Shown piece after piece: positions 1 through 64,000 of a DNA stretch of 64,000 bases. The stretch is from Nannocystis pusilla (lineage in GTDB: Bacteria > Myxococcota_A > Polyangia > Nannocystales > Nannocystaceae): positions 29,990 through 93,989 of the forward strand of contig NZ_JAIRAU010000047.1 in the NCBI RefSeq assembly GCF_020073745.1, written 5' to 3'. How positions within the stretch are numbered: position 1 is the stretch's first letter; each line of letters starts with the position of its first letter. The position numbers and the translations under genes are program-made. The notes beneath the pieces were generated by a model. That model searched no databases, had not been told where the DNA came from, and saw nothing but the letters and a program-made list of their open reading frames with translations.

Positions 1-90
1 CGCGCCCGGGGGCATGTCCTCATCCCGCGTTGCGAGCCCGCGGAGAGGCCCGTACGCGGCCTGGCACAGGGGTTGCTAATAAGCACGGGC

Positions 91-1071
91 ATGTCCCGCC
101 TGCTCGCCCTATCCACGCTATCCCTCGCCCTCTCCGCCTGCGACCCCCAGATCCTCCCCGGCGACCACGGATCGCAGAGGGATGACTTCGGCCGCGAGGG
201 CGAAGCGTGCGCCGCGGACCGGCCGTCGGCGGCCTGTCAGGTCGAGAGCGTCGCGGGCGTCGAATACTGCGTGTATTCGCCCGTGCAGGTCACCTACGTC
301 TGGTCCGCCTGCCTCACCGAGACCTGCGAGGAGGAGGGCGAGACGCGCCCGTGCGAGGAGGGCCTCCAGCACTGCGTGGGCTACGAGGCCGAGCGCAACC
401 GCGTCGAGCTGCGCTGGGGCGCCTGCGTCGAGGAGGACGAGTGCACGCCGGGCGAGTCCAGGTCGTGCGGCCTCGACGAGGGCATCGACATGGGCTGCGT
501 CGCCGACGAGAACGGCCGCGGCGTGTGGGACATCGAGGACTGCAACACCCCGCTGGTCCTCAGCTTCGGCGAGCCGATCGAGTTCGCGCCGGCCTCCGTG
601 GCCGCGGCCGACTTCGACATCCGCGGCGGCGCCGGCAGCTGCGCCCGCGCCGACTGGCCGAGCGCCGCCACGCCGTGGCTCGCCCTCGACCGCGACGGCA
701 ACGGCAGCATCGACGGCGGGCGGGAGCTGTTCGGCAGCGCCACCCGCATGTCCTCGGGGACAGGTCCTCACAACGGCTTCGACGCCCTCGCCGAGCTCGA
801 CAGCGACCGCGACGGCAAGCTCACCGCCGCCGACGCGCGCTGGGGCGAGCTCGTGCTGTGGGCCGACCACGACGGCGACCGGCGCTCGACCGGCTGGGAG
901 ACGCTGCCGCTGGCCAGCTTCGAGATCGTCGAGATCGACCTCGGCTACACCACCCGCCGCGAGTGCGACGCCCGCGGCAACTGCGGCCTCGAGCGCGCCC
1001 GCTTCGTCTACCGCAGCATGGGCCAGGAGCGCTCCGGCGAGGTCGTCGACGTCCGCGTCCAGTGCGAGTGA
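91..1071 (+). CDS. secreted Cys-rich lipoprotein with EF-hand-like calcium-binding loops
   Basis: N-terminus MSRLLALSTLSLALSAC gives a signal peptide plus lipobox. Many Cys. Two DxDxDG-type loops (DRDGNGSIDGG, DSDRDGKLTAAD). The ATG lies inside a GGCATGTCC unit. GC3 is high. Confidence 0.55.
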   Translation: MSRLLALSTLSLALSACDPQILPGDHGSQRDDFGREGEACAADRPSAACQVESVAGVEYCVYSPVQVTYVWSACLTETCEEEGETRPCEEGLQHCVGYEAERNRVELRWGACVEEDECTPGESRSCGLDEGIDMGCVADENGRGVWDIEDCNTPLVLSFGEPIEFAPASVAAADFDIRGGAGSCARADWPSAATPWLALDRDGNGSIDGGRELFGSATRMSSGTGPHNGFDALAELDSDRDGKLTAADARWGELVLWADHDGDRRSTGWETLPLASFEIVEIDLGYTTRRECDARGNCGLERARFVYRSMGQERSGEVVDVRVQCE

Positions 1072-1120
1072 GCCGGCCCGCTGCCCCCGACCCAGGCATC
1101 CGCGCAGGTCGCCCTGCCCG

Positions 1121-1165
1121 GATGCTTGTCCTTTCGGGCGTGCAACATGCCTCTTCGGACATATC
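1121..1165. repeat. array of degenerate RCATGYCC palindromic units (3 units) downstream of the 91..1071 gene
   Basis: Read directly: gcttgtcc-tttcggg-cgtgcaacatgcc-tcttc-ggacatatc. Confidence 0.5.
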
Positions 1166-1358
1166 ATCGTCTTCGCCGGGAGCGCCCGACCGCCGCTCGC
1201 AGACGAGCCCCGTGCGCCTCGCCTCACGCCAACGAACTCCCCCTGGTCGCCCGCCGAGAAAAATTCGCGGTCGCGCAATTTTCCCGGGCACCGCGGCGAC
1301 TTCACGCTCGAACGGCCCACGGCGACCCACCGGCCGCGCCGTTCGAGAGAGATCCGCC

Positions 1359-1856
1359 ATGCCTTCGCTTCGCCCTGCCCTCGCCCGTCCGACCGTCAAG
1401 CTGCGGCTGCTCGCCGCCCTCGGCGGCCTCACCGTCGTCGCCCGCGTCGCCGCCCTCGGCCCGTTCGCGGCCGCGCCGCTCGTCGCCGCCCCGCTGCTCG
1501 CCACCGGCTGCGGCGGGTGCCCGTGGACCAGCAGCTCCGACGCCACCCTCGCGCCCGCCACCGAGTGCCTCGAGATCGAGGTCTCCGACGGGGACCGCCA
1601 CCTCGAGACCGGCGAGGGCGGCTGCGTCGATCCGATCCTCTTCGGCACCAACACCTGCGCCGAGCCCGTGACCTTCGTGGGCGCGAGCTTCGGCGCCGAG
1701 GCCGACATCGTCGTCGCGCCCGGCGAGGCGTTCGAGTTCGCGGTCGGCCTCGGCGAGGGCGAGCACGAGGGTGAGGCCTACAGCTTCGAACTCGACGCCC
1801 TGCGCGGCGACGAGCCCTTCACGGTGTCGTTCCGCACCTTCGAGCCCTGGTCCTGA
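1359..1856 (+). CDS. hypothetical secreted protein
   Basis: ATG at 1359 in the frame of ORF 207..1856. Hydrophobic N-terminal region with a CGGC motif. High GC3. No recognisable domain. Confidence 0.45.
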   Translation: MPSLRPALARPTVKLRLLAALGGLTVVARVAALGPFAAAPLVAAPLLATGCGGCPWTSSSDATLAPATECLEIEVSDGDRHLETGEGGCVDPILFGTNTCAEPVTFVGASFGAEADIVVAPGEAFEFAVGLGEGEHEGEAYSFELDALRGDEPFTVSFRTFEPWS

Positions 1857-1923
1857 GTTCCCCTGCACCCCCGGAGCCACCGCCCCGGCGTCGCCGCTCG
1901 AGGGGGGGGGCAGCGAGCCCTCA

Positions 1924-1947
1924 GGACATGTCCATTAAAACATGCCC
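1924..1947. repeat. GGACATGTCC palindromic unit plus AACATGCCC unit between convergent genes
   Basis: Exact GGACATGTCC at 1924-1933 and aacatgccc at 1939-1947, separated by the AT-rich spacer attaaa. Confidence 0.65.
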
Positions 1948-1970
1948 TGAAAGGCTAGCGACGCGCGGCC

Positions 1971-3437
1971 TCACGGCAGCTCGAAGCACCACAGCGTCGA
2001 GCGGTCGATCGTGTTCTTGTAGGCGATGTGCCCGGCCGTCTGCGGCGCGACGCACTGCGAGGGCGCCGACACGAACGGCCGGCAGCTCGACGGCATCGGG
2101 CCGTTGCCGTCGTCGTCCCAGCAGGTCCCCGGCCGCCCGGCGCCGCCGCAGTAGAGGGCGTCCGGGTTGTCGGCGCACGGCTCGCCGACGGGCGCGGGGT
2201 CGATGCCGCTGTTCAGCAGCACCGCCTCGTCGAGGCACAGGTTGTAGCCGCCGCCGCAGTGGGTCCCCTCGGCGCAGCCGGGCGCGTCGGACAGCACGTC
2301 GCAGACCTTCATGCACGTGGGGCCGTCGCCGGGGTTGAGGCAGCGCAGGCCGAGCTCGCAGTCGGAGTCCCACAGCTCGGGGTCGGGGCGGACGCAGGCC
2401 TCGCCCTCGAGCTTCGTCCCGCCGGTGACGCACTCGCCGTCGGAGCCGATCGCGTTGGTCGGCATGCAGAACTGCCCGTCGGGGCAGGCGTCGGCCGCGT
2501 ACGGCGCGCAGCCGTTCGCGCGCCGCACGTCGTACTCGGCCTCCTCGATCCAGTAGCAGGCGCCGCCCTCGACCGGCTCGAGCGCCTCGGTGTCGGGGTT
2601 CGGCGCCATCTCGCGCAGCTCGACGTGGCGCACGACGCCGCGGGTCTGGTGCGGCGTCACCAGCTCGAAGATCTCGAGCTCGCCCGCGACGGCCGTGAGC
2701 ACCTTGGCGTAGGCCTGGTCGACCAGGTCCTCCTGCAGGGTCACCGCCGCATTGCTGGTGGTGACGAAGTTCGTCACGTAGTCGGGGAACGCGTGGTTGG
2801 GATCGGGGTCGAGCGCGTGGACGCCGACGGTGATGTCGCCGGCGAAGAGGATCTGCAGCAGGTCGTACAGCGCCCCGTCGCCGGTCAGGCTCGGGTGCGA
2901 CTCCGGCGTGCGCACCAGCGGCACCATCCACGCGCTGTCGAACTGGTGCTGCTGCTGGCTGAGCAGCTCGATGTCCGCGAGCGACAGGTCGACGCAGTCG
3001 TCGGGCTTCACCGGCCCGCCGGTCTCGGTGTCGCCGGTGCTGGTGGACTCGGTGTCGCCGCCGGTGCTCGTCGAGGTGCTCGTGTCGCCCTCGGTCGTCG
3101 TGTCGCCGGTCGTCGTGTCCGGGCCGGTGTCGGTCCCCGTCGTCGTCGTCGTGCTCGTGATCGCGTCGGTGTCGGTCGCCGTCGTCGTCGTCGTCGTCGT
3201 CGGGTTCGTGGGGTCGGTGACCGTGCCGTCGTCGGTGGTCGGGGCGACGGTGGTGGTCGGGGCGGTGGCGCTGGTGGTCCCCGTCGGTCCGGTCGTGCCG
3301 GTCGGCTCGCTCGTGTCGGTGCCGGTGTCCGTGTCCGTGTCGGTCTCGCTCGCGGTGGAATCACTGCCGTCGTCGCCGCAGGCGACCAGGGACGCCGCGC
3401 TGAATGCGAACAGAGCGCCGGCCGAAAGACGCGGCAT
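1971..3437 (-). CDS. lipoprotein with Thr/Asp/Gly-rich linker and Cys-rich C-terminal domain
   Basis: MPRLSAGALFAFSAASLVAC signal peptide plus lipobox, with the ATG complement at 3435-3437. Long TDT/TTT low-complexity linker typical of myxobacterial lipoproteins. C-terminal half has more than 25 Cys. Confidence 0.6.
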   Translation of the reverse strand: MPRLSAGALFAFSAASLVACGDDGSDSTASETDTDTDTGTDTSEPTGTTGPTGTTSATAPTTTVAPTTDDGTVTDPTNPTTTTTTTATDTDAITSTTTTTGTDTGPDTTTGDTTTEGDTSTSTSTGGDTESTSTGDTETGGPVKPDDCVDLSLADIELLSQQQHQFDSAWMVPLVRTPESHPSLTGDGALYDLLQILFAGDITVGVHALDPDPNHAFPDYVTNFVTTSNAAVTLQEDLVDQAYAKVLTAVAGELEIFELVTPHQTRGVVRHVELREMAPNPDTEALEPVEGGACYWIEEAEYDVRRANGCAPYAADACPDGQFCMPTNAIGSDGECVTGGTKLEGEACVRPDPELWDSDCELGLRCLNPGDGPTCMKVCDVLSDAPGCAEGTHCGGGYNLCLDEAVLLNSGIDPAPVGEPCADNPDALYCGGAGRPGTCWDDDGNGPMPSSCRPFVSAPSQCVAPQTAGHIAYKNTIDRSTLWCFELP

Positions 3438-3710
3438 CAGGTATGTCGAAAAATTGGCAATCATGCGGCGGGGATATAGCGAATCTCCGCCGCGCGCGAG
3501 AGGTGAATGCGTAGACGCGAAAGGGCCCGTGCATGATGCGTGCGACAGGGATCGCATGAACCCCCGCCGCGCGCGCGAGCGCCGGCGAGCCGCTCGCGTC
3601 GCACGGTCGCGCGCTCATCGGCGGCGACAAGCATGAGCCCGCCGGTCCGTCGGCCATCTGGGGCCCGAGGGCCGCGCCTGATGCCACCCCCGTTCCGGCC
3701 CGCGCGAGGC

Positions 3711-4184
3711 CTACGCGGTGGCCCTGTCCCAGTTGCCGAACGGCAGCGGCTTGCCGAGCTCGAGGAAGCTCTTGAGGTTGGACAGGATGCCGGGCCACCC
3801 GCGCGACACGCCCTGCAGCACCTTGCTGCCCGCCGGGAACTGGTCGTGCGTCAGCGTCAGACGGACCATCGCCCCGAGCGGCTTGAGCTCGAACGTCACC
3901 CGCGAGGCCGGCTCGGTCGCCTCGCCGTGGTCGACGCCGAAGGTGTACGAGAGCAGCGTCGGCGCCTCGCAGCGCAGCACCTCGCCGGTGATGTCGGTCT
4001 TGCGGCCCTCGTCGTAGCGGTACACGATCGGCGCGCCCGGCTGCCACGTCGATTCGACCCGGCGCCCGCCCCAGTACTTCTCGGTGAAATCGCCCTGCGT
4101 CAGCGCCTCCCACAGCTTCTCCGCCGTGGTGGCGATGTAGAGCACATACACAAAGCTCGGCTTATCCGTCGTCGTCGTCGTCAT
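3711..4184 (-). CDS. SRPBCC superfamily protein (Activator of Hsp90 ATPase homolog 1-like, AHSA1 domain)
   Basis: 157 aa with the conserved architecture of AHSA1/START-like proteins. Overlaps the 3' end of an ArsR-family gene by 23 nt, the usual arsR-ahsa1 pairing. Confidence 0.75.
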   Translation of the reverse strand: MTTTTTDKPSFVYVLYIATTAEKLWEALTQGDFTEKYWGGRRVESTWQPGAPIVYRYDEGRKTDITGEVLRCEAPTLLSYTFGVDHGEATEPASRVTFELKPLGAMVRLTLTHDQFPAGSKVLQGVSRGWPGILSNLKSFLELGKPLPFGNWDRATA

Positions 4185-4518
4185 GATCGTGGTTCTCCTC
4201 GAGGCTCGTCTTGAGGGCGTGCAGGGCCGCCAGGTGGTGGTGCTGGTACTTGCCGATCCAGCGGGCGTAGATGTCGTGGATCGGCACCGGGTTGAGGTAA
4301 TGCAGCTTCTCCCGCCCGCTGCGGACCACGACCACCAGGCCGGCCGCCTCGAGCACCGCGAGGTGCTTGGCGACCGCCTGGCGCGTCATGTCGAGGTGCT
4401 CGCACAGCGCGTGCAACGTCTGGCCGTTGTCGCAGAACAGCCGGTCGAGCAATTGCCGGCGCGTCGCGTCGGCCAGCGCCTTGAACACCTCGTCCATGCG
4501 GGTGGTCCTATCATGCAA
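4162..4518 (-). CDS. ArsR/SmtB family transcriptional regulator
   Basis: Winged-HTH ArsR signature (ALADATRRQLLDRLFCDNGQTLHALCEHLDMTRQAVAKHLAVLEAAGLV). His/Asp-rich C-terminal tail. Confidence 0.85.
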   Translation of the reverse strand: MHDRTTRMDEVFKALADATRRQLLDRLFCDNGQTLHALCEHLDMTRQAVAKHLAVLEAAGLVVVVRSGREKLHYLNPVPIHDIYARWIGKYQHHHLAALHALKTSLEENHDHDDDDDG

Positions 4519-4530
4519 CCTTTTGGTTGC
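4515..4530. promoter_or_regulatory. candidate ArsR operator: perfect inverted repeat GCAACC-TTTT-GGTTGC just upstream of the arsR start
   Basis: Read directly at 4515-4530. Sits in a locally AT-richer stretch (atcatgcaaccttttggttgcttgtcaagtg) consistent with promoter/operator overlap. Confidence 0.45.
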
Positions 4531-4625
4531 TTGTCAAGTGTCGATCGTTGCGGCACACGGCGCAAGACACGCAACGACCCGGGGCTGCTCCGAGCGCACC
4601 TCCTTCGGATTCGCAGCCGCCCTGT

Positions 4626-4997
4626 TCACTCGCAAGGGGCACAAAGACAACGCGCGCCGTCCTCCGCGATCAAGCAGCCCAGCGAGCACCCGCGCGGGTC
4701 GATCGCCTTGCAGTCCGAGTCACAGGTCCGGCGAGCCCACTGCGCCGATTCGCACACGAGCAACGCCTCACCGTCGAGTTCGCAGCGCCGTTCTCCCTGC
4801 GGCTCGCACGGATCTCCGACCCCCGGCTCGTCGCGCATGGGCGGCTCTCCCGAGGTTTCGGTCGCCTCGTCGGAGGTTCCCGCGGTGCATGCCGCGCAGA
4901 GCGCGAGCACGAGACCGCGGACGCTAGGGGTCGTCACAAACACAGGCCGCTCCGCCCGCAAGAAGGGGATCGCACGTGCCCCCGGCACAGGAGTCAT
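4626..4997 (-). CDS. small Cys-rich secreted lipoprotein (start uncertain)
   Basis: Frame of ORF 4626..5303. Hydrophobic segment RGLVLALCAAC (lipobox) followed by a Cys-rich module (CEPQGERRCELDGEALLVCESAQWARRTCDSDCKAIDPRGCSLGCLIAEDGARCLCAPCE). Start could be ATG 4997 or a GTG near 4922. Confidence 0.4.
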   Translation of the reverse strand: MTPVPGARAIPFLRAERPVFVTTPSVRGLVLALCAACTAGTSDEATETSGEPPMRDEPGVGDPCEPQGERRCELDGEALLVCESAQWARRTCDSDCKAIDPRGCSLGCLIAEDGARCLCAPCE

Positions 4998-5616
4998 CGC
5001 AGGGCTCGAGCACCCACGCACCATCCACGCAGGACACAAGTTCGTCGCCCTCGCAGTGCGCTCGCGTGTCCAATGCACAGGGCGTGCCTTCGAGCGTGCA
5101 ACGGCAGCCGCCACCGTGCAGGAACTCATCGCATCCGAGCGATCGCCGGGCCGGTTCGAGCGCGGCGCATACGTCGTCGCAGCCCAGTACAGCGTACTGG
5201 AGGGTGTCTTGCTGGCAAACGCGGACCTCCTGCTCTGACGCGCATGCCAGCGCGCCCGGCGAACATTCGGGGGCGAACGACTCACACCAGCAGAGCGCTC
5301 CATCGCTCGCTACCTCGCCTGCGAGACACCCCACAGCTCCTCCGCGGTCAGCGCACACCTCGTCGCAGTCGACCAGCGCCCAGACGCGCTCGCTACACTC
5401 CCACAGCGAATGTGCGTCCGCGCACTCCGACACGGCGTATCCACACCCGTCACCCTCGTGTCGCCCGTAATCACCGAGGGGAGCCGGCCCAGGATCTCGG
5501 CACGCGACGAAGGCGAGCCCGAACGCGATGGCCTGCCGACACGCCGCCAGCGCCGAACTCCCCCCGCCACGGTCGAACAGCGGCGTCGGGTCGAACCATT
5601 TCACAGCGGCTCGCAC
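4924..5616 (-). CDS. Cys-rich secreted lipoprotein
   Basis: LAFGLAFVAC lipobox followed by about 30 Cys in repeated CxxC/CD contexts. Confidence 0.5.
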   Translation of the reverse strand: MRAAVKWFDPTPLFDRGGGSSALAACRQAIAFGLAFVACRDPGPAPLGDYGRHEGDGCGYAVSECADAHSLWECSERVWALVDCDEVCADRGGAVGCLAGEVASDGALCWCESFAPECSPGALACASEQEVRVCQQDTLQYAVLGCDDVCAALEPARRSLGCDEFLHGGGCRCTLEGTPCALDTRAHCEGDELVSCVDGAWVLEPCDDSCAGGTCDPLLAGGAACVCDDP

Positions 5617-6839
5617 TCCGACTCTGCGACGGAAGCCGTGAAGACGTAGGTGTCCGTCTCGAATACAACGTCGTCAACCACGATCAGGTCGGGATCTCGC
5701 CTTCCGAAGGCCGTGATGGAGTTACCCGCCGTCACTTCGAAGGGAACCGAGCCGGTGACGTCGACCATGTTCCCGGTGACACGCACCCAGATCGAGCCGG
5801 GAGGGAACTCGACACTGGAGCCGTCGGACATACCTGCCGCCGGGGTGATGAGGTTGATCTCGATGTCCTCGAGGTCCGAGCTTCCGTACACCACGTCCTC
5901 GACCTGGAGGCTCAACGTGTCGATCATGAATACGCAGAGCGGATCGAAGCAGGCGTAGTCGGTTGTTGTGATCGTACCCGAAGCCTGCGGCGCCACGAAC
6001 GCGGCTCCGTCGGTGATCTCGATCTCGCTGTCCTCGACAACGCAAGATTGACGCTCCTTCGTCGGAGGCTGGTTCTTCGCCTCCGTGCAGTTGTCCGTGT
6101 TCGTCTCGAAGTCGATCTCGGCGGACGTACACTTGAGATCGAGGACTGCGTCGGCGAAGCACCCCCCTTTCAACACGCCGAGATCCTGTACACAACCCGC
6201 GCTGCCGAGGTTGAGAGTCACCCCCGAACCGGAATCCGCGACGATTTGCACACACAAGTCGAAGTTCTCCAGCAACTTATCCCGCCAGTACTTTACAGAC
6301 TGGGCGATGTTATCTTCACAAACATTAATTTCGATCTGCGAGGGAGGCGGGGTTCCTTCCGAACACTTGTCGTCGGGAGGATCCAGGATCAATGCCTCAA
6401 ATCGCGCCAGTGCATCGCTACAAGCGGCATGTGCACAGTCGACGAGACAGGCTGCATCGCCTTTCTCTTCTCCTTCCGGATCCGCCTCGATCCCCACCTC
6501 GCAGCACGTTTCGACCCGAGGGCCCTCAGTCGGGTCGTCGGAGTTGAAAGGAATGATGCCATCCGCCCCTTCGGTTTCTTCACTGTCAATCAAGATCACT
6601 TGATTTGACTCGACACTGGGCTCGCAGTCGATCTCGTCTTCGTCGTTGAAGTCACAGACAACGAAGCGCAATTCGCCCTGCACCGCCCCTGCGCAGCCGT
6701 ATCGCTGGCCTGGACCGTCCGTCCCTTCGAACACTTGCTGGGCACAGAGCCCACCGGGAGGGGGCAAATCGGCGATTATCGTCGTCTCACCGACCGTCGC
6801 CCCCGTGGCGACCTCGTCGTCTCCACATCCCCCCAACAT
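5601..6839 (-). CDS. acidic Cys-rich hypothetical protein (no signal peptide found)
   Basis: 412-aa ORF with clearly lower GC than the flanks and an in-frame TGA immediately upstream of the ATG. Asp/Glu- and Cys-rich. Composition suggests a foreign origin. Confidence 0.45.
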   Translation of the reverse strand: MLGGCGDDEVATGATVGETTIIADLPPPGGLCAQQVFEGTDGPGQRYGCAGAVQGELRFVVCDFNDEDEIDCEPSVESNQVILIDSEETEGADGIIPFNSDDPTEGPRVETCCEVGIEADPEGEEKGDAACLVDCAHAACSDALARFEALILDPPDDKCSEGTPPPSQIEINVCEDNIAQSVKYWRDKLLENFDLCVQIVADSGSGVTLNLGSAGCVQDLGVLKGGCFADAVLDLKCTSAEIDFETNTDNCTEAKNQPPTKERQSCVVEDSEIEITDGAAFVAPQASGTITTTDYACFDPLCVFMIDTLSLQVEDVVYGSSDLEDIEINLITPAAGMSDGSSVEFPPGSIWVRVTGNMVDVTGSVPFEVTAGNSITAFGRRDPDLIVVDDVVFETDTYVFTASVAESECEPL

Positions 6840-7114
6840 CGTTCAAGTAAAAAACACGCCGGCACACATCATTGCTCTTACAACATTCCAACGCCCAGTC
6901 GCCATGCTGACCTCCAACAGGAAGATATTCGCAGAGGAGGCTTCGCCCTGCAAGCCCTTTCAGAGAACTCCCGTGTGAGCTTACAGCAGACAGCATAAAC
7001 GACGTTATCCCGCCGGGGAAAATCTGTCACAGCGAGTCGAAGCGCAACTTTGTTGCCCACACCTCGCAGAACCCTCTGGCCAATTACCGCCAGCGAATGC
7101 AAAATCCCGCCGAC

Positions 7115-8233
7115 ATGTCATTCCCCGCGTCGAAAGAATCGGTCCGCACGCCGAAGTGGCCGCGAGTGTGCGGTGGCATCGTCGCACTCGGCTTCGCCTG
7201 CGAGAACGACACACCCGTGCCCGAGAGTGAGCCCGTCGACTCCCCGGACGCCGAGATCGTCTACAGCAGCGAACACATCGACATTGCTCCGCTCGGCTCG
7301 GAAGCGCTGTGCGCCGGCACTCTCGCCATGCTCGACGATCACGTGGAGTACGTCCTCGACATGCTCGAGTTGGGGCTGGAAGAACGCATCACCATCTATC
7401 TCTTCCTGAAGGGGGCCGATGTCCCCATTCGCAAGTGGTGCCGGCAGGATGTCTCGGGATGCGCGCGGGGGACCACGATCTATTCGGTCCTGTCTCTGCT
7501 TCCCCACGAAATCGTGCACGCGATCACCTCAAGCGAGGGGCGCTCCTGGTGGGAGGAAGGTGCAGCCCGCGGGCTCGGCGACCCCTCGACCTTCCCCGAT
7601 CTCCTCACCGGCTGGCAGGCGAACCTGGGCGGCGCCGGGCACCTCTCGCGCTGGCTCATCGAGCGCTTCGGCGGCCGGACCTACATGAATCTCTACGCGC
7701 GCACACCGTACGGGGCCTCGCAGGCGAAGGTCGAAGCGGTCGCCCGGACCGTCCTGGGCCGCGAGTTCGACGACGTGCTCGATGAGTATGCGGCCACCGC
7801 TCCCTTCGTCTACCCCCATCACTGGGAGTGCTACGTGTCGTCCGAGGCGGTCGCCGTGCCGTGGGAGGACGAGTACTGGGAGGTTGAGGTCGACCTCGAC
7901 TGCGATCGGACCGACACGTTCAGCAGCCATGTGGCCATTTACGGCATGCAGATGACCGCTCGCGTGCCCGTGACGCTCCCCGCGAACGGGTCTTATTTTT
8001 TCGTCGCCGATCACCCCGACGCCAACCTTGCCATCCAGCCGTGCGCGAGCGAGCCGCGGACGAAGGTGACCCCGGGCGCCTATTCGTGGCCTCTCGAATT
8101 GCTCGGCGCGGCCGGGGCATCACAGCTCGAGGCCGGGCCTCATGTGCTGCTCGTGCATCTCCCGCCCGGGCCGCCGGCTCACGTCCGTATCATCGCCTAC
8201 CCCGAGATCGGCGAGCAGGGCGCACCGCACTGA
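7115..8233 (+). CDS. putative zinc-metalloprotease lipoprotein (HExxH)
   Basis: MSFPASKESVRTPKWPRVCGGIVALGFAC signal plus lipobox. HEIVH (HExxH) motif at LLPHEIVHAITS. The ATG sits in GACATGTCA, a motif-like context. Confidence 0.5.
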   Translation: MSFPASKESVRTPKWPRVCGGIVALGFACENDTPVPESEPVDSPDAEIVYSSEHIDIAPLGSEALCAGTLAMLDDHVEYVLDMLELGLEERITIYLFLKGADVPIRKWCRQDVSGCARGTTIYSVLSLLPHEIVHAITSSEGRSWWEEGAARGLGDPSTFPDLLTGWQANLGGAGHLSRWLIERFGGRTYMNLYARTPYGASQAKVEAVARTVLGREFDDVLDEYAATAPFVYPHHWECYVSSEAVAVPWEDEYWEVEVDLDCDRTDTFSSHVAIYGMQMTARVPVTLPANGSYFFVADHPDANLAIQPCASEPRTKVTPGAYSWPLELLGAAGASQLEAGPHVLLVHLPPGPPAHVRIIAYPEIGEQGAPH

Positions 8234-8266
8234 TGCTCGCCGACAGCGTCTCGACCCCGTCGTCGA

Positions 8267-8304
8267 GAACATGCCGGATCGGACATGTCCTCTTCAACAT
8301 GGCC
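8267..8304. repeat. RCATGYCC unit array (gaacatgcc / GGACATGTCC / aacatggcc) between convergent genes
   Basis: Exact GGACATGTCC at 8281-8290, flanked by degenerate units with 5-nt spacers. Confidence 0.65.
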
Positions 8305-8361
8305 TCGCGGCCACTCACGTCGGTGGGCCGCGTCGCCGGCCCGCCTCGCCCCACAACAGAC

Positions 8362-9510
8362 TCAGCGCGGCGCTTCGCTGCGGCGGTGGCCGCCGAGCTT
8401 GAGCTTGATGCCCGCCTGCCCCGGGTCCTGCGCCGGCTCGCTCGCCGGCTCGCTGCTCGGGCCGGCCTCGGCCGGCTCGCTCGCGCCTTCCGGCTCCGGC
8501 GTCGTCGTCTCCGGCGTCTCCTCCGGCCTGGCGATCCCGAGCCCGCGATCGATCTCCGCCAGGCGGTCTTCACGGGCCGCCTTCTCTTCCATCAGGATCA
8601 GGTTGATCCAGCGCTCGTCGGCGAACGAGACCGTGCCGTCGGTCGCCACCGTGTACTCGACTCTGGGCGACACCGGGCGGACGAACGAGTTGGGCGCGCG
8701 CGGCATCTGGATGTCGCGCAGCACCACCGACAGGCACTCCTGGACCTTCTGCGGCAGCGAATTGGGCTCGACGCGGCTGACGAGCGTGTTGCCCTCGCGG
8801 TCGACCAGGTTGAGGCCCTCGACCGGGTACGTCCCGGCGCCGACGCGGCGCTCGAGGCAGCCCTTGCCGCGGATGGCGGCGACCGCCTGTTGCCGGCGCA
8901 GCTCGGCCTTGGCCTGCGGCGACCTGTCCTCCGCGCCATCTCCGAGGCTGACCCAGTAGATCACGTCGAGGTACTGCACCACCCCGCTGCGGTTCTTGAT
9001 CCACTTGCGGCTCTGGATCGCCTCCATGATGCAGGGCTCGATCTCCGGGTCCTTGAAGCCGGTGTCGAGCACCTCGGTGCGCAGCACCTCGCCGTCGGGC
9101 GACAGGCGCGTGCGGATCTTGACCTGGCCCTCGGGCACGTCGACGTACGCGTCCTCGCCGTCGCGCTTGCCCCGCTTCATCGTCTCGATGGCGCGGTTGA
9201 CGAAGCACGCCGCGGCGGGCGGTCGCAGGGCCTGGGCGATCTCGTTCAGGCGCTGCAGGTCGAACAGGTTCTCGGCCCGCTTCGACGGCAGGATGATCAC
9301 GCCCTCGTTGCTGCTGCGGACCGCCTTTTGGATGTAGCGCGTGCCCTGGCCGAACGAGTTGTGGCCGGTCGGGGGCGAGGTCTTGCGCGCCGCGCAGCCC
9401 GCTGCGAGGAGGACGACGCACGACGCCAGCGCGGGCGCAAGCGCAATTCGCGCACAACCCCTCGCGGAGGCGCCGCGAGGCTTGCTTCCGGGTTCACTCA
9501 CGGAGCGCAT
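8362..9510 (-). CDS. lipoprotein, function unknown, with acidic Pro/Glu-rich C-terminal tail
   Basis: [40 protein letters not shown] signal plus lipobox. No recognisable catalytic motif. Confidence 0.55.
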
Positions 9511-9580
9511 CGACCCGGGGTGTAGCACGCCGCGGCCCTTCCCGCGGGGGCCGAAGTTGGCTATGGGAACGGGGCACATC

Positions 9581-10702
<1,122 letters not shown>

Positions 10703-10749
10703 GCGCCCGCCGCCGCCCGCGTGCACCTGACCGATCGGGCCTGCTCCAA

Positions 10750-10790
10750 GAACCCTGTCCGCAAGTACCTGTCCGCCAGGACCTGTCCCC
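10750..10790. repeat. three CCTGTCC half-motif units with 13-nt period upstream of gcvH
   Basis: aaccctgtccgc / aagtacctgtccgc / caggacctgtcccc read directly. The gcvH start (ATGTCCGACATC) is also motif-like. Confidence 0.5.
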
Positions 10791-10815
10791 GACCATCCGC
10801 CCCGAAGCCTCCATC

Positions 10816-11205
10816 ATGTCCGACATCCCGCGCAACCTCCGCTACACCAAAGATCACGAGTGGGCCCGCCTCGAGGCCGACGGCACCGTCGTCGTCGGCA
10901 TCACCGCCCACGCGGTCGACAACCTCGGCGACGTCACCGTCGTCGGCCTGCCGGCCGTCGGCGCCCGCTTCAGCGCCGGCGACTCGTTCGGCACCGTCGA
11001 CTCGGTCAAGGCCGTGAGCGAGCTGTACGCGCCGCTCGACGGCGATGTGGTCGCGATCAACGAGCGGCTCAATGACGCCCCCGAGCTGGTCAACACCAGC
11101 TGCTACGGCGACGGCTGGATGATCCAGATCCGCCCCGCCGATCCCCGCGCCCTCGACGGCCTGCTCGACGCCGACCAGTACGAGGCCCACCTCAAGAGCG
11201 AGTGA
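10816..11205 (+). CDS. gcvH: glycine cleavage system H protein (lipoyl carrier)
   Basis: Typical GcvH sequence YTKDHEWARLEADGTVVVGITAHAVDNLGDV...SVKAVSELYAPLDG, with the lipoyl-Lys context SVKA. Confidence 0.9.
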   Translation: MSDIPRNLRYTKDHEWARLEADGTVVVGITAHAVDNLGDVTVVGLPAVGARFSAGDSFGTVDSVKAVSELYAPLDGDVVAINERLNDAPELVNTSCYGDGWMIQIRPADPRALDGLLDADQYEAHLKSE

Positions 11206-11215
11206 CGCGATCGGC

Positions 11216-12220
11216 ATGACTGTTCGGCTCGCGCTCGCCGCGGCGCTCGGCCTCGCGCCGGCCGCGGCCTCGACGCCCGCCCCCGAGGGCCCGGCGGCGC
11301 CGCCTGCGAGCCGAAACACCCCCACGGCCGCCCCCGAGGGCCCGGCGCCTGCCCCCGCGAGCCCGCCCCCGCCGGCCCCCACGCGGCCCCCTCCCGTCGA
11401 GGCCGAGGGCAACGCCCGCGCCGAGCCGCCGGGCGGAGTACCGCCGGCCGGCGTGCCGAAGATCCCCTCGCCGCGCTCGCTCGCCACCTACGGCAAGGGC
11501 GGCCCGGTCAAACCGATCTCCGAGGAGACCCTCGGCGCCGTCGGCCTGACGCGCCGGCGCGACGGCACCCTGATGTACGTCGATCCCGGCAAGCGCTTCA
11601 CCGCCGAGTTCAACGCCGACGGCACCGTCCGCTTCGGCGACCGCTGGAACCGCGACCAGCACGGCAACAAGATGAAGGGCTCGCGCGCCGCCCTGCGCCA
11701 GATCAACATGGCCGGCCTCGGCGTCTCCGGCCCCTCGGAGTGGCTGGTCAAGCTGCAGGACCTCATGGGCGGCCCCGAGGTCGACGCCAGCGCCAAGCGC
11801 GAGTTCCTCGACCGCACCCGCGAGCTCCGCACGCAGATGGCGGTCGAGTGGACCATGCGGATCTTGACCTACCGCCTCGGCACGCTCGAGCGCGAGCTGT
11901 TCGAGCTGTGGAGCGCCGCCGGCGACGCCGCCGCCAAGCGCGAGCTGATCTTCCAGCGCTGGGACGAGTGCGACGAGGCCTACCGCGTCACGATCGAGGG
12001 CGAGCTGCCCGAGGAGGCCGTCTCGGAGCTCGATCGCGTGCGCACCGACACCGCCGACCAGGCGCGGCGGATCATCGAGCAGTTCGTGCGCCGCCAGCTG
12101 CCGCGCACCGGCCCGCACGCCTTCAGCCGCAGCGAGCTGACCGACATGAACCGCCGCCGCACCAGCCGGCAAGAGTTCCGCCCCTACGACCTGCAAGCGA
12201 ACAAGAGGACCGCCCCGTGA
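11216..12220 (+). CDS. hypothetical secreted protein with Pro-rich N-terminal region
   Basis: Signal-peptide-like MTVRLALAAALGLAPAAAS. High GC3. Stop overlaps the GTG start of the next gene (GTGA). Confidence 0.5.
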   Translation: MTVRLALAAALGLAPAAASTPAPEGPAAPPASRNTPTAAPEGPAPAPASPPPPAPTRPPPVEAEGNARAEPPGGVPPAGVPKIPSPRSLATYGKGGPVKPISEETLGAVGLTRRRDGTLMYVDPGKRFTAEFNADGTVRFGDRWNRDQHGNKMKGSRAALRQINMAGLGVSGPSEWLVKLQDLMGGPEVDASAKREFLDRTRELRTQMAVEWTMRILTYRLGTLERELFELWSAAGDAAAKRELIFQRWDECDEAYRVTIEGELPEEAVSELDRVRTDTADQARRIIEQFVRRQLPRTGPHAFSRSELTDMNRRRTSRQEFRPYDLQANKRTAP

Positions 12221-13386
12221 CTCCGATCCGCCCCGAACTGCAGCCCGAGCTGGCCCGCTACCGCAGCGACTACCCGATCCTCGCCCACTCGGTCTACATG
12301 AACAGCAACAGCATGGGCGCGATGCCGCGGCAGGCCGCCGACGCCCTGCAGAAGTACACCGACGACTGGGCCCGCGAGGGCGTCGAGGTGTGGCCGCACT
12401 GGCTCGACGTCATGCGCGACACCGCCGACAGCGCCGCGCGCTTCCTCAACGCCCCGCCCGGGCAGACGATCCTCAACCAGAACGTCGCCTACTTCCAGGC
12501 CGCGATCGCCAGCTGCCTCGAGTACCCGAAAGGCAAGAACCGCGTCGTCGTCGAGTCGCTGCAGTTCCCCAACGTCCTCTACGTGTGGGAGCGCTTCACC
12601 GACCTCGGCGCCGAGCTGGCGCTCGTGCCCTCGGACGACGGCATGACGATCCCGACCGAGCGCATGCTCGAGGCGATCGACGAGCGCACCGCGATCGTCC
12701 CGCTGTCGCACGGCATCTACGTCTCGGGCGCGCTGCAGGACATCACCGCGATCACCCGCCGGGCCCACGAGGTCGGCGCGCTCGTCATGGTCGACGTCTA
12801 CCAGACCGCCGGCGCGGTCCCGATCGACGTCGCCGAGTGGGGCGCCGACATCGTCGTCGGCGGCAGCCACAAGTGGCTGTGCGGCGGCCCCGGCACCGCC
12901 TTCATGTGGATGAAGCCCGAGGTGCGCGAGCGCCTGAGGCCGCGCCTGGTCGGCTGGATGGGCCACCAGGACCCGTTCGCGTTCGAGGCGCCGCCGATCC
13001 GCTTCGCCAGCGACCACCGCCACTTCCTCGCCGGCACGCCCTCGATCCCCGCCTACTACGTGGCCCGCGCGGCCTACGAGAACCTGCACGAGATCGGGGT
13101 GCCGCGGATCCGCGCCCACAACCTCGCGCTGTGCCAGCGGATCATCGAGCGGGCCCAGGCCGCCGGCCTCGTGGTCCACTCGCCGCTCGAGCACGAGCGC
13201 CGCACCGGCTTCGTCGCCGTCGACTTCGCAGGCAGCGAGGAGGCCAGCAAGCGCCTCATCGACGAGCACTACAAGCTCGACTGGCGCCCCAACTGCGGCC
13301 TCCGCCTCGGGCCCCACTTCTACAACACGGAGGCCGAGGTCGAGCGCATGATGGACCGCATCGTCGCCCTCGCCGGCCGCGCGTGA
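12217..13386 (+). CDS. aminotransferase class V-fold PLP-dependent enzyme (kynureninase/SufS-like fold)
   Basis: GTG start overlapping the upstream stop. PLP-lysine context GGSHKWLCGGPG. Overall class-V aminotransferase layout. Confidence 0.7.
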   Translation: MTPIRPELQPELARYRSDYPILAHSVYMNSNSMGAMPRQAADALQKYTDDWAREGVEVWPHWLDVMRDTADSAARFLNAPPGQTILNQNVAYFQAAIASCLEYPKGKNRVVVESLQFPNVLYVWERFTDLGAELALVPSDDGMTIPTERMLEAIDERTAIVPLSHGIYVSGALQDITAITRRAHEVGALVMVDVYQTAGAVPIDVAEWGADIVVGGSHKWLCGGPGTAFMWMKPEVRERLRPRLVGWMGHQDPFAFEAPPIRFASDHRHFLAGTPSIPAYYVARAAYENLHEIGVPRIRAHNLALCQRIIERAQAAGLVVHSPLEHERRTGFVAVDFAGSEEASKRLIDEHYKLDWRPNCGLRLGPHFYNTEAEVERMMDRIVALAGRA

Positions 13387-13416
13387 TTCGTCCGAGCACC
13401 ACTCCTGCCGAGCGCG

Positions 13417-13440
13417 GGGTCGCATCGACCGATGCGACCC
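13417..13440. terminator. 10-bp perfect stem hairpin (GGGTCGCATC / GATGCGACCC, 4-nt loop) 3' of the aminotransferase gene
   Basis: Inverted repeat read directly. No T-tract follows, which is usual in GC-rich genomes. Confidence 0.3.
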
Positions 13441-13570
13441 GCGGGGAGCCGGGCCAAGGCGCAAGGAGCCGGGCCGATGCGAGGCGGGCCGATGCGAGGC
13501 GCGGGAGCCGGGCCGATGCGAGGCGGGCCGATGCGAGGCGCGGGAGCCGGGCCGATGCGAGGGCGCGGGG
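13441..13570. repeat. tandem repeat, about 3.3 copies of a 39-bp unit (ggagccgggccgatgcgaggcgggccgatgcgaggcgcg)
   Basis: Read directly. Each unit contains two copies of gggccgatgcgaggc. Confidence 0.7.
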
Positions 13571-13590
13571 CTGCGGAAGAACTGGGTGGG

Positions 13591-13762
13591 GCGGGCCGGG
13601 CGTGGCGAGAATGGGTCCCTCGCGACGCGAGACCTGCCATGCCAGATGCTCGCCGCCGACGTGGTCCTCGGGACATGTCCGACGATTGGCTCGGCGGCTG
13701 CGCGTCAGGCATGGGGCCCCTCGCTGCGTCCCATTCTCGCCACGCCCGGCCCGCCCCGCGAC
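13591..13762. mobile_element. MITE-like 172-bp element, copy A, with perfect 25-bp terminal inverted repeats and a central GGACATGTCC
   Basis: Left end gcgggccgggcgtggcgagaatggg. Right end is its exact reverse complement (cccattctcgccacgcccggcccgc). The interior is an imperfect palindrome centred on cgggacatgtccgac. Confidence 0.6.
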
Positions 13763-13884
13763 GATCGTCTCGGGCCCCGCTCGGCGAGACGCGGAGACCG
13801 TCGTGCCGCCGGAATGGTGGTGGCGCTGCTGCTTCTCCCGGTTCTCTTCCCACCCCACGTGTCGTGCACGACGCGACCGAGTCC

Positions 13885-14020
13885 CCTGCACCCATTCACC
13901 GCCGCGACTCCTCGCCGCACGACGAGCAAGACCCAACCTGCTCCCCGTGCCCCTGCACCCATTCACCCCCGCGACTCCTCGCCGCACGACGAGCGGGACC
14001 CGAGACGCTCCCCGTGCCCC
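13885..14020. repeat. two tandem copies of a ~68-bp direct repeat
   Basis: cctgcacccattcacc(g/c)ccgcgactcctcgccgcacgacgagc... occurs twice in succession. Confidence 0.6.
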
Positions 14021-14233
14021 TGTACCGGGACGATCGTCGTCCCACACCGCCGATTCGCCTATCGATACGCCCGACGAACCGTTACCCGAGACGCACTCCC
14101 ACCCGCGCCGCAGATTCGCTCTCACACCTTCGTCACGCCGAGCCACACCGAGACGCACGCCCTCCCGCACCGCCGATTCGCCGGCACGACATTGTTCGCC
14201 TCACGAAGCGCGGGGCCCGAGACGATCGCCGCG

Positions 14234-14402
14234 GGGCGGGCCGGACGCGGCGAGAATGGGACGCAGCGAGGGGCCCCATGCCTGACGCGCAGCCGCCGAG
14301 CCAATCGTCGGACATGTCCCAAGAACCACATCGGCGGCGAGCATCTGGCATGGCAGGTCTCGCGTCGCGAGGGACCCGTTCTCGCCGCATCCGGCCCGCC
14401 CC
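14234..14402. mobile_element. MITE-like element, copy A', inverted relative to copy A (about 90% identical)
   Basis: Reverse complement of 13591-13762 with a few substitutions. Centre is cggacatgtccc. Together with copy A it brackets 470 bp. Confidence 0.55.
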
Positions 14403-14463
14403 ACCCAGTTCTCCCGCAGCCCCGCGCCCCCGCATCGGCCAGCCCTCGCCGCACCCGTCCGCC

Positions 14464-14784
14464 ATGCACCCCGACTACGCCCGCATCTACGCCACCATCC
14501 AGCGGATCCCCCGCGGCCGCGTCGCCACCTACGGCCAGATCGCCGAGCTCGCCGGTCTGCCCGGCCGCGCCCGCCAGGTCGGCTACGCCCTGCACGCCTT
14601 GCCTGGCGGCAGCCCCGTCCCGTGGCAGCGCGTCCTCAACGCCCGCGGCGAGATCAGCCTGCCCGGGGCCTCCGGCGCCCGCCAGCGCACCCTCCTGATC
14701 GAGGAGGGCGTCGAGTTCGGCGACAGCGGCCGCATCGATCTCGCCACCTACCAGTGGCGGCCGCGCCCCGCCCGGCGTCGCTGA
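14464..14784 (+). CDS. alkyltransferase-like (Atl) protein, MGMT DNA-binding-domain family without the Cys acceptor
   Basis: 107 aa. MGMT C-domain sequence with PWQRV in place of PCHRV, the hallmark of Atl/YbaZ proteins. Confidence 0.7.
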   Translation: MHPDYARIYATIQRIPRGRVATYGQIAELAGLPGRARQVGYALHALPGGSPVPWQRVLNARGEISLPGASGARQRTLLIEEGVEFGDSGRIDLATYQWRPRPARRR

Positions 14785-14790
14785 CCTTTC

Positions 14791-14864
14791 GCGCATGTCC
14801 CTGACGGCATGTCCTCACCGACATGTCCTCGTCGACATGTCCTCGATCGCATGCCCCCATGACC
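14791..14864. repeat. array of 5-6 RCATGYCC units with 13-bp period directly after the Atl stop
   Basis: cgcatgtccc-tgac-ggcatgtcc-tcac-cgacatgtcc-tcgt-cgacatgtcc-tcga-tcgcatgcccc-catgacc read directly. Confidence 0.7.
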
Positions 14865-15028
14865 ACCCGTCCATCTCCGGCGCGCCTCTCGATCATCCGC
14901 CCGCCTGCGACAACCTCGCACCGCCCGGACGCGCCCCGGACCTCGACCTCGCCTCCGCCGCGCCCGGCAGCGTCCGCGCGAAGCGGCCGGCCGACGGCGC
15001 GGGCTTGCGGTAGGATGCACCGTCGTCG

Positions 15029-16095
15029 ATGTCGTTCGCGCCGCTCCTCGCCGCGCTGCTTGTCACCCAGGTGCCCGAACCTCCGGCCGAGGCCGCGATC
15101 GTCTGGCAGGCTCCGCCCGGCTGCCCCGATCGCGCCGCCCTCGAGCGGGCGATCGCCGGCCGGCTCGGGCGCCTGCCGACGGCCCAGGAGCTCGCGCTCG
15201 TCGGCCAGATCGAGCGCACCTCTGCCGGGCGCTACCACCTCGACCTGCGCCTCACCGTCGCCGGCCACACCCAGACGCGCGCGCTCACGACCCGCCAGTG
15301 CGCCGCCCTCGTCGACGCCGCCGCCCTGCTGAGCGCCCTCGCCCTCGACCCCTCCGCCGCCGCCGGCGATCCGACCTCGCCGGTCGAGCCCGAGCCCCCC
15401 GACGAGCCCATCGAGCCCGACCCGCCAGCCGCCCAGGCCGCGCCCACCGAGCCCCCCGTCGAGCCCACCCCGCTCGCGCGCCCCGAACCGGTCGACCCCC
15501 CCGAACCTCCGCCCCCGGCCCTCGTCGTCGACCTCGCCGACCCCGCCGCTCCGACACCATCATCACCTCGCTCCCGCCGCCCCGGCGGCTTCCTGCGCCT
15601 CTCCGGCGGCTTCGAGGTCGGCACCCTCCCGCGCCCCACCGCCGGCCTCGACCTCGGCACCGGCGTGCTCTGGCGCCGCGCCCGGCTCGAGTTCCACGGC
15701 GTCTACCTCGGCCCGCAGACCGAGGCTCTCGGCGTCAATTCGGTGACCGTCGCCTTGTTCGCCGCCGGCGTCCAGGCTGCGCCCGGCTCGGCCGCGCCCG
15801 CCTCGAGTTTCCGCTGTGCGGCGGCTTCGAGCTGGGCGGCCTGCGCGGCCAGGGCCGCGGCCCCGGGGCCCGCACCGGCACCGGCATCTGGACCGCCGCG
15901 CGCGTCTCGGCCGGCGTCGCCTGGCACTTCCACCGCCTTCTGAGCCTCAATTTCGCCGCCCAGGGCCTCCTCCGCCTCGCCGCCGCCCGCTTCGACCTCC
16001 GCGACCCCGACGCCCCCGTCCGTCTGTTCGAGCCGTCCCCGGTGTCGCTGCGCCTGCTCCTCGGCCTCGAATTGCGCCTCGGAGACCCATGGTGA
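15029..16095 (+). pseudogene. outer-membrane beta-barrel-like protein gene interrupted by a frameshift near 15780-15800 (pseudogene, sequencing error or recoding)
   Basis: Frame A (15029..) reads a sensible protein to about 15790, after which sense continues in the frame of ORF 15298..16095. Repeated strand-like ARLEF...GGFE(V/L)G segments and a C-terminal ...LRLGDPW (terminal aromatic) suggest an OMP. The stop overlaps the sigma-factor ATG (ATGGTGA). Confidence 0.35.
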
Positions 16096-17327
16096 CGGAA
16101 TCCTCGCGGGCCGGGGACAGCACTCCTGGACCCGTGCAACCCACCGACCGAGAAGCGCGCTTTCGCGCCATCTACGACCGTGAATTCCCGTTCGTGTGGG
16201 CCGCCGCCCGGCACTTCGGCGTCCCCGCGGCCGCCCGCGACGACGTCGTCCAGGACGTCTTTCTCACCGCCTTCCGCCGCTTCGACCAGGTCCACTACCA
16301 GGTCTCGGCGCGCGCCTGGCTGTACGGCGTCACCCGGCGGGTCGCCTCGCACTGGCACCGCGGCGCCGCCCGCCACTCGCGCCGGATCGCCGCGTTCGGC
16401 GAGCTCACCGGCAGCCCCGGCGAGGCCCCGCACGAGCGCCACGACTCTGCCCGCGTGCTCGAGCGCCTGCTCGCCCGCCTGCCTCGCGGCGCCCGCGACG
16501 TGTGGGAGCTGACCGAGCTGCTCGGCATGAGCGGCCCCGAGATCGCCGCCGAGCTCGACCTCCCGCTCAACACCGTCTACTCGCGCCTCCGCCTCGCCCG
16601 CGCCCAGCTCCACGAGCTCGCCGCCAGCCCCGAGCTGCTGACGGCCGCTCGCCGGCGCGACGACCCGCCGCCGGCCGCGGCCGAGCGCACCTGGGCCGTG
16701 ATGCTCCCGCTGTTCACGCCCGCCAAGTTCGCCACCGTCGCCGCCGCCTGGGCCACCGCCCGCACCGGCGTCATGACCACCCTCCTCCTCGCCGGCGCCA
16801 CCGCCGTGGTCGCCGCCGCCCCGCCCCGCCGGGCCCGCGACCGCGCCGTCTCCACCCTGTCCCGAGAGACATCCACGCCCGCCCGTCCCGCCGGGGCCGC
16901 GCCCGACCTGTCCCCGGAGACAGCAGACTCCGCCCCGCCCCACCTGTCACAAGAGACAGCTCGCAGCGAAGCCCTGATGGCCGCCGAGGTCGCCCTCCTC
17001 GATCGCGCCCGCGCCAACCTGTCGCAAGGGACACCTCGCAACCCCGCCGACGCCCTCGCCGCCGAGGTCGCCCTCCTCGATCGCGCCCGCGCCCGCCTCG
17101 ACGCCCGCGATCCCGCGGCGGCCGCCCAGCTGCTGGCCACCCACGCGCGCGAGTTCCCGCGCGGCGCCCTCGTCGACGCCCGCGAGGCCGCCGCGGTCGA
17201 GGTCCTGTGCCTGCAGGGTCGCCCCGCCGACGCGGCGGCCGCCGCCCAGCGCCTGGCTGCGCGGCTGCCCGACTCGGTGCTGGCCCGCCGCTTCGAGCGC
17301 TTCGTCTGCCCCGACGCCCCGCGCTGA
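16089..17327 (+). CDS. ECF (sigma-70 family) sigma factor fused to a C-terminal transmembrane/periplasmic anti-sigma-like extension
   Basis: Region 2 (FVWAAARHFGVPAAARDDVVQDVFLTAF) and region 4 (DVWELTELLGMSGPEIAAELDLPLNTVYSRLRLARAQL) are clear. The same ORF continues through a hydrophobic segment (TTLLLAGATAVVAAA) into a repeat-containing domain (AEVALLDRARA x2). Confidence 0.65.
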   Translation: MVTESSRAGDSTPGPVQPTDREARFRAIYDREFPFVWAAARHFGVPAAARDDVVQDVFLTAFRRFDQVHYQVSARAWLYGVTRRVASHWHRGAARHSRRIAAFGELTGSPGEAPHERHDSARVLERLLARLPRGARDVWELTELLGMSGPEIAAELDLPLNTVYSRLRLARAQLHELAASPELLTAARRRDDPPPAAAERTWAVMLPLFTPAKFATVAAAWATARTGVMTTLLLAGATAVVAAAPPRRARDRAVSTLSRETSTPARPAGAAPDLSPETADSAPPHLSQETARSEALMAAEVALLDRARANLSQGTPRNPADALAAEVALLDRARARLDARDPAAAAQLLATHAREFPRGALVDAREAAAVEVLCLQGRPADAAAAAQRLAARLPDSVLARRFERFVCPDAPR

Positions 17328-17401
17328 AGGAAACCGGCGCCGCCGGGGACGAGTCCGGGAGGAGGTCGCGGTTCCTGCCGGGAGCGCCGAACCTCGCCGG
17401 C

Positions 17402-17806
17402 TCACTCGTTGTGCGCCAGCACGGCGCGGATCCGCAGCGCCCCTTCGTCGTCGCGGCGCAGCGCGTAGGTCGAGCGCTCGTTGCCGACCTCGCGCCCGTA
17501 CGAGTCGTGGTACGGCCAGCGCACGCGCACCAGGACCACGCGTTCGCCGAGCCACTCGCGCTCCTCGACATCGGCGCGGGTCGAGGCTACCCCGCGGTCG
17601 GTGTACCGGGCGCGCGACCCGGCGAAGAAGCGCTCGACCTCCTCGCGGCGGGCGATCGCCTGAACCCCCGTGTCGGCGAGCAGCAGCGCCGGCGTCTCGT
17701 ACAGCGTCGCCACCGTCAGCGAGTCGCCCTCCACCAGCGCGTGGCCGAGGATCGTGAAGAACGCGTCGACCTCCTGGTCACGCCCCTGGTTCGTCGCCGT
17801 CGTCAT
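17402..17806 (-). CDS. hypothetical protein (small, possibly NTF2-like fold)
   Basis: Start MTTATNQGRDQEVDAFF, with the ATG complement at 17804-17806. High GC3. No signal peptide. Confidence 0.4.
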   Translation of the reverse strand: MTTATNQGRDQEVDAFFTILGHALVEGDSLTVATLYETPALLLADTGVQAIARREEVERFFAGSRARYTDRGVASTRADVEEREWLGERVVLVRVRWPYHDSYGREVGNERSTYALRRDDEGALRIRAVLAHNE

Positions 17807-18024
17807 GTGTGCACCGTGTTGCACGCGGCGATCGACGCAAGCACCCGACCGACTCGTCGCCCCACTTTGCCGCCCGTGGGCCTCCACGGCCCTTTTCACC
17901 CCTTCCGCGCAAAGTCCGCGAATTCCCTGCCCAGCGGCCGCGACCGCCGCCGCTCGCTCGCGCGCTCAGCGGCGCCCCGGCTCCACGCCGCGAGCTCCTC
18001 GGCCGCCCGCCCAGCTCGCCTTCC

Positions 18025-18090
18025 GGACATGTCCCTTACGACATGTCCTCCAAAACACTCCCCATCAGACATGCCCCTCAGGACATGTCC
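18025..18090. repeat. array of four GGACATGTCC-type units between pmbA and the 17402..17806 gene
   Basis: ggacatgtccc / cgacatgtcc / agacatgcccc / ggacatgtcc, with two exact GGACATGTCC copies. Confidence 0.7.
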
Positions 18091-18104
18091 CATTCGATCC
18101 CACC

Positions 18105-19454
18105 TCAGACCGCGTCGCTCACGCTGGCGAAGTGGAACTCCTTCGCCACCAGCGGCGGCACCACCGCCAGCATCCCTTCGCCGGCGGTCCGCTCGGGCTT
18201 GCCGAGAGCCACCACGTTCTTGAGCAGCGCCGCCGGGCTCTCGTTGTAGCGCATGTTCTTGACCGGCCGCGCGATCTTCCCCTGCTCGATGAGGAACGTG
18301 CCGTCGCGGGTCAGCCCCGTCGCCAGGATCTGCCGTGGGTCGAGCATGCGGTTGTAGAAGAAGCGGGTCACCAGCACCCCGCGCTCGACCCCGCGGATCA
18401 GCTCGTTCAGGTCCTTGCCCTCTGCCGGGTCGGTCGCCGCCAGGAAGATCGAGCGCGGCGCCGGCAGCGGGGGCCTACTCTGCTTGTGGGCCCAGAAGCG
18501 GCTGTAGGCCAGCGCCTTCAGCATCCCGCGCTCGATCCACGTCGTCGCCGGCAGCGGCAGACCGTCGCCGGCGAACGGGATCGACGGGTAGCGCGGGTCG
18601 GCCGGGTCGGAGCGCAGCGACACCCGCGGGTCGAACAGCGCCTCGCCGATCGCGTTGCCGCCCGGGCGGCTGAAGAAGCTGCGCCCCTCGTCGGCCGCGC
18701 GGGCCTGCAGCGCCGACACCAGGAATCCGAGCAGGTCGGCCACCGCCTGCGCCTCGAGCACCACCGTGTAGGACCCCGGCGCCAGCGTGTCCGCCCCCTG
18801 GCTCGACATCGTCGCCTTGTCGGCCGCGCGGCGGGCCAGCCCCGTCGCGTCGAGGTCGGCCAGGCGGTGCGACGCCGCCCCGGCCCAGCCGCTGCCCTTG
18901 CCGTCGGCCGTGCGCATCGTCGTCGTCAGCGACGCATCGGTCGCCGCGTGGAGCGCGAACAGACCTGTCCGATTGGCCAGGACCGTCACCGCGTCCTCGT
19001 GCTCGACCAGCCCCGACGCCACCAGCTTGGCCTCGCGCGCCACCTTGAGCACGCGGGCCACCACCTCCGTGCGCCCCTCCGGCCCGACCTCCGCCGTCTT
19101 GGCGTCGCGCGCCGCCACCTTCGCGTACTGCTGCGGCCCCAGCGGCGGCTCGTGCTCCGGGTCCTTCGGCGCCAGCTTGGCCAGCGCCTCGGCCTCGCGC
19201 ACCAGCGCCTGCAGCGACGCCGTATCGCGGCCCGTGCCGGACACCGTCGCCACCCGACCCTCGCGCGCCGCCGTCACCGACACCTCGAAGCGCGCCGCCT
19301 CGCCCGACGTCGTCGGCGCCCCCGCGGCGAACCGCAGGTACGCCGTGCGCCTGGCCGACACACGCACGCTGACATCGTCGAACGTCGCCGCCGCCAGCGC
19401 CGACTTCGTGATCGCCCGCGCCTCGGCCGGGCTCAGCGGAGACGCCGCGCTCAC
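18105..19454 (-). CDS. pmbA: TldD/PmbA family metalloprotease, PmbA (TldE)-like subunit
   Basis: Family-typical length and C-terminal region. 4-bp overlap with the upstream tldD. Confidence 0.8.
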   Translation of the reverse strand: MSAASPLSPAEARAITKSALAAATFDDVSVRVSARRTAYLRFAAGAPTTSGEAARFEVSVTAAREGRVATVSGTGRDTASLQALVREAEALAKLAPKDPEHEPPLGPQQYAKVAARDAKTAEVGPEGRTEVVARVLKVAREAKLVASGLVEHEDAVTVLANRTGLFALHAATDASLTTTMRTADGKGSGWAGAASHRLADLDATGLARRAADKATMSSQGADTLAPGSYTVVLEAQAVADLLGFLVSALQARAADEGRSFFSRPGGNAIGEALFDPRVSLRSDPADPRYPSIPFAGDGLPLPATTWIERGMLKALAYSRFWAHKQSRPPLPAPRSIFLAATDPAEGKDLNELIRGVERGVLVTRFFYNRMLDPRQILATGLTRDGTFLIEQGKIARPVKNMRYNESPAALLKNVVALGKPERTAGEGMLAVVPPLVAKEFHFASVSDAV

Positions 19455-21100
19455 GCGCCACCTCCGGTGTTCAGGATGTTGACCACGAAGCGCGCCGGCG
19501 GGCAGCCGTGGCTGACCGCGTTGCTCTGCGACGGCTCGCCCTTGCCGTCGCTCATGCTGCCGCCGAGGCGGTACGTGTCTGTCCCTCCGAGCATGTCACA
19601 CGAGCTCCAGAATTCGACCGTGTTGGCCTGGTATGCCACGTCGCGCAGCGGCCGCGTCAACCGTCCGTGTTTGATCTCCCAGAAGAACTGGCCCGAGAAC
19701 TGGAAGTTGTAGCGCTGCTGGTCGATCGACCAGCTGCCGCGGCCCGTGATCAGCACCCCGTCGTCGGTCGCCCCGATCAGGTCCTCGGTCGTGTAGCCCT
19801 CGCTGCCCGGCTGCAGGCTCACGTTCGGCATGCGCTGGAACGGCACGCTCGCGTAGCTGTCGGCGTAGCTGCAGCCGCGGCTGGCCTGCTCGCCGGCGGC
19901 GGCCGCCAAATCGCGCGTCGTCTGCCAGCCGACGAACTTCCCCTTCTTCACCAGGTCCCAGCGCTGGCTCGCCACCGCCTCGTCGTCCCACGCCGTCGTC
20001 GCCAGCCCGCCCGGCTGCGTGCGGTCGGCCGCGAGGTTGACGATGTCGCTGCCGATCTTGAACTTGCCCGCCTTGTCCGCGGTCAGGAAGCTCGTGCCGG
20101 CGTAGTTCGCCTCGTAGCCGAGCGCCCGGTCGAGCTCCGTCGAGTGGCCGATGCTCTCGTGGATCGTCAGCCACAGGTTCGACGGCGCCAGGATCGCGTG
20201 CTTCTTGCCCGGCTGGACCGGCGCCGCGTGCAGCTTCTGCAGCGCCTCCTCGGCGATCTTCGGCGCCGTGCCCACCAGGTCGGCCGCCGTCACGTGCTCC
20301 CAGCCGGCCAGCATCGGCGCCACCTCGTGGTCGCGCCCCGCGAAGCGGCCGCGCCGGCGATCGATCGCCGTCGCCGTCAGCCCCGGGACCACGCGGAAGA
20401 AGATCTGGTGCACCCGCGAGCCCTCGCTCGTCATCACCAGCTTCTCCTCGCGCACGCACGCCACGTTCGCGTCGACGTGCGCCACCCCGGGCACCGCCAA
20501 CGCCGCCCGCGCCGCCGCCAGCAGCAGCTCCGCCTTCTCCGCCGGCGCGATCGAGAACGGGTCGACCGTGAACGGCGACACCCACCCGCCCTGCAGCACC
20601 GGCGCGGCCGCCAGCGTCACCGGCTGCGGCATCAGCAGCGAGCTCTGGCGGGCCATCGCCACCGCCGCCCTGGCGATCCCCTCGACCGCCTTCGCGGTGC
20701 GCTCCGCCGTCGCCGCGAAGCCCCAACCTCCGTCGGCGATCACCCGGAGCCCGACCCCGTAGTCCTCGCTGCGGCCGATCCCGCTCACGTGATCGTCGCG
20801 CACCGACACCCGCTCGCGCCGCATCAGCACCAGCCGCGCGTCCGCGTAGCTCGCCCCTGCCTTCTTCGCCGCCTCGAGCGCCACGCGCAACAGGTTCTCG
20901 TCGGCCAGGAGCCGGCTCGCGGCCAGCAAGGCCATGCCCGCGTCCGCGCTCGCGGGCGCCGACTTCGGCGCCGGGACCCGGCTCGGTGCCGGCCCCGCCC
21001 ACGCCGCGCGTGAACCGTGGAGCAGCGCCTCGGCGCCACAGAGCCCCGTGAGCGCGAGGAAGGAGCGGCGAGAGCTCGACATCGGCGCGATGATACCCAT
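19451..21100 (-). CDS. tldD: TldD family metalloprotease with twin-arginine (Tat) signal peptide
   Basis: SRRSFLALTGLCGAEALL Tat motif at the N-terminus. TldD core (HESIGHSTELD... GTSFL..). An alternative ATG is at 21083. Confidence 0.8.
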   Translation of the reverse strand: MGIIAPMSSSRRSFLALTGLCGAEALLHGSRAAWAGPAPSRVPAPKSAPASADAGMALLAASRLLADENLLRVALEAAKKAGASYADARLVLMRRERVSVRDDHVSGIGRSEDYGVGLRVIADGGWGFAATAERTAKAVEGIARAAVAMARQSSLLMPQPVTLAAAPVLQGGWVSPFTVDPFSIAPAEKAELLLAAARAALAVPGVAHVDANVACVREEKLVMTSEGSRVHQIFFRVVPGLTATAIDRRRGRFAGRDHEVAPMLAGWEHVTAADLVGTAPKIAEEALQKLHAAPVQPGKKHAILAPSNLWLTIHESIGHSTELDRALGYEANYAGTSFLTADKAGKFKIGSDIVNLAADRTQPGGLATTAWDDEAVASQRWDLVKKGKFVGWQTTRDLAAAAGEQASRGCSYADSYASVPFQRMPNVSLQPGSEGYTTEDLIGATDDGVLITGRGSWSIDQQRYNFQFSGQFFWEIKHGRLTRPLRDVAYQANTVEFWSSCDMLGGTDTYRLGGSMSDGKGEPSQSNAVSHGCPPARFVVNILNTGGGA

Positions 21101-21599
21101 CCCGCCTGCGCCGCCGCGCGTGAAAATCACCCGTCGTGCCGCTCCCCGCGGGTCCTCCGCCCCGCACGATCCCGCAGCCCGCGGCGCTTCGCCGACGTCC
21201 TGGCGTCTGACCCCCGATCGATCCGCGGACACACGCCCGCGGAGATCCCCGGGCTCCTGGGGCGCCTCCGACGCCGGCCGCTCGACCTGCGCCGGTCCGG
21301 TCGCCGAGCCGCCGACTCCCCCGATCGCTATCGCCGGTCTCGATCCCAATCGCAGTTCGCGACCTCCCCCCGATCGCGCTCGCTGCATTCCCGCCGTCGT
21401 CGGCCGACCCCGCTCGAGGCCTCGCGCCGCCGCTGCGTGACGGCTTTGTCATCGCGCGATCACCACGCTGCGCACGCGCGTCCCGGACCCCCGCAAGCGA
21501 GGCCCTCGGTGCTCCCCGACGACGGATCCGAACATCCCCGGGCAAGGGTCCCACGTCGGGGACTTGCCCTCATGAGGGGGATCGTGCGTTCATCGCCCC

Positions 21600-23039
21600 A
21601 TGGTCTCCCCTCGTCTATCGGTCGCTGGCATGGCCGTGTGTCTCCTCGTCGCCTGCGGCGACGACAACCGTGCCGACAGCAGCGTCGGGTCCGCCACGGT
21701 CACCATGACCGCGACGATCACCGTCGGCCCCATCACTGCCACCGGCAGCACCCTCACCGAGGGTGCCACGCAGGGCACGGGTCCGACCGAGGGGACCGCC
21801 TCGGGTGGTGACACCGACGGCACCAGCGAGTCCCCCCCGACCACCAGCAACGGCTCGATGACGAGCGTGACCACCCAGGGCGGTCCGAAGTTCGACCTCG
21901 GCGTCACTCCCGACGGCGGCACCAGCTGCGCCGGCAACATGGACATCGACGAGAGCTTCATCTGGATCCCCGCCACCAGCCACGGCCACGTCTCCAAGAT
22001 CAACACCCGCACCCTCGTCGAGGAGGGGCGCTACCTCACCGGTCCGAGCGGCGGCACCGAGGACGTCTCGCGCACCGCCGTCTCCGGCGACGGCCGCTTC
22101 GTCGTCGTCAACGCGCGCGGCACCGGCCGTTCGACCGCCGTCGCCGCCAACATCGCCGACTGCATCGACGCCAACGGCGACGGCCAGATCACCACCTCGA
22201 CCGGCCCCGCCGACGTCAAGCCGTGGGGCACCGACGAGTGCGTCGTGTGGACCATCCTGCACGCCAACTGGTCGGGCGGCCAGACCCACGGCCCGCGCGG
22301 GATCACGTGGACGATCGGCGACTACGACAAGGCCACCTGCACCTACAAGAACCAGAAGGTCTGGCTCGGCTTCGGCGCCATGCAGGCCGGAGCCGCCAAC
22401 TTCGTCCGCCTCGACGGCGCCACCGGCCTGCTCGAGCAGTCGATCGAGGCCGCGGGCTGGAACGGCAGCGGCTACGCGCCGTACGGCGGCGCCCTCGACC
22501 CGCAGGACAACGCCTGGTTCACCGGCCTGCGCGGCGAGCTCGCGCGCGTCAACACCTCCGAGAACCCGATCACGATCACGCGGATCCCCCAGCCGGGCAA
22601 CATTCAGTCCTACGGCATGACCGTCGACCGCAACGGCAACCCGTGGATGGCCGGCTGCTCCGGCCCGGTCTCCACCTACGACGTCAACTCCGGCCAGTGG
22701 ATCTCGGTCGCCGGCGCCAACGCCTGCCACCGCGGCATGGCCATCGACCACAACGACCACGCCTGGGTCGCCTCCAACGGCCCGTGCGGCCTCGTCGAGA
22801 TCGACGTCACCACCCGCACCCTCGTCGCCTTCCACAACCTCGCCCAGTGCTCGACCCCGATCGGCGTCAGCGTCGACGTCGACGGCTTCGTGTGGCTGGT
22901 CGACCAGGCCGGCTGGGCGTGGAAGATCGACCCGATGAACGTCGGGGCGATGCAGAACATCCCCGTCGAAGGCAACCACTACGTCTACTCCGACATGACC
23001 GGCGGCCAGCTCAAGAGCGTCACCCCGCCGCCGGGCTGA
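21600..23039 (+). CDS. lipoprotein with Thr/Gly-rich linker and beta-propeller-like C-terminal domain
   Basis: MVSPRLSVAGMAVCLLVAC signal plus lipobox. TGxT low-complexity linker. Repeated blade-like segments (WV/WM, DxNG). Confidence 0.55.
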   Translation: MVSPRLSVAGMAVCLLVACGDDNRADSSVGSATVTMTATITVGPITATGSTLTEGATQGTGPTEGTASGGDTDGTSESPPTTSNGSMTSVTTQGGPKFDLGVTPDGGTSCAGNMDIDESFIWIPATSHGHVSKINTRTLVEEGRYLTGPSGGTEDVSRTAVSGDGRFVVVNARGTGRSTAVAANIADCIDANGDGQITTSTGPADVKPWGTDECVVWTILHANWSGGQTHGPRGITWTIGDYDKATCTYKNQKVWLGFGAMQAGAANFVRLDGATGLLEQSIEAAGWNGSGYAPYGGALDPQDNAWFTGLRGELARVNTSENPITITRIPQPGNIQSYGMTVDRNGNPWMAGCSGPVSTYDVNSGQWISVAGANACHRGMAIDHNDHAWVASNGPCGLVEIDVTTRTLVAFHNLAQCSTPIGVSVDVDGFVWLVDQAGWAWKIDPMNVGAMQNIPVEGNHYVYSDMTGGQLKSVTPPPG

Positions 23040-23045
23040 CCCTCC

Positions 23046-23128
23046 GAGACATGACCTTCGGGGCATGTCCTGAAGGTCATATCTCGGCAACCATGTCTTC
23101 ACGGACATGTCGTCCATGACATGTCCCC
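23046..23128. repeat. array of 5-6 RCATGYCC-type units in the gap before the histidine kinase gene
   Basis: gagacatgacc / ggcatgtcc / ggtcatatc / ccatgtcttc / ggacatgtcg / gacatgtcccc. Confidence 0.65.
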
Positions 23129-23320
23129 GTGTGGACCTCGTCCCGCGCCGACGTCCGCCGGTCTCCTCGCGGCCCTCGGAGGCGGGACCGCCCGCGGCCG
23201 GCGGACCGCCCGTGCCCGCCTGGCTCGGCGGCAACACCGTTCTCGCCGGCAGCGCCGGCTCGCGGTCTGGACTCACGTATCCTTGCCGTCGTGCTGCTCC
23301 CGGCAGACTTTGCCGAGCTG

Positions 23321-26300
23321 ATGGAGGACGGGCTGCTCCTCGTCTCGCGCGCCGGCGAGGTGCGGGACGCCAACAGCGCCGCCGAGCGCCTGCTGGACGC
23401 TGCGCGGGGCGACCTCGTCGGTCGCGCCATCGGCGACCTGCTGCTCGTACCCGTCCCGGGGCGGCTCGCCGCCGTCTGCGCCGCCGACGACGAGACCCGC
23501 TTGCACGTCTCGGACCTGCGCGGCGGCCGGCTCGCGCTGCGTGTGGTGCCCCGCGGCGACAGCGTCTGGGCCTTCCTTCGCCGCGAGCGCGCCGAGATCG
23601 GCCCCGCCTCGCCGCAGGGGCGCCAGCAGCTGCGCACGGTCCTGCGCCACACCCCGGTCGTCCTGTTCGCCTGCGACGAGGACGGCGTGTTCACCGTCAA
23701 CGAGGGCCACGGCCTCAACCGCTCCCAGGTGCCGACCGGATCCAGCGTCGGCCGCTCGATCTTCGACGCCTACGGCGACATCCCCTGGGTCGTCGACGCC
23801 GCCCGCCGGGCCCTCGCCGGCGAGTCGGTCTCGCTGGTCGGCCAGCTGCGCGGCGTGACCTACGAGACCTGCTACAGCCCGGTCCGCGGCGGCGACGGCC
23901 GGGTCATCGGCCTCGTCGGCGTGGCCCTCGACGTCACCGAGCGCGAGCGTGCGCTCGAGCGGCTCGCCACCAAGCGGTCGGTCCTCGACTACGTGCTCGC
24001 CCACGTCCCGCAGGCGATCTTCTGGAAGGACCGCCAGAGCCGCTACCTCGGCTGCAACGACCACTTCCTCAAGCGCACCGATCTGGCCAGCGTCGACGAG
24101 CTGATCGGCAAGACCGACCACGACATCTGCGCCTCGCGCGAGGAGGCCGACTTCTTCCGCGCCACCGACGAGCGGGTCATGAGCTCCGGCGTCCCGCTCC
24201 TCAACATCGAGGAGTCGATGAAGCTGCTCGACGGCCGCGAGAGCTACCTGCTCACCAGCAAGGTGCCGATGCGGGACGACCGCGGCGAGGTCACCGGGAT
24301 CCTCGGCATCTACGTCGACATCACCGAGCGCAAGCGCATCGAGCTCGAGCTGCAGCGGGCCAAGCAGGCCGCCGACGCCGCCCTGCGGGCCAAGAGCGAG
24401 TTCCTCACCACCATCAGCCACGAGCTGCGAACCCCGCTGGCCCTGATCCTCGGCCCGCTCGAGTCGCTGCTGCACGAGGGCGACGAGCCGCTCGGCCAGC
24501 GCACCCGCGCCGTCATGACTCGCATGTGGCGCAACGCCTCGCGCCTCGGCCGCCTCGTCGACGACATCCTCGACTATCAGAAGCTCGAGGCCGGCAAGCT
24601 GCACGCCGCCTGGGAGCCCGTCGACGTCCGCGACCTCGTCGAGGGCATCGTCCTCGACGCCGGGCCGGCCGCCGACGCCGCCGGCCTCACCCTGCGCCAC
24701 GAGCTCGCCCCGGGCCTCGGCACCGTCCCGCTCGACCGGCACATGTTCGAGAAGATCCTCCTCAACCTGCTCGGCAACGCCCTCAAGTTCACCCCCGCCG
24801 GCGGCAGCATCACCGTCACCCTCGAGCCCCTCGCCGACCGGCGCATGCGCCTCGCCGTCCGCGACACCGGCCCCGGCATCGCCCCCGAAGAGCACGAGCG
24901 GGCGTTCCAGCGCTTCCAGCAGCTCGACAGCTCGATGACCCGCAAACACGAGGGCACCGGCCTCGGCCTCGCCCTCGTGCGCGAGTTCGCCGAGGAGATG
25001 GGCGGCACCGTCAGCCTGCGGAGCGCGCCCGGCGAGGGCGCCTGCTTCACCGTCGAGCTGCCGATCGACGCCGATCGCCTCGCCACCCTGGGACCCGTCC
25101 CCGAGCCGCCCGCCCCCGCGCGTGCGAGCCCCTTCGAGGTCATCCGCCGCGAGCAGCCCCCCGCCCCCGCGTCCGACCGCCCGCGCCTCGTCGTCGCCGA
25201 GGACAACCCCGACATGGCGAGCTACATCGCCGGCATCCTCGGCGACGACTACGCCATCGAGCTGGTCGGCAACGGCGCCGAGGCCCTGCGGGCCGCCCAG
25301 GCCCGCCGCCCCGACGTCGTCCTCTCCGACATCATGATGCCGGAGATGGACGGCTACGAGCTCGTCGCCCGCCTCAAGCGCGACCAGTCCCTGCGCGACG
25401 TCCCGGTCGTCCTGCTCAGCGCCAAGGCCAGCCGCGACGAGACCGTCCGCGGCCTCGAGGTCGGCGCCGACGACTACCTGCCCAAGCCGTTCGCCCCCAT
25501 CGAGCTGCGCGCCCGGCTCGCCGCGGCGCTCCGCCTGCACCGCACCCACCTCGAGGTCGTCCAGCAGAAGCGGGCGCTCGAGCAGGCCCTGCGCACCCTC
25601 GAGGACACCCAGGACCAACTGGTGCAGTCGAGCAAGATGGCCGCCGTCGGCACCCTCATCGCCGGACTGTCGCACGAGCTCAACAACCCGGTGGCGATCA
25701 TCCGCATGAGCGCGCAGATGCTGCTGCGCCGCAACCCCCGCGACCCGTTCGTGCGCCGCACCCTCGAGCGGATCGAGCGCCACTCGCAGCGCTGCGCCGC
25801 GCTGGTCGAGACCCTGCTCGCGTACACGCGCCGGCGGCCGACCACCCCCGAGCGCTGCGACCTCGGCCAGATCCTCACCTGGCTCGTCGACCTCGTCCGG
25901 CCCGAGGCCGAGGAGCGAGGCATCCGCCTCGTCGTCGACGCCGGCGACGGCACGTTGCCCGCGCTCGTCGTCCACCGCCCCGCGCTCGAGTCGGCCCTGC
26001 TCAACGTCTTCAGCAACGCCGCCGACGCCACCGGCCGCGGCGGCACCATCGAGATCGCCGCCCGCTCCGCGCCTGGCCGCGACGGCCGCGACGGCGCCGA
26101 GATCGTCGTCCGCGACAGCGGCGTCGGCATCGAGCCCGAGGCCCTCTCGCACCTGTTCGAGCCGTTTTACACCACCAAGGCGCCGGGCAAGGGCACCGGC
26201 CTCGGACTGCCGATGACGCAGAAGTTCGTCCAGTCCCAGGGCGGCACCATCCGCGTCGACAGCGAGCTCGGACGCGGCACCGCCGTGCGGATCTGGCTGC

Positions 26301-26365
26301 CCCTCGTCCCGCCCGAGCAGGCGCCCGCCGCCGAGCCCCAGCGCCTCGCCTCCGAACGGCCGTGA
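23321..26365 (+). CDS. multi-PAS hybrid sensor histidine kinase with receiver domain and a second HisKA-HATPase module
   Basis: Several PAS-like segments. H-box ISHELRTPL and G-box GTGLGLALV. Receiver (VVAEDNPDM...DVVLSDIMMPEMDGYEL...LSAKA). Second H-box LSHELNNPV and second G-box GTGLGLPM. Start set at ATG 23321; a GTG at 23291 is possible. Confidence 0.8.
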   Translation: MEDGLLLVSRAGEVRDANSAAERLLDAARGDLVGRAIGDLLLVPVPGRLAAVCAADDETRLHVSDLRGGRLALRVVPRGDSVWAFLRRERAEIGPASPQGRQQLRTVLRHTPVVLFACDEDGVFTVNEGHGLNRSQVPTGSSVGRSIFDAYGDIPWVVDAARRALAGESVSLVGQLRGVTYETCYSPVRGGDGRVIGLVGVALDVTERERALERLATKRSVLDYVLAHVPQAIFWKDRQSRYLGCNDHFLKRTDLASVDELIGKTDHDICASREEADFFRATDERVMSSGVPLLNIEESMKLLDGRESYLLTSKVPMRDDRGEVTGILGIYVDITERKRIELELQRAKQAADAALRAKSEFLTTISHELRTPLALILGPLESLLHEGDEPLGQRTRAVMTRMWRNASRLGRLVDDILDYQKLEAGKLHAAWEPVDVRDLVEGIVLDAGPAADAAGLTLRHELAPGLGTVPLDRHMFEKILLNLLGNALKFTPAGGSITVTLEPLADRRMRLAVRDTGPGIAPEEHERAFQRFQQLDSSMTRKHEGTGLGLALVREFAEEMGGTVSLRSAPGEGACFTVELPIDADRLATLGPVPEPPAPARASPFEVIRREQPPAPASDRPRLVVAEDNPDMASYIAGILGDDYAIELVGNGAEALRAAQARRPDVVLSDIMMPEMDGYELVARLKRDQSLRDVPVVLLSAKASRDETVRGLEVGADDYLPKPFAPIELRARLAAALRLHRTHLEVVQQKRALEQALRTLEDTQDQLVQSSKMAAVGTLIAGLSHELNNPVAIIRMSAQMLLRRNPRDPFVRRTLERIERHSQRCAALVETLLAYTRRRPTTPERCDLGQILTWLVDLVRPEAEERGIRLVVDAGDGTLPALVVHRPALESALLNVFSNAADATGRGGTIEIAARSAPGRDGRDGAEIVVRDSGVGIEPEALSHLFEPFYTTKAPGKGTGLGLPMTQKFVQSQGGTIRVDSELGRGTAVRIWLPLVPPEQAPAAEPQRLASERP

Positions 26366-26609
26366 CGCCCCGCGCGCGCGACCCCTCCGTTGGCAGTCAC
26401 ATGTCCTTTCAGACATCCTGACGGCCACCCCGGCGTCGCACCCACGCGTCGGGCGCCGCCCCCCGCGTCCGCCGACCCCCGCGATCGCGCGGAATTTCGC
26501 CCCCCGCGTCCCCGCAGCGAGCGCCCCCGTGTCCGCGGGCGTTTCGCTGCCCTGGCGCGGCAGATCCACACCACTCCGAGCCGTCGCACGTATGCTGCAG
26601 AGAGTACCG

Positions 26610-27692
26610 ATGCGACGCGCCGTGCGACTCGGGTTGCTGACTCTCTGCCTGGCCTGCGCTTCCCAGCACTCCGAGCCGGCCCGTCGTCCCCCCGTCTCCG
26701 AGTGCGCCGCGATCCTCGCGACCATCCCGTACCTCGACGCCGGCCCTGCCGCGCCCGCGCTCGACGAGATCGGCGCCTCCGAGCTCGGCGAGTGGATCGA
26801 TCGCCTGCGCGCCGACCCCGAGCTGCGCGTCGAGCTGGCCGTGCACATGGCCGCGGCCGCCCGCGAGCTCGCCGATCCCACCCGACGCGACGCCGGCCTG
26901 CAGGCCCTCGGCGACGACGTGCTCGCCCGCTTCCGCGCCGCAGTCCATCCCGCCGATCGCGTCGCCCTCGTGGTCCACGGCGTCCCTGGCGGGCCGCCCG
27001 ACGACCCGCTGGCCGGCAGCTGGCTGCAGCTGCGCGGCCTCTGCCCGCCCTACGCCCCCGACGGCGACCGCGACGGCGTCGCCGACCCCGACGATCCCTG
27101 CCCCGACCTCCCCGAGGATTACGACGGCCACCAGGACCACGACGGCTGCCCCGATCGCGACAACGACGGCGACGGCGTCCTCGACGCTGCCCGCTGGACC
27201 GGCAGCGAGTGGATCAACTGCGACGGCCGGCTCGAGCCCGGCAAGGGCCGCCACGACTGCCGCAACCAGCCCGAGACCGTCGACGGCGAGGAGGACGAGG
27301 ACGGCTGCCCCGAGGTCTTCGTCGCCGGCTGCGGCCGCTTCGTCGTCCGGATCCCCTACGACCCCGACACCCTCGAGCTCGACGAGGAGGCCTTCCTCGA
27401 GCTCGACGCGCGCCGCAAGCAGCTCGCCCCGCGTTACCGCACCGGCGGCAACTTCTCGCTCGAGGGCCACACCGGCGACGACCTCCCGCCCGACCAGGCC
27501 CGCCGGCTCGGCCTGACGATGGCCGAGAAAGTGCGCGACGTCCTGGTCGACCGCGGCTTCGTCCACGTCATGCTCGTGCCGACCTCGCGCGGCGCCGACA
27601 GCCCGATCGGCGAGGCCCCCCGCGACAACTACCGCGTCGAGCTCGTCGCCGGCCTCGCCTGCGCCACCCCGTCGCGCCCGCTGTGCCCGTGA
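26610..27692 (+). CDS. OmpA-family lipoprotein with thrombospondin type 3-like Asp-rich calcium-binding repeats
   Basis: MRRAVRLGLLTLCLACA lipobox. DxDxDGxxDxxD repeats (DGDRDGVADPDDPCPD, DRDNDGDGVLD). C-terminal OmpA-like domain (NFSLEGHTGD ... NYRVEL). Confidence 0.75.
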   Translation: MRRAVRLGLLTLCLACASQHSEPARRPPVSECAAILATIPYLDAGPAAPALDEIGASELGEWIDRLRADPELRVELAVHMAAAARELADPTRRDAGLQALGDDVLARFRAAVHPADRVALVVHGVPGGPPDDPLAGSWLQLRGLCPPYAPDGDRDGVADPDDPCPDLPEDYDGHQDHDGCPDRDNDGDGVLDAARWTGSEWINCDGRLEPGKGRHDCRNQPETVDGEEDEDGCPEVFVAGCGRFVVRIPYDPDTLELDEEAFLELDARRKQLAPRYRTGGNFSLEGHTGDDLPPDQARRLGLTMAEKVRDVLVDRGFVHVMLVPTSRGADSPIGEAPRDNYRVELVAGLACATPSRPLCP

Positions 27693-27694
27693 TC

Positions 27695-27732
27695 GGTCAT
27701 GTCCCCCAGGGCATGTCCTTTCGAGCATGCCC
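27695..27732. repeat. three RCATGYCC units right after the OmpA-family gene stop
   Basis: ggtcatgtccc-ccagg-gcatgtcc-tttcg-agcatgccc. Confidence 0.65.
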
Positions 27733-28009
27733 GAACAACCACCTCCTCGCGCCGCCGGCCCGTCGATCTCCCCGTCCCTGCGTCACCCACCGAGGGTCGC
27801 GCCCGAGGCCCGGCTGCGTCGCTCGCCGGGGGACTTCGCCCTCGTGGGCGCCGCCTCCGGCCGCAACTCACGAACCTCGCTGCGTCTCCTCGCAAAGCGG
27901 GGCCCGGCGCCCCCGCGCGTGCGCGGCGCCTGGTGGGAAAGTGCCTGCAAGTCGCTGGCGCCTGGGCGCCTGCCCGGGTCAAACTGGCCGCCACTCGGAG
28001 GAACAGTCC

Positions 28010-28705
28010 ATGCTCACCAACCGCACGAGCCTCGTCCTCGCCGTGATCCTCGCCGCTTGCGGCGGCGAGTCGGCCACCAAGCCCGCCCCCGTCGAAGCCA
28101 AGGCAGCAGCGCCGGCGCCCGCCGACAAGCCCGCCGAGGCGGCCCCCGAAAAGCCCGCCGAGCAGCCCGTCCTCGCCGACAGCGGCCTCGGGGTCGGCGG
28201 CAAGTTCAAGCCGTTCGAGATCGTCAACTGCGACAGCGGCGAGAAGTACTGCCAGGTCTGCAAGTTCGGCGGCAGCCCGAAGATCATGGCCGTCGGCACC
28301 CTCGACGACCCGGCCTTCCAGGACGACATCAAGAACCTCGACGCCCTCGTCAAGAAGTACGGCGAGGACAAGCTCAAGGCGTTCGCCGTCATCACCGACA
28401 TCAAGGACGGCAAGGCCACCACCCCGACGGGCGACCGCGCCGCGCTCGAGGCCAAGGTCAAGGACCTGCGCAGCGAGCTCGGCGTCGCCATCCCGCTGGT
28501 CGTCCCGGCCGACGAGGGCGGCAAGAACGACGCCTTCGACGGCTGGTACAACATCACCAAGAGCCGCACCGTCATGTTCGCCGACGGCCGCAACGCCGTG
28601 AAGTACTCCGGCGTCGCCCCGGCCGACCTGTCCGGCCTCAACACCGCGATCCAGGAGGTCCTCGGCGTCCCCGCCGACGCCGCCGAGCCGCCCAAGGCCG
28701 GCTGA
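28010..28705 (+). CDS. lipoprotein, function unknown, Ala/Pro/Lys-rich linker
   Basis: RBS-like ggagga followed by ATG. MLTNRTSLVLAVILAAC lipobox. CDSGEKYCQVCKFGG motif. Confidence 0.6.
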   Translation: MLTNRTSLVLAVILAACGGESATKPAPVEAKAAAPAPADKPAEAAPEKPAEQPVLADSGLGVGGKFKPFEIVNCDSGEKYCQVCKFGGSPKIMAVGTLDDPAFQDDIKNLDALVKKYGEDKLKAFAVITDIKDGKATTPTGDRAALEAKVKDLRSELGVAIPLVVPADEGGKNDAFDGWYNITKSRTVMFADGRNAVKYSGVAPADLSGLNTAIQEVLGVPADAAEPPKAG

Positions 28706-28710
28706 CCTTT

Positions 28711-28793
28711 CGCACCTGTCGCCAGGGCCATGTCCCTAGCGACATTTTTTAAAAGACATGCCCCGGGCGACATGCCCGAGCAGACATGCGCCC
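28711..28793. repeat. array of 6-7 RCATGYCC units with 14-bp period containing an AT-rich anomaly (gacattttttaaaagacatg) between convergent genes
   Basis: cgcacctgtcg / gccatgtccc / gacatttttt / gacatgcccc / gacatgcccg / gacatgcgccc. Confidence 0.7.
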
Positions 28794-28825
28794 GCGACGG
28801 CGCGCGCCCGGCCTGGCAGGCCGCC

Positions 28826-29629
28826 TCACGGCACCAGGTACGGCAGCCCCGGCGGCGGCGTGTAGCCCGGCAGCGCGCCGAGGGCCAGCACGGCGCGCAG
28901 CACCTGCGTCGCCGCGAACATCGCCGCCGGCACCAGCGCGACCACGAAGCCGCGGATCGGCGGCAGCTGATGCGTCCCCGTGAGCGCGTTGCCGGCGACC
29001 ACGAACGTCAGCAGCGTCAGCGCCCCCAGCCCGCCGAGGTAGACCTCGAGCGACAGGGCGCCGACGTACAGCGGCAGGTCGAGCAGCGCCACCCCGAGCA
29101 GCGCCGGCGCCAGCGCGTAGCCGACGGCCCGCATCGTCGCCGCGATCGAGCGCGGCGCCCCGCCGGTCAGCGTCAGCGCGACGTGGGTGGCGATCCCCAG
29201 CCCCGCGTAGAGCAGCGGCACCCCGACCGGCGCCATGAGCAGCAGCCACAGCGCCAGCGCCTCGATCAGGCTCGGCTCGAGCAGCGGGATCCCCTGGCCG
29301 GCGGGGGCTGGCGGGCCCAGCACCGCCAGCGCCACCAGCAGCGGCGCCCACAGCGGCAGTCGAACCGTCAGCAGCAGGCGCAGCGCCGCCCCGTGGTCGA
29401 CCGGTTCGTGTACGTATTGAAAGCTGCGGCGCGGGCGGACCAGCAGGGCCGCCAGCGACCGTCGCACTCGCCAGCCCCAGCCGGGCAGCGCCGCGGCCGA
29501 GCCGCCTTCGGCCTCGCGCGGCCACTCCACCGGCAGCGCGCTCCACAGGGCCCCGGTGTCGGCCAGCAGCTCGCGACCCTTCGCCTCCTGGCGGACGCGC
29601 GCCGCGCTCGCAATTCCAGGCTCAGCCAT
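28826..29629 (-). CDS. polytopic membrane protein (Yip1-like?)
   Basis: Start MAEPGIASAARV, with the ATG complement at 29627-29629. Five or six hydrophobic helices (LLLTVRLPLWAPLLVALAVLG, ALALWLLLMAPVGVPLLYAGLGIA, ...). Confidence 0.5.
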   Translation of the reverse strand: MAEPGIASAARVRQEAKGRELLADTGALWSALPVEWPREAEGGSAAALPGWGWRVRRSLAALLVRPRRSFQYVHEPVDHGAALRLLLTVRLPLWAPLLVALAVLGPPAPAGQGIPLLEPSLIEALALWLLLMAPVGVPLLYAGLGIATHVALTLTGGAPRSIAATMRAVGYALAPALLGVALLDLPLYVGALSLEVYLGGLGALTLLTFVVAGNALTGTHQLPPIRGFVVALVPAAMFAATQVLRAVLALGALPGYTPPPGLPYLVP

Positions 29630-29717
29630 TCGTGGCGAGAGTGTAACCGACTCCGGCCGGCGCGGACCCGCATCGGGCCCTTCCCGTGAGCCCGGGCTCG
29701 CGCGTAAGCTGACGGAC

Positions 29718-30380
29718 ATGGTTCGCCTCCTCCTCGCCGCCGCGCTCGTGCTGCCCGCCGCGGGCTGTCGCAAGCGCGAGGTCGTCGCCGACATGGACTA
29801 CGACGATCCGAAGGCGGCGATCGCCGCCATGGAGAGCCAGGAGCGCGAGTCGTGGGAGATGCCCGACCGGATCGTCCGCAGCCTCCCGATCCCCGGCAAG
29901 GACGCCGTGATCGCCGACATCGGCGCCGGCGCCGGTTACTTCTCGCGTCGGCTCGCCGCCGAGGTCCCGGCCGGCACCGTCTACGCCGTCGACATCGACG
30001 ACGAGTTCCGCTCGTACATCGAGAACAACCGCGAGGACTGGGGCACCCCCAACATCCAGCCGCACCTCGCCTTCTACGACGACCCCGCGCTGCCCGAGAA
30101 GGCGATCGACCTCGTGTTCGTCGCCAACACCTACGCCTATCTGCGCGCCCGCGTGAACTACTTCAAGAAGGTTCACAACGCGCTCAAGCCCGGCGGCCAC
30201 CTCGTCATCGTCGACTTCCGGCCCGAGTCCACCCCGCCGGAGAAGTTCGCCCCCGAGCCGAAGTACCGCTTCTCGCGCGACGCCATCGTCGGCGAGCTCG
30301 CCCAGGCCGGCTTCGTCCTCGAGCGTGAGGAAGAATACCTCCCGCACCAGTACTACTTGATCTTCGCCAAGCAGCCGTAG
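29718..30380 (+). CDS. class I SAM-dependent methyltransferase, lipoprotein-anchored
   Basis: MVRLLLAAALVLPAAGC lipobox. SAM-binding motif I ADIGAGAGYFS and post-I acidic residue (VYAVDID). Confidence 0.7.
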   Translation: MVRLLLAAALVLPAAGCRKREVVADMDYDDPKAAIAAMESQERESWEMPDRIVRSLPIPGKDAVIADIGAGAGYFSRRLAAEVPAGTVYAVDIDDEFRSYIENNREDWGTPNIQPHLAFYDDPALPEKAIDLVFVANTYAYLRARVNYFKKVHNALKPGGHLVIVDFRPESTPPEKFAPEPKYRFSRDAIVGELAQAGFVLEREEEYLPHQYYLIFAKQP

Positions 30381-30382
30381 CC

Positions 30383-31204
30383 ATGCCTGCGTCGCGCCCG
30401 CCCCGTTTTCCCGGCCTCGTCGACACCCACTGCCACCTCGACTACCCGCCGATGATCGACGACCTCGGCGCCACCCTTCAGCGGGCCGCCGACGCCGGCG
30501 TCGAGCAGATGATCCACATCGGTTGCTCGCGGGCCAGCGCCCCGCGGGCCGTCGCCCTCGTCGCCCCGTACCCGCACCTGTTCGCGGCCGTCGGCATCCA
30601 CCCGCACGACGCCAGCGAGGCCGACGACGCCGCTCTCGCCGAGATCGCCGCCCTCGCCCGGGACGCCAAGGTCGTCGCCGTCGGCGAGACCGGCCTCGAC
30701 TACCACTACAACCGCAGCCCGCCCGACGCGCAAAAGCGCGCCCTGGCCGCCCACCGCGAGATCGCCCGCGAGCTCGGCAAGCCGCTGGTCCTGCACATCC
30801 GCGACGCCCACGCCGACGCCCTGGCGATCCTCGGCGACGCCCCCCCGCTGCCGCGCGGCGGCGTCGTCCACTGCTTCACCGGCACCCCCGCCGAGGCCGA
30901 GCAGTGGCTCGCGCGCGGCTACCTCCTCTCCTTCTCCGGCATCGCCACCTTTCCCCAGGCCGGCGGCCTGCGCGACGCGGCCCGCCTGTGCCCCGCCGAC
31001 CGGCTCCTGCTCGAGACCGACGCGCCCTACCTCGCCCCCGTGCCCGTGCGCGGCCGCAAGAACGAGCCGGCCAACGTCGCCTTCACCTGCGCGCACCTCG
31101 CCGGCGTCCGCGGCGACGATCCAGCCGCCCTGGCCGTCCAGGCCGGCGCCAACGCCCGCGCCTTCTTCCGCCTGCCGGCTCCGGCCGCCGCCGCGAGCGC
31201 GTGA
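30383..31204 (+). CDS. tatD: TatD family metal-dependent deoxyribonuclease/hydrolase
   Basis: DTHCHLD start motif, GIHPHD, ETGLDYHY, and HxR/D metal ligands in TatD spacing. Confidence 0.85.
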   Translation: MPASRPPRFPGLVDTHCHLDYPPMIDDLGATLQRAADAGVEQMIHIGCSRASAPRAVALVAPYPHLFAAVGIHPHDASEADDAALAEIAALARDAKVVAVGETGLDYHYNRSPPDAQKRALAAHREIARELGKPLVLHIRDAHADALAILGDAPPLPRGGVVHCFTGTPAEAEQWLARGYLLSFSGIATFPQAGGLRDAARLCPADRLLLETDAPYLAPVPVRGRKNEPANVAFTCAHLAGVRGDDPAALAVQAGANARAFFRLPAPAAAASA

Positions 31205-31349
31205 GGCAAATCCGCGGTCCAGCCGGCCCGCCTCGGCCCTGTGGTTGACGCCCGGCGCGATCGCGGGCACCTTCCCCGTCCCTGCGGCGCCTCGCTCTTC
31301 GCCCGTTCCAACGTGAAGGAAGCCGCGACCGCAAGGGCTCCGGAGAAAC

Positions 31350-32021
<672 letters not shown>

Positions 32022-32023
32022 AG

Positions 32024-32049
32024 GCCCTGTCCTTCGGGACATGTCCCCA
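32024..32049. repeat. two RCATGYCC units (ggccctgtcc / GGACATGTCCCC) between rplC and rlmE
   Basis: Read directly, immediately after the rplC stop. Confidence 0.6.
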
Positions 32050-32094
32050 AGTTCGAGCCGGCCGCGCGCCGGCTCGGCTGCTTAAGAGACCGTC

Positions 32095-32715
32095 ATGCCC
32101 CGCCCCCGCCTCAGCGACAAGGCCTACCGCCACGACGCCGCCTACCAGCGCGCCAAGCAGGAGAACTACGCCGCGCGCGCGGTCTACAAGCTCGAGGAGA
32201 TCGACAAGCGGTTCCACATCCTGCGCCAGGGCGCGCGCGTGCTCGACCTCGGCTGCTGGCCCGGCTCGTGGATGCAGTACGCCGGCGACCGCGTGACCGA
32301 GACCGGCTACGTCCTCGGCCTCGACCTCAAGCCGGTCGCCCTCAGCTTCCCCGCCCACGTCGAGCACCGGATCGCCGACGTGTTCGAGTGGGCCCCCGCG
32401 CCCGACCTCGCCCCCTTCGACGTCGTCCTCAGCGACATGGCCCCGCACACCACCGGCGACCGCCACACCGACGTCGTCCGCAGCGAGGGCCTCGCCGAGC
32501 GCGCCCTCGACATCGCCTGCATGGTCCTTCGGCCAGGCGGCCACCTGGTCGCCAAGGTGTTTCAGGGCGGCGGCTTCGGCGAGCTGCTCAAGCGCTTCCG
32601 CGCCAGCTTCCAGGAAGCCCGCCCCTACCACGCCAAGAACTCGCGCGCCTCGAGCACCGAGCAGTACCTCGTCGGCCGCGGCCTCAGGGCCAGCGCCACC
32701 GCCCGCCGGCCCTGA
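32095..32715 (+). CDS. rlmE: 23S rRNA (uridine-2'-O)-methyltransferase RlmE (FtsJ)
   Basis: RSRAAYKLEEIDKRFHIL, VLDLGCWPGSWMQY, DVVLSDMAPHTTG. Confidence 0.85.
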   Translation: MPRPRLSDKAYRHDAAYQRAKQENYAARAVYKLEEIDKRFHILRQGARVLDLGCWPGSWMQYAGDRVTETGYVLGLDLKPVALSFPAHVEHRIADVFEWAPAPDLAPFDVVLSDMAPHTTGDRHTDVVRSEGLAERALDIACMVLRPGGHLVAKVFQGGGFGELLKRFRASFQEARPYHAKNSRASSTEQYLVGRGLRASATARRP

Positions 32716-32746
32716 GCTCGAAGAGCCCAGCGCTCGACGCGGGTGT

Positions 32747-33244
32747 TCAGCACGCCGGCTCGGACGCGCAGACGAGCACCTTCGCCACGCCCTCGTAGGG
32801 CTGACCGCCGCCGGTCACGAACTCGTAGCGCAGCTCGGCCTCGTCGCCGGCGATCGAGACGACCTCGAGCGAGCCGTCCACCGCGACGTCGTCGCCATCG
32901 ATGCCGTCGGGGTACCACCGGGCGTGCAGCACCTCCGCGAGCGGCTCGTCTCGCCCGGTCTTCCAGGCCTGTCCGGCCGCCAGCGCGCCCGTGTCGCTCC
33001 CGTAGGTCGAATAGCTGACGAACGGCCCCTGCGGAAACGAGCCGCCGCATTCGCCGTCCAGGCCGATGGTGAAGGCCACGCTGATCGTCGCGCCGGTGCT
33101 GCACCAGTTGTCCACCGCGCCCACCGCGGGCAGCGACAGCGGCTCCTCGTCCGCCGTCGTCGCGCTCCCGTCGTCCTGGCACCCGCCGAGGAGAAAGAGG
33201 ACCACGAGCGCGGCTCCGAGGCCGCGATGCGAATGCATCTTCAT
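32747..33244 (-). CDS. small lipoprotein, function unknown
   Basis: MKMHSHRGLGAALVVLFLLGGC lipobox, with the ATG complement at 33242-33244. High GC3. Confidence 0.5.
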   Translation of the reverse strand: MKMHSHRGLGAALVVLFLLGGCQDDGSATTADEEPLSLPAVGAVDNWCSTGATISVAFTIGLDGECGGSFPQGPFVSYSTYGSDTGALAAGQAWKTGRDEPLAEVLHARWYPDGIDGDDVAVDGSLEVVSIAGDEAELRYEFVTGGGQPYEGVAKVLVCASEPAC

Positions 33245-33685
33245 AAAGCTCCAGTGGCTGCGCACCCGCCGACAATTGCGTGGCCCATGCGAGCCCATCA
33301 AGCGAGCGTTTTCGCGCACCCCGGATCGGCAGCCGGGCACGAACGCGCCTCGGTGATGGGCGCGAATTCGCCCCTCACCTCCCGCAACTGCCGTTCGCTC
33401 GCCTCGCACGAGCAGCCCCACAAACGCAGGCGTCAGCCTCGCCCGCGACGCGATCTCCCTGTCCCGAAGGCCAGCTCCGCGCGCTGCCGCTCGCCGCTTT
33501 TCCCGCCGTTCTGCGCGCGTCTCCGCCCCGGCCGTGAAACGGCCCCCGGGCCGCTACAGCGGCCGATTCGCGGCTCTGCGCAGTTTTGCGCCGCGCGATT
33601 TGGTTGGTCCACTCCTGATCAAGAGTTCAGGGCAGCATGGGTGATCACTGGACACTGATTATGTGTTCAGTGCAGATCCCAACCC

Positions 33686-34006
33686 ATGCAACGCCGTCGC
33701 CGACTCCGGATCACTCCCACACCGATCCGTGAAATCCCCGCCCCGGACGACCCCGGTCTGCCGGACGTGGCGCCGCGACCCGAGCCGGAGCCGCGGAAGC
33801 CGCCGGAGCCGGAGCCGGAGGGCCCGGATCTGCCCGCCCCGGTGCCGCCGCGCGATCCGCGGGATTGCCTCGGTGCCACCTGGAGGGAGCCGCACCTGTG
33901 GGCCGCGATTCGCGCGCAGCGCGACGCCGATCGCCGGCGGAGGGCCGCTTTCCTGGCCGCACGCCGCCCGAGCCGGCCCGTCTTCGTCTCCGACTCGCTC
34001 GTGTGA
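33686..34006 (+). CDS. possible small Pro/Arg/Glu-rich protein (doubtful)
   Basis: 106-aa ORF with high GC3 in an otherwise about 690-bp gap upstream of typA. No motif support. Could be non-coding leader sequence. Confidence 0.2.
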   Translation: MQRRRRLRITPTPIREIPAPDDPGLPDVAPRPEPEPRKPPEPEPEGPDLPAPVPPRDPRDCLGATWREPHLWAAIRAQRDADRRRRAAFLAARRPSRPVFVSDSLV

Positions 34007-34110
34007 CCGTCCTGGCGCCGGCGCGAACGCCCGTGCCGCTCACATCGGCCCGACTTGCCAGCGCATCGCCGCCGGGTTTACTTCCCGCCGCCGCCTAAAA
34101 AACGGCGTCT

Positions 34111-35973
<1,863 letters not shown>

Positions 35974-36145
35974 CCCGCATGCGTCGCGCCTCGCCGCGAC
36001 CCTCGTGAACCTCGCGCGCGCGACGAGCTTCGGCTCGCCGCGCGCGGCCGTTTTTGCCCGACCGCGTGCCTCGACGCGTGCCATCCGCTCGCCGGCTCGC
36101 GCCAGTTCGTCGGCGCGGTGCCCCCGGGTGTATCGTCGCCTGCGG

Positions 36146-37501
36146 ATGTTCGTCGCGCATCGTCGCCGTCTCGCCGCCGGTCGGGGTCTTCTCCTCCTCC
36201 TGCCTCTTTTCGGCGCCTGCCGCCCCGCCCGCGAGACCGCGCCGCCGGTCGAGGCCCCCGCGGCCACGAGCGACCTCCAGCGCGCCTACGACCTCCCGCG
36301 CACCGACCTCGCCTGGACCGCCCGCGACTACATCAAGGCCCGCGACGTCCTCGTCCGTCTCGAGCGCGAGCGCCCCGAATTGCTCCCGCGCCTCGACGGT
36401 CCCGACGCCGCGCTCATGGCCCGGCTCACCGGGCTCGCCGACGTCGAGGCCGCCGCCGGCGGCGTCGCCGACACCGACGAGCTGCTCGCCTTCAGCCAGG
36501 CCGGCGCCGACATCCTGCACATCTACAGCGCCCGCGCGCTGACCCGCAACGAGTACGGCCGCGAGTACGTCGCCGTCGCCGTCGCCTACTTCAAGCTCGG
36601 CGTCCTCCAGTTCGAGGCCATCCTCGTCGCCGAGAAGCTCGACGAGGCCGCCCTGCGAGCCAACGACGTCCGCCGCCAGGCCTTCGTCGAGGTCCGCTTC
36701 CACCTCGCGCGCGGCGTCCACGACGTCCTCGCCAGCGCGCTCGCCCTGCCCCGCGTCATCGACCCGGCCCACACCGCAGCCACCCTCGCCCCGATCGCCG
36801 CCGACGTCGCCCCGTGGTTCCTCCCCGAGGAGCGCGACCGGATCCTCGACCTCGCCGATCGCCTCGCCGCCGCCGGCGTCCCCGACCCCGACCTCGCCAC
36901 CTTGCGCACCGCCTTCGCCCCCGATCGCGAGGCTCACCCGATCGTCGACGCCTTCGCCGAGGAGCACCGCGAGTTCCTCGACAAGAAAGAGGCGCTGCTC
37001 GCCGCCGTCGCGGCCGGCGATCTCACGCCGGTCGAGGTCGGCCGCGAGGGCGAGTGGACCCGCTGGGCCTTCCCCGAGGCTGGCTTCTCGGCCGCCTTCC
37101 CCGCCAGACCGAACGCGCAGAAGCAGAGCCACACCGCGAGCGACGGCGTGGCGATGACGACCCGCACGCTCGGGCTGAAGCAGGCCGGGCGGATCTGGCG
37201 GCTCGCCAGCTGCATCACCCGCGCCCAGCCGATCGCCGGCCGCACCCGCGACGACGACGTCAAGAGCATCGCCGCGACGATGCACCTCGAGGGGCTGCGC
37301 CCGATCACCGTCGAGGGCGCCGCCGGCCTCGAGGGCAGCCTCACCACCGACACCGCCCACGGCCTCGTCCGCGTCGTCGGCCTGTCCGACACCACCTCCT
37401 GCATCGTCAGCATCGACGTCCCCAGGGACCTCGCGCGGGAGCTCGACGGCGAGATGCGGCGCTTCGTCGACTCCTTCCGCCTCGCCGGCTTCCGCGGTTG
37501 A
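36146..37501 (+). CDS. lipoprotein, function unknown
   Basis: MFVAHRRRLAAGRGLLLLLPLFGAC lipobox. 451 aa. No recognisable catalytic motif. Confidence 0.5.
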   Translation: MFVAHRRRLAAGRGLLLLLPLFGACRPARETAPPVEAPAATSDLQRAYDLPRTDLAWTARDYIKARDVLVRLERERPELLPRLDGPDAALMARLTGLADVEAAAGGVADTDELLAFSQAGADILHIYSARALTRNEYGREYVAVAVAYFKLGVLQFEAILVAEKLDEAALRANDVRRQAFVEVRFHLARGVHDVLASALALPRVIDPAHTAATLAPIAADVAPWFLPEERDRILDLADRLAAAGVPDPDLATLRTAFAPDREAHPIVDAFAEEHREFLDKKEALLAAVAAGDLTPVEVGREGEWTRWAFPEAGFSAAFPARPNAQKQSHTASDGVAMTTRTLGLKQAGRIWRLASCITRAQPIAGRTRDDDVKSIAATMHLEGLRPITVEGAAGLEGSLTTDTAHGLVRVVGLSDTTSCIVSIDVPRDLARELDGEMRRFVDSFRLAGFRG

Positions 37502-37588
37502 GCCCTCGCGCACAGCCGTGCAGCGATCTGCGTGGCCGCCCGCTGAGCCTCGCGCGGCATCGGCCGCGACGTGGTACCTCTGCGGGGC

Positions 37589-38089
37589 ATGGGATTCTTC
37601 GACAAGGCCAAGCAGTTCCTCGGCGGCAAGAACATGGCGAGCGTCGCCATCACCGTCATCGAGCGTCAACCGGCGGAGACCGCCACCTTTCCGGTCACCG
37701 ACTCGGTGCTCAAGGGCACGATGGTGATCACCGGCCAGCAGGACTGCATTCTGCTGGCGACCAAGTACGAAGTGTGGCTGTACATCAAGAAGGACGACGT
37801 CGAGTCGCCGTTCCTCGTCGTCGCCGAGAAGGATCCCGATCCCAACGTCAGCTACTCGGACAGCTGCCTCAAGATGCCGTGCGACCTCAAGCCCGGGCAG
37901 GTCATCACCCAGCCGTGGATGGTGAGCGACGTCGACCTCGCCGGCATCCTCGCGCGCAACGGCTTCCCCGATCCCAACGCCGCCACACGTGACCCGCGAG
38001 TGCGGCTCGTCGTCAAATGCATCGCCGACGTCAAGGGCTCGCCGTTCGATCCGAGCGCGGAGGTCACCGTCCGCCTCGCGCCGGCCTGA
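37589..38089 (+). CDS. hypothetical cytoplasmic protein
   Basis: Start MGFFDKAKQFLGG, with an alternative ATG at 37571. Moderate GC3. No domain recognised. Confidence 0.4.
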   Translation: MGFFDKAKQFLGGKNMASVAITVIERQPAETATFPVTDSVLKGTMVITGQQDCILLATKYEVWLYIKKDDVESPFLVVAEKDPDPNVSYSDSCLKMPCDLKPGQVITQPWMVSDVDLAGILARNGFPDPNAATRDPRVRLVVKCIADVKGSPFDPSAEVTVRLAPA

Positions 38090-38157
38090 ATCGCGCATGC
38101 TGTCCCCGGGGCCGTGCGCGCCCCTGCGCGCGTCCCCGTGGCACATTCGCCGGCACG

Positions 38158-38778
38158 ATGAACATCGACCTCTCCAAGTTTTTGACCGTGGCCGCGCTCA
38201 TGAGCCAGGGCCTCGGCACAGCCGCCTGCACGATCAATCTCGGCAACGGCCTGACCGACACCAACATCGGCCCCGAGACCTCGACCACGAGCACGACCGG
38301 CGCCACCGACGCTACGACCATCACCGACGGCGGGACCGAGGGCACCGCGACCGGCACGGACACGAGCGTGCCGACCACCACCGACGCGCCGACCAGCACC
38401 GACGCGACCGCCGGCACCGCCACCGACGCCACTACCGGAACCGCCACCGACGCCACCACCGGCGAGGGCTTCGTCTGCAGCGACGGCACCGCGCTCGAGA
38501 ACCCCGCCTGGGTCTGCGATGAGAACCCCGACTGCCCCGACGGCTCCGACGAGGTCACCGGCTGCGGCCTCGACGCCTTCACCTGCAGCGGCGACAAGCA
38601 GGAGATCCCCGCGACCTGGGCCTGCGACGAGGTCCCCGACTGCGCGGACAACTCCGACGAGGTCACCGGCTGCGGCGAGGAGGCCTTCACCTGCGCCGAT
38701 GGCCTCGAGATCCCGGCGGCCTGGAAGTGCGACACGGCCCAGGACTGCGCCGACGGCTCCGACGAGGCCGACTGCTGA
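38158..38778 (+). CDS. lipoprotein with Thr-rich linker and three LDL-receptor class A-like modules
   Basis: MNIDLSKFLTVAALMSQGLGTAAC lipobox. Three repeats fitting the LDLa consensus C-x-D-G-x-x-I-P-x-x-W-x-C-D-x-x-x-D-C-x-D-x-S-D-E (e.g. FTCSGDKQEIPATWACDEVPDCADNSDEVTGC). Confidence 0.65.
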   Translation: MNIDLSKFLTVAALMSQGLGTAACTINLGNGLTDTNIGPETSTTSTTGATDATTITDGGTEGTATGTDTSVPTTTDAPTSTDATAGTATDATTGTATDATTGEGFVCSDGTALENPAWVCDENPDCPDGSDEVTGCGLDAFTCSGDKQEIPATWACDEVPDCADNSDEVTGCGEEAFTCADGLEIPAAWKCDTAQDCADGSDEADC

Positions 38779-38787
38779 ATAGCCCCG

Positions 38788-38826
38788 GGGACGTGTCCTT
38801 TTCGACATGCCCCGAAGCACATGACC
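38788..38826. repeat. three RCATGYCC units between convergent genes (gggacgtgtcc / gacatgcccc / cacatgacc)
   Basis: Read directly after the LDLa-lipoprotein stop. Confidence 0.6.
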
Positions 38827-38851
38827 ACCAGGCGGCCGCGCGGGCCCGCCG

Positions 38852-40090
38852 TCAGCCGGCGCTCTCGCCGAGGATCCGCCGCACCTCGACCACGTCGGAG
38901 AACGGCCGCGTCTGTCCGCGGCAGACCTGGCCCTCCTCGTGGCCCTTGCCGGCGATGACGACCACGTCGCCGGCGCCGGCCTCCGCGAGCGCACCCGCGA
39001 TCGCCCGCGCCCGATCGAGCTCGATCGTCCACGTCGCCCGCCGGCCCTGCAGGCCCTCGCTCACCATCGCCGCGATCGCGGCCGGGTCCTCGTCGCGCGG
39101 GTTGTCGCTCGTCACCACCGCGACGTCCGCGTGCGCACCCACGGCCTCGCCCATCGGCGCCCGCTTCTCCGGCGTCGAGTTGCCGCCCGCGCCGAACACC
39201 ACGATCACGCGCCCCGCCGCGCCCGCCAGCCGCCGCGCCGTCGCGCACGTGCAAGCCAGCGCGTCCGGCGAGTGCGCGTAGTCGACGGCGATCGTCGGCC
39301 GGCCCGCCCCGTGCAACAGCACCTCGAAGCGGCCCGGCACCACCGGACAGGCCGCGATCCCGTGCACCACCGCGGTCGCGGGCAACCCGGCCGCCAGCCC
39401 CGCGAGCGCGGCCGCCAGCGCGTTCTCGCCGAACACCTCGCCGACCATCCGCGTCGTCAGCACCCCGCCGAGCGCCGTCGCGGCCGGCGACGGCTGCAGC
39501 AGCACGCGCGTCCCCGTCGGTCCGACCTCGATCGCCGCCGCCTCGAGGTCCGCCGCGCGCAGCCGCGGGCCGCGGCCCGGCGCCGCGAACCAGCGCCGCT
39601 CCACGTCGCCGGGGATCGCCTGGTCGACGTACAGCGCGTGCTTGTCGGCCGCGTTGAGCACCGCCGCGCGCCCGGGGCCCAGGTGCATGAACAGCTGGGC
39701 CTTGGCCGCGAGGTAGTGCTCCCAGCTGCCGTGCGTGCCGAAGTGGTCGTCCGAGAGGTTGGTGAACACGCCCAGGTCGAACCGCCAGTTGCGCGCGTAG
39801 CCCTGCGCCAGCGCGTGGCTGGTCGTCTCGATCACCGCGTAGCGACAGCCGCGCGCGTGGGCCCGCTCGAGCGTCGCCACGAAGTCGGCGAACCGCTTGC
39901 CGCGCGGCCACGCCTCGTCGTCGAAGGCCACCCCGAGCGTCGACACCTGCAGCACGTGCAGCGCCGCCGTGCGCACCGCCGCCGCGATCATCCACGTCGT
40001 CGACGTCTTGCCGTTCGTGCCGGTGACCCCGAACGTGAACATCGACTCGGCCCACGGCGCCGCCGCCGCGACCGGGCGCGCGGCGCTCAC
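38852..40090 (-). CDS. Mur ligase family protein (MurE-like central and C-terminal domains, short N-terminus)
   Basis: GVTGTNGKTSTTWMI P-loop, DYAHSPDAL and C-terminal IAGKGHEEGQ, all typical of MurE-type ligases. Only about 20 residues precede the P-loop. Confidence 0.65.
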   Translation of the reverse strand: MSAARPVAAAAPWAESMFTFGVTGTNGKTSTTWMIAAAVRTAALHVLQVSTLGVAFDDEAWPRGKRFADFVATLERAHARGCRYAVIETTSHALAQGYARNWRFDLGVFTNLSDDHFGTHGSWEHYLAAKAQLFMHLGPGRAAVLNAADKHALYVDQAIPGDVERRWFAAPGRGPRLRAADLEAAAIEVGPTGTRVLLQPSPAATALGGVLTTRMVGEVFGENALAAALAGLAAGLPATAVVHGIAACPVVPGRFEVLLHGAGRPTIAVDYAHSPDALACTCATARRLAGAAGRVIVVFGAGGNSTPEKRAPMGEAVGAHADVAVVTSDNPRDEDPAAIAAMVSEGLQGRRATWTIELDRARAIAGALAEAGAGDVVVIAGKGHEEGQVCRGQTRPFSDVVEVRRILGESAG

Positions 40091-40142
40091 GACACGCCCC
40101 TTTCAACATGTCCCATCACACATGCTCCTGACGACATGCCCG
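40090..40142. repeat. four RCATGYCC units between trpF and the Mur ligase gene
   Basis: cgacacgcccc / aacatgtccc / cacatgctcc / gacatgcccg, with 4-nt spacers. Confidence 0.6.
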
Positions 40143-40147
40143 AACGT

Positions 40148-40774
40148 TCAGTCGCCGCGGCAGGCCGCCAGCAGCCGCTCGATCGCCGCCCGGTCCTTCT
40201 CGCCGCGGCGGGCGCCGGGCAGCTCGGTGCCGCTGGCGACGTCGAGCCCGGCCGGCCGCACCTGCTGGATCGCCAGGGCCGCGTTGGCCGGCGTGATCCC
40301 GCCGGCCAGCCACACCTCGAGCGGCGCGAGGCGCTGCACCGCCGCGGCGGCCCAGCCCCAGTCGGTCGTCTGGCCGGCGCCGCCGTAGCCGGGCACCGCG
40401 GCGTCGAGCAGCGCGCGGGCCGGGCGGGGCGTCGGCGCCCGCAGCTCGGCCAGCGCCGGTGTGCCGCGGACCACCCACAGGTACGGCAGCCCGAAGCCCG
40501 TCACCTCCTGCGCGCCGACGATCTGCACGAGGTCGAGCTGCAGCACCTCCGCCGCGCGTCGCACCTCTTCGGCCGTCGGCTCGACGAACACCCCGACGAG
40601 CTCGAGCCCCGGCGGCGGCCGCACCTCGGCCAGCAGCGCCTCGGCCGCGGCCAGCGTCAGCCCGCGGCGCGAGCCGCTCCACAGGTTGATCCCGACGGCG
40701 TCGACGCCCAGCTCGGCGCAGGCCGCCAGGTCCTGCGGCCGCGTCACCCCGCACACCTTGAGCTTCACGGACAT
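40148..40774 (-). CDS. trpF: phosphoribosylanthranilate isomerase
   Basis: MSVKLKVCGVTRPQDL ... typical PRAI TIM-barrel sequence. The ATG lies inside an exact GGACATGTCC palindrome. Confidence 0.85.
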   Translation of the reverse strand: MSVKLKVCGVTRPQDLAACAELGVDAVGINLWSGSRRGLTLAAAEALLAEVRPPPGLELVGVFVEPTAEEVRRAAEVLQLDLVQIVGAQEVTGFGLPYLWVVRGTPALAELRAPTPRPARALLDAAVPGYGGAGQTTDWGWAAAAVQRLAPLEVWLAGGITPANAALAIQQVRPAGLDVASGTELPGARRGEKDRAAIERLLAACRGD

Positions 40775-40820
40775 GTCCGAACCTTCCTGTCCCGATCACC
40801 CTGTCCCGGCGAACATGCCC
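40769..40820. repeat. motif array spanning the trpF start and the trpC-trpF gap
   Basis: GGACATGTCCG / ttcctgtcccg / ccctgtcccg / aacatgcccg. Confidence 0.6.
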
Positions 40821-40836
40821 GTACGAACAGCCTCGT

Positions 40837-41643
40837 TCACAGCGCCATCACCAGCTCGCGCAGCGTCTCGCCGGGCTGCTCGGCGGTCATGAAGTAGCTG
40901 CCGATCAGGAGCGCGTCGGCGCCCGAGTCGCGCAGGCGGAGCGCGTCGTCGATCGTGCGGACCCCGCTCTCGGCGACGTACGTGAAGCTCTTGGGCACGT
41001 ACTTGCGCAGCTTGGCGGCGCGGTCGGGGTCGAGCTCGAAGGTCTGGAGGTCGCGCGAGTTGACGCCGATGAGCTTGGCCCCGGCCGCCATCGCCCGATC
41101 GATCTCCGCCTCGTCGCGGGTCTCGCACAGCACCTGCATCTCGAGCGAGTGGGAGAACTCGATCAGGTTGCGCAGCTGCGGCGCCGGCAGGGCGGCGACG
41201 ATCAGCAGCACGCAGTCGGCCCCGACCCGCTTGGCCTCGACGATCTGCGTCTTCTCGAGGATGAAGTCCTTGCACAGCAGCGGCAGTGCCACGCTCTGGC
41301 GGACCGAGCGGAGGTCGTCGAGCGAGCCCTGGAAGTGCTTGTCGCACAGCACGCTCATGCAGGCCGCGCCGTTGGCCGCGTAGAGCATGGCGATCTGGCG
41401 CGCGTCGGCGTCCTCGCGGAGCACGCCGGCGCTCGGCGAGGCGCGCTTGAACTCGGCGATGATCCCCGGCCGCGGCCCCTCGCGCAGGGCGGCGATGAAG
41501 TCGCGCGGCCGTGGCAGTCGGGCCCCGAGCTCGAGCAGCTCGCGGTCGGTCAGCGCCCCCGAGCGCATCGCCCTCGGGGCGGCGAGCTCGGCCCGCTTGG
41601 CGGCCAGGATCTTGTCGAGGTACGTGCTGCCTTTGTCGCTCAT
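40837..41643 (-). CDS. trpC: indole-3-glycerol phosphate synthase
   Basis: IIAEFKRASPS, MSVLCDKHFQGS, LLCKDFI, LIGVNSRDL motifs. ATG in a gggacATG context. Confidence 0.9.
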   Translation of the reverse strand: MSDKGSTYLDKILAAKRAELAAPRAMRSGALTDRELLELGARLPRPRDFIAALREGPRPGIIAEFKRASPSAGVLREDADARQIAMLYAANGAACMSVLCDKHFQGSLDDLRSVRQSVALPLLCKDFILEKTQIVEAKRVGADCVLLIVAALPAPQLRNLIEFSHSLEMQVLCETRDEAEIDRAMAAGAKLIGVNSRDLQTFELDPDRAAKLRKYVPKSFTYVAESGVRTIDDALRLRDSGADALLIGSYFMTAEQPGETLRELVMAL

Positions 41644-41651
41644 GTCCCGCC

Positions 41652-42719
41652 TCAGGGTAGCGCAGCGCGGCTGGCGGCGACGAGCCGGTCGAGCACCGCC
41701 GCGGCGCGGCCGTCGTCGAGCGCCGCGCCGATCGCCCGCGCCTTGGCCGGCAGCGCCTCCAGGCCGTCGTCGCCCGCGGCCAGCAGGGCCAGCGCCCCGC
41801 TGTACTGCACACTTGTCCGGTACGCCCCCGGCTCGCCGGCCAGCAAGCCCCGCAGCGCGTTCGCGTTGCCGGCCGCGTCGTCGCCGGCGATCGCCGCGAT
41901 CGGCACCTCCGGCAGCCCGGCGTCGCCCGGGCGCAGCGTGTACGTGCGCAGCGCGCCCCGGTGCCACTCCGCGATCGTGCTCGCGCCCTCCGGGCTGAGA
42001 TCGTCGATCCCCGGCCGCTCCGCGCCGGCGAAGAACCCGTGGACCACGAACACGCGCTCGCTGCCGAGGGCCCCGAGCGCCGCCGCCATCGCCTCGACCT
42101 TGCCCGGGTCGAACACCCCGATCACCTGGCGCCGCACCCCCGCGGGGTTGCACATCGGCCCCACCAGGTTGAACAGCGTGCGCAGCCCCAGCGCCTTGCG
42201 CGGGCCGGCCGCGTGGCGCATCGCCGGGTGCAGGTTGGGCGCGAACATGAAGCCGACGCCGACCTCGTCGACGCACTTGCCGACCCGCTCGGGCGGCGCC
42301 GTGATGTCGACGCCGAGCGCGGCCAGCACGTCGGCCGAGCCGCACGGGCTCGAGATCCCGCGGTTGCCGTGCTTGGCCACCCGCGCCCCGCAGGCCGCCG
42401 CCGCGATCGCCACCGCCGTCGACACGTTGCGCCGGGCCACCCCGCTGCCGCCGGTCCCACAGGTGTCGATCGCCCCGGCCTCGCGCAGCGGCACCGCGAC
42501 CACCGCCTCCCGCATCGCCCGCACCGCGCCGGCGATCACCGCCGCCGTCTCCCCGCGGATCGAGAGCCCGACCAAGAGCCCGCCGATCTGCGCCGGGTCG
42601 GCCGCGCCGGCCACGATCTCGCGGAAGATCGCCAGCGCCTCGTCCTCGCCGACCGCCTCGCCGCGGACCAGCCGCGCCAGCCCGCGCCGCAGCGCCCCGT
42701 CAGCTGCTCCTTCGGTCAT
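41652..42719 (-). CDS. trpD: anthranilate phosphoribosyltransferase
   Basis: DTCGTGGSG, KHGNRGISS, and C-terminal family match. ATGA overlap with the trpG stop. Confidence 0.9.
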   Translation of the reverse strand: MTEGAADGALRRGLARLVRGEAVGEDEALAIFREIVAGAADPAQIGGLLVGLSIRGETAAVIAGAVRAMREAVVAVPLREAGAIDTCGTGGSGVARRNVSTAVAIAAAACGARVAKHGNRGISSPCGSADVLAALGVDITAPPERVGKCVDEVGVGFMFAPNLHPAMRHAAGPRKALGLRTLFNLVGPMCNPAGVRRQVIGVFDPGKVEAMAAALGALGSERVFVVHGFFAGAERPGIDDLSPEGASTIAEWHRGALRTYTLRPGDAGLPEVPIAAIAGDDAAGNANALRGLLAGEPGAYRTSVQYSGALALLAAGDDGLEALPAKARAIGAALDDGRAAAVLDRLVAASRAALP

Positions 42720-43405
42720 GTCGCTCCCGCCATGTTCGAAGGGACATGCATCTCGAGGAAGGTGCGGAGCATCGCGTGGCCGTGCTCGCTGAGCACCGAC
42801 TCCGGGTGGAACTGGACCCCGTGGAGCGGCCGCGTGGCGTGCCGCACCCCCATCAGCTCGCCGACGTCGGTGCGCGCGTTGGGCACCAGCGCGGCCGGCA
42901 GCGTGCTCTCGACCGCGGCCAGGCTGTGGTAGCGGGTGGCCATGAACGGCGACGGCAGGCCGGCGAACACCCCGGTGTTGTCGTGCACCATCGGCGACAG
43001 CTTGCCGTGCATGATCCGCCCGGCCCGCTCGACCCGCGCGCCCAGCACCTCGCACAGCGTCTGGTGACCGAGGCAGACCCCGAGCAGCGGGATCGCCGGC
43101 GCGTCGGCCTCGGCCAGCCGCCGGCACAGGTCCTGGCACACCCCGCTGTCGCTCGGCGTACCTGGCCCCGGGGACAGCATGATGTGGCTCGGCGCGTCGG
43201 CCAGCACCTGCTCCAGCGTGACCGCGTCGTTGCGGTGGACGTCGACCACCACGCCGAGCTGCAGCAGGTACTGCACCAGGTTGAAGGTGAACGAGTCGTA
43301 GTTGTCGATCATCAGCACGCGGCAGCCCGCGCGGGCCGGGCCGCTCGGTCGCAGGCGCTGGCCGCCCGGCAACGGCGGCGCCGCGGATTGGACGGTCTCG
43401 GTCAC
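42716..43405 (-). CDS. trpG: anthranilate synthase component II (glutamine amidotransferase)
   Basis: VLMIDNYDSFTFNLVQYL, GVCLGHQ catalytic Cys, HGV.FHPE. GTG start overlaps the trpE stop (GTGA) behind an aaggagg RBS. Last 11 codons are built from motif units. Confidence 0.85.
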   Translation of the reverse strand: MTETVQSAAPPLPGGQRLRPSGPARAGCRVLMIDNYDSFTFNLVQYLLQLGVVVDVHRNDAVTLEQVLADAPSHIMLSPGPGTPSDSGVCQDLCRRLAEADAPAIPLLGVCLGHQTLCEVLGARVERAGRIMHGKLSPMVHDNTGVFAGLPSPFMATRYHSLAAVESTLPAALVPNARTDVGELMGVRHATRPLHGVQFHPESVLSEHGHAMLRTFLEMHVPSNMAGAT

Positions 43406-45018
43406 GCTGCACCTCCTTCGGCGGCCGCCGCCGCGATCGCGCGCAGCACCGCGCTCGCCTTGACGTGGCACTCGTTGTCCTCGCCCTCGGGCGACGAATC
43501 GTAGACGACCCCCGCGCCGGCCTGGACCCGGAACTCGTCGCCGACGGCGACCAGCGAGCGGATGCAGATGGCGAAGTCGGCCGCGCCGTCGTAGCCCAGG
43601 TAGCCGACGGCGCCGCCGTACCAGCCGCGCGGCGCCGGCTCGAGCGCGTCGATGATCTGCAGCGCGCGGATCTTCGGCGCCCCGCTCAGCGTGCCGGCCG
43701 GGAACGTCGCGCGCAGGGCGTCGAGCGCCGTCAGCTCCGGCCGCAGCTCGCCCTGCACCTCGCTGACGATGTGCATCACCCGGCTGTAGCGCTCGATCGA
43801 GAACGACTCCGACACGCGCACGCTGCCGGCCACGCTGACGCGCCCGAGGTCGTTGCGCCCGAGGTCGACCAGCATCAGGTGCTCGGCGCGCTCCTTCGGA
43901 TCGGCGAGCAGCTCGCTGGCCAGCGCCTCGTCCTCGATCACGTCGTGCCCGCGCCGCCGCGTGCCCGCGATCGGCCGCACCGTCACGCGCAGGCCCGACT
44001 GCGGCGCCGTCTCGCTGCTGGCCGCGCCCGTCACCGCCGGCGCCAGCGCGTCGCGGTCGACCCGCACCAGCACCTCGGGCGACGCGCCCGTGAGCGCCGC
44101 GGCCGGCAGGTCGAACAGGTACATGTACGGCGCCGGGTTGCCGACCCGCAGCATCCGGTAGACGTCGAGCAGGTCGATGTCGCCGCGCCGCGACACGAAC
44201 CGCTGCGACAGCACGACCTGGAAGATGTCGCCGGCCATGATGTGCTCGCGCGCGCTGGCCACCGACGCGCGGTAACCCGCGCGCGACCACGGCGCCGCCA
44301 CCTCGGTCGCCGGCGGCTGCACCTCCGGCACCCCCCGCGGCCGCAGCACCGACGGCCCCAGCAGCGCCGCCGCCACCGCGTCGACGCGGGCCCGCGCGGC
44401 CGCCTCCGCCGCCTCCGGCCCGCCCTCGCTCTCCGCGCACGCGGTCGCCAGCACGCGCACCCGCTGCGAGAAGTTGTCGAACACCACCAGCGTGTCGGTC
44501 GCCACCAGTTCGACCGCCGGCAGATCGCTCGACATGACCGAAAGGCCAGGTACGGGCGGGATCGGATCGAACACGCGCGCCGCGTCATGACCCCACACGC
44601 CGACCAGGCCACCCCAGAAGCGCGGCAGCTCGGCCCGCGGCGGGCTGTCGTAGGCCCGCTGCAGCGCCGCGATCCCGCCGAGCCCGCGGCTCTTGGCCTC
44701 GACCCCCGGCGGCAGCGAGAAGCCCGGCCCCGGGGTGATCGTCACGTCGAGGTCGTAGCCGTTCCACACCCCGCGCACGTGGGCCCGCGCGCCGACGCCC
44801 ACCACGCTGTAGCGGGCCCACCGCTCGCCGGCCCCACCCGCGCTCTCGAGCAGGAAGCTGACGCCGGGCAGATCCGGCGGCCCCGAGCTGCTGCCCCGCG
44901 CGTAGGCCCGCAGGCGGGCGTAGACCTCGACGGGAGTGATGCCGTCACACAGCAGCTCGCGCCATACCGGCACCAGCCGCGGCGCACTCGGCTCGATCAA
45001 AGGCGGGCCCGCGATCAT
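43402..45018 (-). CDS. trpE: anthranilate synthase component I
   Basis: Chorismate-binding C-terminal domain (GTLSGAPKIRA, GWYGGAVGYLGYDG, GAGVVYDS). N-terminal Trp-feedback region. Confidence 0.9.
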   Translation of the reverse strand: MIAGPPLIEPSAPRLVPVWRELLCDGITPVEVYARLRAYARGSSSGPPDLPGVSFLLESAGGAGERWARYSVVGVGARAHVRGVWNGYDLDVTITPGPGFSLPPGVEAKSRGLGGIAALQRAYDSPPRAELPRFWGGLVGVWGHDAARVFDPIPPVPGLSVMSSDLPAVELVATDTLVVFDNFSQRVRVLATACAESEGGPEAAEAAARARVDAVAAALLGPSVLRPRGVPEVQPPATEVAAPWSRAGYRASVASAREHIMAGDIFQVVLSQRFVSRRGDIDLLDVYRMLRVGNPAPYMYLFDLPAAALTGASPEVLVRVDRDALAPAVTGAASSETAPQSGLRVTVRPIAGTRRRGHDVIEDEALASELLADPKERAEHLMLVDLGRNDLGRVSVAGSVRVSESFSIERYSRVMHIVSEVQGELRPELTALDALRATFPAGTLSGAPKIRALQIIDALEPAPRGWYGGAVGYLGYDGAADFAICIRSLVAVGDEFRVQAGAGVVYDSSPEGEDNECHVKASAVLRAIAAAAAEGGAA

Positions 45019-45170
45019 GGCCCTCAGGATACACCGCGTCGGCCGACCCGATCGACGGCGCAGTTCGAGCGCCGAGGTAGGACACACGCCGGATCGCGGC
45101 CACGCCGCGGTCGCGGCCGCGCGCCGGAGCCCCTCCGCTCGCGCAGCCGCCGAGGTCCGCGGCGCAGACG

Positions 45171-45818
45171 CTAGCGGCGCCGCCGGCGATCGCCCGAGCC
45201 CGAGTCGGAGTCGGTGTCGGTGATCCGGATGTTTCCGAGGGTATAGCCGGTGTAGGCGCGCACGCTCGAGTCGAAGCGGACGCTGCCCGACACGATCGCG
45301 GTCCCGTTGGCGTCGTTCCAGCTGTAATTGACGACGAGCGAGTTGTCGGTGGCGGTGGCGACCGACTGGTCGACCGCGTAGCCGGCCTCCGCCTTGACCC
45401 GGATGTCGATCTTGCCGACGTTGTCGACGATCTGGGTGCGACCCTGTCTGACGGCCTGCTTCCAGATCCGCTCGTAGGTGTGGTCGGCCGGGTCGAGCAG
45501 CGTCACGGTGCCGGTGGTCTCCGCCGGGTCGAAGACGTCGCGGGCGACCTTCTGCACCGTCGCCGGCACGTCGGGCTCCGGGTTGCCGACGAGCTTGACC
45601 GTCAGGACGCCGATGGTCGCGCCGAACGAGTTGCGGAACGCCATCTTGTATTTGGTCTTCTCCTCCGGCGTGCTCGCGCTCTCGTCCTCGAACGTGATCG
45701 TCGTCCCCGTCAGGTTGGTGGTGAACGTCGCGTTCATCTCGAGGTCGAGGTCGCTCACGGGCCCCGACGTGATGCCCGTCTTGCTGAGCACATCTCGCTT
45801 CATCTTCGGTGTCGGCAT
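45171..45818 (-). CDS. hypothetical protein
   Basis: 215-aa ORF with good codon bias and slightly lower GC. No signal peptide or known motif. Confidence 0.45.
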   Translation of the reverse strand: MPTPKMKRDVLSKTGITSGPVSDLDLEMNATFTTNLTGTTITFEDESASTPEEKTKYKMAFRNSFGATIGVLTVKLVGNPEPDVPATVQKVARDVFDPAETTGTVTLLDPADHTYERIWKQAVRQGRTQIVDNVGKIDIRVKAEAGYAVDQSVATATDNSLVVNYSWNDANGTAIVSGSVRFDSSVRAYTGYTLGNIRITDTDSDSGSGDRRRRR

Positions 45819-45970
45819 GCTGTCAATCCCCCGGACCTGTCACTGCCCGGATCCCCCGGCGAATGAGCGTAACCCAACCCCCTCCTGGATCAGTCGCTCG
45901 TACATACAATCATGTTACGGGCCGCGCGCCGACGCCCGGCGCAGGATCGCCCGCCGGCCCCGCCCCGCGC

Positions 45971-46025
45971 GCAAATGCCCCGCCTCCATGCTAGCACTTC
46001 GAGACATGTCCGTTTCGACATGGTC
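45971..46025. repeat. motif array downstream of the Ser/Thr kinase gene
   Basis: gcaaatgcccc / tccatgctagc / gagacatgtccg / gacatggtc. Confidence 0.55.
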
Positions 46026-46036
46026 TGAAGAGCACG

Positions 46037-48913
<2,877 letters not shown>

Positions 48914-49189
48914 CTGCGAGCGATCGAGGCGGGAGAACCCGCCGGCGGTGCTGCGCGCGCTGACCGGGCCCGCGAAAAGCCCGTCGCCCGTCCCCGCCGC
49001 CGCCTCGCCCACACCGGCATGGTATCAAGCCCCGGCCAGTTGTGGGTCGGGCTGGGTGTGGAGCCCCGTTTGCAGGCGAGCGGCTGCGCCGCCGTCCGGG
49101 CCGACGCGCACGAGATTCGCCGCGCACGCCGTGCGTCGCGGGGGTGTGCGGTCGCCTTCGCGGCCTGGCGGCGCCGCGCCGCGTGAGGC

Positions 49190-49218
49190 TTGACTCCGCG
49201 GCCCTCCGGGCCTGAAAA
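49190..49218 (+). promoter_or_regulatory. possible sigma-70-like promoter (TTGACT, 17-bp spacer, TGAAAA) just upstream of glyA
   Basis: Hexamers read directly. A transcript would have almost no leader. Speculative. Confidence 0.2.
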
Positions 49219-49227
49219 CCTCGGGCG

Positions 49228-50487
49228 ATGCACGCCCGCGATCCCGAGCTCTCCGCCGCCGACCCCGAGATCTTCGCGCTGATCGAGCAGGAGGACGCGC
49301 GCCAGCGCGACAGCCTGCGCCTGATCGCCAGCGAGAACTACGTGTCGAAGGCCGTGCTCGCCGCCACCGGCAGCAGCCTCACCAACAAGTACGCCGAGGG
49401 TTATCCGGGCAAGCGGTACTACGAGGGCATGGACTTCGTCGACCCGATCGAGTCGCTCGCCGTCGCCCGCGCGCGCGAGCTGTTCGGGGCCGACCACGCC
49501 AACGTGCAGCCTTACAGCGGATCGCCGGCCAACCTCGCCGCGCTGCTCGCCCTGTGCCAGACCGGCGACACGATCATGGGGCTCAGCCTCCCCGCGGGCG
49601 GTCACCTCACCCACGGGTGGAAGGTCAGCGCCACCGGCATCTACTACAAGGCCGTCCAGTACGGCGTCCGCCGCGACGATCACCGCATCGACATGGACGA
49701 GGTCCGCAGCCTCGCGCTGACCCATCGCCCCAAGCTCATCTGGGTCGGTCACTCGGCCTACCCGCGCCAGCTCGACTTCGCCGGCTTCGCCGCGATCGCG
49801 CGCGAAGTCGGGGCCTACCTCGCGGCCGACATCGCGCACATCGCCGGCCTCGTCGCCGGCGGCGCGCACCCGAGCCCGGTGCCGCACGCCGACGTCGTCA
49901 CCACCACCACGCACAAGACCCTCCGCGGCCCGCGCGGCGGCCTCATCCTCTGCAAGGCCGAGCACGCCGCCGCGATCGACAAGGCCGTGTTCCCCGGCCT
50001 GCAGGGCGGCCCCCACTGCCACACCACCGCGGCCAAGGCGGTCGCCTTCCGCGAGGCGCTGCAGCCGAGCTTCCGCGACTACGCGCAGCAGATCGTCGCC
50101 AACGCGCGGGCCCTCGCCGAGGCCCTGAGCGGGCGCGGACACACGCTCGTCTCCGGCGGCACCGACAACCACCTCTTGCTCGTCGATCTCACGTCCACCG
50201 GTCACGGCGGTCGGCACGTCGCCCGGGTGCTCAACCGCTGCGGCATCGAGCTCAACGCCAACGCGATCCCGTTCGACCCGCGCAAGCCGTTCGACCCCTC
50301 GGGCCTGCGGATCGGCCTCGCCGCGATCACCTCGCGCGGCGTCCAGACCCATCACATCCCGCACGTCGCCGACCTCATCGCCGACGGCATCGGCCTCGCC
50401 GTCGCCGACGCCGACGACGCCAAGTGCGAGGCCCACCGCGCCCGCGTGCGCGAGTTCCTGCGCGCCTTCCCGGCCCCCGGCCTGTGA
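49228..50487 (+). CDS. glyA: serine hydroxymethyltransferase
   Basis: [21 protein letters not shown] (PLP-Lys), full-length SHMT. Confidence 0.9.
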
Positions 50488-50498
50488 CCGCCACCGCG

Positions 50499-51680
50499 AT
50501 GCAGCCGTACCCGATCACCGCTATGGCCCTGTGCAACGGCATGGGCGACAGCACCGCCGCCGTGCTCGCGGCCCTGCGCGCCGGTCGCTCCGGCCTCGGC
50601 CCGTGCCCCGCCGAGTTCGAGCTCGACGCCGTCGTCGGCGCCGTCCCGGGCCCGCTGCCGCCGCTGCCCGGCTCCCTCGAGCGCGTGCGCGACACCCGAC
50701 AGACGCGGATCGCCGCCGTCGCCCTCGCCGAGCTGCAGGCCCCGCTCGCCCGCGCCTGCGCCCGCTGGGGCGCCGATCGCGTCGGCGTCGTCCTCGGCAC
50801 CAGCACCGGCGGCATCGAGGCCAGCGAGGGCGCCTACGCCCACGCCCACGCCCACGGCGGCGCCTTGCCGTCCCACTACGACGTCGAGCGCTCGCACGCC
50901 CTCGACGCCGTCCTCCACCTCGCGCGCGTCTTCGGCGGCGGCCTCGCCGGCCCGGCCTACGTCGTCTCGACCGCCTGCTCCTCGAGCGCCAAGGTGTTCG
51001 CCTCGGCCCAGCGCCTGCTCGCCGCCGGCCTGTGCGACGCCGTCCTCGTCGGCGGCGTCGACAGCCTGTGCCGCCTCACCGTGCGCGGCTTTGCTGGCCT
51101 CGAGGTCCTGTCCTCTGCGCCATGTCGTCCGTTCTCGCGCGAGCGCGCCGGCATCAACATCGGCGAGGGCGCCGCCCTGCTCCTGGTCGAACGGACAGGT
51201 GAGGGCCCCGCCCGCCTGCTCGGCGTCGGCGAGAGCAGCGACGCCTACCACATGACCAGCCCGCACCCCGAGGGCCTCGGCGCCCGCCTGGCGATGGAGC
51301 GCGCGCTGCAGCTCGCCGGCCTCGTCGCCGCCGACGTCGACCACGTCAACGCCCACGGCACCGGCACCCGGCAGAACGACAGCATGGAGAGCCAGGCGAT
51401 CCGCGCCGTCTTCGCCGGCGCGCCCGCGCCCGCCGTCGTCGCCACCAAGGGCTACACCGGGCACATGCTCGGGGCCGCCGGCGCCACCGAGGTCGCCTTC
51501 GTCGTCGACGCCATCGCCGGCGGCTACCTCCCGGCCAGCGTCGGCGCCGACCCGCTCGACGAGGCGCTCGGCGTCGACGTCGTCACCGCCCGCCGCGAGC
51601 AGCGGACCCGCGCGGCCCTCAGCAACTCGTTCGCGTTCGGCGGCAGCAACTGCAGCGTCCTCGTCGGAGGCCCGGCATGA
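50499..51680 (+). CDS. beta-ketoacyl-ACP synthase (KAS I/II-like)
   Basis: Active-site Cys in VVSTACSSS. His-His pair (AHGTGT, GHMLGAAG). C-terminal NSFAFGGSNCSVLV. Stop overlaps the next start. Confidence 0.8.
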   Translation: MQPYPITAMALCNGMGDSTAAVLAALRAGRSGLGPCPAEFELDAVVGAVPGPLPPLPGSLERVRDTRQTRIAAVALAELQAPLARACARWGADRVGVVLGTSTGGIEASEGAYAHAHAHGGALPSHYDVERSHALDAVLHLARVFGGGLAGPAYVVSTACSSSAKVFASAQRLLAAGLCDAVLVGGVDSLCRLTVRGFAGLEVLSSAPCRPFSRERAGINIGEGAALLLVERTGEGPARLLGVGESSDAYHMTSPHPEGLGARLAMERALQLAGLVAADVDHVNAHGTGTRQNDSMESQAIRAVFAGAPAPAVVATKGYTGHMLGAAGATEVAFVVDAIAGGYLPASVGADPLDEALGVDVVTARREQRTRAALSNSFAFGGSNCSVLVGGPA

Positions 51681-52468
51681 GCGCGCCCGGCTTCAGCGTC
51701 CGCGGCCTCGGCTTCTGGGCCCCCGGCTACCCCGACCTCGCCGCCTGGCAGGCCCGCCCCGACGCCTGTCCCGAAGACCAGAGTGCCACGCCGAAGGCCG
51801 AGCTCTTGCCGCCGATGATGCGCCGGCGCACCAGCCTGCTCACCCGCATGGCCGCCGAGGTCGCGGCCCAGGCCCTGCGCGCCGGCGGCCTCGACCCGAC
51901 CGGCGCCACCCTCGTCTACGGCTCCGTCTACGGCGAGATCCGCACCACCCTCGACCTCCTGGCCGCCCTGCTCGTCGCCGGCGAGCCGCTGTCGCCGACC
52001 AAGTTCCACAACAGCGTCCACAACACCGCCGCCGGCTACGTCTCGATCGCCACCGGCAGCCGGGCCGGCAACGCCGCCCTCTCGGCCGGCCGCTCCACCC
52101 TCGCCATGGGCCTGCTCGAGTGCGCCGCGCTCGTCGCCGCCGGCGAGGGCGACGTCGTGCTCGTCATCGCCGAGGAGCCGCTGCCCGAGCCGCTGGCCGC
52201 CGGCCGCCGCTGGGGCCCGTTCGCCGCCGCCTTCGCCCTGGCCGCGCCTGCCTCTTCAGACATGCCCGCCACGACATGTCGTCTGGAACAGGGCCCCAAC
52301 GACAAGTCCCTCGCGCCAGCACGTCCCGCGCCGGCGTGGCTGGCCGACAACCCGTGCGCCGCCGCGCTCGCGCTGGTCGACGCCCTCGCCGCCGGCGCCC
52401 CCGCCCGCGTCGCCCTCGAGCCGCACCTCGCCGCCGGCTGGCACTGCGGGCTGGGGGCCGGCGCATGA
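51677..52468 (+). CDS. KS-like protein lacking the catalytic Cys (chain-length-factor-like partner)
   Basis: KS N-terminal fold similarity without the TACSS motif. Contains an in-frame motif insertion. ATGA overlaps on both sides. Confidence 0.6.
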   Translation: MSAPGFSVRGLGFWAPGYPDLAAWQARPDACPEDQSATPKAELLPPMMRRRTSLLTRMAAEVAAQALRAGGLDPTGATLVYGSVYGEIRTTLDLLAALLVAGEPLSPTKFHNSVHNTAAGYVSIATGSRAGNAALSAGRSTLAMGLLECAALVAAGEGDVVLVIAEEPLPEPLAAGRRWGPFAAAFALAAPASSDMPATTCRLEQGPNDKSLAPARPAPAWLADNPCAAALALVDALAAGAPARVALEPHLAAGWHCGLGAGA

Positions 52469-52917
52469 CCGCCGCGTTCGCGCCGGTGGCCGAGTTGGTC
52501 CCGCAGCGCCCGCCGATGCTGCTCGTCGACGAGGTCCTCGCCGCCGGCGACGACGCGATCACCTGCGCCGCCGTCGTCCGCCCCGACAACCTGTTCGCCG
52601 TCGCCGGCCGCGTCCACGCCTCCGTCGCGCTCGAGTACATGGCCCAGGCGATCGCCGCGTTCGCCGGCCTGCGCGCGCGCGCCGAGGGTCAGCCGCCCGC
52701 GCTCGGCATGATCGCCGCCTGCCGCGGCCTCGAGCTGCACGCCGAGCACCTCGCCGTCGGCGACGCGCTGCAGATCGTCGCCACCCGCGTGTTCGCCGGC
52801 GCCATGGCCGAGTACCGGGCCGCCGTCACCCGCCGCGGCGAGCCGCTCGCCGAGGCCGTCCTCCACGTCGTCACCGCCGCCCCTGCCACCACCACCGCCC
52901 CCGGGAGCCCCGCATGA
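52465..52917 (+). CDS. FabA/FabZ-like hot-dog 3-hydroxyacyl-ACP dehydratase
   Basis: PMLLVDEV motif and hot-dog length (150 aa). Confidence 0.6.
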   Translation: MTAAFAPVAELVPQRPPMLLVDEVLAAGDDAITCAAVVRPDNLFAVAGRVHASVALEYMAQAIAAFAGLRARAEGQPPALGMIAACRGLELHAEHLAVGDALQIVATRVFAGAMAEYRAAVTRRGEPLAEAVLHVVTAAPATTTAPGSPA

Positions 52918-53636
52918 AGCCGCGCGCGCTCGTCACCGGCGCCAGTCGAGGGATCGGCGCCGCGATCGCCGAGGCCCTCGCGGCCGCCGGCCACCCGATC
53001 GTCCTCAACTACCGCAGCGACGACGCCGCCGCCGAGGCCGTCGCCGCCCGGATCCGCCAGGCCGGCGGCGAGGTCGTCCTCAGCCGCTTCGACGTCGGCG
53101 ACGACGCGGCCGCCGACGCCGCCATGGCCGCGATCCTGGCCGACCCGCGGCCGCTCGGCGTCGTCGTCAACAACGCCGGCATCGCCCGCGACGCCCCGTT
53201 CCCGGCGCTCGAGCGGGCCGACTGGGAAGCTGTCCTTCGGACCAGCCTCGGCGGCTTCTACAACGTCACCCGGCCCGTGATCATGCCGATGGTGCGGCGC
53301 AAGTGGGGCCGGATCATCACCATGAGCTCGGTCTCGGCGCAGATCGGCAACCGGGGTCAGGTCGCCTACGCCGCGGCCAAGGCCGGCGTCATCGGCGCGA
53401 CGAAGTCGCTCGCGCTCGAGCTCGCCCGCAAGGGCGTCACCGTCAACGCCGTCGCCCCCGGCCTCGTCGACACCGACATGATCAAGGACGTCCCGCTCGA
53501 GCACGTCATGCCGCGGATCCCCGCCCAGCGGCTCGGCACTGCCCGCGAGGTCGCCGCGCTGGTCGCCTTCCTCGCCACCGACGAAGCCGCCTACATCACC
53601 GGTCAGGTGATCGGTGTCAACGGCGGCATGGTATGA
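52914..53636 (+). CDS. 3-oxoacyl-ACP reductase (SDR family, FabG-like)
   Basis: TGASRGIGAAIA cofactor motif, NNAG, catalytic S...YAAAK. Confidence 0.85.
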   Translation: MKPRALVTGASRGIGAAIAEALAAAGHPIVLNYRSDDAAAEAVAARIRQAGGEVVLSRFDVGDDAAADAAMAAILADPRPLGVVVNNAGIARDAPFPALERADWEAVLRTSLGGFYNVTRPVIMPMVRRKWGRIITMSSVSAQIGNRGQVAYAAAKAGVIGATKSLALELARKGVTVNAVAPGLVDTDMIKDVPLEHVMPRIPAQRLGTAREVAALVAFLATDEAAYITGQVIGVNGGMV

Positions 53637-53643
53637 CGCGGCC

Positions 53644-54843
53644 ATGCATGACGTCGTGATCGTCGGCGCCGGCCCTGCCGGTTCGACCGCCGCCAACTTG
53701 CTCGCCCAGGCCGGCGTCCGCGCGCTCGCGCTCGACATGGACGTGTTCCCGCGGTTTCACATCGGCGAGTCGCTGCTGCCGATCGACCTGCCGATCTTCG
53801 CCCGCCTCGGCGTCGTCATGGAGCGCACGCGCTGGCAGTACAAGCAGGGCGCCGAGTTCATCGACGAGCGCACCGGCGAGTTCGCCTTCTTCAGCTTCGC
53901 CGACGGCCTCGAGGGCACGCCCCCCCACGCCTGGCAGGTCGACCGCGCCGAATTCGACACCATGCTCGCCGAGCTCGCGGTCTCCCGCGGCGCCGACATC
54001 CGCTTCGGCGAGCGCGTCGGCGACATCGAGTTCGCCGGCGATCACGTCCGCGTCGTCACCGACCGCGGCGAGCACCGGGCCCGCTTCCTCCTCGATTGCA
54101 CCGGTCAGGACGCCATGCTCGGCCGCGGCGCCCGCACGATCGCCCCGCTGCACGAGCTCGGACGCGCCGCCGTCTTCTGTCACTTCGACGACCTCGCGCC
54201 CGACGTGCAGGCCGAGCTCGGCGAGCAGGGCAACATCAAGGTCCTGATCGTCGAGGACGGCTGGCAATGGGTGATCCCGATGCACGGCGGTCGGCTCAGC
54301 GTCGGCCTCGTCAAGTGGCGCGGCAAGCTCGACGACGACGCCTTCGAGGCCGCCCTCGCCGCCTCGCCGCTGTGTCGCCGGCTCACCGCCGGGGCCACGC
54401 GCAGCGCCTCGCGGACGATCCGCAACTGGAGCTACAAGAACACCCGCCCCTCCGGTCCGCGCTGGGCCTGCGTCGGCGACGCCCGCGCCTTCCTCGACCC
54501 GGTGTTCTCGTCGGGCGTCTCGCTGGCGATGCTGGGCGCCGAGCGGACCGTCGACCTCCTCGTCCCTGCCCTCGCCGCCGGACGCGAGGCCGACCCCGAT
54601 CTCATGGGCCCCGTCCACGCCACCATGCAGATCGCCTACGACAGCTTCGAACAGCTGATCCGCCGCTTTTACCACACGCGCCTCGTCTCCCACCTGTTCT
54701 TCGCCCGCACGCCCGACCCGCAGCTGCGTCGTGGCCTCATCAGCATGCTCGCCGGCGACGTCTGGCGCGACGACAACCCGTTCCAGGACATGCTCCGCGG
54801 GTCACGCGTCCAGCCGCAGCGGGTCACGACGCCGGGCGAGTGA
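53644..54843 (+). CDS. flavin-dependent halogenase-like FAD-binding enzyme
   Basis: VVIVGAGPAGS Rossmann motif. GWQWVIP (WxWxIP) and FLDPVFSSG (FxxPxxSxG) motifs characteristic of tryptophan-halogenase-family enzymes. Confidence 0.7.
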   Translation: MHDVVIVGAGPAGSTAANLLAQAGVRALALDMDVFPRFHIGESLLPIDLPIFARLGVVMERTRWQYKQGAEFIDERTGEFAFFSFADGLEGTPPHAWQVDRAEFDTMLAELAVSRGADIRFGERVGDIEFAGDHVRVVTDRGEHRARFLLDCTGQDAMLGRGARTIAPLHELGRAAVFCHFDDLAPDVQAELGEQGNIKVLIVEDGWQWVIPMHGGRLSVGLVKWRGKLDDDAFEAALAASPLCRRLTAGATRSASRTIRNWSYKNTRPSGPRWACVGDARAFLDPVFSSGVSLAMLGAERTVDLLVPALAAGREADPDLMGPVHATMQIAYDSFEQLIRRFYHTRLVSHLFFARTPDPQLRRGLISMLAGDVWRDDNPFQDMLRGSRVQPQRVTTPGE

Positions 54844-54992
54844 CTGCAGCTCTTGTAAGCCAGATCGCAATTTTGGCAGTACGCCGCCCCTGAACGCGCT
54901 CGGGCTCCAGGCTCAGCTCGGGGTGGTTGCGTGTGCAATCATTGCAATTTCACGCTTCTCATTGTTCCCTGACGCGCAAGGGGACGAGTCGC

Positions 54993-56243
54993 ATGCACGA
55001 ACGGATCCTTCCTCGCATCCGGGTCGGGGTCGCCGCGCGTATGGGCGGCGGGGTGCTGGCCGTGGCGCTCGCGGGCTGCCTCGATCGCAACGCCGGGCTC
55101 GACGATCCGACCGTCGTCGAGCCTTCGACCGGCGACAGCAGCGGCAGCAGCAGCGGCTCGACCACCTTCCCCGGCATCATGACCACCACGGTCGACTCCG
55201 GTCACGGCGGCAGCGACAGCGACGGCACCACCGCCGAGCCCGCGCCCGAGCCGTGCGGCAACGGCAAGATCGACCCGCCCGAGCTGTGCGACCAGGGCGA
55301 GGCCAACTCCGACGCCGGCGAGTGCACCCTCGCCTGTCGCTGGAACGTGTGCGGCGACGGCCGCGTCCACCTCGGCGACGAGGCCTGCGACGACGGCCCC
55401 GACAACGGCAAGTACGGCCACTGCGACATGAAGTGCGGCGGCCCGGCCGAGCGCTGCGGCGACCTCTCGGTGCAGGCCGACGAGGGCGAGCAGTGCGACT
55501 CGAGCGACCCACACTTCGCCTGCCTCAAGGAGTGCACGTGGGCGACCTCGTGCACCAACATCAAGGCCAGCTGGGGCGACGAGGCCAAGACCGGCCTCTA
55601 CCTCATCCGCCGCATGAGCCAGTTCTTGACCGTCTGGTGCGACATGGACGCCGACGGCGGCGGCTACACCTTCGTCAAGTACGCCTCGGGCACCGTGCTC
55701 GACGACATGAACGACCCCCAGTACCCGTTCAACCCCGAGCCGCTCACCGCCGTCGAGGCCGAGCAGAAGTGCGGCTACTGGGGCCTGCGACTGTTCGCCC
55801 CGCGCAGCCCCGGGCACCTCGCCGCCGCCGTCGGGGCCGCCAACGCCAAGCAGTTCGCCCCGATCCAGAAGGACACCCTGTTCCCGCCGTACCCCGAGAT
55901 CGACAGCGACGTCGAGGGCTACCTGTCGATCATGGGCGTCTATCCGGTCACCCCCGGCACGAGCTGCGTCGGCAAGGCGCTCAACAGCGAGGACTGCCCC
56001 GAGTGGGCGATCAAGCCCGATCCGCTGCACCCCGACGTCGTCCTGCCCTACTGGGTCAGCGACACCTCCATCGCCAACCAGCCGAACACCACCGCCTGCG
56101 CCGGCTGCTCCCTCTTCTACCACTGGAACATCGTCGCCCAGCCGCCCCAGCTCGCCGGCTACATCACGATCAACATGATGAACAAGGGCGCGATCAGCTC
56201 GCACTTCCTGTGCGAGCTCGGCGACAAGCTCGGCCCGGGCTGA
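54993..56243 (+). CDS. lipoprotein with Cys-rich repeats and C-terminal fibrinogen-related domain
   Basis: VLAVALAGC lipobox. Cys-rich repeats (CGNGKIDPPELCDQGEAN, CGDGRVHLGDEACDDGPDNG). FLTVWCDMDADGGGYTFVKYASG matches the fibrinogen C-domain signature (VYCDM-DGGGWT). Confidence 0.6.
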   Translation: MHERILPRIRVGVAARMGGGVLAVALAGCLDRNAGLDDPTVVEPSTGDSSGSSSGSTTFPGIMTTTVDSGHGGSDSDGTTAEPAPEPCGNGKIDPPELCDQGEANSDAGECTLACRWNVCGDGRVHLGDEACDDGPDNGKYGHCDMKCGGPAERCGDLSVQADEGEQCDSSDPHFACLKECTWATSCTNIKASWGDEAKTGLYLIRRMSQFLTVWCDMDADGGGYTFVKYASGTVLDDMNDPQYPFNPEPLTAVEAEQKCGYWGLRLFAPRSPGHLAAAVGAANAKQFAPIQKDTLFPPYPEIDSDVEGYLSIMGVYPVTPGTSCVGKALNSEDCPEWAIKPDPLHPDVVLPYWVSDTSIANQPNTTACAGCSLFYHWNIVAQPPQLAGYITINMMNKGAISSHFLCELGDKLGPG

Positions 56244-56336
56244 GCCGCGCGGCTGACCGTCCGGCATGTCCTCTCGGCCAGCCGTTGCCGAGCGCGGGAC
56301 TCGTCGGCCCGAGCGCTCGCGGCGGCCGCACGCCGC

Positions 56337-56933
56337 TCAGCCGAGCTCGAGCGTCGCCAGCAGCTCCACCACCTCCGCGAGCGGCAGCCCGACCACGTTG
56401 GTGTAGCTGCCCTCGATCCGGCGCACCAGGCCGGCCGCCGCGCCCTGGATCCCGTAGGCGCCGGCCTTGTCGCGCCACTCTTCCGTGTCGAGGTAGCGGT
56501 CGATCTGCGCCGGCGTCAGCGGCCGGAACCACACCGTCGTCGTCACCGCGAACGGGTGCCAGCGGACCTCGGGCCCGCGGGCGTCGGCGACCGCCACCGC
56601 CGTCGTCGTGAAGTGCGAGCGCCCGGCCAGGCGCGTCAGCATCGCAGCCGCCTCCGCGCGGTCGGCCGCCTTGGCCAGCGGCTCGATCTGTCCTTCGAGC
56701 CAGACCGTCGTGTCGGCCGCCAGCACCACCACACCTGGCCGCAAGGCCAGCTCTGCCTTGGCCCGCGCGACCCGCTCGACGTACCGCGGCGGCGGCTCGT
56801 CGGCGAACCACGTCTCGTCGCAATCGACCGGCGCGCGCGCGAACGCGATCCCGGCCGAGCGGAGCAGCTCGGCGCGACGCGGCGACGCCGACGCGAGGAC
56901 GAGGGTCGAAGAGGGCTGCGGCTGTCCGGACAT
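56337..56933 (-). CDS. maf: Maf-like nucleoside triphosphate pyrophosphatase
   Basis: LVLASASPRRAELL, AYGIQG, and family length. Confidence 0.85.
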   Translation of the reverse strand: MSGQPQPSSTLVLASASPRRAELLRSAGIAFARAPVDCDETWFADEPPPRYVERVARAKAELALRPGVVVLAADTTVWLEGQIEPLAKAADRAEAAAMLTRLAGRSHFTTTAVAVADARGPEVRWHPFAVTTTVWFRPLTPAQIDRYLDTEEWRDKAGAYGIQGAAAGLVRRIEGSYTNVVGLPLAEVVELLATLELG

Positions 56934-57332
56934 CGCCCGCGGATCTGCCGGATCGGCGGCCCGCGTGCAACCGCCGCGGCAGCCGCACACGTCGACGCGG
57001 GGCGGCCACACAGGCGCGAGCGTCCCGGCACGCCCCGCGAGCGGCTCCCGCCCTCTGCGCTCCTGTTCGCGTCACCCGTGAACCTCGTCGCCGCCCGAGC
57101 ACGCGGCCGCTCGCCTCGGCGACGCCCGACCTCGCCGCCCCCCTCGCCTCGCGCCGCCCGGCCGATGTTCCGCGCAGCCTTCGCGGCCGCTCGCCTCGGC
57201 GCCGCACTCCCTCGCCTCGCGCCGCCCGGCCAAACCTTCGCGCAAGCGGCCGCGACCGCCACGGGCGGCCCTTCACGCCGGCAGGCGTCCGCGCCTCCGG
57301 GCCGTGCGGCCGCGCGTGCTACCATCCCGGCC

Positions 57333-58214
57333 ATGCGGCGCCCCTTCTGTCTCTCGAGCGTCTACCTCCTCGCGGTCCTCGCGCTGTCGGCCCCGTTCAT
57401 CACCGCCTCGCCGCTCGCGCCCGCCGAGCCTGTCCCCGAGGACAGCTGTGCGATCGAGGCCGTCGACCCCGCGCTGCTCGGCGTGTGGCACCGCTTCGAC
57501 GCCCTCGCCGAGGGCGACCGCATGCGCTTCTGGTTCTTCCACGAGGGCGGCTTCGGCCTCTACCGCTACGGCAAGGTCGGCCTGACCAACACCCACAGCT
57601 TCGACTACAGCGCCGAGGGCGGCGTCCTCGAGCTGACCTTCCGCAAGACCGGCGAGCGCCGGCGCGTCCCCTACCGCCTCGAAGACGACGGCGGCCGCAC
57701 CTGGCTGGTCCTCGACGACGACCCGCGCGAGGCCGGCGGCGCCCGCTACTTCAAGGCCCCGGCGGCGGCCACCGGCGCCCCCTGCTTCGACGCCTCCGAG
57801 GACATGTCCCGGGCGACAGGCTCCGAAGGACATGTTCCTGCGGCCAGCGACCGGATCGGCGGGCGGCTGTGGGGCGAGGAGGTCCGCTACGCCACCGGCG
57901 GCATGGGCTTCTCGATCTACCAGCTGCAGCCGCAGGCGATCGACGGCCGCGGCGTCGGCTGGCACCACCGCGGCGACTACGACGAGTGGACCACCGAGAC
58001 CCTCACCTACCGCCAGCGCGGCGACCGGCTGGCGCTGTCGTTCCCGCTGCGCCACGACGGCCTCGAGACCGCGATCACCGTCAGCGGCAGCGGCGACGAC
58101 CGCACGCTCCACCTCGCCGAGGACCCGCGCGACTTCTGGCGCGCCCACACCTACCGCGACATGGGCCCGACCTTCGCCGGCGCCGCCGCCCCGGCCGCCT
58201 GCCTGCCGCAGTAG
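57333..58214 (+). CDS. hypothetical secreted protein
   Basis: Signal peptide MRRPFCLSSVYLLAVLALSAPFITA. Contains an in-frame motif insertion at 57801-57838. Confidence 0.5.
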   Translation: MRRPFCLSSVYLLAVLALSAPFITASPLAPAEPVPEDSCAIEAVDPALLGVWHRFDALAEGDRMRFWFFHEGGFGLYRYGKVGLTNTHSFDYSAEGGVLELTFRKTGERRRVPYRLEDDGGRTWLVLDDDPREAGGARYFKAPAAATGAPCFDASEDMSRATGSEGHVPAASDRIGGRLWGEEVRYATGGMGFSIYQLQPQAIDGRGVGWHHRGDYDEWTTETLTYRQRGDRLALSFPLRHDGLETAITVSGSGDDRTLHLAEDPRDFWRAHTYRDMGPTFAGAAAPAACLPQ

Positions 58215-58270
58215 CCGCCGCCGCTCCGGCCCGCCGACCAACCTGCTCTTTCGCACCTATCCCGAGTCAC

Positions 58271-59002
58271 ATGTCCTTGGAGCCAGACGACATCGCCGCC
58301 AACCTCGCCGCAGTGCGCGCGCGGATCGCCGCCGCCGTGGTCCGCCGCGGCCCCGGCCGCGAGCCGATCCTGATCGGCGTCGGCAAGAAGCAGCCCGCCG
58401 AGGCCGTGATCGCGGCCCGCCGCGCCGGCCTCGGCGACTTCGGCGAGAACTACGCCCAGGAGCTGGTCGCCAAGGCCGAGGCCGTCGCCGCCGCCGTCGT
58501 CCCCCCGCGCTGGCACTTCATCGGCCCGCTGCAGACCAACAAGGTCCGCAAGGTCGTCGGCGTCGGGGCGCTGGTCCACACCGTCGACCGGCCCGCCCTC
58601 GTCGACGAGCTCGCCCGCGAGGTCGCCCGTCTGCGGGCCGGTCGCGGCGCCACCGCCCCGCTCGAGCTCCTCGTCGAGGTCAACGTCGGCGACGAGGCGC
58701 AGAAGGCCGGCGTCGCCGCGGCCGAGCTGCCCGCGCTGCTCGACCTCGTCGCCGCCCGCCCCGAGCTGCGCTGCGTCGGCCTCATGGCGATCCCGCCCGA
58801 GGGCGAGCCGGAGCAGACCCGGCCGTACTTCGCCCGCCTGCGCGAGCTGGCGCGCCGCGAAGCCGCCGTCGCCCGCCCCGGCGTCGAGCTGGTCCACCTG
58901 TCGATGGGCATGAGCTCCGACTTCGAGGTCGCTATCGAGGAAGGCGCGACGATGGTCCGCGTCGGCACCGCGATCTTCGGCCCCCGCCCGCCGCGCGCCT
59001 GA
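58271..59002 (+). CDS. yggS: YggS family pyridoxal phosphate homeostasis protein
   Basis: ILIGVGKKQP (PLP-Lys), HFIGPLQTNK, and alanine-racemase-fold length. ATG inside a cacATGTCC unit. Confidence 0.85.
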   Translation: MSLEPDDIAANLAAVRARIAAAVVRRGPGREPILIGVGKKQPAEAVIAARRAGLGDFGENYAQELVAKAEAVAAAVVPPRWHFIGPLQTNKVRKVVGVGALVHTVDRPALVDELAREVARLRAGRGATAPLELLVEVNVGDEAQKAGVAAAELPALLDLVAARPELRCVGLMAIPPEGEPEQTRPYFARLRELARREAAVARPGVELVHLSMGMSSDFEVAIEEGATMVRVGTAIFGPRPPRA

Positions 59003-59319
59003 GACCGCGCACCCCGGCCGATCCTCTCGAAGCGCACCGTGCTCGGCGACGCGACCAGGACCTCGGCGCCGCAGCGTCGCCGCGACCTCCCGCACACAGC
59101 GAGCGCCGCCGCGTCGCCCACGACCCGGCAGCAGGTTGCACACCGCGACGCGGCCGCCGTGAACACGACCCGCGACGCGCCGCCGACCGTCGCCGCTCGC
59201 CCATCCATTCTCGCGCCGACCACCTCCTCCTCGCCGGCGCCGGCGATCGTGACCGAGGGCAAGCGGCGCGGCGCCCGGCGCCTGTGTCTTCGCGCGGCGC
59301 GGCGTGCTATCGCAGGCCC

Positions 59320-60621
59320 GTGCCCAAGGCACCCCTGCTCGCTCCGCCCGGGCCGCCGACGCTCACCTTCCGCTGGGACGGCGCCCCCGTCGCCGCCTGC
59401 CCCGGCGACACCGTCGCCTCGGCGCTGATCGCCGCCGGCGAGCTCGCCACCAGCCGCAGCGCCAAGTACCGCCGCCTGCGCGGCCCGGCCTGCCTGCACG
59501 GCGGCTGCGGCACCTGCCTGGTGCGCGTCGACGGCCGGCCCAACCAGCGCGCCTGTCTCACGCCTGTCCGCGAGGACATGGTCGTCGAGCCGCAGAACAC
59601 CTACGGCGGCCTCGACCCGACCGCCCTCGTCGACCAGATCTTCCGCCGCGGCATCGACCACCACCACCTCGTCGTCTACCCCCGGCTCGCCAACCAGATG
59701 ATGCAGGGCGTCGCGCGCGAGCTGGCCGGCTTCGGCGAGCTGCCCGACGCCCCGCCCGAGGGCGCCGCCGGTCTCTTCGACCATGTCCCCGAGGTCCTGG
59801 TCATCGGGGCAGGTCGCTCCGGGCGCGCGCTCGCGGCCGCCCTCGCCGCCGCCGGGCGCCCGCCGCTGGTCGTCGAGCGCCGGGCCGCCGCCGCCCTGCC
59901 CGCCGCCGAGCGCCCGGCCCGGCTGCTCGCCGGCGTCGGCGTGTTCGCCTGCTACCCGCAGGAGCGGCTGTGGGCGGCCGCCTCCGAGCACCCGCCCGTG
60001 CTCCACCGGCTGCGCCCGCGCCACGTCGTGCTGGCCGTCGGCGCCCACGAGCCGACCATCCCGCTGGCCAACAACGACCTCCCCGGGGTCGTCTCGGCGC
60101 GTGGCCTCGCGGACATGCTCGAACAGACAGGTCGCCGCCTCGCCGCGCGCGTCGTCGTCGTCGGCGAGGGCCCGCGCGCCGAGCTGCTCGCCGCCGGCCT
60201 CGGCGCCGAGCGGGTCGCCCCGGCGCGCGTGCACAAGCTGCTCGGCGCCCGCCGGGTCAAGGGCGTGCAGCTCGACGACGGCAAGATCCTCCGCTGCGAC
60301 CTCGTCGCCCTCGCCCCCGACCCCGCCCCCGCGTTCGAGCTGGCCGCCCAGGCCGGCGCGCCGATCCGCTTCACCGGGGCCGGCTTCGCCCCCGTCTGCG
60401 ACCCCGACGGCCGGATCGCCGCCGGCCCGGCCGCCCACCCGCTCGAGGCCGCCGACGCCCAGACCGCCCCGCCGCCGCCGTGGACCCTGTGGGCAGTCGG
60501 CGAGCTGGCCGGCGCGACCACCCCCGCGGAGATCCAGGCCAGCGTCGACCGCTGCGCCGCCGCCCTCCTGCGCGCGCTCGCCGAGTCACCTGCTCCGGAG
60601 GACAGCCATGCCCGCGCCTGA
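59320..60621 (+). CDS. FAD/NAD(P)-binding oxidoreductase with N-terminal 2Fe-2S domain (HcnB / opine oxidase A / sarcosine oxidase alpha-like)
   Basis: N-terminal Cys cluster (CPGDTVASAL...CLHGGCGTC). VLVIGAGRSG Rossmann motif and second dinucleotide fold. GTG start inferred; start uncertain. Confidence 0.6.
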   Translation: MPKAPLLAPPGPPTLTFRWDGAPVAACPGDTVASALIAAGELATSRSAKYRRLRGPACLHGGCGTCLVRVDGRPNQRACLTPVREDMVVEPQNTYGGLDPTALVDQIFRRGIDHHHLVVYPRLANQMMQGVARELAGFGELPDAPPEGAAGLFDHVPEVLVIGAGRSGRALAAALAAAGRPPLVVERRAAAALPAAERPARLLAGVGVFACYPQERLWAAASEHPPVLHRLRPRHVVLAVGAHEPTIPLANNDLPGVVSARGLADMLEQTGRRLAARVVVVGEGPRAELLAAGLGAERVAPARVHKLLGARRVKGVQLDDGKILRCDLVALAPDPAPAFELAAQAGAPIRFTGAGFAPVCDPDGRIAAGPAAHPLEAADAQTAPPPPWTLWAVGELAGATTPAEIQASVDRCAAALLRALAESPAPEDSHARA

Positions 60622-60631
60622 GCCCCCGCGC

Positions 60632-60770
60632 CCGCACCTGTCCCCGCGGACAGGCGCCTCGCCCGCGCGCCTCCACCCGCACATGTCCCTGCGGACAGCC
60701 ACTTCTCGACCCGCTCCGGGCCGCTGCGTGACCTCGGGCTTGCGCTCCCATCCGCCCCCGCGGACAGCGA
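60632..60770. repeat. cluster of CCTGTCC...GGACAGG-type inverted repeats in the hcnB-like to hcnA-like gap
   Basis: cacctgtccccgcggacaggcg, cacatgtccctgcggacagcc and cccccgcggacagcg read directly. Confidence 0.55.
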
Positions 60771-60804
60771 CCACCTCCACCATCCCCCGGCTCCGAGGCC
60801 AACC

Positions 60805-61100
60805 ATGACCGCGCGCACCTTCGTCTGTCGCTGCGAGGACGTCACGCTCGGCGAGGTCGAGCGGGCGATCGCCGTCGGCCTCGCCGACGTCGAGGAGATC
60901 AAGCGCTACACCGGCCTCGGCACCGGCCCCTGCCAGGGCAAGGAGTGCCTGTCCGCGCTCGGCCGCCTCCTCGTCGCCCGCGGCCTCGTGCCGGCGGCGG
61001 CGCTGCGGCCGTTCACCGCGCGCCCGCCGGTCGAGCCGGTCACCTTCGGCGCCCTCGCGGCCGGCGCCACCGGCCCCGTCGCCCCGGAGGATCCCTCGCG

Positions 61101-61104
<4 letters not shown>
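60805..61104 (+). CDS. BFD-like (2Fe-2S)-binding small subunit (HcnA-like)
   Basis: CRCEDVTLGEVERAI...GLGTGPCQGKEC four-Cys BFD-like pattern. 99 aa. ATGA overlap with the next gene. Confidence 0.6.
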
Positions 61105-62318
<1,214 letters not shown>

Positions 62319-62705
62319 GTCGCCGGGATCGGCCCCCCGAATAAACCGGTGCGCTTCGCCATGAACCATCGACCACGCGCGAAATCGGCGGCGCCGCCTC
62401 ACGCGCCACGCGCCATGTGGGCCCGGGTCGCCCCCGCCTGGGCGGCCGTCGCAAGTGGCCTGCGGGCGCCCAGCCGCGCCTTCCGGCCCGGTGGCGGCGA
62501 AAGACCCCGGCGTTTCCCGACTCCCCCGCGGCCCCGCCGAGGCGCCATCACCGGGTTGCGACCGCCTGGTGCGCGTGCCCCTTCGCGGCCGGACTGCGAT
62601 ATCATCTCCGTCCGACCTCCGAGGTGCCATGGGCCCGTGCTTGCCAGCCGAATTTGTTCTGCCCTATCATCGGCGAAACATGCAGCCAGCGAAGGATAGC
62701 GCCCC

Positions 62706-63521
62706 ATGGAAGTGACTTTCTGGGGCACCCGGGGCAGCATTCCAGTTTCCGGGCCGAAGTACGTGGAGTTCGGCGGGAACACCCCCTGCCTTCAGATCGG
62801 GCTCGAGAGCACGACGGACACCATCATCTTCGACTCGGGCTCGGGCATCCGCGAGCTCGGCATCCGCCTCGTACAGACTCGAGCCGCGCACTCGCGCGTC
62901 ATCCACCTGTTTTTGACCCACGCACATTGGGATCACATCCAGGGCTTCCCGTTCTTCCCGCCGGCCTTCATGCCGGACTTCCGGCTCCACATCTACTGCA
63001 CGAAGGACGCGCGCACGATCCTCGACCGCCAGATGTCGACGCCGTTCTTCCCCGTCGGCCTCGACGTGATGGGCTCGACCAAGCTGTTCCACCAGCTGCT
63101 CCCGCAAGAGGTCACGACCATCGCCGAGGCGACGCTGCGCCACATCCCGCTGCCGCACCCGCAGGAGAGCACCGCCTTCCGCATCGACGAGCGCGGCAAG
63201 TCGATCGTGTTCGCCACCGACACCGAGCACGCGCCCGACCACATCAACGAGACGCTGCGTGACCTGGCCGAAGGGGCAGACGTCCTGATCTACGACGCCC
63301 AGTACACCTCCGAGGAGTACAGCGCCGGCAAGCAGGGCTGGGGCCACAGCACCTTCGCCGAGGCCGTCAAGCTGGCCCGCGCGGCTCACGTCCGCAAGCT
63401 CGTGCTCTACAGCCACGACCCGACCCACGACGACGAGATGCTGCGCAAGATCGAGGCGGCCGCGCAGGAGCACTTCCCCAGCACCGTCGCCGCCCGCGAC
63501 GGCATGAAGCTGACGCTCTGA
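62706..63521 (+). CDS. MBL-fold metallo-hydrolase
   Basis: LTHAHWDH (HxHxDH) motif plus downstream His/Asp ligands. 271 aa. Confidence 0.8.
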   Translation: MEVTFWGTRGSIPVSGPKYVEFGGNTPCLQIGLESTTDTIIFDSGSGIRELGIRLVQTRAAHSRVIHLFLTHAHWDHIQGFPFFPPAFMPDFRLHIYCTKDARTILDRQMSTPFFPVGLDVMGSTKLFHQLLPQEVTTIAEATLRHIPLPHPQESTAFRIDERGKSIVFATDTEHAPDHINETLRDLAEGADVLIYDAQYTSEEYSAGKQGWGHSTFAEAVKLARAAHVRKLVLYSHDPTHDDEMLRKIEAAAQEHFPSTVAARDGMKLTL

Positions 63522-63530
63522 CCGCTTGTG

Positions 63531-63560
63531 CTGGCCGCCAGGACATGTCCTCGCGGCCAG
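63531..63560. terminator. 30-bp near-perfect palindrome CTGGCCGC-ca-GGACATGTCC-tc-GCGGCCAG between convergent genes (hairpin, terminator-like)
   Basis: Read directly. Core is an exact GGACATGTCC with 8-bp flanking arms. Confidence 0.45.
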
Positions 63561-63611
63561 GCCAGTCGGTCCTCGCTACGCGAGCTCGGTCCTCGCGCCT
63601 GTCGCTGCCGC

Positions 63612-64000
63612 TCAGGCGACCAGGCGCCCGACCGCGAGCGGCCCCTCGGCCCGCTCGACCTCGATCGACGTCGACCGCCCCAACAGCGCGTCGTCGCCGG
63701 CCGCCAGCACCGTCAATCCGTTGTCCGCGCGGCCGACCAGCAGCCCCGTCCGGCGGTGACGCGAGCGGTGGATCACCGCCGACACCCGCCGGCCGACCTG
63801 CCCCGCCGCGAACGCCTGCTGCTTCGCCGCCGACAACGCCCGCAGCGCCGCCGCGCGGCGCTGCTTGACCGCCGCATCGACCTGCCCCGAAAGACAGGCG
63901 GCGTCCGTCCCCGCCCGCGGCGAGTACGAGAACACGTGCAGGTACGCCAGCGGCAGCGACTCGAGCAGCGCATGGGTGCTCGCGAAGGCCGCCTCCGACT
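63612..64000 (-). CDS. MiaB/RimO/MtaB-family methylthiotransferase, C-terminal part (gene runs off the window)
   Basis: FSYSPRAGTDA motif followed by a TRAM-like C-terminal domain. N-terminal radical-SAM part lies beyond coordinate 64000. Confidence 0.55.
   Translation of the reverse strand, partial: SEAAFASTHALLESLPLAYLHVFSYSPRAGTDAACLSGQVDAAVKQRRAAALRALSAAKQQAFAAGQVGRRVSAVIHRSRHRRTGLLVGRADNGLTVLAAGDDALLGRSTSIEVERAEGPLAVGRLVA

Follow-up and report, generated by a model that had tools for sequence, protein, structure and literature searches.

A 14-bp palindromic repeat family of Nannocystis: placement at gene 3′ ends and overlap with coding sequence

A palindromic core of 10–12 bp, with GGACATGTCC as its consensus, recurs in strict 14-bp register in 26 arrays across the window (the whole 64,000-nucleotide stretch of Nannocystis genome analysed here). 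Its usual site is the first 0–25 nt past a stop codon: in 3′ flanks, at the junctions of operon genes and in convergent gaps. A minority of the arrays overlap coding sequence, and comparison with orthologues indicates two routes by which they do so, the array being either appended to or expanded within a protein, or superimposed on codon positions that were already there. The units probably constitute a lineage-specific repeat family of Nannocystis that is mainly a 3′-flank element, and we infer that either biased conversion or selection for a cis-function acting on DNA or RNA maintains the arrays. They would most likely serve as factor-binding or hairpin elements that mark where transcription or translation units end; copies in tightly packed operons or long genes may play the same end-marking role.

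The repeat unit and its placement

Arrays were detected by combining the position-weight matrix with a scan for 14-bp chains, on GC3-based gene calls made for this analysis and compared with public calls for 40–60 kb only. The repeat unit described by an earlier note on this DNA is real. Spacing between CATG tetramers peaks at 14, 28, 42 and 56 bp (23, 14, 8 and 6 pairs, where about 1.6 per distance are expected), and no such peak occurs for seven control tetramers. The 11.8 kb of intergenic DNA hold 16 of the 26 arrays; the other 10 overlap coding sequence, for which 300 rounds of codon shuffling gave a mean of 0.22 and never more than 2, and three of the 10 have at least three units and at least 23 bits, a combination that never arose in the shuffles. 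For single units of at least 10 bits in coding sequence (19, against 12.2 ± 3.4 in the shuffles) enrichment is not clear. Arrays in the window are 26–82 bp long and comprise two to six units, which are palindromic and closely alike genome-wide; the spacers between units differ from array to array, with none in common, and no terminal or terminal inverted repeats are found at the arrays. An Rfam search of the window matched no family, and exact look-ups of the window proteins SHMT and FabG returned no match. Intergenic examples are as follows.

14790..14857: typical intergenic array; 5 units, the first 5 nt past a stop codon
18024..18091: a pair of 2-unit arrays that stops 13 nt short of the stop-codon end of gene 18105-19454 (minus strand)
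23046..23127: intergenic array; 6 units, the first 6 nt past a stop codon; folding z = -6.1
28711..28792: array of 6 units between convergent genes
40089..40142: 4-unit intercistronic array closing the trp operon, between trpF and the next gene
46001..46026: array past the kinase stop; 2 units, 10 nt beyond the stop codon; 2 or 3 units at the orthologous site in sister species

Placement is strongly polarized. Units of at least 10 bits reach 15.2 per kb in convergent gaps and 3.5 in tandem gaps, but 0.26 in divergent gaps and 0.38 in coding sequence, so that convergent gaps exceed divergent ones 58-fold; in the seven divergent (promoter) gaps there is one isolated unit and no array at all. The median array starts about 10 nt past the stop codon. 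Fifty-six high-GC metagenomic loci rank alike, with 1.18 arrays per kb in convergent gaps, 0.46 in tandem gaps, 0.07 in divergent gaps and 0.03 in coding sequence. Several arrays end at an ATG, but an element of the start codon or 5′ UTR was rejected, as arrays adjoin the upstream stop, sit in convergent gaps and are near-absent from divergent ones.

Adjacent palindromic units can pair to give hairpins with 10-bp stems in the intergenic arrays, six of seven of which fold with z = -3.3 to -6.2 (the remaining one with -1.8). The arrays in coding sequence mostly do not share this stability (z of about 0 to -1.1, the array of gene 57333 being the exception at -3.0), and a role as RNA hairpin therefore does not obviously extend to them. 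The G-rich strand always folds better, irrespective of gene direction, which gives no sign of a transcript-level element and makes the strand uninformative as an RNA-level signal. Terminator-like sites in the 10–30 kb interval number 4, compared with 3.8 ± 2.0 in shuffles, and no array contains the T-run of an intrinsic, Rho-independent terminator; a fixed UUCG or GNRA tetraloop as spacer was ruled out by inspection, the 4-nt spacers being variable. Intergenic arrays of at least three units leave, on average, two of three frames open per strand, and it may be because stop codons are rare in array sequence that copies within genes are tolerated.

The density differs between lineages: strong arrays number 3–4 per 10 kb in core Nannocystis, 2.3 in the related locus L084, 0.9 in L082 and 0.4 in L083, with none in a Myxococcales MAG or in the proteobacteria compared. 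Extrapolated, about three strong arrays per 10 kb would correspond to a few thousand copies per genome. In a metagenome scan, 36 of the 92 matches and both viral-contig loci had a GC content below 0.65, and all were discarded; the low-GC matches were mostly plainly perfect 14-bp minisatellites with ACATGTCC in common by coincidence, and the viral contigs gave two two-unit matches and no three-unit match.

Two routes into coding sequence

The earlier note had placed motif arrays at five sites within genes, with coordinates and translations that are all correct; four of these are phased arrays, and the fifth, in the kinase loop, is a single unit. The sites and their host genes are listed here.

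42716..43405, minus strand: trpG, a class-I glutamine amidotransferase whose homology to solved TrpG/PabA extends as far as ..TFLE
42713..42752: trpG-tail array; 3 units (10.9, 8.2 and 8.5 bits) that make up the last 12 trpG codons (EMHVPSNMAGAT)
46037..49012, minus strand: Ser/Thr kinase with TPR repeats; disordered insertion of ~90 residues between DFG and APE (residues 207-296, pLDDT <50)
46921..46960: kinase TPR array; 3 units, one strong and two weak (13.5, 2.6 and 7.4 bits), covering 14 residues
48331..48364: kinase-loop site; a single degenerate unit, CGGACGTGTCCC at 48340, with an adjoining half-site TGTCCC and the AT-rich codons GAA AAT ATA; not a phased array
51677..52468, plus strand: CLF-like gene (PF13723) of an aryl-polyene-type cluster (KS, CLF, ApeP, FabG, halogenase-like)
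52257..52310: CLF array; 4 units (11.6, 16.8, 4.9 and 11.2 bits) over SDMPATTCRLEQGPNDKSL
57333..58214, plus strand: gene 57333, coding for a hypothetical secreted protein that lacks a Pfam match and shares 100% identity with an NCBI Nannocystis pusilla protein
57799..57838: gene 57333 linker array; 3 units (18.0, 5.0 and 16.7 bits) over EDMSRATGSEGHVP

At two of the five sites the proposal that the segments are in-frame insertions holds: comparative evidence supports reading the trpG tail and the gene 57333 linker as in-frame, lineage-specific additions. Solved TrpG/PabA chains end at NFL[HK]. The trpG of a relative in the 52% clade ends NFLALTG before its stop codon and has no array, that of a 65% relative ends NFLAMGT with one or two units, and core Nannocystis has three units, an addition of 24 nt; in the last unit, ACATGA, the stop of trpG overlaps the start of trpD. 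The linker of gene 57333 differs greatly in length between species. Distant orthologues are 11–14 residues shorter and L084, with one unit, is 24 nt shorter, while in N. punicea, N. pusilla and N. bainbridge the linker is expanded by ~30–55 residues (up to ~+165 nt). On this first route, an array abutting a gene end comes to be read through, as in the trpG tail, or duplicates in frame within a permissive linker, as in gene 57333 and in a metagenomic Lhr helicase, whose two RecA domains have a 7-unit array between them. New DNA with arrays also arises at gene junctions, as at the KS/CLF junction described below. The length steps of 24, 33 and 90–165 nt are divisible by three, as had been anticipated, but not by 14 or 42, and the unit counts are not multiples of three.

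At the other three sites orthologue alignment, the check that the earlier note had proposed, finds equal lengths. The CLF site is of equal length in ~70 orthologues, proteobacterial ones included, with no indel. Its array is aligned in frame in 6–8 related genomes, is cleaner in sister species, keeps the rare codons ACA TGT in six genomes and stays in register from core Nannocystis out to relatives of 52% and 48% identity. The kinase TPR site aligns residue for residue in 28 of 28 homologues, again with no indel, and the array covers a turn (residues 685-687) and the start of a helix (688-704) predicted with pLDDT >90; the description of all these segments as low-complexity and linker-like is wrong here. 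L084 has the identical 12-residue peptide at this site in ordinary G/C-ending codons and no motif. From L082, 10 of 12 residues differ between conserved flanks, and the synonymous sites spell the motif. The kinase-loop unit, scoring 8.4 bits here and 15.9 in relatives, adjoins a short inverted repeat (TGTCCC..GGGACA) and lies within an older activation-loop insertion of 50–110 residues; it shows no indel relative to the motif-less L084. On this second route the motif takes existing codon positions at unchanged protein length, with rare codons and, where tolerated, amino-acid replacements spelling it. The kinase is not a split-gene artefact, as a single frame contains both halves of the kinase domain and five genomes have the gene intact; in the GC3-based gene calls a frameshift occurs only in N. 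pusilla Na p29, several hundred bp from the loop motif.

Codon use marks these segments out. A/T-ending codons make up 23 of 71 (32%) in the five segments, compared with 687 of 17360 (4.0%) overall (P = 3e-15), and the superimposed motif is spelled with codons otherwise rare here: ACA TGT, CAT GTC CCT, GCA GGT and CGA AGG. Rare codons are identical in all close species at 11 of 14 positions inside arrays and at 33 of 94 outside (Fisher P = 0.003), and this retention argues for nucleotide-level maintenance of the arrays. Those 14 rare codons carry the constraint signal, and their retention is the sole positive conservation test; synonymous identity inside arrays (31 of 42) is not above that outside (1114 of 1352; not significant).

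Six weaker coding arrays, missed by the earlier note, share this codon bias (17 of 61 codons A/T-ending).

743..768: 2 units (TRMSSGTGP); 3 of 9 codons A/T-ending
44529..44554: weak array within trpE; 2 units, identical in three sister genomes
51103..51128: match within KS; 2 units over the conserved ..SSAPCRPF.. motif (CCA TGT CGT), in rare codons
59559-59584, 59778-59817 and 60110-60135: three weak arrays in the 2Fe-2S/FAD-type gene 59320-60621; 3 of 3 kept in L001 and 2 of 3 in L002

Competing explanations

A stronger form of the end-marking reading is conceivable, and we offer it tentatively: a genome-wide "second code", in which a dedicated factor that binds DNA or RNA recognises phased GGACATGTCC arrays, or a dedicated conversion system produces them, and the arrays are required at the ends of expression units. 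Where intergenic DNA is lacking, the code would be imposed on coding sequence through the choice of synonymous codons and amino acids, even in folded domains.

It is also possible, though not the reading we prefer, that the arrays have no function. They would be a selfish repeat, or by-products of slippage or duplication in a 14-bp unit able to pair with itself, and would gather where the harm is smallest, in 3′ flanks and permissive parts of genes, with the copies in genes as decaying relics. Unit number does differ between species at orthologous intergenic sites, the gene 57333 linker acts like an in-frame minisatellite, and synonymous conservation overall is not in excess. Further, three of the coding motifs were lost from, or never present in, L084, so that, with turnover this rapid, some copies may be neutral relics. 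However, slippage cannot lay a phased motif on existing codons at constant length, and both the preferential retention of rare codons within arrays and the register of the CLF array out to distant relatives speak against this reading, as does the unusual proximity of arrays to stop codons.

The model put forward in the earlier note, which explains each of the five sites by in-frame insertion of a small mobile element, kept only at lengths in multiples of three, we regard as unlikely; Rickettsia palindromic elements (RPEs) or exonised MITEs would be parallels. The model accommodates the two lineage-specific additions, the 7- and 8-unit arrays within large ORFs of metagenomic relatives (unit counts of coding arrays are 2, 3, 4, 7 and 8) and a composition of the five segments that resembles non-coding DNA. 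It is also in keeping with the KS/CLF junction, which is filled in N. punicea and N. pusilla by an insert of 146–206 bp with two arrays and a flanking direct duplication of ~19 bp, GGAGGCCCGGCATGAGCGC, and empty in the window and four other relatives, where the ATGA overlap is kept. But the CLF, TPR and kinase-loop sites are as long as those of motif-less orthologues, the TPR peptide exists without the motif in L084 and occupies a folded helix-turn, the unit is only 14 bp and without terminal inverted repeats, and unit counts do not come in threes. The present data point away from any event of insertion plus deletion at the CLF and TPR sites.

Mutational "imprinting" without selection appears less probable still. 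Ectopic short-patch gene conversion among thousands of arrays, or quasi-palindrome template switching, would create and homogenise arrays at partial matches, coding or not; motif gain at fixed length through clustered, directional changes (as at the TPR site relative to L082) and the similarity of palindromic units across the genome would follow. Yet no donor tracts were identified, the spacers are not common to arrays, and the contrast between convergent and divergent gaps is unexplained unless selection is added.

Finally, the notion that selection for certain peptides (DMS/DMP, HVP, TCR, GAG) produced the motif as a by-product, in ordinary coding sequence that happens to resemble the intergenic unit, is very improbable: the frame C|ATG, with ATG as Met, is found in 15 of 19 single-unit coding matches, and the KS match overlies a conserved PCRPF motif, recurs in L003 and may be a coincidence, but the reading is largely refuted by the composition-keeping codon shuffles, the motif-free L084 peptide and the A/T-ending codons, and the 14-bp register puts successive units in different frames, so that no single peptide motif is selected.

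Relation to known repeats and implications

The family shares features with REP/BIME, MIRU, RPE and HIP1 elements in different respects and is a member of none of these. REP/BIME elements, from enterobacteria and pseudomonads, are high-copy short palindromic repeats near gene 3′ ends or between operon genes, often 1–20 nt from the stop codon, in regularly spaced clusters that form stem-loops (PMC12306157, PMC2817692); the Nannocystis arrays are likewise palindromic, foldable, multicopy, mainly extragenic and close to gene 3′ ends. Their unit, however, measures only 10–12 bp, is palindromic on its own and recurs head-to-tail with a 14-bp period, and about a third of the arrays (10 of 26) overlap coding sequence, as REPs seldom do. 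One end of a REP bears a conserved tetranucleotide, GTAG or CGTC (PMC3733652); over the 1,090 bp that arrays and flanks make up, GTAG/CTAC does not occur and CGTC/GACG falls below the window background. No RAYT (IS200/IS605-like Y1 transposase) was present among the proteins scanned from ~40–61 kb or in the gene tables of related loci.

RPEs lie in frame inside protein genes and add peptide segments at tolerant places (PMC10969869, PMC3184786), much as the trpG tail and the 57333 and Lhr linkers are in-frame peptide additions. An RPE is a discrete insertion of ~150 bp encoding one conserved peptide, whereas the Nannocystis unit is 14 bp, runs through three frames and is present without insertion at three of the five sites; the arrays, at 26–82 bp, are not the discrete elements of ~100–150 bp with terminal inverted repeats and target-site duplication expected of an RPE or MITE. 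MIRUs (mycobacterial interspersed repetitive units) are tandem units between operon genes whose ORFs overlap the ends of flanking genes (PMC3184786), and the trpG-trpD array, read through in the trpG frame with stop and start in its last unit, is reminiscent of these; MIRU units, though, measure 40–100 bp, number ~40–50 per genome and are not palindromic 14-mers. The cyanobacterial HIP1 (GCGATCGC) is a short palindrome that occurs inside ORFs as well as between them and keeps its orthologous positions; it has been argued that selection maintains it, and not as a peptide or RNA motif (PMC5861425). The coding arrays resemble it in their orthologous positions, retained rare codons and fixed protein length, and in a TPR peptide that occurs with and without the motif, but HIP1 consists of dispersed single octamers abundant in coding sequence and the Nannocystis arrays are phased and concentrated past stop codons, without clear enrichment of single coding units.

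No mention of a 14-bp repeat family in Nannocystis was found in the literature searched, and this abundant family appears to be previously undescribed in a myxobacterial genus with genomes of 12–13 Mb. Its strict post-stop placement offers a practical marker of gene 3′ ends and a candidate answer to the question of how transcription-unit ends are marked in a genome of 73% GC that has no canonical T-run terminators. The coding copies show that repeats within genes need not be insertions: a phased non-coding motif can be written over codons at constant protein length; their conserved rare codons provide a clean, testable overlap of nucleotide- and protein-level constraint, and annotation pipelines and dN/dS scans would misread such segments. 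Arrays also give rise to protein length polymorphism between species (~55 residues in the 57333 linker, and the trpG tail). If the "second code" were true, a non-coding repeat would partly shape the protein sequences of this lineage, and the arrays would be its substitute for canonical terminators, or chromosome-structuring sites.

A phased 14-bp palindromic repeat concentrated at gene 3' ends

The window, with a G+C content of ~73%, carries a phased palindromic repeat family that is real, lineage-specific and tied to gene 3' ends. Spacings between CATG tetramers peak at 14, 28, 42 and 56 bp (23, 14, 8 and 6 pairs, against a background of ~1.6 per distance), a 14-bp series that none of seven control tetramers shows. 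An iterated weight matrix gives the unit as a palindromic core, GGACATGTCC, plus four weakly specified spacer bases, with CAGG/CCTG variants common at the centre; units chained at exactly 14 bp form 26 arrays in the window, each of two to six units. No description of the family turned up in the literature searched, where every mention of the decamer concerned the p53 response element and Nannocystis yielded nothing relevant to the repeat; a comparison of Rfam with the window gave no match.

Comparisons used syntenic relatives graded by identity of their Ser/Thr kinase to that of the window: L081 (96%), L001 and L002 (81%), L084 (74%), L082 (65%) and L083 (52%), together with L003 and L005. The window itself derives from a Nannocystis genome: its kinase and the N. 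radixulma kinase share 96% identity, the KS protein (50499-51680) is 91-92% identical to its N. punicea and N. pusilla counterparts, and the gene 57333 protein is 100% identical to a protein under the name N. pusilla at NCBI. Strong arrays become sparser as phylogenetic distance grows: core Nannocystis has 3-4 per 10 kb, L084 has 2.3, L082 0.9 and L083 0.4, and none was found in a Myxococcales MAG or in proteobacterial loci.

Genes were called with a GC3-based caller, in agreement with public calls in the syntenic 40-60 kb region.

Density in the window of units scoring at least 10 bits
Convergent gaps: 15.2 units per kb
Tandem gaps: 3.5 units per kb
Divergent gaps: 0.26 units per kb
Coding sequence: 0.38 units per kb

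The median array start in tandem gaps lies ~10 nt past the stop codon of the upstream gene, and the distance from array to next start codon is variable (~20 to 280 nt). Across 56 metagenomic loci of high GC, non-ascertained arrays ranked in the same order as in the window, with 1.18 arrays per kb in convergent gaps, 0.46 in tandem gaps, 0.07 in divergent gaps and 0.03 in coding sequence.

Other features of the window were also recorded. A large inverted repeat spans 13550-14440 within a 1.08-kb intergenic gap (arms 13550-13822 and 14168-14440, 273 nt, 90% complementary, 345 nt between them); each arm is itself a ~215-nt palindrome with a single GGGACATGTCC unit at its apex (13670, 14309). Two tandem repeats, one with a 39-bp period (13457-13562) and one with a 67-bp period (13883-14026), adjoin or lie within the structure. 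At 5000-8000 the G+C content falls to 0.58-0.66, from ~0.73 in the rest of the window; the stretch 4498-7165 has few gene calls or weak ones, and 1948-8266 holds no phased array and one isolated unit (7110). The low-G+C stretch is possibly an island of foreign or non-coding DNA. Gene 38158-38778 contains tandem repeats with a period of 105-108 bp at 38507-38767 (2.2-2.5 copies, 77-78% matches), and a CGT/GTC-rich 42-bp tandem repeat (3.3 copies) lies at 3092-3234 inside the minus-strand gene 1971-3437.

Arrays in coding sequence exceed chance expectation

Five coding sites had been proposed in the earlier note as in-frame arrays, possibly inserted or expanded in multiples of three.

Coding sites and their length relative to orthologues
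trpG tail: 24 nt longer in core Nannocystis; lineage-specific C-terminal extension
Gene 57333 (57333..58214, plus strand; secreted hypothetical protein): 24 nt longer than in L084, up to ~165 nt longer in sister species; in-frame array, expandable linker
CLF-like gene (51677-52468): no length change against ~70 orthologues, proteobacterial included; old, in place
Kinase TPR (kinase 46037..49012, minus strand): no indel in 28 homologues; in place, folded protein
Kinase loop (same gene): no length change against L084; one unit, within a disordered insertion that is older

The coordinates and translations of all five sites are correct, and four are phased arrays; by unit scores, the kinase-loop site is instead one unit with a neighbouring half-site. 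Insertion is supported for the trpG tail and the 57333 linker, and not supported for the three sites without length change.

Across the coding sequence of the window, 10 arrays were observed, compared with a mean of 0.22 (maximum 2) in 300 codon shuffles; three had at least three units and at least 23 bits, a class absent from the shuffles. Single units were not clearly enriched (19 versus 12.2), most of them simply holding a Met codon, so that the signal resides in the phased chain. Stop codons are scarce in arrays, a mean of two of the three frames being open per strand, and the encoded peptide segments include EMHVPSNMAGAT, DMPATTCR and EDMSRATGSEGHVP.

Codon usage inside the arrays is anomalous and partly conserved. 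Codons ending in A or T make up 23 of 71 (32%) in the five segments, against 4.0% overall (P = 3e-15), and 17 of 61 in six other coding arrays. Where the amino acid is conserved, and requiring identity in all close species, 11 of 14 rare codons of the window are kept inside arrays and 33 of 94 outside (P = 0.003). Taken over all codons, identity inside arrays does not exceed that outside, so the nucleotide-level evidence, which rests on few sites, is suggestive; it is consistent with maintenance of the arrays at the nucleotide level.

Appended and superimposed arrays

The trpG extension is genuine, and is made of an array whose normal place is after a stop codon. Solved TrpG/PabA chains reach their C-terminal end at NFL[HK]. 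The L083 gene ends in NFLALTG*, followed by a 25-nt spacer with no array; the L082 gene ends in NFLAMGT*, and there GGGGACATGA overlaps the trpD start. The additional nucleotides of core Nannocystis accompany three units. In gene 57333, the array sits in a variable linker, which in Nannocystis orthologues contains D[ML]P[WR]xPGPxxHVPAAS, the translation of three units in three frames; the shorter L084 orthologue has one unit, and distant orthologues are 11-14 residues shorter. The linker is expanded by ~30-55 residues in N. punicea, N. pusilla Na p29 and N. bainbridge through duplicated array-bearing segments. Upstream, the divergent gap that separates gene 57333 from gene 56337-56933 contains a direct repeat of ~70-75 bp, gccgctcgcctcggcg...cctcgcctcgcgccgcccggcc, found by eye at 57080-57250.

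Metagenomic relatives carry longer coding arrays. One locus (L086, 2176-2271) has seven units in an Lhr helicase ORF, with DEAD and Helicase_C domains on either side. Another (L088, 10229-10338) has eight units within a 1,175-residue ORF without a Pfam match; its peptide, GMSxxTGASGHVxx, has a 14-residue periodicity, as expected because three 14-bp units span 14 codons.

The KS/CLF junction is an empty site in some genomes and a filled one in others. It is an uninterrupted ATGA stop-start overlap in the window (51677-51680) and in L081-L084, and has 146-206 bp extra, with two arrays inside, in N. punicea and N. pusilla (L001 11183-11387; L002 11183-11327). A ~19-bp direct duplication, GGAGGCCCGGCATGAGCGC, which includes a ribosome-binding site and ATG, flanks the insert.

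At the remaining sites the motif is laid over existing codons. In a codon alignment of the CLF-like gene, the window shares its four in-frame units with L081, L001, L002 and L084, and alignment is partial in L082 and L083 (two units) and L005 (three weak units); six genomes retain the rare codons ACA TGT. In the modelled kinase TPR (pLDDT >90), GAG forms the turn 685-687 and the rest of the segment lies in helix 688-704. L084 encodes the identical peptide without the motif (GGG GCG GGG CCG .. CGG CGC GAT), and the window, L081 and L001 encode it with the motif (GCA GGT .. CGA AGG GAC); whichever state is ancestral, these codons indicate a difference by substitutions and not by insertion. The kinase-loop unit stands at the start of a predicted disordered insertion of ~90 residues in the activation loop, between DFG and APE (207-296, window 48130-48400, pLDDT <50), which measures 50-110 residues in orthologues down to ~50% identity and is missing in the next clade; L082 has the unit, L084 and L083 lack it, and no indel accompanies the difference. 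Separately, N. pusilla Na p29 has its kinase orthologue divided between two ORFs (L002 ~7479-7488), the break not being at an array, and NCBI annotates only a 650-residue TPR protein (P0009); this split is a frameshift or an assembly error.

Two routes into coding sequence are shown, one appended or expanded and the other superimposed. A four-unit register laid over codons at constant length could reflect selection acting on substitutions, conversion of short patches, or an insertion compensated by a deletion.

Known repeat families and a possible role at gene ends

The family resembles REP/BIME elements in position and form (PMC12306157, PMC2817692), but its arrays fail the GTAG/CGTC end-tag test (PMC3733652). 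In-frame embedding in genes recalls RPEs (PMC10969869) and the stop-start overlap recalls MIRUs (PMC3184786), although neither matches the Nannocystis repeat in the size and structure of the unit. Conservation within ORFs is shared with HIP1 (PMC5861425); unlike HIP1, however, the repeat is phased and mostly extragenic. Thirty-six metagenome loci and both viral-contig loci of low G+C (0.40-0.63, below 0.65) are look-alikes unrelated to the Nannocystis family. These loci (L087, L092, L093, L107-L109 and others) are mostly near-perfect 14-bp minisatellites with ACATGTCC, and matched the search pattern through coincidence.

Intergenic arrays fold well because of pairing between their units (z = -3.3 to -6.2 in six of the seven tested, -1.8 in the other). 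None contains a T-run, and canonical terminator-like sites are no more frequent than chance predicts. Folding is always better on the G-rich strand, irrespective of gene direction, and the element may therefore act as DNA or as RNA. Unit number at orthologous intergenic sites differs among species. We infer a probable role for the arrays where expression units end, whether as a binding array or as a hairpin.

Follow-up and report, generated by a model that had tools for sequence, protein, structure and literature searches.

Positions 49228-54843 of a 64-kb stretch of Nannocystis pusilla DNA (the window) hold a compact run of six genes that starts with glyA and ends with a flavin-dependent halogenase gene. 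Is this run a minimal halogenating system that stands on its own, as originally predicted, or a part of something larger? Our analysis indicates that the five genes after glyA are very likely the detached core of a halogenated aryl-polyene (APE) lipid pathway split over two loci in Nannocystis.

Gene order and enzyme assignments

Gene boundaries were defined by GC3-based gene calling together with the list of open reading frames, and the junction sequences were read. Both agree with the predicted arrangement of six head-to-tail genes separated by tiny gaps or 4-nt overlaps. The genes, with the next one downstream, are:

49228..50487, + strand: glyA, serine hydroxymethyltransferase (PF00464, E=1e-152; NF000586, 575 bits)
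50499..51680, + strand: ApeO-type elongating ketosynthase (KS; NF006618/PRK09185, 443 bits)
51677..52468, + strand: ApeC-type chain-length-factor partner (CLF; PF13723 Ketoacyl-synt_2, E=7e-41)
52465..52917, + strand: ApeP-like hot-dog dehydratase subunit (DH; PF22817, E=2.5e-12)
52914..53636, + strand: ApeQ-type NADPH ketoreductase, a FabG-like SDR (KR; NF004200, 327 bits)
53644..54843, + strand: short flavin-dependent halogenase, 399 aa (HAL; PF04820 Trp_halogenase, E=1e-28)
54993..56243, + strand: fibrinogen-like Cys-rich lipoprotein (FIB; NF040941, TIGR02232 and lipobox)

The KS begins at ATG 50499, 11 nt after glyA, or alternatively at GTG 50484, in a 4-nt overlap with the glyA stop. Overlaps of 4 nt join KS to CLF, CLF to DH and DH to KR, and 7 nt separate KR from the halogenase ATG at 53644. 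The halogenase is unlikely to start at GTG 53614, because homologues are likewise 399 residues long. In other genomes, KS, CLF, DH, KR and halogenase genes are again linked at ~24 of the 30 best halogenase loci, so the arrangement is no product of chance.

Judged by their sequences, the four polyketide-synthase-type genes are orthologues of ApeO, ApeC, ApeP and ApeQ, in line with the aryl-polyene/xanthomonadin-like core that had been proposed. The KS contains both the N- and C-terminal ketoacyl-synthase domains, exceeds the 407-bit cut-off of its family model and best matches ApeO from Acinetobacter baumannii (7F28_B, 6e-73) and Xenorhabdus doucetiae (6QSP_A, 1e-70), with a weaker match to AbApeR (7F27, 1e-32). 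Its active-site residues C160/H286/H322 are present. The 263-residue CLF-like protein is a truncated KS fold without the C-terminal domain, and its sole PDB matches are XdApeC (6QSP_B) and AbApeC (7F28_A). It has no Cys at the aligned position and lacks the Cys/His-His set, so that the predicted pairing of an active KS with a Cys-less partner holds.

The dehydratase had been described as FabZ-like. The hot-dog assignment stands, but FabZ proper does not, since the protein belongs to the ApeP-like family and reaches only E = 0.006 with the FabZ model, far below the cut-off. Its one significant PDB match is 6QSR_B, a Xenorhabdus FabA/FabZ-type dehydratase chain (E=3.3e-06). The Glu of LEYMAQ is kept, but Gln/Arg stand in place of the two His of Xd ApeP. 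Because these aligned His are absent and the gene evolves fast (dN/dS 0.65-0.88), the catalytic competence of this subunit appears uncertain. The KR carries an S-Y152-K156 triad and a TGASRGIG motif, as expected of the SDR ketoreductase it was taken to be, and its best PDB matches include AbApeQ (7CAW/6NRP) and 4IIU from E. coli CFT073.

The halogenase, 100% identical to N. pusilla MBZ5714173.1, possesses a GxGxxG motif (GAGPAG, 8-13), the catalytic Lys (K67), GWQWVIP (206-212) and FLDPVFSSG (283-291), the last three invariant across 12 orthologues. Its nearest solved structures are halogenases and not mono-oxygenases: the best is 3NIX from Cytophaga hutchinsonii, and 8ZOP, CndH, Bmp2, PltA, Mpy16 and CmlS also match. 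It is thus a genuine flavin-dependent halogenase of the short CndH/PltA/Bmp2-like type, in an APE-cluster-associated clade found in aryl-polyene/xanthomonadin-type clusters of Myxococcota, Planctomycetota and Xanthomonadales. No flavin reductase partner for it was identified.

Accessory genes and the second locus

By tblastn and Pfam searches of all other called genes, no homologue of an ACP, AMP-ligase, thioesterase (TE), tyrosine-ammonia-lyase-type enzyme (TAL), GT2, acyltransferase, LolA, MMPL or DUF3261 protein was detected in the 64-kb window, nor was an exporter gene anywhere in it. The predicted lack of nearby ACP, acyltransferase and thioesterase genes is borne out across the window; the self-contained cassette read from it is not.

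In relatives, the core is joined to genes for ACP, AMP-ligase/ApeI, GT2, an LpxL-like acyltransferase, a TAL-like enzyme, thioesterase, LolA, MMPL and DUF3261. Nannocystaceae ST9 (L007) has MMPL-MMPL-DUF3261-KS-CLF-DH-KR-KS-HAL, and Enhygromyxa of the same suborder (L009/L010), with proteins 51-63% identical, has TAL-LolA-MMPL-DUF3261-KS-CLF-DH-KR-KS-HAL. A Myxococcales MAG (L019) carries LPLAT-ACP-membrane protein-ligase-GT2-LpxL-like-TAL-TE followed by KR-HAL-KS-CLF-DH-LolA-MMPL-DUF3261. Among the Nannocystineae, antiSMASH has also brought out APE clusters in Enhygromyxa salina and Plesiocystis pacifica (PMC6226438); these are contiguous and retain the second KS, whereas in Nannocystis the pathway is in two parts, has no ApeR and follows glyA.

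The genome of N. punicea (CP114040.1) contains both halves. Locus B (4.435-4.457 Mb) reads trpE-x-STK-glyA-KS-CLF-DH-KR-HAL-FIB-Maf, syntenic with the window. Locus A (4.745-4.767 Mb), about 300 kb away, encodes an ACP, a 216-aa protein, an AMP-binding protein with an ApeI-like domain, GT2, Lip_A_acyltrans, Lyase_aromatic, 4HBT, LolA_3, MMPL and DUF3261. A KS is missing from this locus, and beyond DUF3261 the genes are unrelated. N. exedens, N. radixulma, N. pusilla and N. punicea each have orthologues of both the halogenase and the ApeM-type MMPL. In N. pusilla, the MMPL exporter lies on another contig and is the only gene of the second locus on record there. A search for an ACP and acyltransferase acting in trans had been suggested; an ACP gene does occur at the separate N. 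punicea locus. A malonyl acyltransferase is normally absent from APE clusters, which borrow FabD (PMC12624758).

An alternative is that the cassette works alone on acyl chains carried by the housekeeping AcpP, with all else coming from FabD and the fatty acid synthase, and that its product is a halogenated polyunsaturated fatty acid or lipid. In E. coli, a partial replacement of ApeF by AcpP has been suggested (PMC8253772). No ACP, ligase or thioesterase gene occurs in the 49 kb before the block or the 9 kb after it, and in a second lineage (L002/L003/L005) the KS-CLF-DH-KR-HAL(-FIB) block likewise stands by itself, with flanks of up to 10 kb in which no accessory gene was detected. Nevertheless, we consider this unlikely: all components are orthologous to dedicated Ape proteins whose genes, in relatives, adjoin those for ACP, ligase and export, the KS-less Nannocystis locus would be left pointless, and the rings on which such halogenases act, electron-rich aromatics or pyrroles, are absent from a plain fatty acyl chain. 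The block is a known cluster type that has been split, not a new minimal system.

Selective constraint and neighbouring genes

It is very unlikely that the block is a decaying remnant, stranded by rearrangement and no longer functional after losing ApeR. The second KS is indeed absent, and the ApeP-like and ApeC-like genes have relaxed dN/dS values (0.37-0.88), the former also lacking the aligned His. However, five genomes, with halogenases as far apart as about 80% amino acid identity, all keep the five cassette reading frames intact, the catalytic residues of KS, KR and halogenase are intact, and the constraint on these three genes (dN/dS 0.11-0.33) is comparable to that on glyA (0.19-0.25), both measured against the two closest genomes. 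The missing second KS is tolerable because ApeO-ApeC alone gives full-length polyene in vitro (PMC8358021) and an E. coli apeR deletion mutant still produces APE lipid (PMC8253772); ApeR is also absent from many complete contiguous clusters (L018-L022).

The original prediction singled out an unusual fusion to glyA and a coupling to serine/one-carbon metabolism, neither of which is upheld. Were glyA an integral sixth operon gene, supplying for example glycine or methylene-THF for the product, its tight junction with the KS, which has no terminator-like site, and its adjacency in all four Nannocystis loci (including L001, L087 and L088) would be explained. Yet none of the loci fetched from outside Nannocystis (L002-L084) has a glyA 10 kb or less from the halogenase, glyA scores as an ordinary housekeeping enzyme among other housekeeping genes (trp operon, Maf, YggS), and known APE chemistry needs no C1 unit or glycine beyond SAM methylation. 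With no linking evidence found, we regard such a role as extremely improbable; glyA is a co-oriented upstream neighbour, probably co-transcribed with the cassette, and no part of the pathway.

On the other side, the predicted surface lipoprotein gene is present, its product having a lipobox (LAGC) and a fibrinogen-like GGGWT domain. A 149-nt AT-richer spacer separates it from the halogenase gene and its dN/dS is ~1. It is a conserved downstream neighbour in Nannocystis, duplicated at that position in L002/L003/L005, and at most a candidate member of the pathway.

A proposed split pathway and its known counterparts

For the split APE pathway, we propose that the TAL-like enzyme of the second locus would yield 4-coumarate or another 4-hydroxyaryl acid, which the AMP-ligase, with its fused ApeI-like dehydratase domain, would load onto the dedicated ACP. 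The ApeO-ApeC heterodimer of the window would extend this starter with malonyl units from housekeeping FabD, ApeQ would reduce each beta-keto group, and the ApeP-like subunit, probably with the ApeI-like domain, would dehydrate the product; with no enoyl reductase acting, a conjugated polyene would result. By analogy to brominated xanthomonadins, the halogenase may chlorinate or brominate the hydroxyphenyl head group while it is tethered to the ACP. Attachment to a lipid anchor and export to the outer membrane would fall to proteins of the second locus: the thioesterase, GT2, the LpxL-like acyltransferase and LolA/MMPL/DUF3261. The block would have landed downstream of glyA, which may provide its promoter, and co-regulation of the two distant loci is assumed. 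Literature searches brought up neither an aryl polyene nor a halogenated pigment from this genus.

One of the closest counterparts is the apeA-R cluster of E. coli CFT073, X. doucetiae and A. baumannii, which shares the ApeO, ApeC, ApeP and ApeQ types (these give the best PDB matches or the only significant ones). The KS-(CLF)-DH-KR order agrees with apeO-P-Q, the accessory set of N. punicea, a membrane protein included, follows the apeE-apeN order, and FabD lies outside the cluster in both. The differences are the break between apeN and apeO, the position of ApeC beside ApeO instead of at the cluster start, the lack of ApeR, the ligase-ApeI fusion and the added halogenase. The aromatic ammonia-lyase also suggests a coumarate starter rather than 4-HBA, and no ApeB-type methyltransferase was seen in Nannocystis.

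Split APE loci are already known: the arcuflavin pathway of Azoarcus sp. BH72, a xanthomonadin-dialkylresorcinol hybrid, occupies two unlinked loci, one with a halogenase gene (PMC3949708). Its genes are partitioned differently and belong to another phylum, and the dialkylresorcinol ester partner and XanB2 starter enzyme are particular to Azoarcus. The Xanthomonas cluster for xanthomonadins, which are aryl polyenes carrying bromine, and the analogous cluster of Lysobacter likewise place a halogenase gene beside a type II KS/CLF pair (PMC3691225). Xanthomonadales halogenases ~39% identical to ours (L077, L041, L051) adjoin ACP, acyltransferase, LolA, MMPL and KR genes. Halogenase identity is only about 40%, the Nannocystis enzyme may use chloride or bromide, and the Nannocystis loci were seen to have a TAL-like lyase in place of a XanB2-type chorismatase.

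Chlorinated flexirubins are known from Bacteroidetes, and starter supply by a tyrosine-ammonia-lyase-type enzyme is likely in both flexirubin and Nannocystis systems. However, no DarA/DarB dialkylresorcinol genes were present in the loci examined, the KR falls short of the FlxB model (273 bits, under the 340 cut-off), and the Nannocystis anchoring genes, GT2 plus LpxL-like, resemble the E. coli APE type.

Gene organization and enzyme identities

The genes behind glyA, placed by a GC3-based gene call together with the raw ORF list and assigned to domains with Pfam and NCBIfam, form a compact run on the forward strand, listed here with their aryl-polyene (APE) equivalents:

49228-50487 (+), glyA, SHMT
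50499-51680 (+), ketosynthase (KS; ApeO equivalent), ketoacyl-synt N and C domains, PRK09185 above cut-off
51677-52468 (+), KS-like partner (CLF; ApeC equivalent), 263 aa, PF13723 Ketoacyl-synt_2, E=7e-41
52465-52917 (+), hot-dog dehydratase (DH; ApeP equivalent), PF22817 ApeP-like
52914-53636 (+), SDR (KR; ApeQ equivalent), FabG
53644-54843 (+), FAD enzyme (halogenase), PF04820 Trp_halogenase
54993-56243 (+), lipoprotein gene, GGGWT fibrinogen-like domain

glyA and the KS gene are separated by 11 nt; with the GTG at 50484 as the KS start, they would overlap by 4 nt. Inside the five-gene block there are three ATGA-type 4-nt overlaps, including that of the CLF start with the KS stop, and a gap of 7 nt between KR and halogenase, whose gene is followed by a spacer of 149 nt before the lipoprotein gene. 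Gene calls, domains and catalytic residues thus bear out the gene run described in the original prediction, including its lack of ACP, ligase and TE genes. A tblastn search with accessory APE proteins and Pfam analysis of all other called genes found no ACP, starter ligase, TE, acyltransferase/GT or LolA-MMPL-DUF3261 gene in the 64-kb window, and the five-gene block has no enoyl reductase-type gene. The remaining called genes are unrelated (trp operon, FolC-like ligase, Ser/Thr kinase, gcvTHP, Maf, YggS, TldD/PmbA and a hybrid histidine kinase). The missing acyltransferase is normal for such a cluster, because APE clusters use the FabD of fatty acid synthesis (PMC12624758).

The core enzymes resemble those of APE pathways, with the PDB identities of the Ape structures taken from PMC8358021. 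The best matches of the KS are the ApeO proteins of A. baumannii (7F28_B, 6e-73) and X. doucetiae (6QSP_A, 1e-70), far better than ApeR (7F27, 1e-32), the second, FabB-like KS of these pathways, or FabF, and its active-site residues C160, H286 and H322 are present. The CLF matches only ApeC chains in the PDB (XdApeC and AbApeC), whereas the top matches of the KR, which contains the triad Ser-Tyr152-Lys156, include AbApeQ (7CAW, 6NRP) and the CFT073 protein 4IIU. The DH has a single significant match, chain 6QSR_B of a FabA/FabZ-type dehydratase from Xenorhabdus, in agreement with its ApeP-like Pfam call. In this protein the conserved Glu is kept, but Gln and Arg replace the His of Xenorhabdus ApeP, positions that vary across the ApeP family. 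The main role of the ApeP-like protein may be to partner an ApeI-like domain from a second locus, described below. The block thus combines an ApeO-type KS, a paired and truncated ApeC-type CLF, and an ApeP-type DH with an ApeQ-type KR and no enoyl reductase, all hallmarks of APE systems; unlike in canonical APE clusters, the core genes in the window are not contiguous with accessory genes.

Rates of substitution were estimated against the two closest genomes. Because saturation at GC3 inflates dN/dS in absolute terms (0.19-0.37 for glyA itself), the values were used only relative to glyA. The KS (0.32-0.33), KR (0.11-0.14) and halogenase (0.22-0.28) stand beside glyA at 0.19-0.25, with looser values for CLF (0.37-0.46) and DH (0.65-0.85).

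The FAD enzyme

The FAD enzyme carries a GxGxxG FAD site (GAGPAG, residues 8-13) and the two halogenase motifs WxWxIP (GWQWVIP, 206-212) and Fx.Px.Sx.G (FLDPVFSSG, 283-291). Both motifs and K67 are invariant across 12 aligned orthologues, the most distant of which is 53% identical. K67 aligns with the Lys at position 76 of CndH (3E1T), the catalytic Lys that guides HOX or forms a chloramine, and its counterparts in Bmp2, 8ZOP and 3NIX are Lys as well. The best PDB match is 3NIX, a Cytophaga hutchinsonii protein with no assigned function, followed by the named halogenases 8ZOP, CndH, Bmp2, PltA, ChlB4, Mpy16, CmlS, RadH, CtcP-type and PltM; the first non-halogenase in the list is NikD, at E ~1e-5. 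Because the Lys is present, the motifs are invariant and the protein groups with halogenases rather than mono-oxygenases, it is predicted to be a genuine halogenase, and this part of the original prediction holds. Assignment as a geranylgeranyl-reductase-like enoyl reductase (GG-red-SF, 103 bits versus a cut-off of 159) is ruled out by the invariant halogenase Lys and motifs. No gene for a partner flavin reductase was identified in the window.

The protein is 100% identical to N. pusilla MBZ5714173.1, on a 464-kb contig. Among 8000 candidates scored, 7293 relatives were found at E<=1e-10, the closest from Nannocystis and other Myxococcota. The cassette also points to a clade of short flavin halogenases, predicted to act probably on ACP-bound aryl polyenes.

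Related loci and a probable split cluster in Nannocystis

A genome scan with the halogenase yielded 80 loci. In about 24 of the 30 best the halogenase adjoins KS-CLF-DH and/or KR, in the orders KS-CLF-DH-KR-HAL, KS-CLF-DH-KR-KS2-HAL or KR-HAL-KS-CLF-DH (HAL, halogenase). In Nannocystaceae ST9 the genes run MMPL-MMPL-DUF3261-KS-CLF-DH-KR-KS-HAL, which is the apeM-N-O-P-Q-R order of E. coli, and Enhygromyxa salina has the same order with TAL and LolA upstream. A Myxococcales MAG (L019) contains a complete contiguous cluster: a second halogenase, LPLAT, ACP, a membrane protein, AMP-ligase, GT2, an LpxL-like acyltransferase, an aromatic ammonia-lyase, TE, KR, HAL, KS, CLF, DH, LolA, MMPL and DUF3261. 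Homologues from Xanthomonadales (~39% identical; L077, L041 and L051) adjoin ACP, acyltransferase, LolA, MMPL and KR genes, which fits the reported position of a halogenase gene beside KS/CLF in xanthomonadin clusters (PMC3691225). Flanking-ORF clustering, Pfam and tblastn together show the halogenase loci of relatives to be predicted aryl-polyene clusters.

Other members of the clade have different surroundings. Relatives of ~40% identity occur in the Rhodanobacteraceae Dyella, Frateuria and Fulvimonas (L026, L031 and L032; match at 10001-11146), where, unlike in Luteimonas and some MAGs, there is no KS, CLF, KR or APE accessory gene within 10 kb of the halogenase. Part of the clade may accordingly serve another pathway. 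In two Planctomycetota (L004 and L006) a reduced KS-CLF-DH-KS2-(265 aa)-HAL block immediately precedes the nuo (complex I) operon, a further case of a core block amid housekeeping genes; in L004 a PlsC-type acyltransferase follows HAL. Contiguous myxobacterial and planctomycete APE clusters also contain a second, longer (~630-710 aa) halogenase-like gene (L019, 339-2471 (-); L020, 12880-15830 (-); also L016, L018, L022 and L023). It is paired with a Methyltransf_2 O-methyltransferase, and both are absent from Nannocystis.

With the ApeM-type MMPL of Nannocystaceae ST9 as query, orthologues were found in several Nannocystis species. In N. punicea (CP114040.1) the MMPL belongs to an accessory locus at 4.745-4.767 Mb, encoding ACP, a 216-aa protein, AMP-binding+ApeI-like, GT2, Lip_A_acyltrans, Lyase_aromatic, 4HBT, LolA_3, MMPL and DUF3261. 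This locus contains no KS, and unrelated genes lie past DUF3261. The halogenase locus of the same genome, at 4.435-4.457 Mb, reads trpE, x, STK, glyA, KS, CLF, DH, KR, HAL, FIB (the fibrinogen-like lipoprotein gene), Maf and YggS onward, the same synteny as in the window. The two loci are ~300 kb apart, and the break falls exactly between the apeN and apeO equivalents. Comparison of the accessory locus of N. punicea or the MAG with the window by blastn and tblastx revealed SDR-to-SDR similarity only; therefore, the accessory locus is not in the window.

Cluster membership lists place both HAL and the ApeM-type MMPL in N. exedens, N. radixulma, N. pusilla and N. punicea. The N. pusilla MMPL, MBZ5708881.1, is of the same accession series as the halogenase but on a different, 364-kb contig. 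The full accessory gene set is that of N. punicea; for the window's own strain the evidence is this MMPL accession. The cassette is likely to work in concert with the second locus. What had been read as a minimal, ACP-less halogenating polyketide synthase would thus be half of a widespread pigment-lipid pathway, the accessory genes of which lie, in N. punicea, at a separate KS-less locus.

ApeR is absent from the window, from the Nannocystis loci L001, L087 and L088, and from the accessory locus of N. punicea. Its absence is tolerable, because ApeO-ApeC alone produces full-length polyene in vitro (PMC8358021), an E. coli apeR deletion mutant still makes APE lipid (PMC8253772), and many contiguous relatives also lack ApeR.

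Neighbouring genes and relation to known pathways

The original prediction described the block as fused to glyA and suggested a metabolic coupling. glyA adjoins the cassette in all four Nannocystis loci and is next to it in no other locus retrieved with the halogenase (L002-L084). In a sister lineage (L002, L003 and L005) unrelated genes precede the same five-gene block. glyA is thus a lineage-specific landing site, and there is no evidence that it is metabolically coupled to the cassette. Its position may provide read-through transcription of the block. Glycine-related genes occur on both sides of glyA: gcvT, gcvH and a GcvP-like gene ~38 kb upstream (window 9647-13386), and a Fer2_4 / SO_alpha_A3+BFD / DAO trio, HCN-synthase or opine/sarcosine-oxidase-like, 5 kb downstream (window 59320-62318).

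The gene for the Cys-rich, fibrinogen-like (YCDxxxxGGGW) lipoprotein always comes next after the halogenase in Nannocystis, and also follows it in the sister lineage. It has its own spacer and a dN/dS of ~1. In that second Myxococcales lineage it is duplicated (L002, 11434-13941; L005, 7563-10272), with other flanks different.

Judged from sequence, the pathway is predicted to be of APE type, its halogenase resembling that of xanthomonadin clusters and its TAL starter supply that of flexirubin clusters. It differs from the xanthomonadin cluster in that neither the window nor the 22 kb of the N. punicea accessory locus contains a XanB2-type chorismatase (3-/4-hydroxybenzoate), an aromatic ammonia-lyase being present instead. 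It differs from the flexirubin cluster in its KR, which scores 273 bits against the FlxB model, below the cut-off of 340, and in that no DarB-like KS III (DarA/DarB dialkylresorcinol) was seen in the window or in locus L085.

APE clusters have already been noted in Nannocystineae (PMC6226438), and Azoarcus has a described aryl-polyene pathway that is spread over two loci and includes a halogenase (PMC3949708); the literature searched yielded no aryl polyene from Nannocystis. No new biological principle is involved: aryl polyenes with halogen substituents, halogenases encoded next to KS/CLF pairs and APE pathways divided between two loci have all been reported before. The novelty is modest: the cluster is split between apeN and apeO, sits behind glyA, has lost ApeR and includes a halogenase from an uncharacterized clade. 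The locus adds a myxobacterial case of a split, ApeR-less, halogenase-containing APE system; both halves would be under-called or mis-called by genome-mining tools that depend on cluster contiguity.

A fuller reading, which we regard as doubtful, is that two unlinked loci together enable Nannocystis to make an outer-membrane lipid not described so far, a hydroxyphenyl polyene bearing chlorine or bromine. Read-through from the glyA promoter would drive the core block, with a single KS-CLF pair and possibly a non-catalytic ApeP scaffold that depends on the ApeI domain fused to the ligase of the other locus, and the pigment might have the rapidly evolving lipoprotein as its dedicated surface partner or its acceptor. 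If so, a large, biochemically uncharacterized clade of APE-associated, 3NIX-like halogenases would gain in this enzyme its first tractable member.

Elsewhere in the window, where GC is 73%, no Rfam model, tRNA included, matched at the gathering threshold; an 86-nt tRNA-Pro(GGG) called by ARAGORN at 14916-15001 (-) is therefore doubtful. Between 4000 and 8300 GC falls to 0.61-0.67, compared with ~0.73 elsewhere, and the ORFs at 5601-6275 and 7097-8233 have no Pfam match, so that this segment is possibly acquired DNA. A 206-aa protein encoded at 38158-38778 contains three LDL-receptor class A repeats (PF00057, E=2e-24), a domain rarely found in bacteria.
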